Part shown: positions 1 through 64,000 of the stretch, one piece after another
Layout of the letters: the number at the start of each line of letters is the position of its first letter
Numbering within the stretch: the stretch's first letter is position 1
Source of the DNA: a virus
Virus record (IMG/VR): IMGVR_UViG_3300028025_000092
Length of the DNA: 64,000 nt
Strand: one strand, 5' to 3'
Made by a program: the position numbers and the translations under genes
The notes under the pieces: generated by a model
What the model saw: the letters and a program-made list of their open reading frames with translations, nothing else
The model's database searches: none
Told to the model about the DNA's origin: nothing

Positions 1-1
1 A

Positions 2-484
2 GGTAAAAAGTATATTATCTTCACTGATAAAAGCCGTATATCTTTAGACCTTTTGGACGAGTATATGATCAGGGTAGAAAGAGGATTCGAGGAGCAGGTA
101 AAAGTTATTAACCCAACAAAGGAACTAATTCAAATGGACGAAGAAATTACCAAGCAGAGCGTGGTAAAATCCAGGGAATTATCACAGGATAAACAAAAAG
201 TTGAAATTGAAAATAGCCCCATATTTTCTTTGCTTGCAAAACAGAAAGAAAACTGGGTGGACGTGGATCTTAGATTGAGCATTAATTTACCACCCAAAAG
301 CCTCTGGGACGTTTTAATGGGATCTTTTGATGATGCTGAAAAAGATATTCTGGAGTACGTGACAAAGGACCTTGATATAGAGGTTGTGAGGCAATCTTTG
401 AGGGAATCTATAAAAGAGATATATAAAAAAAATAAAAATATTCCACTAAAAAATGTCAGATCCCAAGATTCTGTTCCAGAATAA
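2..484 (+). CDS. hypothetical protein, 5'-truncated by window edge
   Basis: Frame is open from base 2 (GKKYIIFTDKSRISLDLLDEY...) to the stop at 484; the listed TTG start at 53 is probably internal. Confidence 0.6.
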   Translation, partial: GKKYIIFTDKSRISLDLLDEYMIRVERGFEEQVKVINPTKELIQMDEEITKQSVVKSRELSQDKQKVEIENSPIFSLLAKQKENWVDVDLRLSINLPPKSLWDVLMGSFDDAEKDILEYVTKDLDIEVVRQSLRESIKEIYKKNKNIPLKNVRSQDSVPE

Positions 485-971
485 CTACATAGAGGTTATA
501 GAAAATAAAGGCATTGTTGGAATTAAACAAAAAAGCCCATCAGTAATTATACTTCCATATACCACAGATGAATCGGGTAATCCTAGATCTCTGGGATTAA
601 TAGCCGAACCTTCGTCCATTAAGGAAGAAAAAATAACACACACTATTATAACAGGTAGTCCAGAGGATTCTGATGTTGATATTCTAGCAACAGCCAAAAG
701 GGAATTAAAAGAAGAATCTGGATATGAGGTCGAAGACACAGAGAAGTGGGATTTTTTAGGAAATATACAAACCTCTAAGTTAATTGTTAACGGAAATCCA
801 GCTTTCGGCGTGGACGTTACTGACCTACAGAATAAAGAAAAATCCGGCGACGGATCAGACAAGGAAGAAAATACAAAATTTTCTCTTATTCCAGTAAATG
901 ACGCTATAAATTTAGATGATGCTTTAATCTCTTGTTTATTTCTAAAAATATTTCAAAATAAATTAATTTAA
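453..971 (+). CDS. Nudix hydrolase
   Basis: Nudix box GSPEDSDVDILATAKRELKEESG. Confidence 0.85.
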   Translation: MSDPKILFQNNYIEVIENKGIVGIKQKSPSVIILPYTTDESGNPRSLGLIAEPSSIKEEKITHTIITGSPEDSDVDILATAKRELKEESGYEVEDTEKWDFLGNIQTSKLIVNGNPAFGVDVTDLQNKEKSGDGSDKEENTKFSLIPVNDAINLDDALISCLFLKIFQNKLI

Positions 972-976
972 AAGAT

Positions 977-1270
977 ATGTTTAATCAAATTCCTTCGAGG
1001 AGAGAAAGAAGAGCGCTTGCTAAAAAACTAGGATTAACAGGTAAAAAAGAATCATTAAAACAATTCACAGAAAGAACTAGAAGATCTGCTGAATTTGGAA
1101 AACAACTACATTTACAGCATTTACAAAATCAGGAAAATCATAGAATCAATTTAGAATCAAATTTAGAAGAAGGTAAAGAACAGGAGCAGCAAACCCCAAC
1201 TGATTCTCCAAATTGGGGATTAGAAGATTTTAAACAACAAATTATAAGTGGAGAAAATCCAGAAGCCTAA
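977..1270 (+). CDS. small hypothetical protein with basic N-terminus
   Basis: ORF with PSRRERRALAKKLG; tightly packed in operon. Confidence 0.6.
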   Translation: MFNQIPSRRERRALAKKLGLTGKKESLKQFTERTRRSAEFGKQLHLQHLQNQENHRINLESNLEEGKEQEQQTPTDSPNWGLEDFKQQIISGENPEA

Positions 1271-1589
1271 AAGAACTACCCTTAAAATACATCTAACTGC
1301 GCTTTCTTATCGGGAAATCAAGAAAACCTTGATCGATAATGAGAAAGTCTCTTATATTGATGTTACTAAGATTATTACCGATAGTTTTGGTGATAAAGAT
1401 CTTAGTGATATTCAATACTGGATTTTAAACCAAATGATAGTCAAAAAGATAGAATCGTTTAAAACCACCAATACCAACCGCATTTTTATTACCATAAAGG
1501 ATCCTAACAAGGGTTCGGTTAAGTCATTCAAAGAGCTTCTCTCCGAAGCTAAGCTATCTCCCGCACAGGTAGAAATTTACAGCATTTAA
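1248..1589 (+). CDS. hypothetical protein
   Basis: 113-aa ORF overlapping the previous gene; GTG start. Confidence 0.55.
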   Translation: MEKIQKPKRTTLKIHLTALSYREIKKTLIDNEKVSYIDVTKIITDSFGDKDLSDIQYWILNQMIVKKIESFKTTNTNRIFITIKDPNKGSVKSFKELLSEAKLSPAQVEIYSI

Positions 1590-1616
1590 TTTTTTTAGAC
1601 CCTTCTTGTAATACAG

Positions 1617-1626
1617 GAATATATAA
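1617..1626 (+). promoter_or_regulatory. late-type promoter GAATATATAA
   Basis: Intergenic, 17 nt before the first baseplate gene; recurring motif. Confidence 0.65.
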
Positions 1627-1643
1627 TTGAAATAAAGTAGTAA

Positions 1644-3509
1644 ATGTCAACAGAAGGAGTAGTAGATTCAAGGGGTGCCGCACTACAAAGCGCAACAAAC
1701 GTTCAATCTATAACAAATAACACATCAAAGGCGTTTGATAAAACCATTGACAAGAGCTCTGAGCTTGAGGGGTTAATCTATAAATTTAATAGCGACAAGG
1801 AATATGGTGTTTTTGAAAACTTTAGTGATGCTGTTACCACGCTTCCCTCTTCTTTATTTTATGAAGCCCAATCCTCCGAGGATGGGAGATTAGGACTTTT
1901 TAATTATTATATTATAGGGGATATTAGAAGTGCAACTGATGGTAAAGGAAAGGTAACATATGCACAATCTGAAAGATTTGAACAGAATCAGGTGGTAACA
2001 CCTGAGATAAGTAGAAATCCAACAGCTAATGCAATTATACAGGAGACAACAGCTAGTGGTGCATATTTAAATCCTAGAAGTAAGTATGTATCACAGCCAT
2101 ATAATGTCAAAGACTTCATTTTTTGTAAGCACTACGGGGTTATTCCTAATAACAGGATGATAACATTAAGAAGATTTCCTAATTCAGTTATGGACAACCT
2201 AAGGGTGCCTACACCAGGACAAAGACCAGAAGCCGTTGATAAGGCAGGAAAACTACAGGGACAATTAGTAGAAGGTGCGTCTATTTCTACCGAACAGATG
2301 ATTAAAGAGGGTGCATGTTTACCCATAGCACAAGCAGTCACTTTCTTTGGGACAGAAACAGGAAATAGTCTAGATTCTATATTAGGAATAAGCACCGGAT
2401 TAAACTTTAGATCTGCAGATCAGGAAAGGCTTAAAAAAGCTTACGGAAACGATAAAGGCTTTATGCAAAGTACCCTCGGTAAGTATATTGAGGCCTTAGC
2501 TGGAAATGAACTTACGGGTAATCTTAAAGGTCTTAGTAATGCCATAGGAACTATCACAGATCCTGATAATCAGGAATTAAAAATTAGAAGACAGCTATTT
2601 GACAATCTAACTACAGGTGACGGTCCTTTATCCAAAAGAATTTTTGTTGATGTTAATACTGTTAACCAAATGATGTTAAGGGATGTTGGTTTTACTGGAG
2701 GGGATCAGACATTTAGCCTTACCTTTAATTATAGCCTCACTAGTGTTGGAGAAATTAATAGCAGAATGATGTTTATAGATTTAATGGCAAATCTATTAGC
2801 AATCGGCAGTGACTATGGTAAATTTTTAGTACCCCAATTATTAGTGCAATCAAATAGACAGGGTATCGGATTTCCTAATGGATCTAAAGGTTTCGTTAAA
2901 CATCTAACCCATCCATTGGAATTCCTGAATGATATGATTAAACTTAACTTCGAGGCTGAAGTAAAATCCAAGATCGAAAATTTGAAGGGAACTTTAGAAA
3001 AGTCTAAAAACGAAATACAGGGATTAAGTAAGGGACAACCACTATCTAAGGATGGACACGTATACAAGACATTAACTGCAATGCTAACCAATGATTTGAT
3101 AAACCAGTTGGTATATGAACCTATAATGCTTTCTGGATATCCAACGGGGGAATGGCACGTTGTTGTTGGAAACCCTCTAAACCCTATCGCTATGATAGGA
3201 AATTTAATCTGTACTAATGTTAGTATTAAGCTTAATAACGTTTTAGGTCCTGATGATTTTCCAACTGAATTAACTGCTACTTTTAACATGAAAGCAGCAA
3301 GGCAGAAACATAGAGGAGATTTTGAAAGTATGTTTAATAGGGGTAACGGAAGATTATATCTCGGTAAAGGTCCAATTAGCGATGCTACCCTCAATGCTCA
3401 GGTTGGTGCCATCAGTGGTAATGATATACAAGGACCATTATCAGGTGACGCTAGAATTGATGCATCTAACTTTACTGGATCGGATATAGACCCTTTGTTA
3501 GGTAATTAA
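1644..3509 (+). CDS. putative baseplate/tail-tube initiator-like structural protein
   Basis: First gene after a late-type promoter, upstream of a gp53-like gene; C-terminal NLICTNVSIKLN...FPTELTATFNM resembles tube-initiator folds (inference). Confidence 0.45.
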   Translation: MSTEGVVDSRGAALQSATNVQSITNNTSKAFDKTIDKSSELEGLIYKFNSDKEYGVFENFSDAVTTLPSSLFYEAQSSEDGRLGLFNYYIIGDIRSATDGKGKVTYAQSERFEQNQVVTPEISRNPTANAIIQETTASGAYLNPRSKYVSQPYNVKDFIFCKHYGVIPNNRMITLRRFPNSVMDNLRVPTPGQRPEAVDKAGKLQGQLVEGASISTEQMIKEGACLPIAQAVTFFGTETGNSLDSILGISTGLNFRSADQERLKKAYGNDKGFMQSTLGKYIEALAGNELTGNLKGLSNAIGTITDPDNQELKIRRQLFDNLTTGDGPLSKRIFVDVNTVNQMMLRDVGFTGGDQTFSLTFNYSLTSVGEINSRMMFIDLMANLLAIGSDYGKFLVPQLLVQSNRQGIGFPNGSKGFVKHLTHPLEFLNDMIKLNFEAEVKSKIENLKGTLEKSKNEIQGLSKGQPLSKDGHVYKTLTAMLTNDLINQLVYEPIMLSGYPTGEWHVVVGNPLNPIAMIGNLICTNVSIKLNNVLGPDDFPTELTATFNMKAARQKHRGDFESMFNRGNGRLYLGKGPISDATLNAQVGAISGNDIQGPLSGDARIDASNFTGSDIDPLLGN

Positions 3510-3528
3510 TTATAAATAACAGAAAGAT

Positions 3529-4122
3529 ATGATTAGTATAGATATTTTAGATAATAAACAAGAAAAAATCATTAATGGGATTAATATGATTGATCTAACA
3601 ACGCAGTCAATTAATCAGGATATTAACCCAGGATATTCTAGGTTTATAGTTACCACAGAGGAAATGACAATGAGAGCAGATCTTGTTTCCCATATGTATT
3701 GTGGGAGCCAAGATAAAATGGGAACTCTTTTAAAATTAAACTCAATAGGTAATCCATTTTCTCTTGATAGTAACGAGGTCTTATTTATACCAGATTCCGC
3801 GACATTAAGTAATCTTCCTAGGAAGCCAGTTGGAGAAGAGCAAGGAGAGGTTAGAAAATCATTCAGAAAACAATTACAGGAAAGAATATCAAAAGTATCC
3901 GAAAATAGAAAAGAATATCTTAATTCAGTAAGTATCAGCGAGGCGACACAGGTTCCTCTGCCTCCTAACGTTGCACAAGAAGGATCTGAACAATTTAAAG
4001 TTGAAAACGGAAAACTTATTTTTGGGTCTGATATAGGGGTATGTAGAACAAAGATACAACAGAACAAATCTGTTGCAACAATAAAATCAAGATTCGCACA
4101 GAGACAAATTTTTGAATCATGA
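3529..4122 (+). CDS. baseplate wedge protein, gp53/LysM-like
   Basis: RADLVSHMYCGSQDKMGTLLKLNSIGNPFSL...LFIP matches the gp53/LysM pattern R-x-D-L-x-S...Y...N-x-I-x-NP. Confidence 0.65.
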   Translation: MISIDILDNKQEKIINGINMIDLTTQSINQDINPGYSRFIVTTEEMTMRADLVSHMYCGSQDKMGTLLKLNSIGNPFSLDSNEVLFIPDSATLSNLPRKPVGEEQGEVRKSFRKQLQERISKVSENRKEYLNSVSISEATQVPLPPNVAQEGSEQFKVENGKLIFGSDIGVCRTKIQQNKSVATIKSRFAQRQIFES

Positions 4123-5630
4123 TAGACAGCAAAAAAACTATAATTCAGTTAGACAAAGAAACTATAATTCTTGATGAGCTTTCTATCATAGATGAAATAG
4201 GATCTTTCGATAAAAATCAAATAGAAAAAACCGGTGCTAGAGAAGAAACATCTATAGGTTTTGGAGCACCCCTAATCATCATAAATTCCTATATGGTTAG
4301 GAATATTGAATTTTTCAGATTAGATCTAACAGAAAGAATTCCCCAATTAATATTTAGGTTTACCCCAGAGAATGAAAGTTTTCTTTATACATCATATCCT
4401 AAGGATGGGGATGTTGTTGGTCTTTATATAAGAGCAACATCGGAATTATACAAACCGATAAGAATGGATATGTTAGTAACTGAGGTATTTAGTCATTTTT
4501 CTAACTCTCCAATACCGGAGGATAAAGCTAATTCGGTGGGAACATCATTTACAATTAAATCACAAATGAGAATTCCTACTTTATTCCAACATATTTCTAA
4601 ATCCTATATCAATAAAACATCATTTGAAACACTAAGAGAAATAGCAAAGGATCTTGGTTTAGGTTTTGCCTCAAACGAGAAAGGAACTAACGATAGGATG
4701 AATTGGATATGTCCAAGTAAAACCTATTATAAATTCATGCAGGACTTATGCAATTCATCCTGGTTGGGAGAAGAGGATTTCTTTGATTGGTGGATAGATC
4801 AATACTATGTTTTAAATTTTGTTAATCTCAGAAAACAGTTATTAGAAAAAAGTAAAGATGAAACAAATATACTAGCAGCTATAGGAACAGAAAATGGAAT
4901 TAGCGGAGGATTGGACGGAAACATTAAGCCTAGCGAAATCTCAATGCCATTACTAATAACTAATGATCCCTATTATAACAAGTATCCTTTTTTTATAACA
5001 ACATATTCAGTTAAAAACTCGTCTGGACATATTACAAACAATTTTGGATATTCTAGAGATTTAGAATTTTACGATACAAGATTAGTTAGCGATATGCCTG
5101 TTAATAAATTTGTAAGTTATAACGTTGAATATGTAACCCAGAAAAATCTAGATCCTAGTAGCACACTTTTCAAGGGAAGAGCTAACGAAGATGTTTATAA
5201 AAACGAAAGAAAGAAAACATGGGTCGGAACCCAATATGGGGAAAACCAACATAAAAATATACAGCAAGCTTTAGTTCAAAACAGACTTAATAGATACGAA
5301 AACTTTAAGGTTTATTTAGAAACAAAAATGCACTCATACGTTCCTTGGGTTTATAGAGGACAAACAGTACCAACTAGGATAGTTCATATGGATGCAATAA
5401 CAGCAGGAGCTAACTCTGTTGAAAGTAAACAAAGTCCACCTATTGATCCTCAACAACACGAGGCAGGTAAAAAAGTAGACAATAAGTTTTTAAGCGGTGT
5501 GTATATGATCATGGGTTCTTATATTGAGTATATAGATAGTAAAATTACCCAATCTTTTGTTCTAGGAAAAAGAGAATGGTTAATCAACGACGGAAGGGGA
5601 TCAGACCCTGGACCTAAAGTATCTAAATAA
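4119..5630 (+). CDS. putative baseplate hub protein (gp27/gpD-like)
   Basis: Lies between gp53- and gp5-like genes; TSFETLREIAKDLGL and FLSGVYMI motifs are typical of hub proteins. Confidence 0.55.
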   Translation: MIDSKKTIIQLDKETIILDELSIIDEIGSFDKNQIEKTGAREETSIGFGAPLIIINSYMVRNIEFFRLDLTERIPQLIFRFTPENESFLYTSYPKDGDVVGLYIRATSELYKPIRMDMLVTEVFSHFSNSPIPEDKANSVGTSFTIKSQMRIPTLFQHISKSYINKTSFETLREIAKDLGLGFASNEKGTNDRMNWICPSKTYYKFMQDLCNSSWLGEEDFFDWWIDQYYVLNFVNLRKQLLEKSKDETNILAAIGTENGISGGLDGNIKPSEISMPLLITNDPYYNKYPFFITTYSVKNSSGHITNNFGYSRDLEFYDTRLVSDMPVNKFVSYNVEYVTQKNLDPSSTLFKGRANEDVYKNERKKTWVGTQYGENQHKNIQQALVQNRLNRYENFKVYLETKMHSYVPWVYRGQTVPTRIVHMDAITAGANSVESKQSPPIDPQQHEAGKKVDNKFLSGVYMIMGSYIEYIDSKITQSFVLGKREWLINDGRGSDPGPKVSK

Positions 5631-5633
5631 AAG

Positions 5634-7712
5634 ATGGCAAGTTATTTAAACGAAATTAAGGACAATCTCAGTAGCGTAACTGATCCCAATCAGATACTGA
5701 ACCGTGGTGTAGATAAACAAAGAACCTTATTTCTTAAGGGATTAAAATCAACATCTTCCGGGCAAAAAGAAGATCCAACTTATACTGGATTTAGAATAAT
5801 GTTCGACATGGGTCATAATGGATTAGTAGACCCTGAGACTTTTCTACCTATAAGTCCTTTATTTTCTAACGGAAGAAGCGGCGAAGGAAATCCCAAGATG
5901 ATGAAATTAGACGGATCAACCGACTTTTTCCATTTATCCAGACAAAAAATGTATCCATTTCCTAACTATACGGAAAAGATGCACTATATGACTGCAGAGG
6001 GATACCTTAGACAAAGAAGAAGTAAAGCAGAGAATGGATTAGGCGGAAATTTAACTGATAATACAGGTAGAGTTATAGCAGGAGATAGGAGTCAAATACA
6101 AGATAGCTCGATATCACACAGGGCAGACTCTTTAGTTGGATTTAAAAATATATTAACTAGTGTTAATGAAAAAAGTCCTTGGTTTATTCAGTCTATAGAA
6201 GGTCTTGATAAAGTATTAAGTGTTACCCCACCAAGACAAGTAGGAGGAGGATCTGGATATAAAGAACAAAGGTCTGGTGTTTTAACCTTCGATTGCATGG
6301 ATTCTATAGATTTAAGAATTAATGCAATGGCAGAGCTTTATAGAAAAGCAACATATGATTATCAAAACCATAGAGAATTACTTCCAGCTAATCTAAGAAA
6401 GTTTAGAATGTGGATCATAGTAACGGAGATCAGGCAAATAGATTTGCAGAAAAATTTAGGAGATGTTTTAAATCCTTTTAATATGCCAGGTGTTTCAAGT
6501 GCTGTTGAGTCAATCCGTAATATAGCAAGTTCTGCTGGTGTTTTAAAGAACAAATCTACAGAATCTGAAAACCCTAAGAAAGATCTAGATTCGTTTGTAA
6601 AGTCGTTTGAAAGAATGCAGCCTTATATTATGATCTATCAATTGGATCTTTGTGAATTTAATTTCGACGAATCCTATGCATTTGGAACTCTATCTAATTC
6701 AAATACATCATCAGGATCTCCCGTAAAAAATAGATTTAAGGTACATGTTGGATCCGCTAAAGAATACAAATTACAATACAATATACTTTCGGATTTAATT
6801 AGAAATGAATCCATATTTGCTCCTATACTAATACAAGATAGCTGGAATTTGATTGGTTCTAAAATTTTAATGAAGAATGCAACAACCGATAATAACACAA
6901 ATCTTTTTAGGAACCTAGCAAGCAACTTCATTAACAATTCTATTGCTTCTGTAGTTCAACAGCAGGTTTCTCCTATTGTTACCAAGGCACTTTTAGGTAA
7001 CGCTTATGGCTTTAGATTATCGGATGCTGTTAGATCATTAAATTCAGTTCAGGATGCGGTTAATGGACTAAGTAATATAAGATCTCCTTTTCAGAATTCG
7101 ACGCCTCAGGCTAATGGTCTTGGTGGACCTAGTGAAAGACAATATCAGGTAGTGAAGGAGGATGTTTATCCAAATAATGCCAATCCGCCAGCAGGGGGAA
7201 GCCTTGGAAATATTTTACCCGGGGCAGGAGCTCCTGGGACAGTTGGGGCTAATGATGTTTATCCTAATAGCCCAGGTAGCGATCTTGGATTACCTTCTAG
7301 GATTTATCCAAAGTCTGATGATGATGTATACAGAAACGTGGGAGGAGATTTTAGTAATAAGGATCTTGGGGTACCTGATAGAATATATTCTAATCTACCA
7401 AAGGATGATGTTTATCCAAATAGCCCAGGAAGTGATTTAGGCTTGCCAAAAAGAATATACGTATCTACAAAAAACGAGGATCTTTATCCAGATTCACCAG
7501 GTAATGATCTTGGAGTTCCTGATAGGGTATACAGAGAAAGCGACGGAGGCGACAAAGATCTTTATCCAGACTCTCCCGGATCTAGTTTAGGTTTACCTGA
7601 TAGATCCTATCCAACTAACAGTGCCGATGATCAATATCCAAACTCCCCCGGAAGTGATCTTGGTGTACCGTCTAGGGACTATAAAACAATCAGCGAAAGA
7701 GTATATAAATAA
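5634..7712 (+). CDS. structural protein with C-terminal peptide repeats
   Basis: 692-aa ORF in the baseplate operon with a repeated C-terminal third. Confidence 0.6.
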   Translation: MASYLNEIKDNLSSVTDPNQILNRGVDKQRTLFLKGLKSTSSGQKEDPTYTGFRIMFDMGHNGLVDPETFLPISPLFSNGRSGEGNPKMMKLDGSTDFFHLSRQKMYPFPNYTEKMHYMTAEGYLRQRRSKAENGLGGNLTDNTGRVIAGDRSQIQDSSISHRADSLVGFKNILTSVNEKSPWFIQSIEGLDKVLSVTPPRQVGGGSGYKEQRSGVLTFDCMDSIDLRINAMAELYRKATYDYQNHRELLPANLRKFRMWIIVTEIRQIDLQKNLGDVLNPFNMPGVSSAVESIRNIASSAGVLKNKSTESENPKKDLDSFVKSFERMQPYIMIYQLDLCEFNFDESYAFGTLSNSNTSSGSPVKNRFKVHVGSAKEYKLQYNILSDLIRNESIFAPILIQDSWNLIGSKILMKNATTDNNTNLFRNLASNFINNSIASVVQQQVSPIVTKALLGNAYGFRLSDAVRSLNSVQDAVNGLSNIRSPFQNSTPQANGLGGPSERQYQVVKEDVYPNNANPPAGGSLGNILPGAGAPGTVGANDVYPNSPGSDLGLPSRIYPKSDDDVYRNVGGDFSNKDLGVPDRIYSNLPKDDVYPNSPGSDLGLPKRIYVSTKNEDLYPDSPGNDLGVPDRVYRESDGGDKDLYPDSPGSSLGLPDRSYPTNSADDQYPNSPGSDLGVPSRDYKTISERVYK
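7251..7682 (+). repeat. six in-frame ~23-28-aa repeats, consensus D(V/L)YP(N/D)SPG(S/N)DLG(L/V)PxRxY
   Basis: Read directly from the translation; one further degenerate copy near 7158. Confidence 0.9.
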
Positions 7713-7754
7713 GGGTTTTAGAAATAGGGATAAATAAGGTAAAATATTGTTTGT

Positions 7755-8540
7755 ATGCCTTTAGACAATCTCCAAGAATCCAATATAGAAAGAAGCCAAC
7801 ATTTCCTTGGTGTAATCGTCGATAACAAAGATCCCGAATTTAGAGCAAGATGTAAAGTTAGGGTTTTTGGCGTTTTTGACGGTATACAAGATTCTGATCT
7901 ACCGTGGGCTTTTCAAAGATTCGATATTTCTTTTGGTGATAGCGGCGGTTCAGGCAGGGTCAGTATCCCAAAACTTGGTGCTATAGTTCATATTCAATTC
8001 AATAACGGTAACTATTATGCACCAGAATACAAAGCAGTACAGGAGCTTTCAGCAGATCTAATAGAAGAACTAAAAAGCTCTTATGAAGGGGCTCATTCAT
8101 TAATTTATGATAGCATAGAGAATCTTAAAATATTTTACACAGTAGCAAAGGGGTTAACGATAGATTTAAAAGAATCAACCGTAGTAATTTCAAACGATAA
8201 TTCCATAACAATAACCCATGCAGGACAAACCTCAACCCTAGAATTCAGAGGCGGTAAGATCACAGAATACGCAAACTCTGAAATTGAAAGTACAGCAGTT
8301 ACTAGAATTAAGCAAAGCAGCAATGAAGTTTGGGCAGACGGAAAAACAACTAAACTAGGGCATTCCCCCGTTTATTCTGCAGTTTTGGCTGAGCCTTTAT
8401 GGATGTTTTTAAAACAACTCGCAGCAGCAGTAGATGCTAAAGTTCCATCATGCCCCGGATGTATGGCTACGTTGGCAGAAAGTTACGAACAGCTATCCAC
8501 TTCTGATGTAGTTAAGATAACAAAGAGCAATGAGCAATAA
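7755..8540 (+). CDS. baseplate central spike, gp5/gpV-like (OB fold + beta-helix, no lysozyme domain)
   Basis: GVIVDNKDPEFRARCKVRVFG...DLPWA...IPKLGAIVHIQF is the gp5 OB-fold signature. Confidence 0.85.
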   Translation: MPLDNLQESNIERSQHFLGVIVDNKDPEFRARCKVRVFGVFDGIQDSDLPWAFQRFDISFGDSGGSGRVSIPKLGAIVHIQFNNGNYYAPEYKAVQELSADLIEELKSSYEGAHSLIYDSIENLKIFYTVAKGLTIDLKESTVVISNDNSITITHAGQTSTLEFRGGKITEYANSEIESTAVTRIKQSSNEVWADGKTTKLGHSPVYSAVLAEPLWMFLKQLAAAVDAKVPSCPGCMATLAESYEQLSTSDVVKITKSNEQ

Positions 8541-11500
8541 TTTAGAAAATCTTGAAAAGTGGGTTAAAGATTTTGAAAACGGTTCTATAACTGTTGAAGA
8601 ATTGGCTTCTAGGTTATCTTCTATACCAGATCCTCTTGGAAACGAAGATGATATAATCAAAGTTGGGGAAGAAATTAATAACTCTCTAGAACCTGAAGAT
8701 CTTGTTCTTACTGATGATGATATCAATGATATTATTTGTAAATACGAGGGAGAAGAGCTGGGTAATAGATTGATTTGGAGAATTTTGGAAAAATTAAATT
8801 TAACTGGTGATTTAAAAACTGATCCAGAATTTGATACCAATAATTCTTTTGAATCTTATTTTGAAAAACTTTCTCTCCAGGATAGATTGCAGAGGGCTAA
8901 AGAAATGCTTTTTGATAATTTAGATTTAGATATCTTAGGAATAAAAATAAAAAATCCAAACTTAAAGAAAAGAAACTTTAAGATACTAGGATTTAATTTC
9001 CCTTTAAATATAATAACACTTAAAGGTAAACCCCTGTTTTTTCACATACCCCCTCCTAAACTGAAATTGTCTAAAATATTAGAAACATTAAAAAATAGAA
9101 TTAAATCTAAGAAAGTAAAATCCTGCGAGAAAAAAGGAACATATATTGATGAAGAATCTTTATTAAAAAAATTACAGGATCTTCTGGATGACGAAAAAGA
9201 CGAATACAATAATGTATTTGAGATTGCTGATGAATTATTTTGTGAACCTGCTATACCTATTAATCCAGAAACTGGCGAATCACTTTTTAATAAAACAGAT
9301 TTAACCCAATTTTTGAAAGAAATATGTGAACCTGATTTACCAAATCCGGAGATTCCAGTAGATCCTGAACCTAATATTGAAGACATATCAGATACCATTA
9401 ATTCCTGTTTAAAACAAACTAAGGCCATCTTTAATGAAGTCAGAGAAAAAAATGAGGAGAAATCCAGATTACAAAAAGCTGAAAAAGAGTTAGAAGAAGT
9501 TTTTTTTTATTATAAAATAGTTCAAAACTATTACCAAGAATTATATTCACAATTTGAAAAAAAATCAAAAGCTGGTAAAAAAGGAGATCCTTTAAACCTG
9601 GCTTTAAATTTAATTTTAGGATCCGGTGCAGATGATTACATAAAGAAACTAAATCAATTTTCTTCTAGGTTTGAATCTACTAAAAAAATAACATCATTAG
9701 GTGATAAGTATATTGGTATATCTTTTGGTATAAGTTTTCCTCACGGGTTAGGAAAAAACATACAGTATGAAAGGGTAAAGACTGAAGCTAATAATGATTT
9801 AATGAGTCAGGATTACCAAAAAGTTGATATTGCTAAACTACAGATTGGTATGGAATTTGGGAAGAACGGTGTTTTAGGGGGTAAAGACTTTTCTTTCTTT
9901 AAAGAGTTTGAATCATTTATAAAATTTAAAAATGAAAATCCTAAAAATAAATCAGATTACTATAGCTTTGTTGGCGATATAGAGAACACAAACAAGAGCA
10001 AAGATCAAATTATCAAAGAAATAGAATCAGATCACGGGTTCTTATATTCTAATTTAATAGAAACATCAGCTAGTCCCTGGCTTTTCTTTACTGCACAGGA
10101 AAGAGGAGATAACGATGCAAGAAAGTCTGTTGATATAAAACCCTCCAAAACTGATAAAGACGGAAATCCTAACAAAGAGTTTGAAGAATTCTGGCAGGAT
10201 TTTAAAACTAAATGGGATCAAAAATACAATGCTAGAAAAAAAATAATAGAAGATAAAATAACAGACATTAAAAAACTTTCGGATCCTCTTGTTGAAAAAT
10301 TAGCAGACTATTATCTCACTGTTAACGTTTCTTCCGTCAAAAATAATTTAGATCTATTAAAAGGTGCATCTGACGAAATTAAAAAAAGAGTAACTTCTAT
10401 CGAAGATTCTTTAATGTTAATAGCTGAAAAAATAACTAAGCTCGACCAAGAGAATTCCCCGGAAGGAATTTCCAACAGGGCTAACTCAATAAGTTGTGCT
10501 AACAAGGAGGAAGAAAAATGTCCAACAGTATGCTGTGGACCTGCTGGACAAAGCGTGAAGCTTAGTGATACATGTGCTTCACACAGATCTCCTGATTGCC
10601 CAAATCTTTTTACCAAGTGCTATTGGAAAGAATTTTCCAAAAATCTAAATAAAGTTGGGCTACTTCCACTTCCTGCTGGATTACCCCCTATAGAAAATCC
10701 AGCTCAATTTCTACCTGATTTAGGATTAAAATATTGGCCAGTAGGATACCTCCCGCCCTCTTTCATTCCTCTTCCTCCGCCAATAGTTAATCCATTGGAT
10801 GGCCTGCCTTTTATTAGAATCCCTATGCCCATGGTTTGGACTAAAGTTGATCCCATAGTGATTCCTATAGGAATTGGGGTGATTGTTATATTCGTTCCGT
10901 TCATTGGTGGATTTATGCCAAGTCCTTTGGTTTTCTTTCATGATTTTTTAAGTGGCAATAGCATGTTTCTGCTAGGTCTTAGGGGATTTAGATTCATTCC
11001 CCGTAAATCGGATCCGGTTTCTAGGGATCCTTTGGAAAATTACAAGAAGATGCTTTCTAGGGGAATACCTAATTATCTTTTCCCATTTTCTAACTTAGGA
11101 AAAGATGATGTTGATAATCCGAAGAGGATTTTTGGCGAAGTGATTTCAAATCTTGAAAAAAGACTTGCTAATTACAGCAATCCTATAAACATGGAAAAAA
11201 TCCAAAAGATTCAAAATAGAATAACAAAAAAGAAAGAGGAAGCGCAAACTAAAATCTTGGAAAAGAAAAGAAAAATGGCTTTAGAGGGGGGTGACATTAA
11301 GAAGGAAAAAGAGGAGATAGAAAAATTTTTAAAATCTATAGATGGTGAAAAAATTGAAGCCCTAAAGGATATTATAAAAGAATACTTAACAGGAGCCGTA
11401 GACATTCCCGATATACAATTCCCTAAGAAATCTAAAAATTTATTGGTTGATCTACCACAACCCATAAAAGCGTTAAGAGATTTAGATGCCAAAAGAAAGC

Positions 11501-12834
11501 TTGGGGTTATACCAGACAAGATACCAAAAATTAATCTTTTGTCACGAATTCTTAGAGGTGTTGATTCTATAAAAATTCCTACTCCAAAGGAACTCGACGA
11601 ATTAAACAAAAATCTGCCTAACAATTCTAAGATAGTTGCTAGGTTTGATAACAAGTTAAAGGATCTTGCTAATTCCCCAGAGGACGTAAAAAAGTTAGAG
11701 GACTTAATTAAGAAAAGTGCTGTTGATCTTCTAGAGGGGGATAACTCACCTCTTAGTAGTAAAAAATTACTTTCGTTTAAAGCTAAAATAACTCCTGCCC
11801 CAAGAATTGGGGGTGCAGGGGTTCCTTTACCGTCGGGCTTGGAAGAAATACCAAATCCTGTAATTTCGCAATTAAAAAGTTTTATATCTAGCAATATAAA
11901 ACTAAATACAGATCAGCTATCATCTTTGGTGGGTAATTTATCAATTGCTGATAATAAAATTATAAGACAAAGAGATCTTAAAATGATTACAAAAAACGTG
12001 ATCAATTCGTCATTGTCAAAATTTCCAGTTGATTTAAAAAACTTTTCTATACCAGACCCTGCAAGCATGAAAGCCATGCTAAAATCCTTTACTAGTTTGG
12101 CATCCTCATTAAACCTCCCTGCCATTCCCCCAAAGAAGAGCGCATCTCCAATATCACCTATCGGCCCCGGAGGAATTCCTCCTATTATAATTCCTGGTAA
12201 GGTCATTAGTAATTTTTTAGTTGATAATGCAATGTCTACAATAAACGTAGAAATGCTTACCAAGTTATTACCCGGAGTGCTTGAAAATTTTGAAAATCTG
12301 TCGGATACTGATATAAAGATGATGTCTGATAATATCATTAAGAATTTTGCTAAGAAAGCTAAAATTCCTGTTTTAGATTCTATCCCTAAAATACCTATTC
12401 CTGCAAGAAATCAAGATTATATAGAATTTACTATGAATTTCTTGCCAACCCATCCTTTTTCGGACATAGCATTTACTTTATTATGGGACAAATTTAAAAC
12501 TCCTCCTAGGATACCAATACCTGGAGAATTCCTTGATGTGTATCTAAGAATACAGGATTCTATATTTTCCAAATTGCCTTGGCCTGTTGTAGTTGTTTTA
12601 GGTAGAAATTTAATTAATATATTAAATCCCCTATGGAACAATGAGGATATTCCCCGCTGGGATAGAATGAATTTAAAAAATCCATTTTATGTTGTTTTCA
12701 TGGACGAATTTTTAAGATCTGCTGTTGATATCTCGGGAGGATTCAAATTCTTTGCAGGCGCGGGAAAATTATTTTATCCCCTCCCAGATTCTGAAATCTA
12801 TTTGGGGTTTGGTACTAAGATTAACATAAACTAA
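8530..12834 (+). CDS. large hypothetical virion-associated protein (coiled coils, Cys cluster, Pro-rich hydrophobic segment)
   Basis: 1434-aa ORF overlapping the gp5-like gene. Confidence 0.6.
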   Translation: MSNNLENLEKWVKDFENGSITVEELASRLSSIPDPLGNEDDIIKVGEEINNSLEPEDLVLTDDDINDIICKYEGEELGNRLIWRILEKLNLTGDLKTDPEFDTNNSFESYFEKLSLQDRLQRAKEMLFDNLDLDILGIKIKNPNLKKRNFKILGFNFPLNIITLKGKPLFFHIPPPKLKLSKILETLKNRIKSKKVKSCEKKGTYIDEESLLKKLQDLLDDEKDEYNNVFEIADELFCEPAIPINPETGESLFNKTDLTQFLKEICEPDLPNPEIPVDPEPNIEDISDTINSCLKQTKAIFNEVREKNEEKSRLQKAEKELEEVFFYYKIVQNYYQELYSQFEKKSKAGKKGDPLNLALNLILGSGADDYIKKLNQFSSRFESTKKITSLGDKYIGISFGISFPHGLGKNIQYERVKTEANNDLMSQDYQKVDIAKLQIGMEFGKNGVLGGKDFSFFKEFESFIKFKNENPKNKSDYYSFVGDIENTNKSKDQIIKEIESDHGFLYSNLIETSASPWLFFTAQERGDNDARKSVDIKPSKTDKDGNPNKEFEEFWQDFKTKWDQKYNARKKIIEDKITDIKKLSDPLVEKLADYYLTVNVSSVKNNLDLLKGASDEIKKRVTSIEDSLMLIAEKITKLDQENSPEGISNRANSISCANKEEEKCPTVCCGPAGQSVKLSDTCASHRSPDCPNLFTKCYWKEFSKNLNKVGLLPLPAGLPPIENPAQFLPDLGLKYWPVGYLPPSFIPLPPPIVNPLDGLPFIRIPMPMVWTKVDPIVIPIGIGVIVIFVPFIGGFMPSPLVFFHDFLSGNSMFLLGLRGFRFIPRKSDPVSRDPLENYKKMLSRGIPNYLFPFSNLGKDDVDNPKRIFGEVISNLEKRLANYSNPINMEKIQKIQNRITKKKEEAQTKILEKKRKMALEGGDIKKEKEEIEKFLKSIDGEKIEALKDIIKEYLTGAVDIPDIQFPKKSKNLLVDLPQPIKALRDLDAKRKLGVIPDKIPKINLLSRILRGVDSIKIPTPKELDELNKNLPNNSKIVARFDNKLKDLANSPEDVKKLEDLIKKSAVDLLEGDNSPLSSKKLLSFKAKITPAPRIGGAGVPLPSGLEEIPNPVISQLKSFISSNIKLNTDQLSSLVGNLSIADNKIIRQRDLKMITKNVINSSLSKFPVDLKNFSIPDPASMKAMLKSFTSLASSLNLPAIPPKKSASPISPIGPGGIPPIIIPGKVISNFLVDNAMSTINVEMLTKLLPGVLENFENLSDTDIKMMSDNIIKNFAKKAKIPVLDSIPKIPIPARNQDYIEFTMNFLPTHPFSDIAFTLLWDKFKTPPRIPIPGEFLDVYLRIQDSIFSKLPWPVVVVLGRNLINILNPLWNNEDIPRWDRMNLKNPFYVVFMDEFLRSAVDISGGFKFFAGAGKLFYPLPDSEIYLGFGTKININ

Positions 12835-12856
12835 AAATATCTAAAACAAAAAAAAA

Positions 12857-13981
12857 ATGGCTAAGCAAAGACTTTACACAAGGGATGAGTATTCTCCGGA
12901 GGAAAGAGCTGTTATGGATGCCCTTTATGAAGGGCACTTTAAAAGTAATTTTACCGATAATAATATCAAATCTTATTCTAAGGAGCTAGAAGAAAATCAA
13001 GTATTAAGTGTTAAAATCACACAGATAAGAGGAAGCAGTGCAATAGGGGAAACCCTAACAGGTCAATCTGTTTCTATCGATTTATCTAAAGAGGAAAAAG
13101 CAATTCGTAGATTAGGATTTCCAGCAATTGCTGTTCAAGAAGGAACGCAATTAGATGTGGTTATTTTTAAAGACAAATCTGGATCATACAATGGTTCATT
13201 GGCGGCTGGGTATGAAAATTCGTTGAAAAATGAATTATTAGCATCAATCAAAGACGAAAATACTGCATATACAGTTAGAATAGATTCAACCTGTCCTGGT
13301 GGATTTATGGTAAATCTTTCTGGAATCAAGTGTTTCCTTCCAGGATCACTAGCAGCAGCAAATAGAATTATAGATTTTCAATCTTTTGTTGGCAGAACAA
13401 TAAATGTTATGATTGAAACTTATGACGAAAAGAGAGACATTTTTGTTGTATCGTTTAAAAAGTATCTAAGACATATTATAGATGCTAAGGTTGAGGAATT
13501 ATCTTTAACCCAAAAATATACTGGAACTGTTACAGGAACATCTAATGCAGGTGTATTTGTTGAATGGGACGAGTATTATACTGGTTTAATTCCTGCAGAG
13601 GAATTCGAGAATAATGGCCTTAAAATGGATTTAAATGCGGGAGGAAGCGTATCATTCTATGTTTCTGACTTTAGAAATCCTAACAGAATAGTTTTAAGAT
13701 TAAACCCACCTGATGATAAAGATAGGGAATTACAGGAACTTAGAGACGTTTCTTTATTAGAAGATAAAGAAAATAAAATATATAGAGGGACAGTAACCAA
13801 AGTTAAAGGTTTTGGAGTTTTTGTAAAACTTGAAAACGGAATAGTTGGACTAGTCGAAAAGGACTATTTAGCAGGAAATCCAAAAGACTATGAGGTTGGT
13901 TCAGAAATGGCCTTCACAGTCTTGGACGTAGAGCTACAGAGTTCAAAACTCTATTTAAAAGAAAAAATTGAAAATACTTGA
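12857..13981 (+). CDS. rpsA: ribosomal protein S1 homologue (about 4 S1/OB domains)
   Basis: GGFMVNLSGIKCFLPGS, YTGTVTGTSNAGVFVEW...GLIP and YRGTVTKVKGFGVFVKLENGIVGLV are S1 repeats; N-terminal YSPEERAVMDALYE resembles Bacteroidota S1. Confidence 0.85.
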   Translation: MAKQRLYTRDEYSPEERAVMDALYEGHFKSNFTDNNIKSYSKELEENQVLSVKITQIRGSSAIGETLTGQSVSIDLSKEEKAIRRLGFPAIAVQEGTQLDVVIFKDKSGSYNGSLAAGYENSLKNELLASIKDENTAYTVRIDSTCPGGFMVNLSGIKCFLPGSLAAANRIIDFQSFVGRTINVMIETYDEKRDIFVVSFKKYLRHIIDAKVEELSLTQKYTGTVTGTSNAGVFVEWDEYYTGLIPAEEFENNGLKMDLNAGGSVSFYVSDFRNPNRIVLRLNPPDDKDRELQELRDVSLLEDKENKIYRGTVTKVKGFGVFVKLENGIVGLVEKDYLAGNPKDYEVGSEMAFTVLDVELQSSKLYLKEKIENT

Positions 13982-15431
13982 TCAAAATTTTTATTACGCA
14001 GCTCAAATAGGATTCGAGTTTGAATTCATGTCGTCCTTTACTAGAGACGAAATTGCAGACAAAATTGGGGAAGATTTAGGGAAAAAAGTTAAGGTATTTA
14101 GAAAATACCACTCTAAATTTTCCCCAACTCGTGATATTTTTAAGCTAGAGCCTGATTTTTCGGGAGGTTTAAAAATGGTAGAGTTAATTACCGGTCCTAT
14201 GGATTATTTCGAAGCTATTCCGGTTTTAATCAGAATTCTTAAATGGATAGACGAAAATGGATACACCACAGAAAAATCCGCACTTCAATTTGGTCTAAGT
14301 TTCGATAGATTAAAATATCCTTCTCTGGTTGATTTTAAAGAACTGAATCCCCTAAAATTCGTTTTGGGATTTGATGAAGAGTTTATTTGGAGCAGATTTC
14401 CAGAAAGAAGAGGATCCTTATACGCTAAATCAATTAAAAGAATTTCTCCCTCTAACAAGTTTATCAGGGGGTATAAAAATGTTTTAGGCGACAGAAATGC
14501 TTATAAGGTCTATACTGAAAAAAATATGGGCGTGAATCTAACTAAGTTAGAGCAAGGTTACATGGAGGTTAGATATATGGGGGGTACGGATTATCAGAAA
14601 AAGTATTCGGAGATAAAAGAAGTTATAGATTACACTATCAGTCACACATTTAATTCACTTTTAAGTAATGACACATTAAACCAGAAAGAAACCGCTGCTC
14701 TTAGCGAACTAATTTCTAATGTTTATAAGGAAACTGAAAGTTTTATTGATGCTGAATCCTTTATGAGAAATTATCCTAATTTCCACGTAAGTGTAGATTT
14801 AAGAGAGGATTTACAAATAATTAAAACTTATTTTAATGAGGTCAGAAATATTCTTTATAGTTTAATAGTTGAAAATTCAGTAACAGAGGGATTTTTAAAT
14901 TATGACACTCAAATAGCTAAGTATCAATTAAAAGATGCAGTTACCAATAGAGCTAATATGATAAAAGACCTAGATTTAATTGAATGTGAGATAGAGGGTA
15001 ATATTGGAAGATGTAGATTATTTGGATGTACTCTAAATAACTGTCAAATAGAGGATTCACAATTAGTTATGAATAATGACATAAAAGAGTCTAAAATAAT
15101 AGATTGTGATTTAAGTTTTAGCAACAAAATAATAAACTCCTATATAGACTCAAAAGACAGAGAAATCAGCTGCGAGGTAGAAGCAGGAGTAATTAGATCT
15201 GGTTACATTACAAATCTAGCTGAGGTATCGAAAGAAACCGAAATCATTAATAATAACGCAGATGCAAAAGGGAAAGATAAAGGAAAAGGAAAGGGCGGTA
15301 AAATGCTAATTACTTCAGTATTTCCCGATAGAAATGATGACGGACAGATAAGACCGAACGGACCCTTCAGCAATCTAAACACAGGCAAACCTAGTTTTTC
15401 GATAAATAGATTGTTTAAAAATAACAACTAA
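13968..15431 (+). CDS. putative amidoligase (COOH-NH2 ligase type 2) with C-terminal beta-helix-like repeats
   Basis: IGFEFEF, LEPDFSGG..VELITGP and YMEVRYMG motifs; C-terminal Ile/Cys-rich short repeats; TTG start overlaps the S1 gene. Confidence 0.7.
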   Translation: MKILDQNFYYAAQIGFEFEFMSSFTRDEIADKIGEDLGKKVKVFRKYHSKFSPTRDIFKLEPDFSGGLKMVELITGPMDYFEAIPVLIRILKWIDENGYTTEKSALQFGLSFDRLKYPSLVDFKELNPLKFVLGFDEEFIWSRFPERRGSLYAKSIKRISPSNKFIRGYKNVLGDRNAYKVYTEKNMGVNLTKLEQGYMEVRYMGGTDYQKKYSEIKEVIDYTISHTFNSLLSNDTLNQKETAALSELISNVYKETESFIDAESFMRNYPNFHVSVDLREDLQIIKTYFNEVRNILYSLIVENSVTEGFLNYDTQIAKYQLKDAVTNRANMIKDLDLIECEIEGNIGRCRLFGCTLNNCQIEDSQLVMNNDIKESKIIDCDLSFSNKIINSYIDSKDREISCEVEAGVIRSGYITNLAEVSKETEIINNNADAKGKDKGKGKGGKMLITSVFPDRNDDGQIRPNGPFSNLNTGKPSFSINRLFKNNN

Positions 15432-15434
15432 GTA

Positions 15435-16205
15435 ATGAACACCACAGAAGATCAGTTGATACAAGAGGTTAAGGACGATATTTCTCACTCATGTGCCCTA
15501 CCATATGCCTTAAACGATGGGGAGATAAAAAGAATTATAAAAAGAGCTAAGGCTTATTTTTATGATAACTATCAATATGCGGTTGAAGATAAGATAATGG
15601 TATTACCCGCTGTAATATTTGCAGGCCCACAATTTAGAGCAACAAGACAGGTCCAACTTCCTGAGTGTGTGGTAAGTGTATGGGACGTGAGAGAGGTTGG
15701 TGGTGCCGGACTAGTAGGTACACCAGACAGAGATTTTGGAGACAGTAAATTGCTAGGCTCAGAATTAATGCTAAGTCCTTTCGTTGGTGATAATTTAGTT
15801 TACAGAACAGTATTATATTCATTTTTTGATTTAGCAAAAGCATATCTATTAGAGACCTTTGCTTTTAATTACAATAAAAATACCAAGAGATTAACAATAA
15901 ACGGTAGAGATCCTAATAGAACAACATCTACCGGATTAACTATGGGAGGTAGAGACGTTGGGGTTAGAGCATTTATTGCAATTCCGGAGGAGAATCTCTA
16001 TTCCGATGAACTTTTTGTCAGATATGTTTTAGCCGAAGCTAAAATCAATATAGGTAGACTTTTAGGAACATTTGGGTATCAATTACCTGGTGGAGTAACC
16101 ATAAATGCTGCTGCTATTCAATCTATAGGACAGGCAGAGAAAGCAGAGGTTATGGAAATGATTAAAAGCGAAAACACTCCTAGCTATTTCTTGCAGTGGA
16201 ATTAA
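15435..16205 (+). CDS. neck protein (gp13-like)
   Basis: FNYNKNTKRL and FVRYVLAEAKINIGRLLGTFGYQLPGGVTIN match the T4 gp13 family. Confidence 0.8.
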   Translation: MNTTEDQLIQEVKDDISHSCALPYALNDGEIKRIIKRAKAYFYDNYQYAVEDKIMVLPAVIFAGPQFRATRQVQLPECVVSVWDVREVGGAGLVGTPDRDFGDSKLLGSELMLSPFVGDNLVYRTVLYSFFDLAKAYLLETFAFNYNKNTKRLTINGRDPNRTTSTGLTMGGRDVGVRAFIAIPEENLYSDELFVRYVLAEAKINIGRLLGTFGYQLPGGVTINAAAIQSIGQAEKAEVMEMIKSENTPSYFLQWN

Positions 16206-16232
16206 CCCCTTTAATTATCTTCTCCTAATATT

Positions 16233-16246
16233 TATAAATATATAAG
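16233..16246 (+). promoter_or_regulatory. late-type promoter TATAAATA/AATATATAA
   Basis: Contains an exact T4 late consensus TATAAATA before the gp25-like gene. Confidence 0.6.
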
Positions 16247-16253
16247 GGAGATA

Positions 16254-16625
16254 ATGATCAAAATTTCGGACATATACCCAAGAAATCCTGATGATCCGCT
16301 TTACGTACCAAATAAGCTGGAGACCGACGATGTCGTAGAATCCACTATAGGTATGATTAAGCAGATTATGCTAACCAAGCCAGGCTCTGTTCTTGGAGAT
16401 CCATTTTTTGGTATAGATCTTGAATCACTTATATTTGATTTTGACGTTTCCCAATCAGAGCTAGAAGAGGCAATAAGCTTACAACTTTATACCTATTGTA
16501 CATTTGCTAGGGGAATATTAAAAGTAGATTTTAAGATTGGATTCTACCAGGGAGACACCCGAGATAGCTGTGTTATTGAATTTGGAATCAAAGGAAACCC
16601 GGTATTAGGAATAAAGGTAATTTAA
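16254..16625 (+). CDS. baseplate wedge protein gp25-like
   Basis: IKQIMLTKPGSVLGDPFFGIDLESLIFD is the gp25/GPW signature. Confidence 0.85.
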   Translation: MIKISDIYPRNPDDPLYVPNKLETDDVVESTIGMIKQIMLTKPGSVLGDPFFGIDLESLIFDFDVSQSELEEAISLQLYTYCTFARGILKVDFKIGFYQGDTRDSCVIEFGIKGNPVLGIKVI

Positions 16626-16629
16626 AAAA

Positions 16630-18354
16630 ATGGATTTATTTAAAAAAAATCGGGCCAGAATACAAGATCTATTACAAGATACCCTGGACCTTATACAAAG
16701 AAGATACAATCAGGCAAACCAGTTATTTACTGTGGCTTCTGCCTGGGGTCAGATTTTATTTGTTTTACAAAACCTTTCCCAGCTTATTCTATTCTTTATA
16801 GAGGATTCAATCACTGAACTTGACATCAAGAAGGCAAGTAGAGAAAGCTCTGTTTACGGATTAGCTGCTCTAACAGGGCATAATGCAACGAGAAGCAGTT
16901 CAGCAAGGGGACAGGTAGAAATAATATGGAACGGAATAGATTCCACAACAGTTGGTGGCGGGGCAATCCTAATTCCTAGATATGCTTCTATAAAATTCCA
17001 AAACGGAGGTACCGGATATCTCCTAAACCTACCACAGGATTTTGCTAGAATTAATCTCAATTCTACATCTAAAATAACATGTGAGATTATAGAGGGAAGC
17101 ATAAGATCTACAGTTTTCACAGGTAACGGAACTGTACTTCAAAGCTATAACGTTTCTGATAGGGTAACTTCCGCTATAGATAATTTTGAGGTTAAGGTTT
17201 TTGTTAACAGCGAGGAATGGAAAGTTTATGATTCCTTGTATGATATACCATTCAATTACAAAGGATGTCTGGTAAAAACCGGAATAAGCAGTGGTATAGA
17301 TGTTATATTCGGAAATTTAAACTTTGGAAGAATTCCTACGCTTGGTTCAACCATTACTGTACAATATGTCGAAACCCTAGGAACTGGTGGTAATATTAAT
17401 TCCATTGAGCCTAATAAAATACCGTTTGAATTTGATGATGATGGAACAGACGTTTATGGAAATAATGTTTCTTTAAAGGAATATTTAAAGGTTAGCTGTA
17501 TAACCCCACCACAATTAGGAATTGATAAAGAATCTATACAGTTAACAAAAATACTAGCTCCCAAAACTTCAAGGTCATATGTTCTTGCAAATCCAGATAA
17601 CTATATTACATATTTTGAAAAATTTGGAACATTCTCTATAATAGAGGCATTTTCAACCTTTGATGATCAGTATTTAGACGACGATAATATTATTTATGTT
17701 TTATTAGTTCCCGATATTACACAGAAGCTAAAAACAAATGAAACATACTTTGACATCAAAGAATCCGAATTTACTCTAACCACTTTTCAAAAAGATAGAT
17801 TATTAAATTCTATAGAGGAGAGTGGACAAAAAATAGTTACCACCGAAGTTAAAATACTAGAGCCTAAAATTTCTAGATACGTTATTAACGTATTAATTAC
17901 AATGTTTGAGGGATATGATCCAGCAACAGTTAAGGGGCAAATGATAGATTCAATTAGTACGTACTTTATCGGAATCAGGAGAAGAGATAAAATACCAAGA
18001 TCCGATCTTATTGCTATTATCGAATCTATCCCTGGTGTAGACTCAGTAACACTTTTCTTTATTTCTCAAAAAAATGAGAACTATGCAATAAGTGTTTCAT
18101 CTCTATCTGATACAGATCCTAAGAAAAAAATAGTTTTGGGTCTGGATGAATTTGGTGATATTTCATTCGATAAGGATGAGATTGCAATAATAGCGGGTGG
18201 ATGGTCAGATAGAGCTGGACTTTTCTATGATAGAGGAGCGGATTTAAACAAGCTTTCTTCTATAAATATAGATGTTAGAAGTATAGTTCCTATTACGCAT
18301 AATACGGAGATAAACCAAAGGAATAAGACCTTCATAAAAAATAGCACTCAATAA
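16630..18354 (+). CDS. baseplate wedge protein gp6 / baseplate J-like
   Basis: ASRESSVYGLA, VIFGNLNFGRIP...ITVQYVETLGTGGN, ESIQLTKILAP...VLANPDNY. Confidence 0.85.
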   Translation: MDLFKKNRARIQDLLQDTLDLIQRRYNQANQLFTVASAWGQILFVLQNLSQLILFFIEDSITELDIKKASRESSVYGLAALTGHNATRSSSARGQVEIIWNGIDSTTVGGGAILIPRYASIKFQNGGTGYLLNLPQDFARINLNSTSKITCEIIEGSIRSTVFTGNGTVLQSYNVSDRVTSAIDNFEVKVFVNSEEWKVYDSLYDIPFNYKGCLVKTGISSGIDVIFGNLNFGRIPTLGSTITVQYVETLGTGGNINSIEPNKIPFEFDDDGTDVYGNNVSLKEYLKVSCITPPQLGIDKESIQLTKILAPKTSRSYVLANPDNYITYFEKFGTFSIIEAFSTFDDQYLDDDNIIYVLLVPDITQKLKTNETYFDIKESEFTLTTFQKDRLLNSIEESGQKIVTTEVKILEPKISRYVINVLITMFEGYDPATVKGQMIDSISTYFIGIRRRDKIPRSDLIAIIESIPGVDSVTLFFISQKNENYAISVSSLSDTDPKKKIVLGLDEFGDISFDKDEIAIIAGGWSDRAGLFYDRGADLNKLSSINIDVRSIVPITHNTEINQRNKTFIKNSTQ

Positions 18355-18608
18355 TGTTTAATACAGAAAGAAAAAGTTATTACGAATACCTTGGATCAAC
18401 CGAGGATAGAAGATCTAATACTGGATTTGACTATGAAGGGAAAATTCTTGAAAAAACTATGTCCTCTATAACACTCAGCGGGGATGCTAGCAGAAAAAAC
18501 ATACTAGGATCGATTGAGAAAGTTGTTTTTAGATTGGTGGAGACCACAAAGAATATTAGAAACTTTGTAAATTATAGAGTTCCTAAAAATAATAAGTACG
18601 TTAGATAA
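18354..18608 (+). CDS. small baseplate-associated hypothetical protein
   Basis: Coupled by TAATG overlaps to both neighbours. Confidence 0.6.
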   Translation: MFNTERKSYYEYLGSTEDRRSNTGFDYEGKILEKTMSSITLSGDASRKNILGSIEKVVFRLVETTKNIRNFVNYRVPKNNKYVR

Positions 18609-21600
18609 TGAGTTATAAAAATTTACTCTTTTTTAATAAATCTGGACACCAAACAAATTTAATCTGGAATGGTGATTTTTGGGAAGCTAGATTAATGCTA
18701 CCTACGGTTTCTGTTGATCTTTTTGAAATCGAGCATTTTTTTATAGTAGAAAAATTCAAAAATTCTCAAGGGGAGATAGTTTATGGGTATCCCCATATAA
18801 CACCCGATTTATCATCTACAACATCAGCTTCTAAAATCTTCGGTTCATTCGTAGCTGGATCAAGAAAAGTTGTAACCGACGTTGAACCACTAGCATCTTA
18901 TATTGGAGCTAAACTTTTTTCCACACAGTTTCCTAATGGTAACGAAATAGTAGGAGTAGATGTTAGTGCAAAAACAATAACTCTTAATGATCCTGCAACT
19001 TATGCAGAAAGTCTAGTACCTTTAGTTTTTAATCTTTGGAAAGCATCCTTTGAAACAACAAGAAACGTTTTAGATTTTGATACATTTCCATCTTTTAAAT
19101 GTGATATTGTTAAAGGAAGAGATTACATTATTACCAATATAGACCTAACCGATATTAACGAAAGTTCGGAGCATCTAATGATTCTGGGAAATGGAATCCC
19201 TAAAGACGCAAGAATAACTAGCATATCTGGAAAAAATATTTATTTAAATAAAATATGTGAGGTTTCTATTAGTAGCACCACAGTTTTTGTTTATCCAGTA
19301 GAAGAAAGAAACGACGTTTCTGATTATATCTTTCAATACGAATTACTAGAAGATCAAACCCTTGATGCTCCTGTACTAAACGTGTTACAAGATTCATATA
19401 TTAAATTAGGATATGATTCTTCTGAATCAATAATTGATAACACAAGAAATACCAATCTAATAGATTCATCAAGCGTTTCAATTAACTTAGCACTAAGATC
19501 CAACGAGGAAGGTATTTTTGGTAGAACACTTGTTATCGAAGATCTTTCTTTAGGGTATCCAAAGATTATAGCTCGTATAGAAATACACGGGGAAACTATA
19601 GGGGAAGACGAGAGATACAGAACAATGCTTGCCAACTTCGGAAGAAGACTAAACTCAGAGGATTCTTTTATTCTGAGGGATACTGATCCCAAAGAGCCTT
19701 ATACTGATTATGAAATAGTAAACGCTAAAAGAAAAGAATTACTTCTAGAGGGTCACGAGATTTTCCCATATCTTGGATCATACAAAGGGCTAATTAATGC
19801 AATTAGATTTTTTGGATATCAGGATCTAAGAATCAAAGAATATTGGCTAAATATCAAGAAATCAGACACTCCGGAATCTGCCTTAAAACAAAACTCGGAT
19901 TTTGTTGAGAAGTTAAGGGCAGAGCCACAAAGTCAATCAACTCTAATTGGAAGCTTACTTGACGACGAAAACTCAGGTAAATACAAACAGATTGAAATCT
20001 ATGGTAAAAAAGATGATGGAACCTATGGGTTAAAATCCCCAATAGAAAATCTATTTCCTTCTTCTAGCTTTAAGAAAACATCTCTATTTGGATTATTTTA
20101 TGATATCAATAAAATAGTAGAAGACGAGTTTGATCAATTCGGGTATCCTCTAGTAGAAAATGCTTTCTTGTTTTCTCCTGACGAGGTCTTAATGAAATTG
20201 TTTGGTCTTAAGGAAAAACTAAAAAAAGATTACTTACCCCTTAATGCAAGGATAATTGATATTACAGGAGAAGGTGTATATTTTGGTGTATACAAGACCA
20301 GAGGATGGGTAGACAACTTAAAAATAGACGAGCTAAATCAGGGTTTAGATGTAGACATAAAGGCTTTTCCTGAATATGGCTATATTGAAGATCTAAGACC
20401 GTTTGGAATAAGACCGAATAATACAATACCGTATGTTCCGTTTATTGGGACTAATCAGTCAATTTACAAATTCAGTAACTACGGAAATACAGTACAGCCA
20501 ATACCATCAAATCCTATTTTAAGACCTCAGGAATCTAAAAAGCTTGCTGATGCCATTATTAATTTCCATGACGAAAGAAATTATCTAGGGATAGAAAAAT
20601 TTAGACTTGGTGACGGTGATAGTAAAAATGGTGGCTACTTTAAACTTTCTGATGGATTAAAATATGAAGTACCTGCAGGATTTCCTACAGTTCTTGAAGT
20701 TACCTCTTTTATATTAACGTGGGATGAGATAAACAATAAATGGGAAGGGCTAGACAGAAACATTTCTACATACTCAACTCAGATTGCATCATTTGGAGAT
20801 ATTCTAAATTATACAGGGGATACACATATTGATTCTTCCTTGAATTTTACATTTGATCTTAGTACTCTTTTTGGTACTATATTCAATGTTACACTTCCTA
20901 CCGGAATAACATTTTTAAATCCAACAGCAGGTAAAGTTCAAGTTAAATTTACATCTACTGTTGACCCCGCCTGTCATTTTATTGCTGAGGTTCAGTCATA
21001 TAATACTTCAACCGGTGCTTGTGTTTTAAAACTTTTAAGTGTTAAAAACGAAGGAATTCTTAGTTCGTGGGATGTTGAATTAACAAACATATCTTCAAGT
21101 AATCTGGATGTAGAATATTACGACTACTCTTTTAATCCCGATGGGTTTTATTCCTGGGATAATTTAAGATTTGCTGGATTCTATGAAATAGAATGGACAG
21201 TAGAGAAGAAAGATGACAACCCCTTTTATTATGAATTTAGAGGCCGTTTAAGCGACTATTATAAAATCCCAGTGGTATTACCGTACGACGGAATATACTC
21301 TGTTAAATGCAGGGTATGGGACGGATTTAATGACATATGCTCGGTATACAATGAAAATTATATCGAGGTAAAGAAAAGAGATATAGAACTTGCAAATGTT
21401 GCCAGATTTAGGGAGACTGAGGTTTATACATGGGAGAATACCAAGAAAGACTGGAACAGTTATAGCTCAATGTGGCTATATCCGGTAGAGGGAACAGAGA
21501 GAATTAATATCTCTAACCAAATACTTAATTTTAGTGAATATGGAAATCAAAACAATGAAGGACAAAACTGTAAGGTTCTTAAGCAATTTGGTGACACCAT

Positions 21601-24600
21601 AGCAACGGCTCCTGCTAAATTTGGACTTCAAAAGATACCACTTTCTTCGTTTACAAGTACTTATCCAGGAGGTGGAATAGGCCCAGCTATATTGACTTTA
21701 AATTCTTTGTATCTTCCCCATGAATTTATAGAAGGAGAAAAAGTGACACTAATAGATAATTCTAATCTATCACCAAATATCTCTGGCGAATATAGAATTA
21801 GTAGGGTTACTTCTACTGGATTTTCTATTCCTGTTATATTACCGGGTGCAGTAACTGCTTCACAGTTTTCTGTTATTAAAAAAGGATCTATAACCATTAA
21901 CTATAAAGGAAAAAAACAAGCTCAGGTAGATTTCAACGGAAGATTGGATACAACCCTTGGTAATTTAATGAGTGCATTAAATAATGCAAAGAAAGACCCA
22001 TCTTTTGGTGTAGACACAATATTGACTTCTTCTTTTTCTGATCCCTTAATTCAGGAATGGCTGGATGTTACTTTTAAAGCACCGATAGGGTCCGGTAATT
22101 TATATAACGGAAAAACCTTAGAGATAATAACAACTGGTGGATTATATTCTTACGATGGATTATCTTCGACTAAATCTACTTCTGTATTAATAGATGGCGG
22201 ATCAAATTCATATTCCGATTATGTTGATTATAATTTCGACGGAGATATTCCAGTAGAAAACATAAGATATTATGGTACTAAAAAATTAGATTGGGATGCT
22301 TTTGATGCTTTAGAGTGGGATAATTTATATTCTCAAACGTGGCAGCTTTATGATTATCATCATGATTGGTTGGGAGGATTTTCTCTTTATAATTTACAAA
22401 GCGGTGATAAGATTAAGGTTGGGGTTGATACTAAAGGTATAGTACTAGGAGAAGCTTCTTCCCCCGATTATAGCGCAGGATATCTAGATTTAAGAGAAGC
22501 GGCAGATCAACTTAACATTTCTACAGAACCTGGCATTTCTAAATTTTATTATGAGGTTAGAGGATTTTCTAAATTGCAGGGTAGCTTTAGACCTAATGGA
22601 TTAATAAGACCAGATAAAGAATTTATAGCAACTGCTTTACAAACAGATTTTTATTACGAATATACCCCAGACCATATAGAGGTTTATGTCAATGGAACTA
22701 AATTAACTCAATTACAGTATTCAGCATTTACTGGAAATAGTATTTACATATCAATTACTCTTTCTGCGGGAGACGTAGTTAAAATAGTAGATCTACCTAT
22801 ATCATGTCTTGCAACTCCTTATGACGGATCTACTGAATCATATGATGTTCAGCCTGGGGTTTCTCCTGGTACAGGTGCTCCTACTTCAATAGTTCAAAGT
22901 AAGGATGGTGATATTGTAATGGGTGGCACGAATAATGTAACTGTATTTAAATCACCTACCGAGATTGATACCTATTACATTTCGTCAGAATATCCAGGAT
23001 CTATTCCTAGAAAAGTACAGACTGACGAGTATAATAACTGGTGGTGTTATGGAGAAAGATGTGATGTACCTCTTGTTATTTATAATAGACAAAGCCCAGA
23101 AAAAACCAGAATTGTTTCTACTTCTCCAGTTTCTGGATTTTCCAGACCGGATCTTAATTTAATTCTCGATATACCAGATACTAAATTTCAAGTTATTGCA
23201 CTTGCTGTAGATAATTTAACCGATAATTTTGTAATGTATATTAAATATTATCAATCTTACACAGCAGGAGGAACTAGCGCTGTCTTTAGATTGGTTGAAT
23301 ATAATGCATCCACTAAAGAATTATCTGGGATATCAACTTTAGGACCCCAGTGGCTAGGAACTACAACGTATGATGCTGGAAATATAATTAGTTGGCAAGG
23401 TAAATCTTATATTTCTCTGCTTGGTTCAAATCTTACGAAAGATCCAGAAACCCGTCCAGATTATTGGGAGTTAATCTACCAAGAAAATATCGGGGTTATA
23501 GACGTTACTGCTATTTCCATCAGGCAAATAAAATATGAATACATTGGAGATAAGTCAAAACTTTGGATGGCTACCAACGATGGTGTTAAGATCTACGATG
23601 GTGTTAAGATAAAAACCCTAAAAACTGGTAACTCTGGTTTGGATTCTAATGATACCTATGCAATTACATTCGACGAGGTTGGTGGTAAATGGATAGGAAC
23701 ATCTAATGGAATATTTTATTTCGACGGCGGAAGGTGGGGAGGATGGACAAATACATCTACTCCTTCTTTGCCGGTAGGAAAAACTAGAAATATAGTAAAT
23801 CTTAAAAATGGTAGAATTTTCTATATGGTTCAAACAGGAACCCAAACCTATAAATTAGTTTACTTTAATGGAATAGAATTTAAAATATATGATAACGATT
23901 TAGGAACAAGTATTCAATTTAGTCCAGGAACCAATTCTGATTATGATTATGAGGATACCTATTTCTTCATGAATACCGTTAAATCAATTTCCGGAAATTA
24001 TACTAGATACGTTGGTGATATTTTCTATCTTGGTGATGAGGTAAGAAGTGGACTACCATACGTTGTGGCTGGATATTGGGATCCTACATATGTTGCAACT
24101 TATAATCCTGCACAAAATGTTTATCTTAGAAAGATAAACTATACAATACCTTATATTCATGCTTCTGCTAAAACCCCAGGTACCCCTGGATGGGATTTTG
24201 TATATCATTTATCATACAGACCAGTACCAGATCCAATTTATTTAAAGAATAAGGGTCTTGGAGCAGTGGAGGTTAACTTCAACTTAATTGTTGGACCTTT
24301 ATACACATCTTCGGTTAATATAGGTAAAGATCCACAGCTTCCTTACGTTGATAAGAAAAGCTGGAAAATACCTTCTTGGGTAAAATATGATTTTGAGAAT
24401 GTTATAAACTCTCATCCATCAATAAATGCCGATGATTTATTCTTGGATGCTCCGCTTAGAGATATTATTTCGGGTAAAACTTCACAGGAAAGTTACTGGA
24501 GAAATTCGAACGTTATAAGAAGTGCTCAAAGAGATAAGGGAAATATCATTGATAGTTTTGAATGGGTTATTAAGATAGGCGATTCTTATGATGATAGAGG

Positions 24601-26320
24601 AATTAAAACATTCATAGACGAGGAAGGATTTGTCTATGTAACAGGATATTTCAAGGGAGTGGTTACATTTGGATCTTCTAATAATATAGCATCAGGAACT
24701 GCAAACACCACAGAGACTTCAAATAATTGTCAATCAATATTTGTTGCCAAGTACAACCAATTTGGAGTAATACAATGGGTTAGAAAATATGGAGATGCCG
24801 GAGTCCCTAACGACTATGACTTTACCCCAACTGGAATTAAGGTTGACTATTTAGGAAATATTATAGTTGTTGGACACAAAAACAAAAATAGGATCGCAGT
24901 AAGTGCGACACCAGATTTGCCTAGTAATATTTACATTAAATGGGATTGGAATGCAGATCTAGTTACATCAACAACTCTATTCACTCCTTCTAGTGGCATC
25001 ATAGACGATATTATAAGTGATCTTGCGATAGATCAGGTAGGTAACGTTTATGTTACCGGTGTTTTCAACGGAACGCTAAGTTCTGGTTTAAATGTGATAA
25101 CATCGACAGGAAGCGATCCTGAAGTTTTTATTTCTAGAATAGAGGGAGACGGAAACGTAAAATGGTTGTATAAAGCAGCAAGCGGAGGAATTGAAACTAG
25201 CCCTCGTATACAAATAGGCTATTCATACGAGGATCTTTATCTTACATTTAATACTAATTATGGATCTACACAAGAGATACTTCTTAAAAGATATTCAAGT
25301 TATGATTTTAATTTAGATTGGAGCAAATCAATTTTAAATCAAAATTATTCTGGGACACCAGCCAAGCCTCATATTAAAATATCAACAAACGGAGAAATTG
25401 CTTTGGGAGCAACTTTTGCTGGAAATTTATCAGTCGAGAATATTAACATTGAATCTGAAGGACTCAGTGACATAGCAATATTTAAATTTAATGGATTCAA
25501 AGCACTCTGGGGTAAGAATGTAGGATCATCGGTTTCCGATTTTTGTCAGGATGTTGAAATAGATTCTGAGGGAAGCATATTTGTTCTTGGGTCTTATGGT
25601 GCATCCTTAATCGCTTCACCTGAATTTTCTTCGCCTAATTATTATCCAGCACCAGATGGTAATTTAGATCTTATTATGCTTAAGTATTCTGGAGTGGGAA
25701 CATTGCTTGATATAGTAGATGCTGGAGGTATAGCTAAAGATGAAGGAATTTCTCTATCTATAGATTTAGAAGATAATATTTACATAACAGGTTATATCTC
25801 AGGAGAATCCCAATTCTCTAACTGGGTAGCTTCTCCTAGCGGAGGTGAAGATGCTTTTATTGCTAAAATATCCAACCTAAGATATCAAAAAGGAAATAAG
25901 ATAGGTAATCCTTTTTCTTGGTTCGGTTCTGCAGCTTGGTCTAATGGAGAAGTTAAATTATTCTCTAAGGAGTTTGAAGTACCACTAGGTACAACCGTTG
26001 TATTTAATCCAATAGATTCTTTTATCCCTGGAAAGAAAAACCACGTATGGAAACTAATAAAGGGTGAGTCTGATGAGGAATTAATAAATATTAAAGATGC
26101 ACAATCTTTTATATGGACATTTAATCAGCCAGGATTTTACGATCTCTATTCTTCAATAGAAGATAGCAACGGTAATAAATCAATATTGGATAAGAAGGGA
26201 TACATTAGGGTTATAGATCACAAAAATCCAGCTCCTGGTGAAATTGTTAACACTGTAACTAGTGACACGTTCAGAAGGAGAGCAATCTACGAAACAATAA
26301 CTAAAGGAGTACTTCTTTAA
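18608..26320 (+). CDS. giant baseplate wedge (gp7-like) protein with appended CBM-like, propeller and PKD domains
   Basis: GSYKGLINAIRFFGY..LRIKEYW (wedge/tail-I motif); Trp-spaced repeats; Reg_prop-like LDSNDTYAITFDEVGGKWIGTSNG; SBBP-like DQVGNVYVTG repeats; C-terminal PKD. Confidence 0.7.
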   Translation: MSYKNLLFFNKSGHQTNLIWNGDFWEARLMLPTVSVDLFEIEHFFIVEKFKNSQGEIVYGYPHITPDLSSTTSASKIFGSFVAGSRKVVTDVEPLASYIGAKLFSTQFPNGNEIVGVDVSAKTITLNDPATYAESLVPLVFNLWKASFETTRNVLDFDTFPSFKCDIVKGRDYIITNIDLTDINESSEHLMILGNGIPKDARITSISGKNIYLNKICEVSISSTTVFVYPVEERNDVSDYIFQYELLEDQTLDAPVLNVLQDSYIKLGYDSSESIIDNTRNTNLIDSSSVSINLALRSNEEGIFGRTLVIEDLSLGYPKIIARIEIHGETIGEDERYRTMLANFGRRLNSEDSFILRDTDPKEPYTDYEIVNAKRKELLLEGHEIFPYLGSYKGLINAIRFFGYQDLRIKEYWLNIKKSDTPESALKQNSDFVEKLRAEPQSQSTLIGSLLDDENSGKYKQIEIYGKKDDGTYGLKSPIENLFPSSSFKKTSLFGLFYDINKIVEDEFDQFGYPLVENAFLFSPDEVLMKLFGLKEKLKKDYLPLNARIIDITGEGVYFGVYKTRGWVDNLKIDELNQGLDVDIKAFPEYGYIEDLRPFGIRPNNTIPYVPFIGTNQSIYKFSNYGNTVQPIPSNPILRPQESKKLADAIINFHDERNYLGIEKFRLGDGDSKNGGYFKLSDGLKYEVPAGFPTVLEVTSFILTWDEINNKWEGLDRNISTYSTQIASFGDILNYTGDTHIDSSLNFTFDLSTLFGTIFNVTLPTGITFLNPTAGKVQVKFTSTVDPACHFIAEVQSYNTSTGACVLKLLSVKNEGILSSWDVELTNISSSNLDVEYYDYSFNPDGFYSWDNLRFAGFYEIEWTVEKKDDNPFYYEFRGRLSDYYKIPVVLPYDGIYSVKCRVWDGFNDICSVYNENYIEVKKRDIELANVARFRETEVYTWENTKKDWNSYSSMWLYPVEGTERINISNQILNFSEYGNQNNEGQNCKVLKQFGDTIATAPAKFGLQKIPLSSFTSTYPGGGIGPAILTLNSLYLPHEFIEGEKVTLIDNSNLSPNISGEYRISRVTSTGFSIPVILPGAVTASQFSVIKKGSITINYKGKKQAQVDFNGRLDTTLGNLMSALNNAKKDPSFGVDTILTSSFSDPLIQEWLDVTFKAPIGSGNLYNGKTLEIITTGGLYSYDGLSSTKSTSVLIDGGSNSYSDYVDYNFDGDIPVENIRYYGTKKLDWDAFDALEWDNLYSQTWQLYDYHHDWLGGFSLYNLQSGDKIKVGVDTKGIVLGEASSPDYSAGYLDLREAADQLNISTEPGISKFYYEVRGFSKLQGSFRPNGLIRPDKEFIATALQTDFYYEYTPDHIEVYVNGTKLTQLQYSAFTGNSIYISITLSAGDVVKIVDLPISCLATPYDGSTESYDVQPGVSPGTGAPTSIVQSKDGDIVMGGTNNVTVFKSPTEIDTYYISSEYPGSIPRKVQTDEYNNWWCYGERCDVPLVIYNRQSPEKTRIVSTSPVSGFSRPDLNLILDIPDTKFQVIALAVDNLTDNFVMYIKYYQSYTAGGTSAVFRLVEYNASTKELSGISTLGPQWLGTTTYDAGNIISWQGKSYISLLGSNLTKDPETRPDYWELIYQENIGVIDVTAISIRQIKYEYIGDKSKLWMATNDGVKIYDGVKIKTLKTGNSGLDSNDTYAITFDEVGGKWIGTSNGIFYFDGGRWGGWTNTSTPSLPVGKTRNIVNLKNGRIFYMVQTGTQTYKLVYFNGIEFKIYDNDLGTSIQFSPGTNSDYDYEDTYFFMNTVKSISGNYTRYVGDIFYLGDEVRSGLPYVVAGYWDPTYVATYNPAQNVYLRKINYTIPYIHASAKTPGTPGWDFVYHLSYRPVPDPIYLKNKGLGAVEVNFNLIVGPLYTSSVNIGKDPQLPYVDKKSWKIPSWVKYDFENVINSHPSINADDLFLDAPLRDIISGKTSQESYWRNSNVIRSAQRDKGNIIDSFEWVIKIGDSYDDRGIKTFIDEEGFVYVTGYFKGVVTFGSSNNIASGTANTTETSNNCQSIFVAKYNQFGVIQWVRKYGDAGVPNDYDFTPTGIKVDYLGNIIVVGHKNKNRIAVSATPDLPSNIYIKWDWNADLVTSTTLFTPSSGIIDDIISDLAIDQVGNVYVTGVFNGTLSSGLNVITSTGSDPEVFISRIEGDGNVKWLYKAASGGIETSPRIQIGYSYEDLYLTFNTNYGSTQEILLKRYSSYDFNLDWSKSILNQNYSGTPAKPHIKISTNGEIALGATFAGNLSVENINIESEGLSDIAIFKFNGFKALWGKNVGSSVSDFCQDVEIDSEGSIFVLGSYGASLIASPEFSSPNYYPAPDGNLDLIMLKYSGVGTLLDIVDAGGIAKDEGISLSIDLEDNIYITGYISGESQFSNWVASPSGGEDAFIAKISNLRYQKGNKIGNPFSWFGSAAWSNGEVKLFSKEFEVPLGTTVVFNPIDSFIPGKKNHVWKLIKGESDEELINIKDAQSFIWTFNQPGFYDLYSSIEDSNGNKSILDKKGYIRVIDHKNPAPGEIVNTVTSDTFRRRAIYETITKGVLL

Positions 26321-27001
26321 TTATCTGTCGTTATACTCAGTATAAATTCCTAGTATTTCTGGTACGATAGGGTGTCTGTGATTTTTCTTAAGGTTGATAA
26401 TTTTTACACCATCTACCCTAGATGCTACCGTATTTAAAAAGTCAAGACCGGAGTCTTTTTTAGCCTTTAAATCGATTTGCGAAACATCCCCACAAATCAT
26501 AATTTTAGAAGCTACCCCAAGCCTTCCTAAAACCATTTCCATTTGATTATTGGTAACGTTTTGGGCTTCGTCCACAATTACGCATGAATTTAAAAATGTT
26601 CTTCCTCTCATGAAAGGAAATGGAAGTATTTCTATTACTCCATCTTCAACCATCTTATCGATCTTTTCCTTCTCATATAACATATAAAGGTTAGAATAGA
26701 TTGGGGCTAACCAAGGATCCATTTTCTCCTTTAGATCCCCAGGTAAAAATCCTATATCTTCTTTTGCTACCGTTGGCCTAGTAATAATTATTTTTTCAGC
26801 CTCCCTATTAAAAAGAAGGTCTAATGCAATTTGACAGGCTAATAGGGTTTTCCCCGATCCTGCCATTCCTCTAATAACTGTTACTGGATTTTCCAGAATT
26901 AAAGATTTTGCTTCTTTTTGTTCCTCGTTTAGTGTAAGCTTAAACTTAATTGGACCCTTAACTTTTCCTTTTACCTGCTGTTCTTTTGCTGTTCTCTCCA
27001 T
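26321..27001 (-). CDS. phoH: PhoH family ATPase
   Basis: GMAGSGKT, IGFLPGDL, FMRGRTF, DEAQN, GDVSQID motifs; start moved to ATG at 27001. Confidence 0.95.
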   Translation of the reverse strand: MERTAKEQQVKGKVKGPIKFKLTLNEEQKEAKSLILENPVTVIRGMAGSGKTLLACQIALDLLFNREAEKIIITRPTVAKEDIGFLPGDLKEKMDPWLAPIYSNLYMLYEKEKIDKMVEDGVIEILPFPFMRGRTFLNSCVIVDEAQNVTNNQMEMVLGRLGVASKIMICGDVSQIDLKAKKDSGLDFLNTVASRVDGVKIINLKKNHRHPIVPEILGIYTEYNDR

Positions 27002-27090
27002 AAAATTGTTGGTTTTTTTAATAGAAACTAATGTATATTTTACTGTATGATCTCTGCATGAAGGATTTATTTCTTCATTCAAGCTTATTT

Positions 27091-27103
27091 GATATATATA
27101 TTC
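27091..27103. promoter_or_regulatory. quasi-palindromic late-type promoter GATATATATATTC
   Basis: Between divergent phoH and the fibre gene; matches the motif on both strands. Confidence 0.6.
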
Positions 27104-27120
27104 AGAATAAAAAACAGCAA

Positions 27121-28068
27121 ATGATTACTATACAGGAGATCCTAGGAACAGACTCGATTGCAGCTTCGAGACTAACGATTAACTCAAATTTTCTTCTAGT
27201 TGAAAATGAGATTAATGACCTAGAAAACACATTTAATATTAATGTTGTAACGGGGGCAATGGATATTTCCCAAGCAACCAGCGGACAACTTAAAGCTAAG
27301 GCATTTTATGCCAACCAAGCAGCTTTTCCTGCCTCTGGAACACCAACAGTAAATATTTACGGAACAGGGGCAAGTGCAGGAAACGCAACTTTTTCTGGCA
27401 TCGTTTCAGCAGCTCAGCTTTCAATTTCCGCAACTGGATCATTTAACCAAGTTAATGCCTCAGGACCAGCGGTTTTCGGATCTACAGTTAGAATTGACGG
27501 TGATACTACTTCTAATGCATCTTTCATAAACGGACCAACTGGATCATTTATCGAAAAAAATGCAACAGGAGCATCGGGATCAACCAATGCATTTCTTACA
27601 CCAGGTAATGGTGGCGGAGGTATTGTAGGAACATACAGTAGTCCTTATGCATTAAGTTTTGATGAAAGCGTAATCTATGCTAATTGCGCATATGTTAGTA
27701 CAGCAGGTGCAGATTCTGCAAATCAAACTGGATTCTTTTTCTATGTTGCAACGGGTACTGCACCTTCAGGAACACCTCCGAGCGTTCCGCAGGGATTTAG
27801 ATTAACAATCATTAATACAAATTCTTCAGAAGGACGTATAATAACTGGGGTAACAGGACCTGCACCTCAATATTATACTGGATTTAACCAAAGTAATGGT
27901 GGTTGGTCTGGAAATTATTTAAGAGTCCCTGATTCTGCACCGTATAGAACTTCAGTAACCCTACAATGGGAGAATAGAATAGGAAAGGGAGCAGGGTCTC
28001 AAAATGGATCTTGGGTGGTTGTATCATCCTCTGGATTCGATGCAATATCTGATTTTGCAACACAATAA
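27121..28068 (+). CDS. putative short tail fibre / baseplate appendage
   Basis: N-terminal ILGTDSIAASRLTINSNF docking-type motif; Gly/Ser/Thr-rich; start at ATG 27121 after a late motif. Confidence 0.6.
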   Translation: MITIQEILGTDSIAASRLTINSNFLLVENEINDLENTFNINVVTGAMDISQATSGQLKAKAFYANQAAFPASGTPTVNIYGTGASAGNATFSGIVSAAQLSISATGSFNQVNASGPAVFGSTVRIDGDTTSNASFINGPTGSFIEKNATGASGSTNAFLTPGNGGGGIVGTYSSPYALSFDESVIYANCAYVSTAGADSANQTGFFFYVATGTAPSGTPPSVPQGFRLTIINTNSSEGRIITGVTGPAPQYYTGFNQSNGGWSGNYLRVPDSAPYRTSVTLQWENRIGKGAGSQNGSWVVVSSSGFDAISDFATQ

Positions 28069-28083
28069 TAAAAATAAGAATTA

Positions 28084-30270
28084 ATGGCGAAGACTCCATA
28101 TATTAGGCCCTTACAGTTACAGGGTGGAACTTTTTACACATTTAGTTCTGCTGCGGAGGATCTTGCTTTAACTTTTAATAACACTGTTAATAAGTTTAGA
28201 TTTTCTAAATACGTTCTTTTAAATATACCAGAATTTAGAAATCCTGTTTATGGCGAGAATACCATACAATTTGATACAATAGATTCGGCTTTTTTAGATG
28301 TTGCTGAGGGATCTTTTGATTTAGTTAGTCCAAATAACTTAAGTCCTAATTTAGAGGTATCTTTTCAAAATTATTGTTTAAATTTAGAAGCAACATTTCT
28401 ATCTGATGATAATTATAATCCTTCTCTAAAAAGAAACGTTTCGGAAAGGGTATTTTGGAAATGGCTTAAAGAATTAGGAGCTGTTAGATTTAGACCGGCT
28501 AACTCTAATGAGGTTATACCAACACTGGACCAAAATGCTACCGGGTTAACCGGTGGGTTTCCATACTCTGATAAGAGATGGACAGAAGAGGATGACTTTT
28601 CTACCGGTAACGGAAGCGTAACCCCTAGATATTCTAGAGTAGTTAAGTATATCGGGGAGTGTGATATAGTTAATTCAGTTCAACATAAGAATAATTCTTA
28701 TTCTGAGGTTTATATACACGTACCAACCAGTGATGGCCACACCCCTTTAGTAATGTTTAAAACCCAGGCTGATGAAAATTATTATCCTGGTCAAATATTA
28801 ACAAACAGGCCAACAGATCCTTTGGATTCTGAATACCTTCAAGGTAGAAGCTCTTCCTCTGGTGCATACGGACCTAATGGATTACCAACATTTGCTATCT
28901 TTGATCAGGATGTAATTGGACAGCCGGGTATCACCGGTACTTCTGCAACGGGTGCTGCTTTTTATAGTCAATGGTATTATCCTAGAAATACAGCTAATTC
29001 ATATTACACTGAATCTAGTTTCTTTAATTCTGATACGGATGATATCACCAAGTATATAATAAATGGTACGGGAACTCAGGTTAATTATAAAAGAAATAAA
29101 CTTGACGGAATTCAATTAGATTTTGATCCTGATAATTATAAACCTATCGTAGATAATCCATCTATTAGTACAATAGAAGAATATAATTCAACTGTAGATT
29201 CTAGCTCATTTGAGTTTAATACAGTTTTACTTTATTACGATGTTTACGATCCTAACAATCCTGCTGACTCTGAAACAAATCTTTATGGAGTTTTATTCTT
29301 AGAGGATATAGAGCCAATATCAAATTCTGCGGGAAAAATACCTACCTTTAAAAAATATAAGCCAGACGCAGTCACAAAGCTTAATGGTAATTCTTACGGA
29401 TTAAAGGTAAATCTTAAATTTGATACTGATGTAGACAACACTGGGGTGGAACTTGCTGTGAATGATTATTCTTCATTCTCCCTTTCAATGTTTATGGATG
29501 CAGCCAACGTGTTGCAAGAAGCTTCAAGAACATTAAATGATCAAACAATAGAAATTATAGGTCTAGCAAATAGAGTTTCTAATGTTGAGGATCTTATAAT
29601 CACTATGGATGATAATACATCCTTAAGTGCTAGAATTAAATCTTTGGAGGATGCTATGGTAGCAAACCAATCGCTATTCAAAAACACCCAAGATATATTA
29701 GGTCTAATCGAAAGAAACTATTCACTTACAAACGATCTTTTAAATGGCAGAACGGATATTAAACTTTCTTACGATTTAGATCTTGTTAAAGGCGGAAAAG
29801 GAATCAACGTTGATAGATCCACACCTAATAAGCTAATACTAAACAATACAGTTCAAAATTATAACATAACAGAAGGAATAAATTATAGTTTCAATATCAA
29901 TCAAACCAGTGGAAATACATTAGTTCTTAATGAGTTTAATAACTATTTTAAACACACAAATTTTGGTTTAACTATTAATCTAGTTAATGATCTGGTCATA
30001 AAAATAGATGACACAAATAGCAAGTGGCACAGAGGGCAAACACTTAGATTAGTTTTTGATGATATGGTGGTTCTTAATGGTAACAATATTTTAATATACA
30101 CGGACATAAAAGGTGCATATCCTCTAAGTGCACCATCTGGGGTTCCATACAGTGTTCTAATTGGAGGATTTACACAAAGCATTTTCGATTCTTCTAACAA
30201 CAAACCAATATTCGATATAGTTTGTGTTGATGAAAAGAATTTAGTTTTTGAAATAGATCAAATAAGATAA
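28084..30270 (+). CDS. virion structural protein, unknown function
   Basis: 728-aa ORF with central coiled coil, within the late operon. Confidence 0.55.
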   Translation: MAKTPYIRPLQLQGGTFYTFSSAAEDLALTFNNTVNKFRFSKYVLLNIPEFRNPVYGENTIQFDTIDSAFLDVAEGSFDLVSPNNLSPNLEVSFQNYCLNLEATFLSDDNYNPSLKRNVSERVFWKWLKELGAVRFRPANSNEVIPTLDQNATGLTGGFPYSDKRWTEEDDFSTGNGSVTPRYSRVVKYIGECDIVNSVQHKNNSYSEVYIHVPTSDGHTPLVMFKTQADENYYPGQILTNRPTDPLDSEYLQGRSSSSGAYGPNGLPTFAIFDQDVIGQPGITGTSATGAAFYSQWYYPRNTANSYYTESSFFNSDTDDITKYIINGTGTQVNYKRNKLDGIQLDFDPDNYKPIVDNPSISTIEEYNSTVDSSSFEFNTVLLYYDVYDPNNPADSETNLYGVLFLEDIEPISNSAGKIPTFKKYKPDAVTKLNGNSYGLKVNLKFDTDVDNTGVELAVNDYSSFSLSMFMDAANVLQEASRTLNDQTIEIIGLANRVSNVEDLIITMDDNTSLSARIKSLEDAMVANQSLFKNTQDILGLIERNYSLTNDLLNGRTDIKLSYDLDLVKGGKGINVDRSTPNKLILNNTVQNYNITEGINYSFNINQTSGNTLVLNEFNNYFKHTNFGLTINLVNDLVIKIDDTNSKWHRGQTLRLVFDDMVVLNGNNILIYTDIKGAYPLSAPSGVPYSVLIGGFTQSIFDSSNNKPIFDIVCVDEKNLVFEIDQIR

Positions 30271-30271
30271 A

Positions 30272-33200
30272 ATGGCAGGTACTAAAAATTCAATAAGTTC
30301 ATTACTAGCACAGTTTCTTAGACTGCAGAAAAATTCTCTGGAGATAATAAACAAACTAAGTAATGCTACGACATCTAAGCAAGACACCGTTAATGTGGAA
30401 TTCTTGGATGATAATAATGTTACGAGTATTGTTTCAATACCTTCCTGGGGTTACATTATAAACGAAATAAAGAGATTAGATTCTAACATTAAGACCCTAA
30501 CCGGTCTAGATGATGGAAATGCTAACGTTAGAAATGCGGATGGTACTGTTTCTAGAATATACCAATCAAAGCCACTTACGGATCCTATTGCTCCTTCAAC
30601 TTTACAAGTACCTTCAAACTTTAAATTCAGAAGTAACCATTTTTTCGAGAGCTTTTTGAACCCCCTTTTATTTGTCACGTTTGATCTTGACGGTCAGGTT
30701 GATCCTGGAACCAAAAGAGTTTTTGTTAAAAGAATTATTGCAAACACCTCAACCGATGCTCAAAGAAATTATTTTGATACCAACTTAAAGGGTAGAAATG
30801 ATATTTCTGATGCTGATTACATGAACTCTCTTTTTGGTCAGGGTATAACATATACCATAGACGAAAGCCCAGAGGATCTGCCACTAAGAGTTATAAGAAA
30901 CAGAGGATCTTTTTCTGTCCTAAGAGTTTTTGATCAGACTATACCAGTTACAGTAGGTGGGCAAATCATTAATCAGAATGTAAGAAAATATAAACTTGAT
31001 ATTATATCATACAAGGATACTATATCAAGCTCAACAAACTCCGATAGACAATTAAAGATAGGAGATCTTTTAATGACATCAACTGGTAGTAAATTTGAAA
31101 TAACTAACGTTGATATTTCAGAATCTACCGTGGTATTAAAGAGGATTAATGGATATGATCCTGTACCAATCGGACTTAATGCATTAACCCTTGCTTCTGA
31201 GATGCTTTCTCCCCTACAGCTAAATGTTAATGTTGGTCACGACGAAAGACAAGCAATCTTTATAAAAGCAATCAATGACGAAAACCACGTAACAGGTTCA
31301 GCTTATAGTAATGGGGTAGTATTTCATTCAAATGAAATGCTAATAAACACCACAGACGGCACGATGAATCTTAATGACTTTTATAAAAGTCAGGTTGCAG
31401 ACTTTGGAGCACAATTTTTAGGAAACACTAAAGAAAAAGTAATTCCTTCCGTTTATGGGTTAACCCCAAATTCTCCTTCTTTAAGTGCTTCTAGTTTTAA
31501 AGTTGTACAAATCAACAAGCAAATAACGCAGACTAACACGTCAGATAAATTTGCTAACACAGTTCAGACCAAGGTTAAACTACAAAATGAAATAGATTCT
31601 ATTAATAAATCTATAGATCAAGCAAGAAGTGAGATATCTCAATTAGTTACAACATCAGTTACTAGCTCTAGCGGATCAACAAGAGAAAGCTTACTTTCTA
31701 AGATAGATTCACTAACTAAAGAAAAATCTACAAAGACTGCTTTACTACAGACTGTAATACAGGACTTAAATAATTTGACAGCAACTGCTCCTGAAATAAC
31801 GGAGGCACCTAAATATAGAATCAGAGGATTCTGGCCAATGCCATCTCCTATGACTGATGGAAAAACCGGAAATCAAGATGTTGTTCAATTTAGAGTTAGA
31901 TACAGATATTTAACAAAGCAGGGAAATTCTACATCAACAGACGAAATTAAGTTTATTGATAATGACGGGACAGAAAGAAGAGCAACATATAGCAATTGGA
32001 TAGAGTATAAAACTGACATAAGAAAAAAGGGATATGACACTATTACAAAAAAGTATTATTGGTTAGACGAAGATGTACAGAACGGAGACGTTCCTAACAT
32101 TAATCAGATCGATATACCTATTACTGCTGGTGAAAAGGTTGAAATTAAAGTTGCATCAGTCTCTGAAGCAGGTTGGCCTCTAAATCCACTTGAATCAGAT
32201 TTTTCTGCTCCTATCACTGTGGATTTTCCGGAGGAGTTTACAACAGCTAACGGGAATTCACAATACGTGGAACAAAACAAGAATGATCAGGTTTTAGTTT
32301 CCCTACAACAAGATCTATCGTCTAGAGGATTAGATTCGCATCTTTCCACAGCATTTAATAGTGGTGACAAATACTATGCACACGTATCCGATACGATTTC
32401 TTCTGGATTCTTTGATGCAACAGGAAGATCCTTAGATTTGTATCAGAAATTGCTTTCAATGGATAGAGAAATATCATCGCTAAAAGCTCTTATATCAGTT
32501 GCTAAAGGAGTTCTTTCCGTGTATGTTAAGGATAACACAGGAAATACTATTAGCGTCAAAAGAGGATCGGTTGTTGAGTTATTTACCGGGTATTATAATG
32601 AGCTTTTAGATCTTACCAACTTATCAAATTATGGAAAAATAGTTTCTTCTCTTTATACGATAGAGTTAAGAAACGATACAGCTTCACCTTTAGAATTATC
32701 ATCAGTAATTCCAGGAGGACAAAATTTAATAGCATTATCAAACACCGACCCAACAGCATCATCAGATTACAGGGATTTTAGAAAATATGATTTAACCCCT
32801 ATCTCATTAACTGGGATTAAATCAACAGATGTAACCGTAGGTTTAACAGGAGCTAATTGTTTTATCCACACATCTCCTTTCCAGTCATCAAATTCCAATT
32901 CACAATTTGTGTATTGTAGATATAAGAGTGTAGGATTTGACGAGGATCTTTATTTTGCTCCTCCTGCATCCAGTACATGGAATGAGGATACTGGAATCAG
33001 CGGCGTTCCTTTAGATTTAGGAACATTATTACCATTTAATCCTACGGGACCTTCTACCCCGGGCGTTAGCAATTCTTTTGTATGGACTGGAACATATGAT
33101 ACAATAAATCAGGTTCCTCTTGGCAATGGAAAATTAAACGAATTCTGTATACACATAGATCACCCAACGGTATCTTACGAAGCAACACAAGCTTCTCCAA

Positions 33201-33829
33201 AAATATTTAAAGAGCTAGTTAAGCCTGCACAAGGTCCAGTAGGAACAAAGGGATTTTTATATCCAGCATTTAGGCATTCTGCAGGATTTGAAGCATCAAA
33301 TACTGAGGTCTTTAGTCCTACTGTTACCAATCAAACAAAAGGATATCAACAACTTTCGTATAATAGGATCTCTAATAATAGCTATGGTGTCGGAGGGGAT
33401 AACCATTCATATCCAGAAAAGCTTGGATTTAGCCCTGATGATGAATTCTTGATAGGTAAATATTCATGTGGATCTTACCTTTATATGGCTCCTTCCAGTC
33501 ATTATCCTATACAAGTGGAGGGTTCAACATCATTAGCAGGAAAAACTCTTTCACCAGGAACTGAAAATGCAATAGTTATACCGGTTTTATTCCAGATGAG
33601 ATGTCAGGATAAACTAGGATTTGTTGGAGGATTTAGAAACAGCGGTACGATTAGAAACGTAACGTACACCAAGAAGATAGGAATAGATATTAAAGTAAGT
33701 AACGAAGAAGTATTTTCTTTTGATCTATCTATATCAGGAAGTTATACTAAATCAGCTCTAGCATCTCCGACATATTCTAATTTTAAAGACACGCTTGGAT
33801 ATAGAAGATTTGACCAACCACAACCATAA
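30272..33829 (+). CDS. virion structural protein, unknown function
   Basis: 1185-aa ORF with coiled coil and FN3/Ig-like segment. Confidence 0.55.
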   Translation: MAGTKNSISSLLAQFLRLQKNSLEIINKLSNATTSKQDTVNVEFLDDNNVTSIVSIPSWGYIINEIKRLDSNIKTLTGLDDGNANVRNADGTVSRIYQSKPLTDPIAPSTLQVPSNFKFRSNHFFESFLNPLLFVTFDLDGQVDPGTKRVFVKRIIANTSTDAQRNYFDTNLKGRNDISDADYMNSLFGQGITYTIDESPEDLPLRVIRNRGSFSVLRVFDQTIPVTVGGQIINQNVRKYKLDIISYKDTISSSTNSDRQLKIGDLLMTSTGSKFEITNVDISESTVVLKRINGYDPVPIGLNALTLASEMLSPLQLNVNVGHDERQAIFIKAINDENHVTGSAYSNGVVFHSNEMLINTTDGTMNLNDFYKSQVADFGAQFLGNTKEKVIPSVYGLTPNSPSLSASSFKVVQINKQITQTNTSDKFANTVQTKVKLQNEIDSINKSIDQARSEISQLVTTSVTSSSGSTRESLLSKIDSLTKEKSTKTALLQTVIQDLNNLTATAPEITEAPKYRIRGFWPMPSPMTDGKTGNQDVVQFRVRYRYLTKQGNSTSTDEIKFIDNDGTERRATYSNWIEYKTDIRKKGYDTITKKYYWLDEDVQNGDVPNINQIDIPITAGEKVEIKVASVSEAGWPLNPLESDFSAPITVDFPEEFTTANGNSQYVEQNKNDQVLVSLQQDLSSRGLDSHLSTAFNSGDKYYAHVSDTISSGFFDATGRSLDLYQKLLSMDREISSLKALISVAKGVLSVYVKDNTGNTISVKRGSVVELFTGYYNELLDLTNLSNYGKIVSSLYTIELRNDTASPLELSSVIPGGQNLIALSNTDPTASSDYRDFRKYDLTPISLTGIKSTDVTVGLTGANCFIHTSPFQSSNSNSQFVYCRYKSVGFDEDLYFAPPASSTWNEDTGISGVPLDLGTLLPFNPTGPSTPGVSNSFVWTGTYDTINQVPLGNGKLNEFCIHIDHPTVSYEATQASPKIFKELVKPAQGPVGTKGFLYPAFRHSAGFEASNTEVFSPTVTNQTKGYQQLSYNRISNNSYGVGGDNHSYPEKLGFSPDDEFLIGKYSCGSYLYMAPSSHYPIQVEGSTSLAGKTLSPGTENAIVIPVLFQMRCQDKLGFVGGFRNSGTIRNVTYTKKIGIDIKVSNEEVFSFDLSISGSYTKSALASPTYSNFKDTLGYRRFDQPQP

Positions 33830-33839
33830 CTATTAAAGA

Positions 33840-36800
33840 ATGGCCGAAAAAAAAGACAAATACAAATCATCGTTTGGAGTAGTAAGAGCGAATCCTAGGA
33901 TCTCTGGTAATTTAAAACTTACCGTTGATTCTGGTTCTAATATATGGCTTAACTCTATAGATTCTAATGACGAAATGTCAAAGAACGAGTATAAAGGATA
34001 TAGGATCTCACCCGACGGGGATTTTTCTCAAGATGTCTATAATTTTTTCAACAAGGGAAAAACCCCTACCAATTTTATTTTTGGTATAAAGAACGAAGAA
34101 AAACCACAGGAAACGTACACAAGTTCATTAGAACTTCAATATGATGGCTTTTATCATATGGGGGTTACCCCTTTAGTATCCGATGTTTATAATGAGGACT
34201 TTTCATACCTTGCACCAATGTGGATGGGTACGGACATTCCTAAATATTTTGTTATTTTTAGAATAGACGATCCTATTGATTTTTCATATCTGGTGAAAGT
34301 TACAACACTAGAGGTTGGAAAAAATTACAAGGTAATTGAAAATTACGGGGTGGATACATTATCACCCCAATATCAGCAATATCAGATTAAATCAGACGGT
34401 GTTACGTATTCAGCCGGAACTATTTTTATTGCAACCCAAACAAATTTTACAACGGTATCAGGAAATGGTAGTGTTATACTTCTTGATGGTAATTATAATA
34501 AACAATTTGTAGGTGATATACAGGATCATTTTGTAGACAATATACTTCCTAAGTCATCCATCGTAGCAACTTTTTCCCTGCAGGGTGATACTAAAATAGG
34601 AAAATACATTAGAAAAATCCAAGCAAATGCAAATTACACCCAATCTCTGATTGATGTAAAATTTGAACAGAATTCTCTTAGCACATATAACGGGGTTTCT
34701 ATTAAAGATGGTGTATACACTAAAAAGGGAGAATATCTAAATTCTAATTTTATTAGTGATTCCACTGTAATAGAATTAGATCAGATAATCACTGACGGAT
34801 TTAAAAGAAATGATATAATATCATATAATCTTTTAAATCTTGAGTTTTTATTTACCGATGAAAATGCAGATCTTTACACAATAAATAGATATTATGGATT
34901 CTATGTTGATGATATACCTACCGGAAATTTTAAACTCTCGGGTGAATCTTTCTACCAAAACTCTTTAACTGAAGGAAATTTCCCAGAACCTAAATCTGCT
35001 ACACAGATCTCGGAGAAAATGACTTCATCTTTTTATCAAACTAACGAGAATGGACTTAAATTATTTATAGATCCAGCATCTAGATGGGGATATCTCCCAA
35101 CTTCTGATGATGTCCACATTAATGATAGATTAAAGGTATTTTATGTAAAAGATAAAAACCACAATTTCCATTCTTATAAGCAGGTTAAAGATTATCAGAA
35201 TTCTGCAACGGATAATGACAAATGGGGAACAGGCACGTCATCTGAAGATGTGATAGTTCTTAAAGATAAAATAGTAGATCTTTCTATTTTTTCTGGTCCA
35301 GATAGAACAAAAACCAAAGAATACAAGGGGATTTTAACAGGAACAGGAGGTAGATCGTATTCTACTATTAAAATAACTGACGAACTTACCCCTAATGATG
35401 CAATAGTTCTATATCATCCCTTTGGAGAAAATTCAACAACCAACAGAAGATATGATTATTTTGTTGCTTCCGATTTAACCTATGTTAAACCTGGATGGGG
35501 TCCGGGAAGTTCTAGTGACGAAGGTGGAGCTTATTACTTCCACCCGTTTGGTACTAACGATGAAATAGCATTGGCTATTACTAACGTTTTAAATAGTGTT
35601 AATTATAAATCTTATAGGGCGTTTAATTCCGGAAATGAAATTATTATTAGAACGGAGGGGAGTGACCGCAGAAATGATGGAATGTTCTCTCTTTTTATAT
35701 ACAAAGATTTCTACAACAAATCTTCATTCGTCGATGCTGAAAAAATTTATTTTAATGATATTGATGGCAAAGATTTAACTGACGTTTTAGATTTTGTCGG
35801 TGGATCTGAATATACTAATACCAGAATTAAAATTACAAATATAGATGCTAGCAAAATTTCAATAGATAAAAGCTACGTCAGAACTAATTTTGGATTTTCT
35901 AAGATCAGATTTATAGGAAAATGCATAGACTATGATCCCACTGAAATAGAATTCGATCGTATAAAAGATTATGATACACATTCTATAGTAGAGATAGAAA
36001 ATAACACACACACAATATTAGTAGGATCCAACAGTACGATTGTAGCTGAGGAACTAATCAATGTAGAGACCGGGGTATTTTCAATATACGGACTTAAGGA
36101 TCTTGATGTAGATTTTTGGACTAGCAACTATGGCAAAACCCCAACCGAAGAATATTATAGATATATTGACGTTCAGCCTGATGGTATAACACCTATTATA
36201 CAAGGAATAGACTATGCCGTAGCTTTAGGTGCTACTGTTGAATATATGGGTACTTCTTACGGTCAAGGAGCTACTGCCGGATTTATTTTTAGAGGAGGAA
36301 CAAATCCTGCTTATACATTAACCCAATCATCTAACACATCAAGATCAAATGTGGTTCCTGCTCCTTTTGTTAATTCCATAACGAATGCACAATCGGGAAT
36401 AAACGATCCTTTGGTTGATATTGATAAATTCCCGGGGTTTTTAGGGTTACAGGATATTAAATTTTTGAACGATACATCCTCAATATTAACCAAGAGAGAC
36501 CAAATGTATTTTGGCAAGGTTGATAGTGAATATGATGTATTAAAGGAAAATTATATAAGGAACCTTTCTAACGTATCTAGGGTCATTCCATATGTCACTA
36601 AATGGGTGTATCAGGGAGGAATAGATGTTAGAGGAAACGATTATAGATTAAATTCTAGCCCAGCATTTACCCCTCTTAATTTTTCTCCTAGTTTTTTCAG
36701 CCCAGGAAGAGATCCTTTATATTTTACTAATGAGTGGTATCTATTAGAAAATCCACCAATATTAGCAACCCAAAAATTAATTTCTGATACTAATAGCTAT

Positions 36801-39500
36801 TGCACAGGAAGTATATCATTAACATCTTTGAGAAATGCTGATCCGTCCGAGGAGGATTATTTTGTTAACTATTTTACAGTAGACGGAAATGATTATTATA
36901 ATTTAGATACAGTTAAATTTAGCGAAATAAAAAGCAAGGTTGCAGATCAGAGATATACATATTTTTCATATGATTCTGCATCTGGATTTTCTGAAACCCT
37001 ATTTAGAGGTGTTAAGGTTAGAATTAAAGAAAGAACTGACACGTCTTTAAAAACAAAAGAGAGAAATCTATTTAAATCTGGAGATCAGAAATTTAAGGGA
37101 TATAAATTTTCTTGTATTCTTAAATCAATAGATGACCCAGATCCATACTCCGTAACATCACCTGTCACATTTGATGTAATTCAAAATGACACGTTTAAAA
37201 GTGTTACTCTAGCTATTACTATCATTAACAACGATTTAAGATTTGTTAATTTCAAAAGTCTCTCTGATGCTTTATATAGCACAAATCCAGATGCCAATGC
37301 TTTGTTTGCTACCGCCACAGGATCCTGGTATTATAATCCTACCGGTATTTACGGTGGATCTGATTATTTTGGATTATACTCTATCAGTAACAAATATAGA
37401 CATTCAGTAACGGGGAGCTTATCACTATCTGAAAGAGCCAAATTATTGGGGGGAGTTGAAAAAATTTCATCTACAATAGGTGATGTTAAATTAAGCTCCG
37501 GATTAAACGTAACCACTAGAGCAACTATAGGAATATCACCCTACGTCGGTTTTGATAGTTTTAATGGAACCGGAATAATTCCTATAGCAGTTAACGGAGG
37601 GTATGATACGGATTTAAGGGAGGAGGTTAAATTCTTTTCTCCATCAACCCCTGTTTCTGGTGCTTCTACTAGACCTTCTTCCTTTAGAGATCAGTATACA
37701 CTATTCTCTCCTAAACCTAATGATCCTGGTCAGTACTGGCAAAAAATACCTTGGCCTACTGGTGCGGGTAAAAACTATTTAAACTTTAATGAAGTTACTA
37801 GTGTTTCTTCTTATTCGTTTGACTTTACCAATTTAGGATATAGTCCTCCTTTATTCACAAAAGTTCCTGTTGCTATTTCATACAATACAATTGAAAATAA
37901 ATCCGTGTATCAATTCTCAGCTGGAGAAAATTACTGGGAATCTGTTTTTAGTAAAATATCTTTTCCTGAAATTTATAAACTTTTTTCTGACGATAACGGG
38001 TATATTAATTACACAAGATCTTATTGGGATTCTTCTAAATTATTAACGGTCACAGAAAATGATACGTATGTTTTAGAATTTATTAAACCATCGTCATTTA
38101 TCCAGAACTCAAGAAAAATCCCTCTTGAAGATAATTTTAAACCCGAAAAATATTCTAATACTTTAGTGGGATATCAACTTATAGAAGAGAATAGTGTTAC
38201 TGAATTTTTTAGATATGGCGGGGGTTATTCTCCTAAGTTCGTTGATGTACTTCCTTTCTCTAACATTAAAGATGATTATTTAAGTTCTGATAGGAACAAT
38301 ACGAATTCGCTAGACGTTACGGTTTCCCTCAGAGAAAAAGTAAAAGGTGATTCTAAATTTTACGGGGTTGGATCAAATTATGAGATATTAATAGATGGAT
38401 CTCCTAGAAAAAAATTAAGACTCGTCAGAGGAAACACATATAATTTTATTTTTGATAATTTCCGTTCTACTTTACATACACCATCATTTCCTATAAAGAA
38501 AAATTTTGTAATATCTTTAGTAGAAAACTCTGGTGATCTACAAAATTTATATACTACAAAATACACACTAGGAACATCTAGTTCCACTTTTACTGTTCCT
38601 GAAAACGTACAGAATGAAATATACTACGAGCTAGAGGGTGAGAACTTTTCCGGTGGTTCCGCTACAGTGGTTGAAAGTTTAAAATACAAAAACACAACAT
38701 TTGGTATAGAAAAAGATTCATTCGGAACTATTAAAAATCTAAATTTTTATAAATATGCGAAGGTGAATCCTTTTGGAATAGATCCAGAGTCTGGATACAA
38801 ACTACAATATCCTTTAATAGGTGAAACCCCAATAGATAGAAGAAATTTATTCATTTTTGAAAGTACTTGGGATGCTGGAAGGTATCAGGAATATCTTGCT
38901 CCTACCACATATCAGTATTTACCAGGAACGAAGAATATGATAGAACAAAAATCTTTCCTAGGAAGTAAGGTAATGAAAACCCCAAATCTTATAAAGGAGC
39001 CCCTACAACTTAAATATCCCTCTTCTATCAATGATGTTTTTAATGTTAATTCAGATCTTTATCCTAAGTATGAAATTATATGGGAAGAAACTGATACTGA
39101 GATAAAGGCACTTCTGTTGATCAATAGAACAGCAATAAAGCATTTCCAGAAAGGCGGGATAGACAAGAGATTTTCAGAATTGCTTGTTTCTGAGTTTGGC
39201 ATAGGTAACGACACAACATTGACTGACGATGTAGATGAATATATTAAAAATAACATTCTTCCACAATATGAAGCTAAAGAAATAGGGGTTTATATTAAAA
39301 AAATACAAATTACACCTGGTATAGATTTACAGCCAATAATCACTGACCTTTCTGACTATCAGAAGATCTCCAGCGGATTTTTAAAGTCTACCAATAACGA
39401 TATAACAAAAAAATCACCTTTAGAGTACGAATTTAGACTTAGAAAAGATCCTTCCTTTGATTATTCAGTAGCTTTCTCTTTTCTGGTCGGAAAAATATAA
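33840..39500 (+). CDS. very large virion structural protein, unknown function
   Basis: 1886-aa beta-rich ORF in the late operon. Confidence 0.55.
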   Translation: MAEKKDKYKSSFGVVRANPRISGNLKLTVDSGSNIWLNSIDSNDEMSKNEYKGYRISPDGDFSQDVYNFFNKGKTPTNFIFGIKNEEKPQETYTSSLELQYDGFYHMGVTPLVSDVYNEDFSYLAPMWMGTDIPKYFVIFRIDDPIDFSYLVKVTTLEVGKNYKVIENYGVDTLSPQYQQYQIKSDGVTYSAGTIFIATQTNFTTVSGNGSVILLDGNYNKQFVGDIQDHFVDNILPKSSIVATFSLQGDTKIGKYIRKIQANANYTQSLIDVKFEQNSLSTYNGVSIKDGVYTKKGEYLNSNFISDSTVIELDQIITDGFKRNDIISYNLLNLEFLFTDENADLYTINRYYGFYVDDIPTGNFKLSGESFYQNSLTEGNFPEPKSATQISEKMTSSFYQTNENGLKLFIDPASRWGYLPTSDDVHINDRLKVFYVKDKNHNFHSYKQVKDYQNSATDNDKWGTGTSSEDVIVLKDKIVDLSIFSGPDRTKTKEYKGILTGTGGRSYSTIKITDELTPNDAIVLYHPFGENSTTNRRYDYFVASDLTYVKPGWGPGSSSDEGGAYYFHPFGTNDEIALAITNVLNSVNYKSYRAFNSGNEIIIRTEGSDRRNDGMFSLFIYKDFYNKSSFVDAEKIYFNDIDGKDLTDVLDFVGGSEYTNTRIKITNIDASKISIDKSYVRTNFGFSKIRFIGKCIDYDPTEIEFDRIKDYDTHSIVEIENNTHTILVGSNSTIVAEELINVETGVFSIYGLKDLDVDFWTSNYGKTPTEEYYRYIDVQPDGITPIIQGIDYAVALGATVEYMGTSYGQGATAGFIFRGGTNPAYTLTQSSNTSRSNVVPAPFVNSITNAQSGINDPLVDIDKFPGFLGLQDIKFLNDTSSILTKRDQMYFGKVDSEYDVLKENYIRNLSNVSRVIPYVTKWVYQGGIDVRGNDYRLNSSPAFTPLNFSPSFFSPGRDPLYFTNEWYLLENPPILATQKLISDTNSYCTGSISLTSLRNADPSEEDYFVNYFTVDGNDYYNLDTVKFSEIKSKVADQRYTYFSYDSASGFSETLFRGVKVRIKERTDTSLKTKERNLFKSGDQKFKGYKFSCILKSIDDPDPYSVTSPVTFDVIQNDTFKSVTLAITIINNDLRFVNFKSLSDALYSTNPDANALFATATGSWYYNPTGIYGGSDYFGLYSISNKYRHSVTGSLSLSERAKLLGGVEKISSTIGDVKLSSGLNVTTRATIGISPYVGFDSFNGTGIIPIAVNGGYDTDLREEVKFFSPSTPVSGASTRPSSFRDQYTLFSPKPNDPGQYWQKIPWPTGAGKNYLNFNEVTSVSSYSFDFTNLGYSPPLFTKVPVAISYNTIENKSVYQFSAGENYWESVFSKISFPEIYKLFSDDNGYINYTRSYWDSSKLLTVTENDTYVLEFIKPSSFIQNSRKIPLEDNFKPEKYSNTLVGYQLIEENSVTEFFRYGGGYSPKFVDVLPFSNIKDDYLSSDRNNTNSLDVTVSLREKVKGDSKFYGVGSNYEILIDGSPRKKLRLVRGNTYNFIFDNFRSTLHTPSFPIKKNFVISLVENSGDLQNLYTTKYTLGTSSSTFTVPENVQNEIYYELEGENFSGGSATVVESLKYKNTTFGIEKDSFGTIKNLNFYKYAKVNPFGIDPESGYKLQYPLIGETPIDRRNLFIFESTWDAGRYQEYLAPTTYQYLPGTKNMIEQKSFLGSKVMKTPNLIKEPLQLKYPSSINDVFNVNSDLYPKYEIIWEETDTEIKALLLINRTAIKHFQKGGIDKRFSELLVSEFGIGNDTTLTDDVDEYIKNNILPQYEAKEIGVYIKKIQITPGIDLQPIITDLSDYQKISSGFLKSTNNDITKKSPLEYEFRLRKDPSFDYSVAFSFLVGKI

Positions 39501-39504
39501 GGGA

Positions 39505-39516
39505 GATATATATAAA
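39505..39516 (+). promoter_or_regulatory. late-type promoter GATATATATAAA
   Basis: Intergenic, before the tail fibre gene. Confidence 0.65.
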
Positions 39517-39531
39517 AACTAATAGAGCGAG

Positions 39532-42246
39532 ATGCCGCAAATAAACATACTAAATATTCTTCCTGGTGATCAACAATCAATACTCGTTGACAAGGTTAAT
39601 TATAACTTTGACCAGATATTAACAGCTGGTGGAGGACCACAAGGACCGCAAGGTATTAGGGGTGCTACTGGGGCTATAGGACCACAGGGAATTCAAGGAC
39701 CAACAGGACCTCAGGGTTTAAGAGGTGCGAGATGGTATGTACAACCTACTGCACCTGCTACTGGAAATCTTTTTAATACCCCGTGGGGGGAACCGGAGTT
39801 GGGAGATTATTGGCTTTCTGGAACAAGCGATGCAAATCCTCTTGGTGTATATGTTTATGATGAAATCGTGCCAGGAACACTTAATTGGGTATACTCTAGC
39901 GTTTCCTTTAATAACACCTCCGTATTTACCGCGGTAGATAATTTAAATAACACGAATGACAGGGCTTTAATTCACGACACTGAATTTAGTAACAAATACG
40001 GATTGGTTCTTAGCGATTACGGGGTTATTGGGGGAGAAACCAATTTTAATTATGATTCTGCATTTGTTAGTAAATTCACAATAAATGCTGAAAGAGCTAA
40101 ATTAAAGATAGCTACTGATCCTGTACAGGGTGCATCTTCTTTGATTTCCTTCGGCCGTGCAAATTTAGACAACGCAAACGGGGGAACAGGTGCTTCTTTC
40201 AGTCAGGGGCATAATCCAAGATTTCAGTGGAAAGTCCCATCTGCAACAAATGCTGATTATGATATACAATTTTTTAGCCCTGTTGGAAATTTTGAGATAC
40301 TTGCATCAGCTAGCACCTTTGGTGTAACTGGGGCAAATATTAGGATGTATGCTTCCTCCGCTGTAACTTTAATAGGAAACACATTTACTGTCACTAGAAC
40401 AGGAACAGGCAATACGTATTCTTCTACGGGTACAGGAACGTATGATGTTACTGGATCCCAGATAAGATTTGCCCCTGATTTTTCCCTTAGTGCTGGTAAT
40501 TTTATAGTCGGAGACGCTGTTAATACTGGGGGATCTAAAGGTATAGTCATTTCGACATCTACAAATATCCCTGGAAAATCTTTAGTATTTAAAAGTCATG
40601 CATCATTAGCGACAGATGTCGCTTACGGTAAAATAGCAGCAGAGAAGCAAAGCGGGGCATCCCCCGTTTCTAGTATAGCATTTGTTGCAGACGGAACTGG
40701 TACAAGAATGGATTTTTATATAAGCAACGGTGTCGCTAATTCAGGATTGGAATGGAACAGATTAAGACTCGATAAAGATGGTAATCTTCAATTTAGAAGT
40801 GCAGATTCCTCAATCTACATGGAGGATTTTGGTACAACAGCGGCAGGAAAAAATCTTACAATATCTGCAGGAGCTGGATCCCTAGGGGGAAGTTTAATAT
40901 TAAACGGAGGCTTAGGAAATGCTACAAGTAAAAGTGGTAATGTCGTTATAAATCCAGGTGCTGGATCACAGCTTGGCAGCATCTATTTACACACAACTCA
41001 ATCTAGTAAAACAAATGTTACAGGTGTTGCTATAGGAATTGATACTAGTACAACTGTTGACGCAGCATTGGTAGTCGCTGATACCAGTAACGGAATAACT
41101 GGCGGTGATATAATACAGCTTAAAAAATTCAGCCAAAGATCTACCAGCGGTGATCATTTTTTCGGATTTGATCAAGATGGGTATTTAACTAAAGGACTAC
41201 AGTTCAACGAACTTACAATTCCTTTACAGACGAGCGTTAATAATTTAGACTATTATGCCGAGGGCGATTGGAACACTAGTCTTTCCTTAACAACAATAGG
41301 AGCAGTTTCTGGGTGGGATTCAAGTAAATACAAAATAGTTAAATCAAGATTTACAAGGGTAGGTGATACTGTTCAAGTCGATTTTGTTATAAAAATAGAT
41401 TCTTTAACTTCCGGAGTGGCAACGCCATCCCCGGTTTCTGACGGATATATGTATATCTCCGGATTTCCATACACCCCAGATTTCAGTAGGGTTAGATTAG
41501 GTACTGCCACGAATCTATACACGGCACCTGCTATGCCTTTAGTTTCTCTTAAAGGAACAGGATTTGGTAATGCAGTAAGCTCAGGTGGAGCAAATCCTGT
41601 TGGTACTATACAAATCTATCCTGGATCTTCTGCGCCTGCTGGATGGTTAATATGTGACGGATCTGCAATATCTAGATCATCTTATGCAGATCTATTTGCT
41701 GCGATCGGAACAACATACGGAGCTGGGGATTTTACAACAACATTTAATCTTCCGGATTTAACTGGTAAGTTTGTTAGAGGTTTAGGGGGTGATTCAGCAT
41801 CTCTTGGTGCTATTCAACAGGATGCTATCAAAGAGCACAGACACGGTATACATTGGTGGCAATATAACGACAGAGGTAATACTAGTTCTAGTTTTGGCCA
41901 CGTGTCTGCTATTAAAAATACCGGTGGTTTTGGTAGTCCTCCAAACAAATTTACTGGTATTACAGAATACACTGGGCAGGATGTAAATTCTGAGGCATTA
42001 ATTTCTCAGGAAACGCGTCCAATCAATATGGCGATGAACTACATTATTTATGTAGGGACTTCTACCGGATCGTCTACACAGGCGGAATTCTCTGGTGCTT
42101 TTGTCAACGAAGGAAGTGGAAGATTTTATATCTATAACGGTAGTGGAAACCTAAATGTCTCTAACATGCCAGCAGGAAGCGGGGTTACCTCATATCTATA
42201 TGGAAGCTTTAGCTATTTCACATTAAGTTCTACTACATATACCTGA
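39532..42246 (+). CDS. tail fibre with collagen repeat and tail-collar domain
   Basis: N-terminal GDQQ..DKVNYNF; Gly-X-Y run; collar motif PVGTIQIY...PAGWLICDG...NLPDL.GKFVRG; ETRPINMAMNYII. Confidence 0.85.
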   Translation: MPQINILNILPGDQQSILVDKVNYNFDQILTAGGGPQGPQGIRGATGAIGPQGIQGPTGPQGLRGARWYVQPTAPATGNLFNTPWGEPELGDYWLSGTSDANPLGVYVYDEIVPGTLNWVYSSVSFNNTSVFTAVDNLNNTNDRALIHDTEFSNKYGLVLSDYGVIGGETNFNYDSAFVSKFTINAERAKLKIATDPVQGASSLISFGRANLDNANGGTGASFSQGHNPRFQWKVPSATNADYDIQFFSPVGNFEILASASTFGVTGANIRMYASSAVTLIGNTFTVTRTGTGNTYSSTGTGTYDVTGSQIRFAPDFSLSAGNFIVGDAVNTGGSKGIVISTSTNIPGKSLVFKSHASLATDVAYGKIAAEKQSGASPVSSIAFVADGTGTRMDFYISNGVANSGLEWNRLRLDKDGNLQFRSADSSIYMEDFGTTAAGKNLTISAGAGSLGGSLILNGGLGNATSKSGNVVINPGAGSQLGSIYLHTTQSSKTNVTGVAIGIDTSTTVDAALVVADTSNGITGGDIIQLKKFSQRSTSGDHFFGFDQDGYLTKGLQFNELTIPLQTSVNNLDYYAEGDWNTSLSLTTIGAVSGWDSSKYKIVKSRFTRVGDTVQVDFVIKIDSLTSGVATPSPVSDGYMYISGFPYTPDFSRVRLGTATNLYTAPAMPLVSLKGTGFGNAVSSGGANPVGTIQIYPGSSAPAGWLICDGSAISRSSYADLFAAIGTTYGAGDFTTTFNLPDLTGKFVRGLGGDSASLGAIQQDAIKEHRHGIHWWQYNDRGNTSSSFGHVSAIKNTGGFGSPPNKFTGITEYTGQDVNSEALISQETRPINMAMNYIIYVGTSTGSSTQAEFSGAFVNEGSGRFYIYNGSGNLNVSNMPAGSGVTSYLYGSFSYFTLSSTTYT
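39634..39726 (+). repeat. collagen-like Gly-X-Y repeat (about 10 triplets)
   Basis: GPQGPQGIRGATGAIGPQGIQGPTGPQGLRG. Confidence 0.9.
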
Positions 42247-42259
42247 TAAAAATTAATAA

Positions 42260-42547
42260 ATGAATACACTAGAGACGCAAAAAATAAGATCGATAATAGA
42301 TAACTACAGATTAATTCACAGTGATCTTAATTCTTATGAAAAGAATTTAGAAAATATGGTCATCGGGATAGAAGAAAAAACCGAAGAAAAAATATTTTCC
42401 GTTGGCAATAAAATAAAAGAGTGTATATCAAAATTAGAGAAGGAGAGAAAAACAGAGAAAGAATTCTTTCTCCACATTCAAGAAAAATACGGTCCTGGAG
42501 AATTTGATATAGAAACATTTCAATACAAAATAAAAAACCAATCATGA
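42260..42547 (+). CDS. small coiled-coil protein (possible fibre chaperone)
   Basis: Helical, ends EKYGPGEFDIETF; directly after the fibre gene. Confidence 0.5.
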   Translation: MNTLETQKIRSIIDNYRLIHSDLNSYEKNLENMVIGIEEKTEEKIFSVGNKIKECISKLEKERKTEKEFFLHIQEKYGPGEFDIETFQYKIKNQS

Positions 42548-43299
42548 AAGAAGTAAAACAAAAGGTAGAAAAGCAGATTGAAGTTGTACAGAAATTTAAG
42601 AATAATAATATAAAGCTTCTTGTAGTAGCAGCTCTTTTTATATTAGCATTTTTACTATACGGTACATTTAGCAACAACTATCACAAAAAAGAAATTAAAG
42701 CTCTTGAAAATGAGATAGGTTTAGTTCAAAAGAAATTTGATGCTGCAGTGGAGGAGAAAGAAAAATTAAAAGATTCTTCAGAGGTTTATGAGGATCTAGC
42801 TAAAGAGGAAGCTCTAAAAGCTGATATCTTTAGAGCAAAAGCTGCAAAGGAAAAAAAAGATAAAGAAGCCGCACTAGCAGCATTACAGAATTTACCAAAA
42901 GATGTAATCGACACATTTTTCATTAAGAGATATGCAGAAGTTCCTAAATCCGATATCGGTCTAGAATTGGACAAGAATGTGGGAAATGCCATAGTTGTAG
43001 AATTGGTAGAGAAAGATCATTTAGTTGGGCAATTAGCAACATCCGAGAATTTATCATTGTCCCTTACATCTCAAGTTAATACCCTAAAAACATCCTTAAA
43101 TTTTTCTAAATTAGCACTTGTGAGCGCAGACTCTGCAATCGTAGCTAGATCCAAGCAATTTGAATTACAGCAACAGGTAAGCAATCTATTAAAGGAAGAT
43201 TTAAAAACTGCTAAGAAAAAGGCTTTTTGGAATAAAATAAAAGGAACCGCAGTTGGCGTAGTTGTAGGATTAACCGTTGGACTTGTTGCAGTAAAATAA
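42544..43299 (+). CDS. membrane protein with N- and C-terminal TM helices and long coiled coil (spanin-like candidate)
   Basis: LLVVAALFILAFLLYG ... TAVGVVVGLTVGLVAV flank an approximately 190-aa coiled coil. Confidence 0.55.
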   Translation: MKEVKQKVEKQIEVVQKFKNNNIKLLVVAALFILAFLLYGTFSNNYHKKEIKALENEIGLVQKKFDAAVEEKEKLKDSSEVYEDLAKEEALKADIFRAKAAKEKKDKEAALAALQNLPKDVIDTFFIKRYAEVPKSDIGLELDKNVGNAIVVELVEKDHLVGQLATSENLSLSLTSQVNTLKTSLNFSKLALVSADSAIVARSKQFELQQQVSNLLKEDLKTAKKKAFWNKIKGTAVGVVVGLTVGLVAVK

Positions 43300-43384
43300 A
43301 ATTTAAGGAATGTTCTTAAATACAGAGAAATTGGATAGGTCTATACGGGAATTTAGTATGATATTATCGGATGGTAAAAAACTT

Positions 43385-43394
43385 GATATATAAA
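43385..43394 (+). promoter_or_regulatory. late-type promoter GATATATAAA
   Basis: 5 nt before ATG 43400. Confidence 0.65.
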
Positions 43395-43399
43395 GGAAT

Positions 43400-45736
43400 A
43401 TGTCAAGTTTCACTTATACTAGTAAATTCTTTAGTCTTGCTCCTTATTTATTAATGGAGTACAGGTACGGTAGTCAACCGGATCCTGAATTTCATCCAGT
43501 AAGCTTTGGAGCTTCCGCAGTTGGTTTTGAAAAAATAACCAATGGATATTTAAAGGGAGCAGTACAAATCCTTAACAGGGATCAGGATGCACAAACCACA
43601 GGAAACGTAAGAGATAGGAGTTCGGTTCAGATCTCACAAAATACCTTTGTTAGACTTGATATTGATAGATCTATTCAATATTTAGATTACGACGATAAAT
43701 TAACCAATGTATCAGATCTTCCGGTAGCTTTTGAAAGTAACCTAAACGTTTATTATGATACAGTAAGATATCACTTTTTGAGTGGTTTTGATTTTGGAAC
43801 CAGAGACGGAGCTATTATCCAAATCCAATTCTCCGAGAGAAATGGTAAGAAATCTACGGTCTCTCAGATAACATACGAAAAAGGTGATATTGATATTACC
43901 ACTCCAAATCCTACCCCCATTTATTTTAATGCAGGTATTTATGATCATTTTATAGAAGTAAAGATCCCTTCATATTCACAGATAACTTATGAGTACGACA
44001 CACAGGTAAATGCTGCTACTGCATCACAAACTACTGCTGCTAAAATAAGCTCGGACGGATCTGGATTTATTAGAAATCAGCCATTTAATGTTACTTTATT
44101 TGAAATAGAATCTACCCAAGATTTAAATGGATTCTATTACTATCAGACATCCATAAATAGTGTAGCTACTATAACACCTGCCGACGAGTATTCTGAGCTA
44201 GCAGCTAACGTAGAGGAAAACACAGATTTTGATTATTTTGAATATTATCCTAGTTGGAAAGGAAATTTCATCGAAGACTTTATTTATACAGAGAGTTCTC
44301 TTGGAAACATCTATTATATTATACATGATATAGAACTTCTTGAGCAGGTTGGATTGAGAAGAATTTCGACCCAAAAAATGCAGATACTTCAGGACAAGGA
44401 TTTTAATGCACCATATATTTATAGACCTGTAGTAATGAGTCCAAAGGCAACTAGTTTTTCTATTAATTATTCCATGAGGCTTGTTAACAAATATAACAAC
44501 GTTTCTATACTAAGAGTGGCAACACTAACAAGTACAGAAGTTGATAAATATGGACCAGGCATTAAAAAAATTAATTTATTAAATCAGCCTTATCCTCAGA
44601 AGGTTTATAATAAGATCGTTGAACCGGTTGTTACTAAAGCATATACATTAAATGTTAATCCTATAGAAAGAGTAATAACTAAATATGTTCCTGCTTTCTT
44701 TGAGAGAGAAAACATAAATATTACGGAAGAAAATTTAACAATAGATAGTCTTGGAGGATTAACACAATCAGCTACTTCAGACTCAACAGTGGCTTTTGGC
44801 CAGGGAAAATCTATGATCGTAGTAAATCCGTATGATAACTATTACAAGTTTAGAATATTTACCAAGAATGATGGAAAAGAAAATACCATCTTGGATCTTG
44901 GAACAAACTCAGACTTCTATTTGGTTTTTGAAGGAGGAGATAGCAAGACTGTTAGAATTTCAAGTTTATCTGACAGCACTTTCCAAAACCCAAATAAGGG
45001 AGAATTAGTTTTTAGAGTAGTTGAAGCTGATTCTAAAAAAATAGCATCATTTACTGAAAGAAATTTTCACATTGTTTCTAAAACAAACAATGGTATAGAA
45101 ACATCAATTTATCACGGATATTGGATACTTCCTTCGGAGAGAGATCAAAAACCAATTCCTGAACCTGTTATTGCTCCAGCACCTGCTCCAGCACCTGTTG
45201 TAATTTCGCCAGTGCAGGATACAACAACCCCTGTAGTTGACATTATTCCGCAACAGCCTAAGGATTACTTCGATATGAAAAATAGTGGCGTAGTATTAAA
45301 TGTTGAACCTGCAGTAATCAAACAAACACCAGAGGTTGAACCCCCTGTTGTTAAACCAAGACTTAAAGCAGATCTTGATACCCTCGCTAATATGATTAGT
45401 ACAGATGAGTCAGCAGGAAAAAGCTATAGTCAGATTGCTGATTACTATACTGTACCAGGAAATCCTGGAAATATGTTATATGAAGGAATAAGCGTTACGT
45501 TCTTCTTGAATGCAGTTAGACTCGTACATCCTGATACTGACGGACAAAGAAGCACTCAATTTATTCAATACTCCAATTATTTAGGAGTAATTTATGAGCC
45601 ATTTGAAAATCAAAGATATAGCGGAGGTGGAGGTGGAGGAATACCTCAGTATTTCAATGATGGAGGATATGGCGCAGATAGAAGGGAAAATAATGGATTT
45701 AACGAATCTGGTCAAGGACAGACTTTTTACTTATAA
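43400..45736 (+). CDS. virion structural protein with Pro-rich linker
   Basis: 778-aa ORF after a late motif; PEPVIAPAPAPAP linker. Confidence 0.55.
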   Translation: MSSFTYTSKFFSLAPYLLMEYRYGSQPDPEFHPVSFGASAVGFEKITNGYLKGAVQILNRDQDAQTTGNVRDRSSVQISQNTFVRLDIDRSIQYLDYDDKLTNVSDLPVAFESNLNVYYDTVRYHFLSGFDFGTRDGAIIQIQFSERNGKKSTVSQITYEKGDIDITTPNPTPIYFNAGIYDHFIEVKIPSYSQITYEYDTQVNAATASQTTAAKISSDGSGFIRNQPFNVTLFEIESTQDLNGFYYYQTSINSVATITPADEYSELAANVEENTDFDYFEYYPSWKGNFIEDFIYTESSLGNIYYIIHDIELLEQVGLRRISTQKMQILQDKDFNAPYIYRPVVMSPKATSFSINYSMRLVNKYNNVSILRVATLTSTEVDKYGPGIKKINLLNQPYPQKVYNKIVEPVVTKAYTLNVNPIERVITKYVPAFFERENINITEENLTIDSLGGLTQSATSDSTVAFGQGKSMIVVNPYDNYYKFRIFTKNDGKENTILDLGTNSDFYLVFEGGDSKTVRISSLSDSTFQNPNKGELVFRVVEADSKKIASFTERNFHIVSKTNNGIETSIYHGYWILPSERDQKPIPEPVIAPAPAPAPVVISPVQDTTTPVVDIIPQQPKDYFDMKNSGVVLNVEPAVIKQTPEVEPPVVKPRLKADLDTLANMISTDESAGKSYSQIADYYTVPGNPGNMLYEGISVTFFLNAVRLVHPDTDGQRSTQFIQYSNYLGVIYEPFENQRYSGGGGGGIPQYFNDGGYGADRRENNGFNESGQGQTFYL

Positions 45737-45742
45737 TAGACT

Positions 45743-46294
45743 ATGTTATTAAACTCTAGGCAGAATGGTTTTATATTTAATTTTCCTAAAGGATTCTTTT
45801 CAGATTCTTTAGAGGAAAAATACCATGGCTATGTTAAAAGGATGCCTATTCCCTATGACACGTTAAGGGATTTTATGAATTCTACAATTCAGCAGGTTTC
45901 ATTTCCTACCTTCCAAAGTATAGATAACGTAGAGCAGGTTAGACCCGGTGGATACAAACAGAACTATAAAAGTTCAACAAACATACAAAACCTAATACAA
46001 AGGAATTTCAGCGTTAGTTTTAAACTGGGCGAGGGATTTATTAATTACTGGATTATGTACGAGAGTATTGTTAATTTTCTGGATTTTAATAACCCGGAGC
46101 AGGTTCTTCCCGATTTAACTCTAAGACTGCTAGATCATGAGGGTATAATAATGTCAACCGTTGCTTTCCAGCAGCCTATATACACATCTTTGTCGGAAGC
46201 TCAGTTAAACTATTCAAGCACCACACCGCAATTCTCAACATTCAGTGTTGGATTTAGATGTAACTATGTAGATATTAAATTGGAGATAGGATAG
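45743..46294 (+). CDS. tail tube terminator/completion protein (gp3/gp19-like fold)
   Basis: IQQVSFPT...FSVSFKLGEGFINYWIMYE...LTLRLLD...YTSLSEAQLNY...FSVGF pattern. Confidence 0.65.
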   Translation: MLLNSRQNGFIFNFPKGFFSDSLEEKYHGYVKRMPIPYDTLRDFMNSTIQQVSFPTFQSIDNVEQVRPGGYKQNYKSSTNIQNLIQRNFSVSFKLGEGFINYWIMYESIVNFLDFNNPEQVLPDLTLRLLDHEGIIMSTVAFQQPIYTSLSEAQLNYSSTTPQFSTFSVGFRCNYVDIKLEIG

Positions 46295-46303
46295 GTAAAA
46301 CCC

Positions 46304-46966
46304 CTATTTTTCGATTTCATTCTTTAAAAATCTTGCTACCCAGATTGAATCAATTATATCCTCTGTTGGCTTCTTTACAGTACCGCTTTTAGTCACCATC
46401 ATTTCTTTCTTTTCCTTGATTAGGGTTATAAATTCTGAATTAACCTCTGTTTGTGAGCAAAGAGAATCGTACATATCTATCTTTTTAAAATTTCCCTTAC
46501 CTGCAAACTTTTTAATTGCAGTTGGGGAAAATACAAAAAATCTCCCCGAATCATTTCCAAGTATTTTTAGTATCTCACTTCTTAGTATTCCTGTCAGCAT
46601 GGAAATATCAATAAGGCTATTTCCTGGCGAACCGAAAGAAATGCCCTCCATTCCTATATACACATCGTCATCATCCCCTATAGATTCGATTATAGCATCC
46701 TTTATCTCATTAGCCAGAGATACAAAGTTAGCTATCTTTTCCCTTTCCCTGATATGATATTCTTTAGATTTGTCTAGCTCTTTATTTTTTATAATCATCT
46801 TTAATTCGCTACACTCGTTTAATAGAGTAAAGTGATCATTTCTGCTAAAAATCTTTTCTATATTATTGTCGGTCTTAAATACGGAGACCAAATTTATGGA
46901 ATTTCCCCTCAAAACACACACCCCTGTCGAATTTAAACTCAAATCTATTCCTATAATTGTTTTCAT
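46304..46966 (-). CDS. RuvC-like Holliday junction resolvase
   Basis: IGIDLSLNSTG, MEG, SPTAIKKFAGKGN and EDIIDS acidic residues. Confidence 0.8.
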   Translation of the reverse strand: MKTIIGIDLSLNSTGVCVLRGNSINLVSVFKTDNNIEKIFSRNDHFTLLNECSELKMIIKNKELDKSKEYHIREREKIANFVSLANEIKDAIIESIGDDDDVYIGMEGISFGSPGNSLIDISMLTGILRSEILKILGNDSGRFFVFSPTAIKKFAGKGNFKKIDMYDSLCSQTEVNSEFITLIKEKKEMMVTKSGTVKKPTEDIIDSIWVARFLKNEIEK

Positions 46967-46994
46967 ATCCTTTATATACCTTGGATATATAGAT

Positions 46995-47022
46995 GGAACT
47001 TTTTGACACAGTTAGGTATAAC
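46995..47022 (+). promoter_or_regulatory. bipartite promoter GGAACT-N16-TATAAC
   Basis: Recurring motif upstream of the gp32/primase/UvsW operon. Confidence 0.6.
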
Positions 47023-47065
47023 TTAGGAATCAATTTTAGTTAATTTAAAAAAATTTAGAAAAATC

Positions 47066-48058
47066 ATGGAAAATTTTGACATTTTCAGTTTGGACAACGA
47101 GGACTTCTTAAAGCCCGAACCAGTAAACACAGGCGGAGACGCTAACATCTACAAACCTTATCCTGAATTAGGAAAGGACGGGGTATACAAATCCCTTATT
47201 AGATTTCTACCTAACGTAGCAAATCCAAAAAAATCCAAAATCCACAAGTATTATGTTTGGTTGAAAGACCCAGTAGACAACAGCAACTTCGTTGCAGATT
47301 GTCCTTCTACTGTTGGTAAAAAATCAATTCTGAAAGATATTTTTTGGAAATTGAAGAATTCCCCATCTGCTAAAGATCAGGAATTAGCAAAATCATTCGC
47401 TAGGAAAGAAGATTATTATTCTTTAATCCAAGTAGTTAAAGATCCTAACAAACCTGAATTAGAGGGCAAGGTTATGGTTTTTAAATTCGGTAAAAAAGTT
47501 GCAGATATGATCGAGCAGCAAATTAAGCCAGAATACGGTACACCTTGTAATCCTTTTGATTTGTTCGAAGGTAAAAACTTTGGTGTTCACGTAAGAAAGG
47601 TTGGCGAATGGAATAATTATGATCTTTGCCAATTTGTTGGGGAAAAAGAAGGAATAAGAATTGAGGGAAAACAGGTTGAAAAGAATGACGAGGATCAAAA
47701 ACGAATTATTGATTATTTAAAAGCAGGTCCTCAGGATCTGGTTGAAAAATACGATTATAAGGAATGGTCAGATGATGATAGAGACAAAATCATGTCTATC
47801 ATCAGAAACCTCGTACCAGACGGAAGAATGGTAGCTGAGATTCTTTCAGGTTCACCAGATTCTAAACCTACGTATCAAGCTCCATCTAGCTCAAGTAACA
47901 ATCCACTTAAAAACGAACCTCAGAAAAGTTCAGCACCTGCTGATGATTTCTTTAGTGATACTAAATCCTTTGACGAGGAAGAGGAATCACCGAAGGCAGC
48001 ACCTAAAAAGGCAGCATCATCTTCTGGTAGTCTTGATGACCTATACAACGATCTTTAA
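47066..48058 (+). CDS. single-stranded DNA-binding protein (T4 gp32-like)
   Basis: LIRFLP, CPST, VVKDPNKPELEGKV..FKFGKK, PFDLFEG.NF; acidic tail LDDLYNDL. Confidence 0.9.
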   Translation: MENFDIFSLDNEDFLKPEPVNTGGDANIYKPYPELGKDGVYKSLIRFLPNVANPKKSKIHKYYVWLKDPVDNSNFVADCPSTVGKKSILKDIFWKLKNSPSAKDQELAKSFARKEDYYSLIQVVKDPNKPELEGKVMVFKFGKKVADMIEQQIKPEYGTPCNPFDLFEGKNFGVHVRKVGEWNNYDLCQFVGEKEGIRIEGKQVEKNDEDQKRIIDYLKAGPQDLVEKYDYKEWSDDDRDKIMSIIRNLVPDGRMVAEILSGSPDSKPTYQAPSSSSNNPLKNEPQKSSAPADDFFSDTKSFDEEEESPKAAPKKAASSSGSLDDLYNDL

Positions 48059-48078
48059 TATTTAAAATATGAGATCGT

Positions 48079-49131
48079 ATGCAAAAGCTAGGACTAGAAG
48101 AGGTAAAGGGTCTTGTAGCCAAGATCCTAGATAAATCTTTCCATGGTAATCCAGGGAAGCAAAAGATTTATTCCTCTACAAATAGATTAAATTTTTCTTG
48201 TCCGTATTGCGGAGACTCAAATGATCCACGTAAAAAGAGAGGCAATCTTTATTTAGATAGCCTCTCTTTTAAATGTTATAATGGTGGGTGTGGTCAATTC
48301 AGGGATCTTATCGGTTTATTATACGATCATGAATTATCCAGAGAGCTAACAATCGAACAACTTGAGGAAGCTAAAAATACAATTACTCTAAAAAAGAGTA
48401 ACAGAAGGATATCTGCAAACATCGACGTTTTCATTCTTGAAAATTACAGGGACGTTTTAGTCGAAAGAGAATTTTATAAGAACAAATTAAAACTTATAGA
48501 AATTCCAAGACCAATTAAGGAATACCTAACATCCAGAAATCAAATAACGGATGAGAAGTATCTTTATTGTCCTATTAAGAAGTCGATACATATTCTAAAC
48601 CTAACGTCTGATGGTAAGTATATACTAGGACTACAGCTTAGAAATATGAAAAAGAACGCGGTAAACAAATACTTTACGTACAGATTAAGTGGGATTCATA
48701 AAAATCTGTTGAGGAATTTTGATCCCACTATTCTATCTAAAGCGGAGGAACTAGATCCTATTTCTTTAGTGTTTGGATTTTCCAGTGTTAATTTAGACGA
48801 GACTGTTACTATCTTCGAAGGTCCTCTTGATTCCTTTTTATTCCCCAATGCGGTAGCTTTATGCTCAATCAACAACCCATTCCCGTTTGATATACCAAAT
48901 AAGAGATGGTTTTATGACGGGGATGAAGCAGGAAGGGATGCACTCAGAAAAAAATTATCAACGGGAGATACAGTTTTTCTTTGGGATAAATTTATAAAGG
49001 ATAATGATTTACCAGAAAGAGATAAATGGGATTTAAATGATCTTGTAAACTATCTTAGAACTTCTGGCAAGAAAATAAAAAGATTAGAAAAATATTTCAG
49101 TAACGAACAATGGGATTTAATTGGAATTTAA
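48079..49131 (+). CDS. DNA primase (gp61-like)
   Basis: Zn finger CPYCGDS...FKCYNGGC; TOPRIM FEGPLDS and YDGDEAG; WDLND. Confidence 0.9.
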   Translation: MQKLGLEEVKGLVAKILDKSFHGNPGKQKIYSSTNRLNFSCPYCGDSNDPRKKRGNLYLDSLSFKCYNGGCGQFRDLIGLLYDHELSRELTIEQLEEAKNTITLKKSNRRISANIDVFILENYRDVLVEREFYKNKLKLIEIPRPIKEYLTSRNQITDEKYLYCPIKKSIHILNLTSDGKYILGLQLRNMKKNAVNKYFTYRLSGIHKNLLRNFDPTILSKAEELDPISLVFGFSSVNLDETVTIFEGPLDSFLFPNAVALCSINNPFPFDIPNKRWFYDGDEAGRDALRKKLSTGDTVFLWDKFIKDNDLPERDKWDLNDLVNYLRTSGKKIKRLEKYFSNEQWDLIGI

Positions 49132-49334
49132 CAAAGGAGGAAATTGAGGCAATAGAGCATAAAAAATCTTTGCTGAAAGTTCCAGTATCATATATGGTAG
49201 ACTCTACCTTAGAGGTACCGGATCTTGAAAACAATTTTACCCCTAACGAGGTAAAAGTCTCTAAAAGAATAAAAACCGATATTGTTGATATAAAAAGTAA
49301 AAAGAAAAATAAAAGTAATAAGCTATATGAGTAG
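49110..49334 (+). CDS. hypothetical protein
   Basis: Fills the gap between primase and UvsY-like genes, overlapping both. Confidence 0.5.
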   Translation: MGFNWNLTKEEIEAIEHKKSLLKVPVSYMVDSTLEVPDLENNFTPNEVKVSKRIKTDIVDIKSKKKNKSNKLYE

Positions 49335-49773
49335 TGAAGCCCAATCTGAATTTGAGTCAAGGTTTGCACCGGAGAGAACTGAATGGACAGAGAGAGTAAG
49401 AGAACTTTCTATCAGAATGAAAAATATCAGGGAGATAGGTGAGGTTCAAGTAGAGCTTTATTCGGATCGCCAAAAGATCCTTGAATATTCATACAAGCTC
49501 GGACAAATTCTTACAAAACTAAATAGTAACTATAGAACGGAAAAACGGGCTAAGATGGTTTATTATTCAGAGGAGCATAATACGAGATATGGTGCTAATG
49601 AAAAAACATCGCTTATCGATGGTGATTTGGCAGAGATAAAAAGAAAAATAGATCTGGTTGATAATCATATGAGTTTTATGAATGAAACAACAAAAACTAT
49701 TGACCATATGCTATATGGTATAAAATCCAGAATTTCCCTTGAAGAATTCATGCGCGGAGGAGGATTAAAATAA
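49327..49773 (+). CDS. UvsY-like recombination mediator
   Basis: All-helical 148 aa with the C-terminal IDHMLYGIKSRISLEEF pattern; adjacent to UvsW. Confidence 0.6.
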   Translation: MSSEAQSEFESRFAPERTEWTERVRELSIRMKNIREIGEVQVELYSDRQKILEYSYKLGQILTKLNSNYRTEKRAKMVYYSEEHNTRYGANEKTSLIDGDLAEIKRKIDLVDNHMSFMNETTKTIDHMLYGIKSRISLEEFMRGGGLK

Positions 49774-49782
49774 AAACATTAG

Positions 49783-51324
49783 ATGTTAAAATTTATAGTA
49801 TCTGAAGACCTTCAATGGTTACTTTTACAAGACTATGATGAAGAGGTTGACAGAAAACAACTTGAATTATCGTTAACCAGAAAAATACATAATTATTTTT
49901 TCCATCCATTAGTAAAGAAAAAACACTGGGATGGAGCAATATGCTTCGTAGACAAAAGAGGTCCAGTATGGAAGGTTCCTTCCGGATTATGGAGCGAGGT
50001 ATTTGATATATGTGAAAAATATAAGATCGAATGTGAAATACTAGGTCTTGATAAAATTGTGGATGGCAATTTATCACTTGAAGAATTTACTAAATGGTCT
50101 ACTGAATTTTTTGCTGACAAAGAATTAAAGCCAAGAGACTATCAGATAGAAGCTGCATGGAAAATTGTTAAATTTAGATTTTCATGTTTAGAAATTGCAA
50201 CATCATCAGGAAAGACCCTTATTGCATTTATTGTTCTTGCATATCTAAAGAATGTAAGAGGTATAAATAAATTCCTAATGATTGTTCCTAATACAACATT
50301 AATCATACAGGGATCGGAAGACTTCGAGGGATATGGATTAAAAGAATTGGATAATTGTGATATTCAATTAATACACGGAGGAAATAAAAACAAAATCTCT
50401 GGTGGTTTAATGATTGGCACATATCAGTCACTCGTTAAACAGGATGATGAATTTTTTGATGATGTTGAAGCCATCTTTGTTGATGAATCCCATCAATCCC
50501 ATTCTAAATCTATTAAAGAGGTTATATCGAAATGTAAAGACTCCAGGTATAGATTCGGACTTTCTGGTACATTAACTAACAGAAATACTGCGGAGCATTT
50601 AACAATCCAGCAGTATCTTGGTCCTTTGACTATGGAGATTAGTCCTAAGTTTTTATTTGATAACAAGTATGCTACACCCGTTGCAATTAAGATTGTAAAG
50701 ATGAATTGGTTAGACGAAAATCTAAAACAAAAACTATACGAGCTAAGAAGTAATAAAAACAGTAAGGACACAGAAAAACTCGAGGGAAATGAAATATTTA
50801 ACGTTGAAAGAAAACTTGTAATATCCTCTGACAAGAGGTTAAAATATATTGTGGATTTTATTGCAAAAACAAGCAAAAATTCACTAGTACTTTTCCAATC
50901 CGTTGGGGAAGGGTACGGGAAAAGAATATATGAGTATTTAAGAGAGGTGCAGGCAGATAAAGAGGTTTTTTATATAGATGGCGACACTGAACCTGAAAGA
51001 AGAGATTATTACAAGACAAAGCTAGAAGAAGGTGCTAATAAAGTGATGGTAGCTAGCTTTGGTACTCTTAGTACAGGTGTCTCTGTTAAGAACATACATA
51101 ATATATTTTTGGTTGAATCTTACAAATCGGAGGTTCTAATTAAACAAAGCTTGGGCAGGGGAATGAGACTATATGAGGGGAAGGAAAGGGTTAATATTAT
51201 TGATTTTGTTGACGATTTCTCTTATAACGGATCAATGAACTATCTAATGAAGCATTCTTTAGAAAGAATTGAGATCTACAAGAGGGAGAAGTTCGAATAC
51301 AAGACATACGATGTTACTCTTTAG
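49783..51324 (+). CDS. uvsW: SF2 DNA helicase UvsW
   Basis: PRDYQ, ATSSGKT, DESH, GLSGT, STGVS, QSLGRGMR motifs. Confidence 0.92.
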   Translation: MLKFIVSEDLQWLLLQDYDEEVDRKQLELSLTRKIHNYFFHPLVKKKHWDGAICFVDKRGPVWKVPSGLWSEVFDICEKYKIECEILGLDKIVDGNLSLEEFTKWSTEFFADKELKPRDYQIEAAWKIVKFRFSCLEIATSSGKTLIAFIVLAYLKNVRGINKFLMIVPNTTLIIQGSEDFEGYGLKELDNCDIQLIHGGNKNKISGGLMIGTYQSLVKQDDEFFDDVEAIFVDESHQSHSKSIKEVISKCKDSRYRFGLSGTLTNRNTAEHLTIQQYLGPLTMEISPKFLFDNKYATPVAIKIVKMNWLDENLKQKLYELRSNKNSKDTEKLEGNEIFNVERKLVISSDKRLKYIVDFIAKTSKNSLVLFQSVGEGYGKRIYEYLREVQADKEVFYIDGDTEPERRDYYKTKLEEGANKVMVASFGTLSTGVSVKNIHNIFLVESYKSEVLIKQSLGRGMRLYEGKERVNIIDFVDDFSYNGSMNYLMKHSLERIEIYKREKFEYKTYDVTL

Positions 51325-51332
51325 AGTATTTG

Positions 51333-51344
51333 GATATATAAAAT
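51333..51344 (+). promoter_or_regulatory. late-type promoter GATATATAAATA
   Basis: Intergenic, after uvsW. Confidence 0.65.
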
Positions 51345-51353
51345 AAAAAAGTG

Positions 51354-52016
51354 ATGAAGCATCTCAAGCCATACGAACTTTTAGAAAGCAGTGGTAGAAA
51401 TATGAGCAATTTCTCCAGCCAAAAATATAAATCTATTACTGGAAATGATTCAGCTCCGGGATTTACTGGTTGGATCTATGGCCTTTTTAAAAACATGCAA
51501 AACCGTTTTGAGGGAATGGATAATTTTTTTAAGAACAGTATTTACATGAAGACCACAGACGGTCAAACAATAGACACTGGTCTAGGATGGCTTTTAGGAA
51601 CAGCCGGATCTTTAGCAACTGGTGTTCTTGCTAAGATATTTGAACCTGGCGATTTTATTACCAAAAACCAAAATTGGGGGGCAGGAAGCGGGAGCGATTC
51701 TGCTTTACCAAAAACAGAAGCTGATGTTAAGCCGGAACACCTTAGGTTAATGAATGACAAGTTTGTTAATAACGATCTACCTAATATTAATAGCGATACC
51801 CAAATGCAGGATTATATAGGTAATTCCTATAAAAAATGGGGGGTTTCCCCTGGTCAAAGTACAGTTGCTGATGATTTGCTTGCAACTAATGCTAATACAT
51901 ACTATAATAAAACTAAAGGATATCCCTTTGTTTCTAAACTGGGTGATGCAGCAAGCATAGCAGCAAATTTCATTCCAGCGGGTAGAGCAGCGAAGGTAAT
52001 AAGTAAAATAACATAA
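51354..52016 (+). CDS. putative head-internal/ejected protein with amphipathic helices
   Basis: Late motif upstream; N-terminus MKHLKPYELLES; GLGWLLGTAGSLATGVLAKIF segment. Confidence 0.55.
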   Translation: MKHLKPYELLESSGRNMSNFSSQKYKSITGNDSAPGFTGWIYGLFKNMQNRFEGMDNFFKNSIYMKTTDGQTIDTGLGWLLGTAGSLATGVLAKIFEPGDFITKNQNWGAGSGSDSALPKTEADVKPEHLRLMNDKFVNNDLPNINSDTQMQDYIGNSYKKWGVSPGQSTVADDLLATNANTYYNKTKGYPFVSKLGDAASIAANFIPAGRAAKVISKIT

Positions 52017-52025
52017 AATAAATAA

Positions 52026-52295
52026 ATGAAAAAAGTATCACAAATCCAAGAGAACCTAAAAGTCCAAAGTGCACATACTATTTCCAAAATGGACGAAGCA
52101 AATAAGTACCTAAACTTTGCTAAGAAGTATTACAAGAAGCATGGCGTTTCTGGACCTTTTGACGAGAAGTTTAAGGGTGATAAAAAGGCTCAAGAAAAAT
52201 TCATGGAAGAATTAGGAAAGGCATGGGCTGATTATAAGAAGGAACATAACATCTCAACAGCTGCTAGTAACAAACCTTGGGGCAAGAAAAAATAG
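52026..52295 (+). CDS. small basic hypothetical protein
   Basis: 89-aa ORF in operon. Confidence 0.6.
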   Translation: MKKVSQIQENLKVQSAHTISKMDEANKYLNFAKKYYKKHGVSGPFDEKFKGDKKAQEKFMEELGKAWADYKKEHNISTAASNKPWGKKK

Positions 52296-52321
52296 TAGGA
52301 ACTAAACCCAAAACTTACTTT

Positions 52322-52750
52322 ATGAATGATATACTTTTCCCCATCATTGAGCATTATATAGGAACTAGCATTTCTGGTATCAGGAGGAATGATGAATTGG
52401 TTCTTTTTAAGACGAGCGCAGGTAAAGGTGGAAGAATTGAAAAAAATTTAGATGGCGACTGGGACTTATTAGTGGGAGACGAAAAAGTGTGTGAGATAGA
52501 AGATGTACTTTTTTCAATCTTCTGCGATTATGACGACCAACCACCTATTGATAAATATTATAAAAAATTACTAAAAATAAAATCGATCGGAGCATTAAAT
52601 CAAAGGTCTAACATACTTGTTGATCAATTAATGTTTTCCATTGAATTTTTAATTATGAATATGGAAGTTAACTTGGAAGAGCCAATTAAAATTGGTCCAT
52701 TCCTGGCTTTCAGTCATAATGGAAATAAACATGTTTTAGGACTAAACTAA
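52322..52750 (+). CDS. hypothetical protein
   Basis: ATG at 52322 preferred over the overlapping TTG at 52277. Confidence 0.55.
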   Translation: MNDILFPIIEHYIGTSISGIRRNDELVLFKTSAGKGGRIEKNLDGDWDLLVGDEKVCEIEDVLFSIFCDYDDQPPIDKYYKKLLKIKSIGALNQRSNILVDQLMFSIEFLIMNMEVNLEEPIKIGPFLAFSHNGNKHVLGLN

Positions 52751-52755
52751 AAAAT

Positions 52756-54750
52756 ATGGCTGGTATTAAACACTTAAGTGAGATTTATAAAAAACAAGGA
52801 ACAGATTTTCTGAATGAATTATTTGGAAGGGATCTTACCGTTTCTGAGAAATTAAACGGAATGAGTTTTTCTTTCGAGAAGAATCTATATGATGGGTCAC
52901 TTTCTTTTTATAAAAGAGACCAAGTAAATCCTATTTCTAAAATTGATAGGGTTTTAATGAAATACTACGAATCCCCAATTTCCCATATACAAAGTCTAGA
53001 TAATCTAGTCTTAAGTGAGATTCCAAACGGGTGGAGATTTGGTATGGAATTTTTTATAAGTCCTAGTCCTGTATTAGTGTCATATCAAAGAATACCTAAA
53101 AATGGATTAGTCTTAACCCATATCATAGTTAAGAACGAATTTGGGGATATTGAAAAAACTATTGTTGAAAAAGAGGAATTGGAATACTGGGCAAATTTAA
53201 TAGGTGTTGAAAATCCGCCCATTATATTTCAGGGAAAATTATCTGATGAACAGAAGGTTGATATTAATGACTTTATAAATTCACCAAACGATAAACTTAA
53301 AGATCAATACGGAACTAAAAGCTTTGCTAAATTCTTAATAGGTCTACTAAATAAGGATATTAATAAGACACATCTTAATAATTCTTTGGAGGAACCTATA
53401 GAGGGTGTAGTTTTTAGATTTGGACCAATAGATGGAACTGGGGATTCTTTTACTGCAAAGATACTTGATCCTATGTTCGAGGACATCACAAAACAAAACA
53501 ACGTTAAGAAAGCAAGTTATTTTCCTAGCGACATATACGGCATTACCATATTAGATGTAATGAATTTCATACTTGATAGAAATGTTGATAGTTTTTCATT
53601 CGAGGGCGATGATCCCCAGGACAAATACATTTCTTATATTTCCTCCGTGTTTAATTCATTCGTGGAAGAAAACGGGGAAAAATACTTGGGATTAGATTTT
53701 CAGGAACCAGAATTCCTTAAGCAAGATGGATTTAACATTAATCTAGAGCTAATCAAAGATGAAAAAACAAAATCCCTGATAGAGGGTGAGGAAAGCTATG
53801 AATCTCTTTTTAAACTTATACTTTCTGCATTTAGAAAAATAAAGAAAAGACCTGGTGGATTTTTTACACAGGGTGCAATCGAGCAGTTTAATATACTGGT
53901 AAGGGAAATATCAAATCATTTGAATAACAGTTTATCCGTTGTTGAATCTATGATCCCAACCTTTGACCAATTCAGAAATGGAAAAAAGACGTTTGTTCCA
54001 CAGGAAGAAACTGAAGATGAGGAAGATACAGAGGATACTGAGGATGAGGTTGAAGAAGCCCCAAGGGCAGAAATAGCAGAAGACCCAGTTGATGATCAAT
54101 CAGATGATCCTGTTGTTATAGAAGCACCCAAAGAGGTAGAGGCTGAAGAAGTCGCTGTTCCGATCGACCTGGATCTAGTAAATCAAATAAAGGACATTCT
54201 GGGTCAGAATGATCCGATATCAGATCAAACACTAATCAATCCCGGAAAGGAAGTAAACATAGTAATTGGAAAATTTCAACCATTCAATAACGGACATTTA
54301 AAGCTTATAAAAAAAGCAAATCAGAGTAATGGATTACCTGTGGTAATAATGGTCGTTAACAGCCCTAAAAACTTCATTAAGGGAGAGATTATGGATAAGA
54401 TGATGTCTATAATTTCTAATGAGCTACCGGATGTCGTTGATTCATATAAATATATTGATAACGATTTACTCTCTAGCGCTCTAGAGGGATTACACGGTAA
54501 ATACAATCCTAAGACATTAACCATCGGTACGAAGAGACTTGATAATTATCTATTACAAGCAAGATCGCTAAAAAAGAGAAAAAAGCTAGATAAGGACTTT
54601 ATTTTACAAACAGCCCCTGAGTGGGTTAGCAGTAGTGAGATATTGAATGATCTAGGTGAGAAAAACTACCTTAATTTTAAAAAGAATGTACCAAAGGGAT
54701 TAGCATCGATATGGGAGGAATTAACCAGATGCTACGAATCATCTAAATAA
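52756..54750 (+). CDS. ATP-dependent (RNA) ligase-like domain fused to HIGH-family nucleotidyltransferase
   Basis: SEKLNG (motif I), EGVVFR (IV), AKI (V); acidic linker; IVIGKFQPFNNGH. Confidence 0.7.
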   Translation: MAGIKHLSEIYKKQGTDFLNELFGRDLTVSEKLNGMSFSFEKNLYDGSLSFYKRDQVNPISKIDRVLMKYYESPISHIQSLDNLVLSEIPNGWRFGMEFFISPSPVLVSYQRIPKNGLVLTHIIVKNEFGDIEKTIVEKEELEYWANLIGVENPPIIFQGKLSDEQKVDINDFINSPNDKLKDQYGTKSFAKFLIGLLNKDINKTHLNNSLEEPIEGVVFRFGPIDGTGDSFTAKILDPMFEDITKQNNVKKASYFPSDIYGITILDVMNFILDRNVDSFSFEGDDPQDKYISYISSVFNSFVEENGEKYLGLDFQEPEFLKQDGFNINLELIKDEKTKSLIEGEESYESLFKLILSAFRKIKKRPGGFFTQGAIEQFNILVREISNHLNNSLSVVESMIPTFDQFRNGKKTFVPQEETEDEEDTEDTEDEVEEAPRAEIAEDPVDDQSDDPVVIEAPKEVEAEEVAVPIDLDLVNQIKDILGQNDPISDQTLINPGKEVNIVIGKFQPFNNGHLKLIKKANQSNGLPVVIMVVNSPKNFIKGEIMDKMMSIISNELPDVVDSYKYIDNDLLSSALEGLHGKYNPKTLTIGTKRLDNYLLQARSLKKRKKLDKDFILQTAPEWVSSSEILNDLGEKNYLNFKKNVPKGLASIWEELTRCYESSK

Positions 54751-54754
54751 TATT

Positions 54755-54780
54755 AAATCCTGCTAAATGCAGGATTTTTT
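54755..54780 (+). terminator. rho-independent terminator
   Basis: AAATCCTGC-TAAAT-GCAGGATTT followed by T-run. Confidence 0.85.
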
Positions 54781-54811
54781 GTTTATACATTATTTTTAAC
54801 CGGGGGTCTAA

Positions 54812-54822
54812 CCTTATATTTA
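54812..54822 (+). promoter_or_regulatory. Bacteroidota sigma70-type -7 element (variant)
   Basis: CCTTATATTTA, one mismatch to TAnnTTTG, 23 nt before ATG. Confidence 0.45.
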
Positions 54823-54845
54823 CAGTGTAAATTAAAACATAGGTA

Positions 54846-55628
54846 ATGGCTCAAACAATAGATTCTCCAGGATATTCCAGAGAAGGTGTCACAGAAACCC
54901 AAGAAAGAACCCCAGGAATAGACCAAAACGCTAGAAAGAAAATTATCAATTGTAAACTGCTTTTGATGACAAAGGCTGCTTTTTTTGGTCAGCTTTCAAT
55001 GAGTTTAGATTTTATAGAGAGAAGAGATCTCACACACCGAACAATGGCAACAGACGGATTTAGAATCTACTACGATCCCGATTTTGTTAACTCTAAACCA
55101 GATTACGAGATCAAATGGGTTATCTGCCATGAGATCATGCACTGCGCATTACATCATTTCTTAAGAAAGCAAGCTAATCCAACAGTTTGGAATGCAGCAG
55201 CAGACTACGCCATAAATCAACTAATAGATGGATCTGGGTATGGTGATCCTACACAATCCCCATTTGGTGTTATGCCCAGAGGTGGACTGCTAGATAAAAA
55301 ATATGAAGGGTGGTCAGCAGAACAGATCTATCATCACCTCATTGAAAATAATGTAGAGCTACCTCCTGAAGAAGGATGGAATTATGGAAACGTTGAACCC
55401 CCAGTTTTTGTTGAGGTTATATCTGGAGATGATTTAGACGAGGATCTAGAGGAATGGGGGGAAAAAGCAAGTGTAGGAGATTATATTACTCTTCCGGACG
55501 GAAAGTTCGGTAGGATCGATTCAATAGATGATGCTAACGGTGATGCAACAATATCTGCATTGACAAAAAAAGAGTTAGTGAAAATTATAGAATCAAAAAC
55601 AGGTAGAAAGATTAAAAAAATAATTTAA
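54846..55628 (+). CDS. HExxH metallopeptidase-like domain (DUF2201 N-terminal type)
   Basis: TMATDG..IYYDPDF, CHEIMHCALHH, WNAAADYAIN, SAEQIY. Confidence 0.85.
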   Translation: MAQTIDSPGYSREGVTETQERTPGIDQNARKKIINCKLLLMTKAAFFGQLSMSLDFIERRDLTHRTMATDGFRIYYDPDFVNSKPDYEIKWVICHEIMHCALHHFLRKQANPTVWNAAADYAINQLIDGSGYGDPTQSPFGVMPRGGLLDKKYEGWSAEQIYHHLIENNVELPPEEGWNYGNVEPPVFVEVISGDDLDEDLEEWGEKASVGDYITLPDGKFGRIDSIDDANGDATISALTKKELVKIIESKTGRKIKKII

Positions 55629-55634
55629 TGTATT

Positions 55635-56564
55635 ATGCTAGTTAACGTCAAAGAATTAAGGAAAGTAGAGGTTGAGTATGAGCCGGTTGATCCCAACGAA
55701 GAAAAAGAGGATGATGAACAATTAGATGGTGATTTTTCATTTCCCCAAGGAAAAAAACCATGGAACGAAAAACAAGATCCCAACGATGAAAATGGATCAG
55801 GAAATAAAGGAAAGGGATCGGTTTCTCTAAAACCAAAGATGGTAACAAAAAAACCAACCGATGAAGAAGGTTTAAAGAAATTCTGGAAACAAAAATTAGA
55901 AGAGGCTAAAGACAGATCCGCAGGATCGGTTCCCGGAAATTTACTTAGAGCTATTGAAAGATTGCTTGGTGTTAAAATTGATTGGAAGGGACAACTCAGA
56001 AAATTTGTAATTAGTATGTCTTCTAAATCCCAATACTTCCTGCCAAATAGAAGATTCCTAGGAGGTGGAAACGTATTATGGGGAGCTAAGAAAAAGAAAG
56101 AAAACTTTGAAACACTAGTAGTTATCAGCGATACCTCCGGATCAGTTTCCGATAAGGAACTCCATCAATTTGTCACGGAAGCTTTGAGTGTAATGGAAAG
56201 CTTCAATCCTAAAGAAACCCATTTAATTTGGTGCGACACTACGGTATATGAACCTATAGATATTATTAAGAAGGGAGAAAAATTTACGGTTAAGCATGCA
56301 CCCGGAAGAGGTGGTACAAGTTTCATCCCTCCTTTTGAGTGGATAGAAAAAAATCTACTGGGTAAAAAGAAACTGGGCCCAGTTTTATTCTTTACTGATG
56401 GATATCCAAATACCGGAGAAAACGGAGGATGGCCAACAGAGGACATGTTTAAAATAAGGAGCTACTCCAATAAAGTGTTTTGGATTATAATCGGAAATGG
56501 ATCTCCTAATAATGACCCAAGTATAAAAATACCATTCGGTAAGAGAATAGACTTGGTTATGTAA
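55635..56564 (+). CDS. vWA domain protein (DUF2201 C-terminal type)
   Basis: IDW..LR, PNRR, MIDAS DTSGS, GRGGTSF, FFTDG. Confidence 0.85.
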   Translation: MLVNVKELRKVEVEYEPVDPNEEKEDDEQLDGDFSFPQGKKPWNEKQDPNDENGSGNKGKGSVSLKPKMVTKKPTDEEGLKKFWKQKLEEAKDRSAGSVPGNLLRAIERLLGVKIDWKGQLRKFVISMSSKSQYFLPNRRFLGGGNVLWGAKKKKENFETLVVISDTSGSVSDKELHQFVTEALSVMESFNPKETHLIWCDTTVYEPIDIIKKGEKFTVKHAPGRGGTSFIPPFEWIEKNLLGKKKLGPVLFFTDGYPNTGENGGWPTEDMFKIRSYSNKVFWIIIGNGSPNNDPSIKIPFGKRIDLVM

Positions 56565-56602
56565 AAAATATGGATACAGAAAAATATCCCGCAATTCGTC
56601 CT

Positions 56603-56610
56603 TACATTTG
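56603..56610 (+). promoter_or_regulatory. Bacteroidota sigma70-type -7 element
   Basis: TACATTTG (TAnnTTTG), 22 nt before the AAA ATPase ATG. Confidence 0.6.
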
Positions 56611-56632
56611 GAACATCAATTAAAATTAAAAA

Positions 56633-57844
56633 ATGGAAATTTTACCTTATCCTTCAACAGACGTCGTAAACATAGACGCTGCAACATTAAAGTACGAAGT
56701 CGCTGCTAGATTTGAAAGTACCATGCAGGGCGGATTTAATAAACCCATTTTCATATTTGGAGCACCAGGAATTGGAAAAACTGAAATCGTATCTCAAGTG
56801 TGTGAAGAACTTAAAATAGAGCTATTGACGGTAGATCTACAATTCATGGATCCTGCAGATTTTTTAGGAGTACCATCAGTTGTTGAGGTATCGTCAGACG
56901 GAAAATACGGAGAGGGTGTAACCCGAACCAATCCCCCTATTTGGCTTCCGAGGGATAAAAACAGCAAAGGAATTATTTTCTTTGATGAACTCAATCGAGC
57001 TGCAGATCCGGTAATTACTGGTATGATGAATCTGGCTCAGAGCAGGAGGGTAAATACGTATAATATGCCAGACGGATGGCTAATCGTTGCAGCGGGTAAT
57101 AGACCTAGCGATGATAAACCAGAAGCAGTTAAGGATCTAGGAACTGCCCTTGCTGATCGTTTTTCAATCTTCAATCTAGTTCCAACAGTCAAAGGATTTA
57201 TTGATTACGTTCTCCGATCCGAATCCCCTTTAAAAGGAGCGATGGGAGCTAAACCAAGTGAAGTTGTTTTGCCTGAACTTCTAAGCTTTTTAGAATTTTC
57301 TGAGGATTACTTCCACACACTAAATCCGAATAAGCCTGATGTTAAATTTGCTACACCAAGAGGTTGGATAGACGGATCTAAATTTCTATATTCTAGATTG
57401 AAAAAATTAAAGGATCAGGGTAAGGAAGATATCAGTCCTGATGAAATTCTAAGAATATTCCAGACAGAGGTTGGCTATACCTCAGCAAATGCCTTTGTTA
57501 AATTTTATAATATAGTACAAAGTATTCCTATCGGAGACGTGGTTAAGGTATTTGACGAACCAAATAAAGCCCCAATTCCTAAGAAAACCGCAGGAAGATA
57601 TGAACCCGATGTTATGTTTGCTACTTTGGCTGCTATTGTTACAAAATCAGAAAAGCTTAAACCTTTAAAGCCTGAACAATTTTCAAATGCAATCGACTAT
57701 TCAATTAGAATAGATTCTGCCGAATATGCTTCTTCTTTTGTTAATATGATGATGTCTAAGCATGGGGAATACGTTAAAACCGACAGAAAATATTCTATGC
57801 ATATTAAGAAGTTCAACGAGTACTATCTCAAACCTTTACAATAG
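56633..57844 (+). CDS. MoxR-like AAA+ ATPase
   Basis: GAPGIGKT, FFDELNRA, AAGN, ALADRF, TPRGW. Confidence 0.9.
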   Translation: MEILPYPSTDVVNIDAATLKYEVAARFESTMQGGFNKPIFIFGAPGIGKTEIVSQVCEELKIELLTVDLQFMDPADFLGVPSVVEVSSDGKYGEGVTRTNPPIWLPRDKNSKGIIFFDELNRAADPVITGMMNLAQSRRVNTYNMPDGWLIVAAGNRPSDDKPEAVKDLGTALADRFSIFNLVPTVKGFIDYVLRSESPLKGAMGAKPSEVVLPELLSFLEFSEDYFHTLNPNKPDVKFATPRGWIDGSKFLYSRLKKLKDQGKEDISPDEILRIFQTEVGYTSANAFVKFYNIVQSIPIGDVVKVFDEPNKAPIPKKTAGRYEPDVMFATLAAIVTKSEKLKPLKPEQFSNAIDYSIRIDSAEYASSFVNMMMSKHGEYVKTDRKYSMHIKKFNEYYLKPLQ

Positions 57845-57850
57845 CATTTT

Positions 57851-57879
57851 AAGACCCCAGATAAATTCTGGGGTTTTTT
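57851..57879 (+). terminator. rho-independent terminator
   Basis: ACCCCAGA-TAAAT-TCTGGGGT followed by T-run. Confidence 0.85.
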
Positions 57880-57901
57880 GTGGGACTAAGATTTTGTTTT
57901 T

Positions 57902-57912
57902 GAATATATAAA
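57902..57912 (+). promoter_or_regulatory. late-type promoter GAATATATAAA
   Basis: Between a terminator and ATG 57926. Confidence 0.65.
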
Positions 57913-57925
57913 GAAAAGGAATTAA

Positions 57926-58465
57926 ATGAAATTCATTAAAGATTTTAAAAGCTACGAATTAAACGAAGAAGCTGGGTATGCTAACGATTATTACGTAGAT
58001 CAAAAGGTTGAGAAATCCCAATACTACTTTTTCAAGGTAGGTGAAGGGAAGGATGAAATAGGGTTAATAGCTAAGATAGGTAAATTTTCTAGGTCTTCCA
58101 TTATATCAGAGACTGAAAGAAGCTATGGGGTAATTCACCTAGAAACAATTACACCAAACGATATGGATGATTATTTAGTAAATGATAGCGAATATAAATC
58201 CAAAGAGGATGAAAAGTTTTCTTTACCCCTGGATCTTTTAAACCAGGCTTACGTTATCATACAAAAATCATTGGACAATTATCTAGAGAAAAATCCTAAG
58301 GTTACTAAATTCTATGATGAAATTCTAGAGAATCTAGATATGAATCCGGATGATTATACCAGTTTTATAACACCTAAAATAGAGGAATGGTCGGAGGGAA
58401 GATGGAGTATACAATCAGGTGCAACTGAAAATGTTTTAATCTATATGAAAACCTCACATGAATAA
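57926..58465 (+). CDS. hypothetical protein, probable head-internal
   Basis: Late motif upstream; N-terminus MKFIKDFKSYELNEE. Confidence 0.6.
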   Translation: MKFIKDFKSYELNEEAGYANDYYVDQKVEKSQYYFFKVGEGKDEIGLIAKIGKFSRSSIISETERSYGVIHLETITPNDMDDYLVNDSEYKSKEDEKFSLPLDLLNQAYVIIQKSLDNYLEKNPKVTKFYDEILENLDMNPDDYTSFITPKIEEWSEGRWSIQSGATENVLIYMKTSHE

Positions 58466-58775
58466 TCTTAAGAAATACGGGGAATTCGTTAACGAGTCTC
58501 TAACCCCTGTAATGTATATGAGTGTCAAAAACCCATTAAAAAATTCGATTGTGAAGTTTTTATATGAGAGGAATAGTGCCACAAGAAAGGAAATATTAGA
58601 ATTTGCTGCAACCTTAGGGGAAAGCGGACAATCTGTAGATAGAAGATGGATCTCCAGAAATAAACAATTAATTAAATGTGTAGTTTCTGAAGAAGGCCCA
58701 AACCATTATACCCTAACAAAATTGGGGAAAAGATTTGCTAAAAGCCTAATAGTTAATGAAACTAAAGGGGCATAG
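58458..58775 (+). CDS. winged-helix-like protein, probable head-internal
   Basis: MNNLKKYGEFVNES; IVKFLYERNSATRKEI...YTLTKLGKRFA wHTH pattern. Confidence 0.55.
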   Translation: MNNLKKYGEFVNESLTPVMYMSVKNPLKNSIVKFLYERNSATRKEILEFAATLGESGQSVDRRWISRNKQLIKCVVSEEGPNHYTLTKLGKRFAKSLIVNETKGA

Positions 58776-58785
58776 TCAATATAAT
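58758..58785 (+). promoter_or_regulatory. bipartite promoter GAAACT-N16-TATAAT
   Basis: Recurring motif; 16 nt before the Hc1-like ATG. Confidence 0.6.
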
Positions 58786-58801
58786 TAATAAATATTTTTT
58801 T

Positions 58802-58984
58802 ATGGAAAGCTACGAAAAACTAGTTGCACTCTTAGAGTCAATGAAAGAAAATGTCGAAAAATTCTTTGTTAAAGGTAATAAATCTGCTGGAACAAGAGTC
58901 AGGACACAAGCTCAAGAGATCAAAAAATTAGCACAAGAACTTCGTTTAGATGTTCAAAATGCTAAGAAGACCACAGAGCAATAA
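58802..58984 (+). CDS. histone H1-like protein, Hc1 family
   Basis: KFFVKGNKSAGTRVR...EIKKLAQELR. Confidence 0.85.
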   Translation: MESYEKLVALLESMKENVEKFFVKGNKSAGTRVRTQAQEIKKLAQELRLDVQNAKKTTEQ

Positions 58985-58999
58985 GATAAAAACTTAGGA

Positions 59000-59022
59000 G
59001 CCAGCCTTAGGGCTGGTTTTTT
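59000..59022 (+). terminator. rho-independent terminator
   Basis: GCCAGCC-TTAG-GGCTGGT followed by T-run. Confidence 0.85.
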
Positions 59023-59031
59023 GTGCCCATT

Positions 59032-59039
59032 GATATATA
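59032..59039 (+). promoter_or_regulatory. late-type promoter GATATATA
   Basis: Between a terminator and the LamG gene. Confidence 0.6.
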
Positions 59040-59057
59040 CATGAATATATTATCAAG

Positions 59058-60050
59058 ATGGCAAAATACGACGTAAAATATACTACAGGTTCTGCCCCTT
59101 CCGGAACAACAAAATCAAATAACTTGGCTTTTGCTACAGGAGAACCCGATTATAGTCAATCTGGGTGGTATGCCGGGGTACCTGATGATGGAAAATATTT
59201 GTTTGTAGGTAATTCAACAGACCTTTCATTAACTGGTAGATCCAGCGGGGGAGGTAGTGGTACTATTCAAGCTAATCAACCAATTTGGTGGGGAACAAAT
59301 GACACTAGTGATGCTGAGGTTTTGAGAGTGGTAAACAGATTACCTGGTAGACCCCAAAATTATGTTACCGCAACAGCAGCTTTAGCTTGGGTTAGATCCT
59401 CTGGATACTATAGCGTATATCCGTTGGGAATAGCAGGTAGTTTGCTTTTTAACGGAAGTAATCAATCGTTAAGCATAAGCCCTGGAATTACATTTGGAGC
59501 TGGTGCATTTACAGTTGAAGGATGGTTCTATAATAATTCCGGATTCTCCAATAAGGGAATATTAGGTTCCCCCGTTACTAGCCCAACGGGTTGTATGAAT
59601 CTTCATTTTTCAAGCAGCACTGTAATACAGTCGGATAAAAATGGTGGAGGAGGTGCATTTACTTATACAATGGCATCAGCAATTTCATTAAATGCCTGGC
59701 ATTATTTTATTTACAACCGTAATGCCAACGGAGTTGCTGCTGTTTATATTGATGGCGTTAGATCTACGTCGACATCCACGGATACCCTGAACTATAATAC
59801 TGCAACCGATACAATTGGTAGAGACTATGCAGGCTATTGGCCAGGTTATTGGACTAATATGAGAATAACTATTGGAACTGCAGTATATGATTCAACATCA
59901 ACCACACAAACAAATCCTACTGCAGCACTTACTTCCTTAGCAAATACTAAATATTTAATGCTGGGAACATCCGTTACGACAGATAGTTCTGGGATTCAAA
60001 CAGTAACCAATAATAATACAGTTACGACAACAGCAACCGTTCCTTTTTAA
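59058..60050 (+). CDS. LamG/concanavalin A-like lectin domain protein (probable virion appendage)
   Basis: GSLLFNG, AFTVEGWFY, LNAWHY, VYIDG, GYWTNMRI..AVY. Confidence 0.8.
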   Translation: MAKYDVKYTTGSAPSGTTKSNNLAFATGEPDYSQSGWYAGVPDDGKYLFVGNSTDLSLTGRSSGGGSGTIQANQPIWWGTNDTSDAEVLRVVNRLPGRPQNYVTATAALAWVRSSGYYSVYPLGIAGSLLFNGSNQSLSISPGITFGAGAFTVEGWFYNNSGFSNKGILGSPVTSPTGCMNLHFSSSTVIQSDKNGGGGAFTYTMASAISLNAWHYFIYNRNANGVAAVYIDGVRSTSTSTDTLNYNTATDTIGRDYAGYWPGYWTNMRITIGTAVYDSTSTTQTNPTAALTSLANTKYLMLGTSVTTDSSGIQTVTNNNTVTTTATVPF

Positions 60051-60100
60051 ATTATTATATAAGATCATTTGAAACAACCGTGTAAGTCTTGACTTTAATT

Positions 60101-60110
60101 GATATATAAA
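60101..60110 (+). promoter_or_regulatory. late-type promoter GATATATAAA
   Basis: 11 nt before the DUF4494-like ATG. Confidence 0.6.
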
Positions 60111-60121
60111 AACAATAAATT

Positions 60122-60340
60122 ATGGCTTATTATCAATGTAAAGTAACGTTTGATTCGGGTGAAACAAACAAACAAGGAAAACCGATGATCACTAAAACTG
60201 TGATGTTAGTAGAGGCTACTGGAGTAACAGAAGCTGAAGCTAAGATCACCGACCACTTAAAATCCGATATCATGGATTTCGAGGTGACCTCAGTTTCTTT
60301 GTCTAACATCGAATCGGTGTTGCAAGAAAAAACCAAGTAG
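60122..60340 (+). CDS. DUF4494-like small protein
   Basis: YYQCKV...LVEATGVTEAEAKI...DFEVTSVS. Confidence 0.7.
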   Translation: MAYYQCKVTFDSGETNKQGKPMITKTVMLVEATGVTEAEAKITDHLKSDIMDFEVTSVSLSNIESVLQEKTK

Positions 60341-60342
60341 AA

Positions 60343-60543
60343 ATGAAAAATCCAAAATCTCCTGTAGAAGATCAAATCAAAGAAGGCGGTAAAGCAGATA
60401 TCTCTAATTATGAGGTTCCTGACAGTCCGGTTAAAATACCAGACAACGATACCGGATTTCAAATGGTTAAGAAAAACTACAGGAGATTTATTTGGACAAT
60501 GGACGAGCACTCCAAGAAAAGAGTCTCAGGAAAGGATAAATAG
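60343..60543 (+). CDS. hypothetical protein
   Basis: 66-aa ORF in operon. Confidence 0.55.
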   Translation: MKNPKSPVEDQIKEGGKADISNYEVPDSPVKIPDNDTGFQMVKKNYRRFIWTMDEHSKKRVSGKDK

Positions 60544-60564
60544 TATTAAATATAAAATACTATC

Positions 60565-60909
60565 ATGCCATCGGTAACAAGAACACAGCAAAGGCTATTT
60601 GGTCAAGCATATGGTGTTAAAAAATTTTATAGTACCAAGGGTAAGGAAGGACTTGATCCCAAAGACATTAATCCCAAGTATAAGGACGAGATAGTTAAAT
60701 TAGCTAATTCTATGTCCGCTACAGAGCTTGAAAAATACGCAAGTACTAAACATAAGAAATTACCAGAAAGAGTTAAAGAGAAAGCTATAAAGGACATCCA
60801 TTACCGATTAAGTCCTGATGCTCAATACGATCCCTCCAGGGAGAAAGAAAGAAGACCTGGAAATTTGGTTGATTATAGGGAGTTTATAAAAAAGAATAAA
60901 AGTAAATAG
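60565..60909 (+). CDS. DUF3008-like small phage protein
   Basis: MPSVTRTQQRLFG...ELEKYASTKHKKLPERV. Confidence 0.65.
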   Translation: MPSVTRTQQRLFGQAYGVKKFYSTKGKEGLDPKDINPKYKDEIVKLANSMSATELEKYASTKHKKLPERVKEKAIKDIHYRLSPDAQYDPSREKERRPGNLVDYREFIKKNKSK

Positions 60910-60910
60910 T

Positions 60911-61363
60911 ATGGAAACCGAAAAAATTAATGAGGACTGTGGATGCGGAGGTGGATCAACACCAGTAAACACCCCGGTAAGAGAAATAGATCCCTCCGTA
61001 GGAAAAATGGCCTCTCTGGCTGATGGAAGAAATGGAAAGATTAATGATTCGATTAGGAATTCAAGAGGAGAGGTTATTGGATACGTTATGAATAACGAAA
61101 GAGGAACATTTAGGGTTTTCAAAGATAAGGTTACTAATATTTACGAGGGTGAAGGAGGAATGGCTTCTCTTGAAGGTACACCGGGTATGGGAGAGGTACA
61201 ACCCCCTACCAGAACCTCTGATGGATCTGGAGATGTCTTTCCGGCATTAACTGCAGGAACAGGATCGGCAAAGAAAGGAAAAAAGAAATCCAATAAGCCT
61301 TTACCTAAATCTGTTTTAGATTGGGAAACATTCAGGAAAAATATGCTTAAAAATCAATCATAA
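60911..61363 (+). CDS. hypothetical protein
   Basis: INEDCGCG N-terminus; SH3/KOW-like segment; Gly/Pro-rich tail. Confidence 0.6.
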   Translation: METEKINEDCGCGGGSTPVNTPVREIDPSVGKMASLADGRNGKINDSIRNSRGEVIGYVMNNERGTFRVFKDKVTNIYEGEGGMASLEGTPGMGEVQPPTRTSDGSGDVFPALTAGTGSAKKGKKKSNKPLPKSVLDWETFRKNMLKNQS

Positions 61364-61466
61364 GGTGACAAAATTTCTAAATTAATCAACTAACATATGT
61401 AAAAATGTCTTAATATCAGTTAAGGCATTTTTTTTGTAATTTATTAGTTAATATAATTTATAAACT

Positions 61467-61826
61467 ATGCCTACAAGAATTTATTCACCAGCAACTAGAC
61501 TTCTAGACATTTACAATGGTTTAGATTTATTTCTAGGAAACAACATCAAGGAAGAAACCCCAATTCTTTCTTTTGATGTACCGGGATTTTCTAAAGATGA
61601 TCTTTCTGTTGTAATAGATCAGGACGAAGCACTTTTAACCATTAAGGGAGAGAAAGAGATCAATGGTAAAGTAAGAACAATCAATAAAAGTATTAGAGAT
61701 TACTTGTTTAGAAACCTGGACTTAAAGAAAATAGAAGCGAAGGTAGAGAATGGGGTTCTAACTATTGATCTAAGAGATGCTGAAGATAAGAACAAATTAA
61801 GAAAAAAAGAAATTTCTCTTAATTAA
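61467..61826 (+). CDS. small heat shock protein Hsp20
   Basis: DVPGFSKDDL...LTIKGEK...IEAKVENGVLTI alpha-crystallin motifs. Confidence 0.9.
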   Translation: MPTRIYSPATRLLDIYNGLDLFLGNNIKEETPILSFDVPGFSKDDLSVVIDQDEALLTIKGEKEINGKVRTINKSIRDYLFRNLDLKKIEAKVENGVLTIDLRDAEDKNKLRKKEISLN

Positions 61827-61832
61827 ATCCTT

Positions 61833-61840
61833 TATATTTG
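61833..61840 (+). promoter_or_regulatory. Bacteroidota sigma70-type -7 element
   Basis: TATATTTG, 4 nt before the GTG start. Confidence 0.5.
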
Positions 61841-61844
61841 GTGT

Positions 61845-62234
61845 GTGGAAAAACTCGATTTAATACAGACGCACTACGAAGATGATCCATGGAAGATAAT
61901 GATTTCATGTATTCTTCTAAATCAAACCTCTAATGTTCAGGTGAGGCCTGTTATTAAAAAGTTTTTTGAGGTTTTTCCCACACCAAATTCTTTGAACGAA
62001 TCACACCAAAATTTAATCTCTTCGATTCTACAACCAACGGGCTTTCAAAACGTCAAGGCCAGGAGAATCATTAATTTCACCAATGTCTGGAATTTGGGGG
62101 AAAGAGATCCAAATAAATTTCCGGGCATCGGTCCATATGGTAGGGACTCCTGGAAGATATTCATAGAGGGAAAAACAGATTTTAGTCCCGCGGATAAAAA
62201 ACTATCTGCCTACCTACTGCAGTTAAATTCATAA
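61845..62234 (+). CDS. HhH-GPD DNA glycosylase, MBD4-like
   Basis: DPWKIMISCILLNQT, FPGIGPYGRDSWKIF (HhH), PADKKL (catalytic Asp position). Confidence 0.8.
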   Translation: MEKLDLIQTHYEDDPWKIMISCILLNQTSNVQVRPVIKKFFEVFPTPNSLNESHQNLISSILQPTGFQNVKARRIINFTNVWNLGERDPNKFPGIGPYGRDSWKIFIEGKTDFSPADKKLSAYLLQLNS

Positions 62235-62251
62235 AATCGAATTCATTTACT

Positions 62252-62280
62252 GAAACTACCTTTGTTATTTTGCGTATAAC
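62252..62280 (+). promoter_or_regulatory. bipartite promoter GAAACT-N17-TATAAC
   Basis: Recurring motif; 8 nt before the PolB ATG. Confidence 0.6.
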
Positions 62281-62288
62281 AAAGGAAT

Positions 62289-63698
62289 ATGATAATCGAC
62301 ATTGAAAATCTCGGGGAAAGTTTAAGAGTTTCCCACTACACGGAGGAAGGCGATTTAGCCTACCTAGATTTAAAGATACCACAATCCGAAAGGTATAATT
62401 GGAGAAAGTGTTCAGCTGCCGATAGGAGTCGCGAAAAGGGTTGGGCTTCTTGGGACGGTTTTCCTGTTAAGAAGCAATCAACTTTAAAATACGACAAATA
62501 TCGGCAGGTTGAATTACTTGAATTCTTTGATCCGGAAATTACAAAACCCCTTTGGGAATCTCAGGTTCCTAAAAAATACTTTGTTGATATTGAGGTTGAG
62601 ATCACAGACAATCGTGCAGATTCTCTAGACACACTACGTGCTAATAACAAGGTCTTAACAATTGCGATCGCATCATCTACGGGAAAGATCCTAGTTCTTG
62701 GTTTAGATAAAATGGATTCTCCTAAAATACTAAAGATAGAGAAGAGAATCAACGATCACTTTAAAGATCTTCCGTACGACACCCAATGGACTTTTAATTA
62801 TAGATCATTCGAAAGCGAGTTTGATATGATCTATACGTTCATGGCAAAGTTGATGCATAAGATGCCTTTAATTACTGGATGGAACTGGTTTGGATATGAC
62901 TGGCCTTATTTAAGTAATCGTGCTAGAAAATTAGGAATCGATCCTAAGATATCGTCACCAAGCGGTGTACTTCTAGGAAAGGATCAAATCCCAATGCACG
63001 TACTAATGGTCGATTATATTCAGATCTATAAGAAATGGGATAGAGTAATTAAAATCAGAGAGTCTGATTCATTAGCATATGTTTCTAATGCAGCTTTAGG
63101 AGTTTCTAAAATTACATATAATGGAACATTAAAAGATTTATATGAATCAGATTTTGAAACGTATATCTTCTATAACGCAATTGACTCCTGCCTGGTACAT
63201 TATATTGATCTAAAATTAAATACACTTGCTACGTTCTTTAAAATAGCAAATGTAAGTGGTGTAGAAATCAATAGAGCTCTTTCTCCTGTTTGGACGACTG
63301 AGGTTTTAATGCTGAGAAAATTCAGAGAAAGAAATCGTGTTATTGTCTATGATAGAAAGGATGAAGAGCATACTAGATTTGAAGGAGCATATGTTAAACA
63401 ACCAATTAAAGGATTACACGAATGGGTAGTATGTTTTGACTTTGCTTCACTGTATCCAAACACCATGATGCAATGGGGTTTATCACCCGAAATATTCATA
63501 GGTAAAAATCTAACAAATCCACCGGAAGGAGCAATAAAAACCGCAGGTGGTGCTTACTTCCTTCCTAAAGAAGGGGAAGAACCTATATTAAGAGATGTAC
63601 TTACTACATTATACACAATGAGAAAATCTGCTAAGAAAAAATATCTCGAGTGTGAAACAAAAATTATGGAATTACAAGAAATATTAAAATCAAAATAA
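62289..63698 (+). CDS. family B DNA polymerase, N-terminal subunit of a split enzyme
   Basis: Exo I DIE, Exo II GWNWFGYD, Exo III YNAID, motif A DFASLYP; ends before KxxxNSxYG and DTDS. Confidence 0.88.
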   Translation: MIIDIENLGESLRVSHYTEEGDLAYLDLKIPQSERYNWRKCSAADRSREKGWASWDGFPVKKQSTLKYDKYRQVELLEFFDPEITKPLWESQVPKKYFVDIEVEITDNRADSLDTLRANNKVLTIAIASSTGKILVLGLDKMDSPKILKIEKRINDHFKDLPYDTQWTFNYRSFESEFDMIYTFMAKLMHKMPLITGWNWFGYDWPYLSNRARKLGIDPKISSPSGVLLGKDQIPMHVLMVDYIQIYKKWDRVIKIRESDSLAYVSNAALGVSKITYNGTLKDLYESDFETYIFYNAIDSCLVHYIDLKLNTLATFFKIANVSGVEINRALSPVWTTEVLMLRKFRERNRVIVYDRKDEEHTRFEGAYVKQPIKGLHEWVVCFDFASLYPNTMMQWGLSPEIFIGKNLTNPPEGAIKTAGGAYFLPKEGEEPILRDVLTTLYTMRKSAKKKYLECETKIMELQEILKSK

Positions 63699-63700
63699 TC

Positions 63701-64000
63701 ATGGCAAACGTAGACAATTCATGTGCTCATTTAGAGGTGGAAGACGTATTTACTGAATCTCAAAACACATTAGCAGATCTTTACAATTTACAGAAGGATA
63801 TACAAGAAAATGTATATGGATATAATTTTGAAGAATTAAGAGAAAAGCCTCTTAATGAATTCAGACAATTCTTTGATTGGAACTACCACGCCATTCAAGA
63901 CGAATTACGGGAAACATTTGATGCATTGGGTGGCATTAAAAATGGAATTGGAAATGGCGTTTGGAAACCATGGAAAAAATCCTATCACGAAAAAGCTCCT
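63701..64000 (+). CDS. dimeric all-alpha dUTPase (3'-truncated by window)
   Basis: Own translation: MANVDNSCAHL...IQDELRETFDALGG...VWKPWKK. Confidence 0.75.
   Translation, partial: MANVDNSCAHLEVEDVFTESQNTLADLYNLQKDIQENVYGYNFEELREKPLNEFRQFFDWNYHAIQDELRETFDALGGIKNGIGNGVWKPWKKSYHEKAP

Follow-up and report, generated by a model that had tools for sequence, protein, structure and literature searches.

A four-domain bS1 homologue and an overlapping amidoligase gene between the spike and neck genes of a probable Bacteroidota jumbo phage

Within a 64,000-nucleotide stretch of the virus record IMGVR_UViG_3300028025_000092 (the window), we identified a 374-aa protein that is a homologue of ribosomal protein bS1 in domain order, beyond a generic S1 domain, and whose gene overlaps by 14 nt the TTG-initiated gene of a 487-aa amidoligase. 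The two reading frames (12857-13981 and 13968-15431), their overlap and the TTG start are exactly as claimed in a first-pass annotation made from the sequence alone, and the flanks are likewise those it had named, a spike-associated giant protein on one side and a gp13-like neck gene on the other. Of its overall interpretation, the gene identities, the adjacency, the catalytic residues, the leaders without Shine-Dalgarno motifs and the superposition of S1 on bS1 all stood, but the reading of the two genes as a single module did not. We instead favour, at about even chances, two separate phage functions that lie side by side and are here compacted into one translationally coupled pair, with S1 acting on the 30S subunit and the ligase being an active enzyme. 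The source is an uncultured jumbo phage, probably with a Bacteroidota host, such a host being likely because the relatives of its gp13 come from Prevotella, Tenacibaculum and Chryseobacterium phages. The features of the locus are as follows.

7755-8540, plus strand: gp5-like baseplate hub/spike gene (261 aa), at the start of the conserved block (phrog_37871 E 8.6e-14; phrog_430 E 1.1e-12)
8530-12834, plus strand: open reading frame for a 1434-aa protein of no known family, with no PHROG match
12857-13981, plus strand: phage four-domain bS1 paralogue, 374 aa, ATG start (Pfam S1 E 5e-18)
12896-12949, plus strand: N-terminal amphipathic helix of S1, residues 14-31, a candidate uS2-docking helix (AlphaFold2 secondary structure)
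12986-13213, plus strand: S1 domain 1 (D1), residues 44-119, more diverged from cellular bS1 than the other three (hhalign)
13268-13468, plus strand: S1 domain 2 (D2), residues 138-204, hyperconserved (36/67 positions invariant in 39 homologues)
13499-13966, plus strand: S1 domains 3 and 4 (D3 and D4), residues 215-285 and 307-370, with the canonical aromatics of RNA-binding S1 domains kept
13968-13981, plus strand: 14-nt overlap of the S1 stop (TGA) with the TTG start of the ligase, read from the sequence
13968-15431, plus strand: amidoligase, 487 aa, TTG start
13968-14678, plus strand: ligase catalytic domain, residues 1-237, glutamine-synthetase-like, divergent Amidoligase_2 (structure comparison and Pfam matches of homologues)
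14679-14882, plus strand: helical linker, residues 238-305 (AlphaFold2 helices 239-259, 262-268 and 282-302)
14883-15263, plus strand: pentapeptide-repeat-type beta-helix, residues 306-432 (structural match to 2j8k_A)
15264-15431, plus strand: disordered Lys/Gly/Asn-rich tail (pLDDT below 50 from residue 435)
15435-16205, plus strand: gp13-like neck (head-tail adaptor) gene, 3 nt after the ligase stop (phrog_211 E 6.8e-7; PF26809 in homologues)
16254-18354, plus strand: gp25-like (123 aa) and gp6-like (574 aa) baseplate wedge genes (phrog_261 and phrog_219, E 4e-22)

The AlphaFold2 model of the phage S1 (pLDDT 81.7) begins with a helix at residues 14-31 and continues with four OB domains at about residues 44-119, 138-204, 215-285 and 307-370, which, together with the Pfam match, bears out the earlier estimate of about four S1 domains. 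Using hhalign, we found that residues 44-368 align with residues 18-432 of E. coli RpsA in domain order (98.9% probability, E 3.4e-17), D1 on D1 (44-119 with 18-86) and D2 on D2, the latter bearing the bS1 D2 signature GGF-V-L-GI-FLPGS. An alignment profile searched against the PDB reached 1.1e-28, the best structural matches in Foldseek were ribosome-bound E. coli bS1 (9gut_B, E 4.9e-23), and the leading NCBIfam matches were bS1 models aligned in domain order, the best being NF005208 (residues 38-367 against model positions 10-345 of 391). No bS1 equivalog cut-off was reached, with 83.7 bits against 368 for NF005208 and 79.3 against 577 for TIGR00717. Within the C-terminal half, the aromatics F234, W237, F319 and F322 of D3 and D4 are invariant in the homologue alignment, D4 compares with single S1 domains at Z 10-12.6 and rmsd 1.6-2.9, and Glu369, which lies one to five residues from the C-terminus, is nearly invariant.

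In the predicted structure, the N-terminal half (helix, D1 and D2) can be superimposed on bS1 in its ribosome-bound form: model residues 22-205 fall on E. coli bS1 residues 3-174 as bound to the 30S, with Z 13.4 and 170/172 residues aligned; this three-part unit fits the ribosome-bound form best (Z 12-13.4), and model residues 17-22 onward overlay residues 1-3 onward of that form, with start offsets of 16-19 residues. In the homologue alignment the helix carries Tyr24 in 39/39 sequences and Phe/Tyr28 in 37/39, four residues apart. In E. coli S1, Phe5 and Phe9 anchor the protein on uS2, and two aromatics of the N-terminal helix stack on uS2 Phe32 (PMC4288201); the phage pair has the same spacing as Phe5-Phe9, a likeness read by eye, without a sequence-level match. 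The N-terminus and D1 alone gave no PDB match, either as a single sequence or as a 29-sequence profile, and our suggestion of uS2 docking therefore rests on the predicted structure together with this aromatic pair. A match of the whole-protein profile to a 591-aa bS1 chain (9zcd_A) does extend back to the phage N-terminus, because it is carried by the downstream domains and not by the N-terminus itself. Compared with bS1 of E. coli (RpsA) and Flavobacterium johnsoniae, the phage protein has in common an N-terminal helix, D1 and D2 with its signature, followed by RNA-binding S1 domains, and its D1 is preceded by roughly 43 residues, close to the 42 of the N-terminal segment in F. johnsoniae bS1 (PMC13000457); it differs in having four domains rather than six and in a D1 and N-terminus that are not recognisable by sequence alone.

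We also asked how this short S1 is distributed. The best 150 of 1786 representative matches were all short forms, none of 10 sampled reached a bS1 cut-off, and clustering at 50% identity gave at least 150 clusters of the viral-type short S1. Among GTDB species genomes, a pattern scan gave one weak match only (Opitutales). With tblastn we found matches in LR745206, in LR756500-504 and in 15 Lak genomes. Judging from these searches, the 374-aa protein is one of a large group of short bS1 paralogues that form a virus-specific clade. Four-domain Firmicutes S1 proteins (NF005208) share its length class and domain count, although the phage S1 falls far below their cut-off; the shortening is probably independent of the Firmicutes form, because it is other bS1 models, NF004952 for example, that give the less diverged megaphage copies their highest scores. 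Phage copies of S1 have been known since 2020, when "possible rpS1" genes of huge phages were described and a role in hijacking initiation was proposed (Al-Shayeb et al., PMC7162821). Our S1 has homologues both in that collection (the LR7565xx and LR745206 genomes) and in Lak megaphages, with the same paucity of Shine-Dalgarno motifs and the same proposed hijack, but that work lacks the fixed spike-neck position, the separate four-domain viral clade and the pairing with an amidoligase, and we found no paper that describes any of the three. The window follows the same pattern: a Shine-Dalgarno-like 4-mer precedes 3/40 genes against a background of 17%. Bacteroidota initiate translation without Shine-Dalgarno pairing and depend on bS1 and A-rich leaders, and a large, virus-only clade of shortened S1 would be a natural tool for studying how this initiation is steered and biased by phages.

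The 487-aa protein was confirmed as a glutamine-synthetase-fold amidoligase, namely a divergent Amidoligase_2 domain followed by a beta-helix and a disordered tail. Searched by itself, it gave no amidoligase match in Pfam (even at E 10), PHROGs, NCBIfam or a PDB sequence search, and hhalign of its alignment against the single sequences of E. coli GlnA and YbdK was not significant. Its fold is nevertheless that of glutamine synthetase (GS), with 8oow_A the closest chain (VIA; Z 10.9, rmsd 3.5, 184 residues aligned), ten GS-family chains at Z 9.2-10.9, further scores of 8.8 for Dop, 7.9 for PafA and 7.8 for GshF, and Foldseek matches to GshF, GS, YbdK and PafA at probabilities up to 1.0. Among its homologues, 26/39 match PF12224 at E below 1 (best 5.5e-5, all under the significance usual for membership), and in the ESM Atlas the protein lies nearest to viral Amidoligase_2 clusters, with TM 0.76 to one that has PF12224 in 17% of its members; the amidoligase identity given at first pass is thereby substantiated. 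The beta-helix compares with 2j8k_A at Z 8.8 and rmsd 3.9 over 135 residues, its Foldseek matches include Rfr proteins and the entries 2f3l, 2o6w and 6fls, and Pentapeptide_4 is found in 10/39 homologues, while column counts reveal two short conserved motifs in the tail, F452-P-D-R-N456 and F467-x-D/N-x-N471-x-K. The family combining Amidoligase_2 with a pentapeptide-repeat helix has hundreds of viral members.

The acidic and arginine residues of the catalytic site, whose absence from the alignment had been named beforehand as counting against the first-pass reading, are present. Apart from gaps due to gene calling, seven of them (E17, E19, E61, E72, R147, E200 and R202) do not vary across 39 close homologues, and 6/7 distant homologues, down to 29% identity, keep them all, the exception being L at position 61 in LR756504. 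They form a G-x-E-x-E strand, two further Glu and an E-x-R strand, and from the order of the strands we infer their equivalence to the metal- and ATP-site residues of GS. One histidine position differs: on the H-x-H/H-x-N strand, which follows the central helix, Gln107 stands here and in 37/39 close homologues where five megaphage homologues have His, and metal or ATP binding may therefore differ from that of the megaphage proteins. Taken together, the conserved catalytic residues suggest that the ligase is an active enzyme. Phage Amidoligase_2 proteins (PF12224; phiEco32, LUZ24-like and OM43 phages) have the same GS-like fold and conserved Glu/Arg set, and their functions are, family-wide, without experimental test (PMC10580990). 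They are usually about 300 aa and lie beside a glutamine amidotransferase; the present ligase instead has a fused beta-helix and tail, Gln for one His and a place among structural genes, and a scan of the flanking genes revealed neither a class-II glutamine amidotransferase nor a gamma-glutamyl cyclotransferase beside it. These ligase families were reportedly defined by Iyer et al. in 2009. The catalytic fold is common to GS, GshA/GshF, YbdK and PafA/Dop, the phage enzyme being closer to GS than to PafA but lacking the GS N-terminal domain; small ORFs aside, we identified no gene resembling Pup.

Next, we examined how the two genes are joined. The ligase frame is +1 relative to S1, TTG is the only canonical start 5' of the G-x-E-x-E strand, and homologues begin at the equal position. 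The overlap makes coupling by termination and reinitiation likely. Across 78 IMG/VR relatives, start codon and spacing obey a simple rule, with TTG in 57/57 tight junctions (-23 to +4 nt) and ATG in 21/21 spaced ones. All 21 spacers contain a promoter-like ATATATA box, which ends 4 nt before the ATG in 17/21, and a terminator-like hairpin is found in about half to most of them (a stem of at least 8 bp and then a T run in about half). In the window, the ATATATA box is missing from 1619 to 16238 except for one copy within the S1 gene, scans for sigma-70 promoters and terminators around the pair gave signals at or below chance, as expected from the earlier description of a pair with neither of its own, and the T4 late motif TATAAATA showed no enrichment. 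The coupling thus looks like a derived compaction in about three quarters of relatives and not a fixed operon. A programmed frameshift fusing S1 to the ligase was considered and dropped, there being no in-frame slippery heptamer and relatives having a stop and a 1-4 nt gap.

Beyond the junction itself, the order S1, ligase, gp13 is constant in 80 IMG/VR loci and 8 further metagenomic contigs. S1 directly adjoins the ligase in 74/77 IMG/VR loci, lies within about 540 nt of it in the other 3, and adjoins it in 8/8 of the further contigs, down to 27% S1 identity, so the adjacency, whose loss had been another finding set in advance against the reading, is conserved. The steadiest neighbour of the ligase is nonetheless the neck gene gp13 and not S1: gp13 is directly downstream in 79/80 IMG/VR loci, with a 1-6 nt gap in nine junctions read. 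A hub/spike counterpart also lies upstream of S1 in LR756500 and in the relative L009, the gp25-like/gp6-like order is identical in L004 and L008-L010, and the slot of the 1434-aa protein holds occupants of 202-1710 aa among relatives, with no detectable similarity between that protein and its positional counterparts in LR745206 and LR756500. In megaphages the arrangement loosens. Two reverse genes stand between S1 and ligase in LR756500, the two genes are about 50-440 kb apart in most of six megaphages (LR745206, LR756501-504), the ligase is far from gp13 in LR745206, LR756501 and LR756502, and in LR756504 it is 2 kb from gp13 with S1 46 kb away. S1 is present in 6/6 megaphage genomes with the ligase, Lak phages have S1 without the ligase, and in both groups S1 lies away from structural genes. 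The cultured Tenacibaculum phage pT24 has gp13 without S1 or ligase, so that the ligase-neck link is no more required than the ligase-S1 link. Two pT24 proteins near gp13 (436 and 461 aa) were considered as remote S1 and ligase homologues and rejected, having no relation to either gene.

These patterns bear directly on whether S1 and ligase form one functional module, in which the ligase would modify the phage S1 or a host ribosomal protein at the 30S platform and the modified ribosome would prefer phage mRNAs. The two genes are adjacent in every sampled contig of a phage clade of roughly 250-460 kb, the overlap and TTG tie ligase synthesis to S1 translation in 57/78 relatives, every megaphage with the ligase also carries S1, and the nearly invariant Glu369 is a conceivable acceptor. 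We nonetheless consider a module quite unlikely: 21/78 relatives have a spacer with its own promoter-like box, often with a terminator-like hairpin, and an ATG ligase start, reverse genes intervene in LR756500, the genes are unlinked in most megaphages and the ligase is missing from Lak phages, gp13 is more uniformly tied to the ligase than S1 is, and co-occurrence among related phages is non-independent evidence. A complex prediction for S1 and ligase residues 1-434, run without controls, scored 0.00 and speaks neither for nor against binding. A ribosomal substrate is conjectured by analogy with RimK, an ATP-dependent amide ligase acting on the 30S protein bS6, although RimK is an ATP-grasp enzyme of unrelated fold. 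RimK glutamylates bS6, and PafA attaches Pup. That the phage ligase is likewise a protein-tagging enzyme aimed at the translation machinery, be it the phage S1, as the first-pass annotation had ventured, or a host 30S platform protein, yielding a modified and phage-dedicated ribosome, strikes us as a shade less probable still; were it true, ribosome remodelling by a GS-fold ligase would have been shown for the first time, and a viral ribosomal protein would have gained its first enzymatic partner.

The tie to gp13 instead raises the possibility that the ligase serves virion assembly, modifying or cross-linking gp13 or another structural protein or riding on the neck by means of its beta-helix and tail motifs, with S1 a mere neighbour. 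In loci where a promoter-like box precedes the ligase, ligase and gp13 form a unit with the ligase first, in LR756504 the ligase lies near gp13 and not S1, and the conserved short motifs of its disordered tail could dock on a partner; however, a TTG reached by reinitiation suggests catalytic rather than stoichiometric amounts, three megaphages have the ligase far from gp13, and pT24 builds its gp13 neck without it, leaving this explanation tentative and somewhat improbable. For S1, an alternative is that it acts off the ribosome, chaperoning RNA, protecting mRNA or serving a phage enzyme as its RNA-binding subunit. Host S1 serves both Q-beta replicase and T4 RegB. The model also fits S1 of the Q-beta replicase complex (4q7j_D, Z 10.8), D1-D2 of E. 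coli S1 being the surface that also binds the replicase beta-subunit (PMC4288201), the extreme conservation of D2 would suit any fixed protein partner, and Al-Shayeb et al. left open whether huge-phage rpS1 acts "on or off the ribosome" (PMC7162821). The best fit of the helix, D1 and D2 is nonetheless to the ribosome-bound form, an aromatic pair spaced like the uS2 anchor of E. coli S1 is conserved, and the link with Shine-Dalgarno-less genomes points to initiation (PMC7162821), so we regard action off the ribosome as unlikely. Finally, both proteins might be packaged in the virion and injected, capturing ribosomes at the onset of infection, as the place of both genes inside the baseplate/neck block in all relatives might suggest; we saw no packaging signal, propeptide or capsid-targeting sequence, S1 lies away from the structural genes in megaphages and Lak phages, and late co-expression, itself suggested by gene position, explains that place equally well, making packaging very improbable.

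Under the favoured explanation of two neighbouring functions, S1 and ligase would lie at the border of two transcription units and would have been compacted into a coupled pair in the present phage. The aromatic N-terminal helix, D1 and D2 would dock the phage S1 on the host 30S subunit, at its uS2 site; D3 and D4 would bind single-stranded A-rich leaders, and the protein would help phage mRNAs lacking Shine-Dalgarno motifs to initiate, competing with or replacing the six-domain host S1. S1 probably does dock on the host 30S and favour such A-rich messages, an idea published in 2020 (PMC7162821). Were the ATATATA box a promoter, a large number of phage mRNAs would have next to no leader, which would count against S1-dependent initiation. 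Nearly leaderless mRNAs in E. coli are not known to need S1. The 487-aa protein, for its part, would be an active ATP-dependent carboxylate-amine ligase that forms an amide or isopeptide bond on some substrate, is targeted by its pentapeptide-repeat beta-helix and motif-bearing tail, and is made in small amounts by reinitiation at TTG after S1 terminates. With the coupling to S1 a derived compaction, neck or virion proteins as well as ribosomal ones therefore come into view as substrates, and among these S1 is a somewhat less likely target than a virion or neck protein, because the ligase travels with the gp13 neck gene.

The window, a single strand of a jumbo myovirus-like phage with a G+C content of ~34%, carries baseplate, neck and fibre genes over ~0.4-46 kb and, beyond them, genes for SSB, primase, helicase and DNA polymerase. 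Within the structural block, a gp5-like hub gene is followed by a large protein of no known family, a phage copy of ribosomal protein bS1 (P0001) and a glutamine-synthetase-fold amidoligase (P0002), with the S1 and ligase ORFs overlapping by 14 nt and a gp13-like neck gene beginning 3 nt past the ligase stop, ahead of gp25-like and gp6-like wedge genes:

8530-12834, + strand: 1434-aa protein in the hub-S1 interval, no family match, 11-nt overlap with the hub gene
12857-13981, + strand: S1 gene, ATG start, 374 aa
13968-15431, + strand: ligase gene, TTG start, 487 aa, +1 frame relative to S1

The two ORFs, their overlap and their flanking genes are exactly as the first-pass annotation described them. 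The ligase protein sequence is identical on a 10.8-kb IMG/VR contig (L020), and the closest relatives of the gp13 neck protein come from Prevotella, Tenacibaculum and Chryseobacterium phages, so that a Bacteroidota host is likely. Relatives have proteins of 202 to 1710 aa at the hub-S1 position, and similarity between the 1434-aa protein and its positional counterparts in two megaphages was not detectable. The sole clear reverse-strand gene of the structural block is PhoH-like (26321-27082, - strand; phrog_170, E 2e-67); it directly follows a 2570-aa baseplate protein, an arrangement also seen in a relative's contig (L004).

The pairing of S1 with the ligase is kept across a broad clade. Among the 80 best of 319 IMG/VR contigs, S1 lies immediately upstream in 74 of the 77 loci with enough DNA and within ~540 nt of the ligase in the remaining 3, while gp13 lies immediately downstream in 79/80, although these synteny counts are not phylogenetically independent. 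All eight further metagenomic contigs, whose S1 identity runs from 52% down to 27%, have a ligase-sized gene after S1; in the two most divergent contigs with readable DNA, BLAST confirmed that this gene is homologous to the ligase, and gp13 comes next in the six that reach far enough for identification. Adjacency of the two genes, on which the first-pass annotation had built a late translation-rewiring module, holds up, but the module itself fares less well: the genes lie apart in most megaphages, Lak phages have S1 without the ligase, and 21 of 78 IMG/VR junctions are spaced and contain an ATATATA box. Specifically, two reverse genes separate S1 from the ligase in the huge-phage genome LR756500, the ligase of LR756504 is 2 kb from gp13 and 46 kb from S1, and all three genes are apart in LR745206, LR756501 and LR756502. 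In the cultured Tenacibaculum phage pT24, gp13 is present and both S1 and the ligase are absent.

The similarity of P0001 is specific to bS1. About four S1 domains had been proposed, in agreement with the Pfam match (E 5e-18) and with an AlphaFold2 model (pLDDT 81.7) containing an N-terminal helix at residues 14-31 and four OB domains (D1-D4). The leading NCBIfam matches are bS1 models, aligned in one continuous stretch with domain order kept (residues 38-367 to positions 10-345 of the 391 in NF005208), with every bS1 equivalog cut-off far above the P0001 scores. E. coli bS1 ranks first in the PDB (4.8e-16 by phmmer, 1.1e-28 by profile search), and hhalign against E. coli RpsA (98.9% probability) places D1 on D1 and D2 on D2 and pairs the last two domains with E. 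coli D4 and D5. The N-terminus and D1 are not recognisable from sequence alone; in the model, residues 22-205 superimpose on bS1 residues 3-174 as seen in a 30S pre-initiation complex (170/172 residues aligned, Z 13.4, rmsd 5.1), with a similar overlay on four further ribosome-bound bS1 chains, and Foldseek agrees (9gut_B, E 4.9e-23).

P0001 belongs to a large family of viral proteins. Exhaustive searching returned 1786 representative clusters, 375 with E below 1e-10; the best 150 of the 1786 are all short forms (84-476 aa), none of ten sampled clusters reached a bS1 cut-off, and a GTDB pattern scan with one genome per species gave just one weak match. Homologues are also present in LR745206, LR756500-504 and 15 Lak megaphage genomes. 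"Possible rpS1" genes in huge phages have been tied to missing Shine-Dalgarno sites (Al-Shayeb et al. 2020; PMC7162821), and P0001 is a well-supported member of this already published kind. Genes in the window are likewise depleted in such sites, a Shine-Dalgarno-like 4-mer occurring at -20 to -4 in 3/40 + strand gene starts vs. 17% of random positions; leaders are A-rich, with nine A directly 5' of the S1 ATG.

How might such a protein work? E. coli S1 is anchored to uS2 by Phe5 and Phe9, two residues that its ribosome binding requires (PMC4288201). The N-terminal helix of the phage protein carries Tyr24 in 39/39 and Phe/Tyr28 in 37/39 homologues, four residues apart and so with the same spacing as the E. 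coli pair; because start offsets range from 16 to 19, we can only infer that these residues are equivalent. D2 (13268-13468) is the most constrained part of the protein, with 36/67 invariant positions across homologues of 48-94% identity vs. 9/76 in D1, a pattern that points to a fixed macromolecular contact, and aromatic residues typical of RNA-binding S1 domains are retained in D3 and D4. The most likely mechanism, in which both ribosome binding and mRNA preference are inferred, is that phage S1 would use its aromatic helix, D1 and D2 to dock at the uS2 site, while D3 and D4 would capture A-rich leaders.

Within Amidoligase_2 (PF12224), the ligase represents a virus-specific variant. Queried alone, P0002 was not recognised by Pfam, PHROGs, NCBIfam or PDB sequence search, and the identification as an amidoligase made in the first pass is upheld by its fold, by Amidoligase_2 matches at E below 1 in 26/39 homologues (best 5.5e-5) and by the closest ESM Atlas clusters in both sequence features and shape, which are viral, 460-470 aa long and labelled amidoligase. 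The AlphaFold2 model (pLDDT 83.6, pTM 0.79) has three parts. Residues 1 to ~237 resemble glutamine synthetase (184 residues aligned at Z 10.9, rmsd 3.5), with ten chains of that family at Z 9.2-10.9 and consistent Foldseek results, and are closer to it than to Dop and PafA, the Pup enzymes, which together with GshF score Z 7.8-8.8. A beta-helix of the pentapeptide-repeat type occupies residues 306-432 (2j8k_A: Z 8.8, rmsd 3.9; Pentapeptide_4 matched by 10/39 homologues), a left-handed helix fitting more poorly (rmsd above 10), and the final 55 residues are disordered.

Catalytic Glu and Arg residues are present, among the positions (E17, E19, H48, E61, D63, E72, R147, Y152, K185, N190, E200 and R202) that do not vary in close homologues and are kept in megaphage copies of 29-36% identity, except for H48 and E61 of the LR756504 copy. 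These were mapped onto glutamine synthetase by strand order only, because hhalign of the ligase alignment against E. coli GlnA and YbdK was not significant. Residue 107 (14286-14288) is Gln in 37/39 of the clade and His in the five megaphage homologues, a lineage-specific change at the presumed metal/ATP site, with all other catalytic positions fixed within the clade; we read P0002 as probably enzymatically active, its metal or ATP site having changed. In one relative (L010), the called ligase has 410 aa, its N-terminal G-x-E-x-E strand is missing, and 213 nt (7788-8000) separate its called start from S1; the gene may be truncated, or a frameshift or assembly error may be the cause.

The junction between the two genes takes two forms. 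In 57/78 IMG/VR loci the S1 stop and ligase start are tight (-23 to +4 nt) and TTG is the start codon without exception; in 21/78 a spacer of 68-534 nt intervenes and the start is always ATG (spacer loci include L045, L047, L052-L056, L062-L069, L074, L082, L085 and L095). Every spacer (21/21) contains an ATATATA box, ending 4 nt 5' of the ATG in 17/21, and about half have a stem of at least 8 bp (8-12 bp hairpin) and a T run just past S1. The contigs L038, L039 and L077 carry a ~530-nt insertion between S1 and ligase. The box, often G-ATATATA-A, occurs in 14 copies in the window, including:

419, 1619, 16238, 39506, 43386, 51334, 57904 and 59033, + strand: ATATATA box

Nine of the 14 precede a start codon by at most 45 nt, in zones making up 2.8% of the window, and the T4 late motif TATAAATA shows no enrichment. 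The box is probably the phage's own promoter element. Since it is present in the spacers of 21/78 loci and absent from the 80 nt before S1 in 76/78 relatives, S1 is normally the last gene of the hub-spike unit, and a second unit opens with the ligase and includes gp13. Here the spacer has been lost, and ligase synthesis now likely depends on S1 translation. If the box acts as a -10-like element, the ligase mRNA of the spacer relatives would be leaderless or nearly so. This is in tension with the proposed capture of A-rich leaders by S1: with the box this near to many starts, some of the phage's transcripts may have almost no leader.

In the window, the TTG would be reached by reinitiation after S1, a design that argues for small, catalytic amounts of ligase. 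No phage Amidoligase_2 has a proven substrate in the literature (PMC10580990). The first-pass annotation, whose observation is confirmed and whose interpretation is only partly supported, had the ligase possibly tagging S1 or a ribosomal or virion protein. A neck or virion protein, with gp13 in the ligase's own unit, is a possible but doubtful substrate; S1, whose gene is adjacent here and separated from the ligase gene in most megaphages, or the ribosome is an improbable one; and the enzyme may instead act elsewhere, for example on a metabolite or a component of the host envelope. A near-invariant Glu369 (13961-13963) lies 1-5 residues before the C-terminus of the S1 proteins, which itself varies; its role there may be structural only or, conceivably, that of a ligase acceptor. 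The ligase tail (15321-15386, residues 452-473) holds two short motifs, F-P-D-R-N and F-x-D/N-x-N-x-K, with F467 invariant, both conserved within an otherwise poorly conserved disordered stretch, and they look like docking peptides for a partner.
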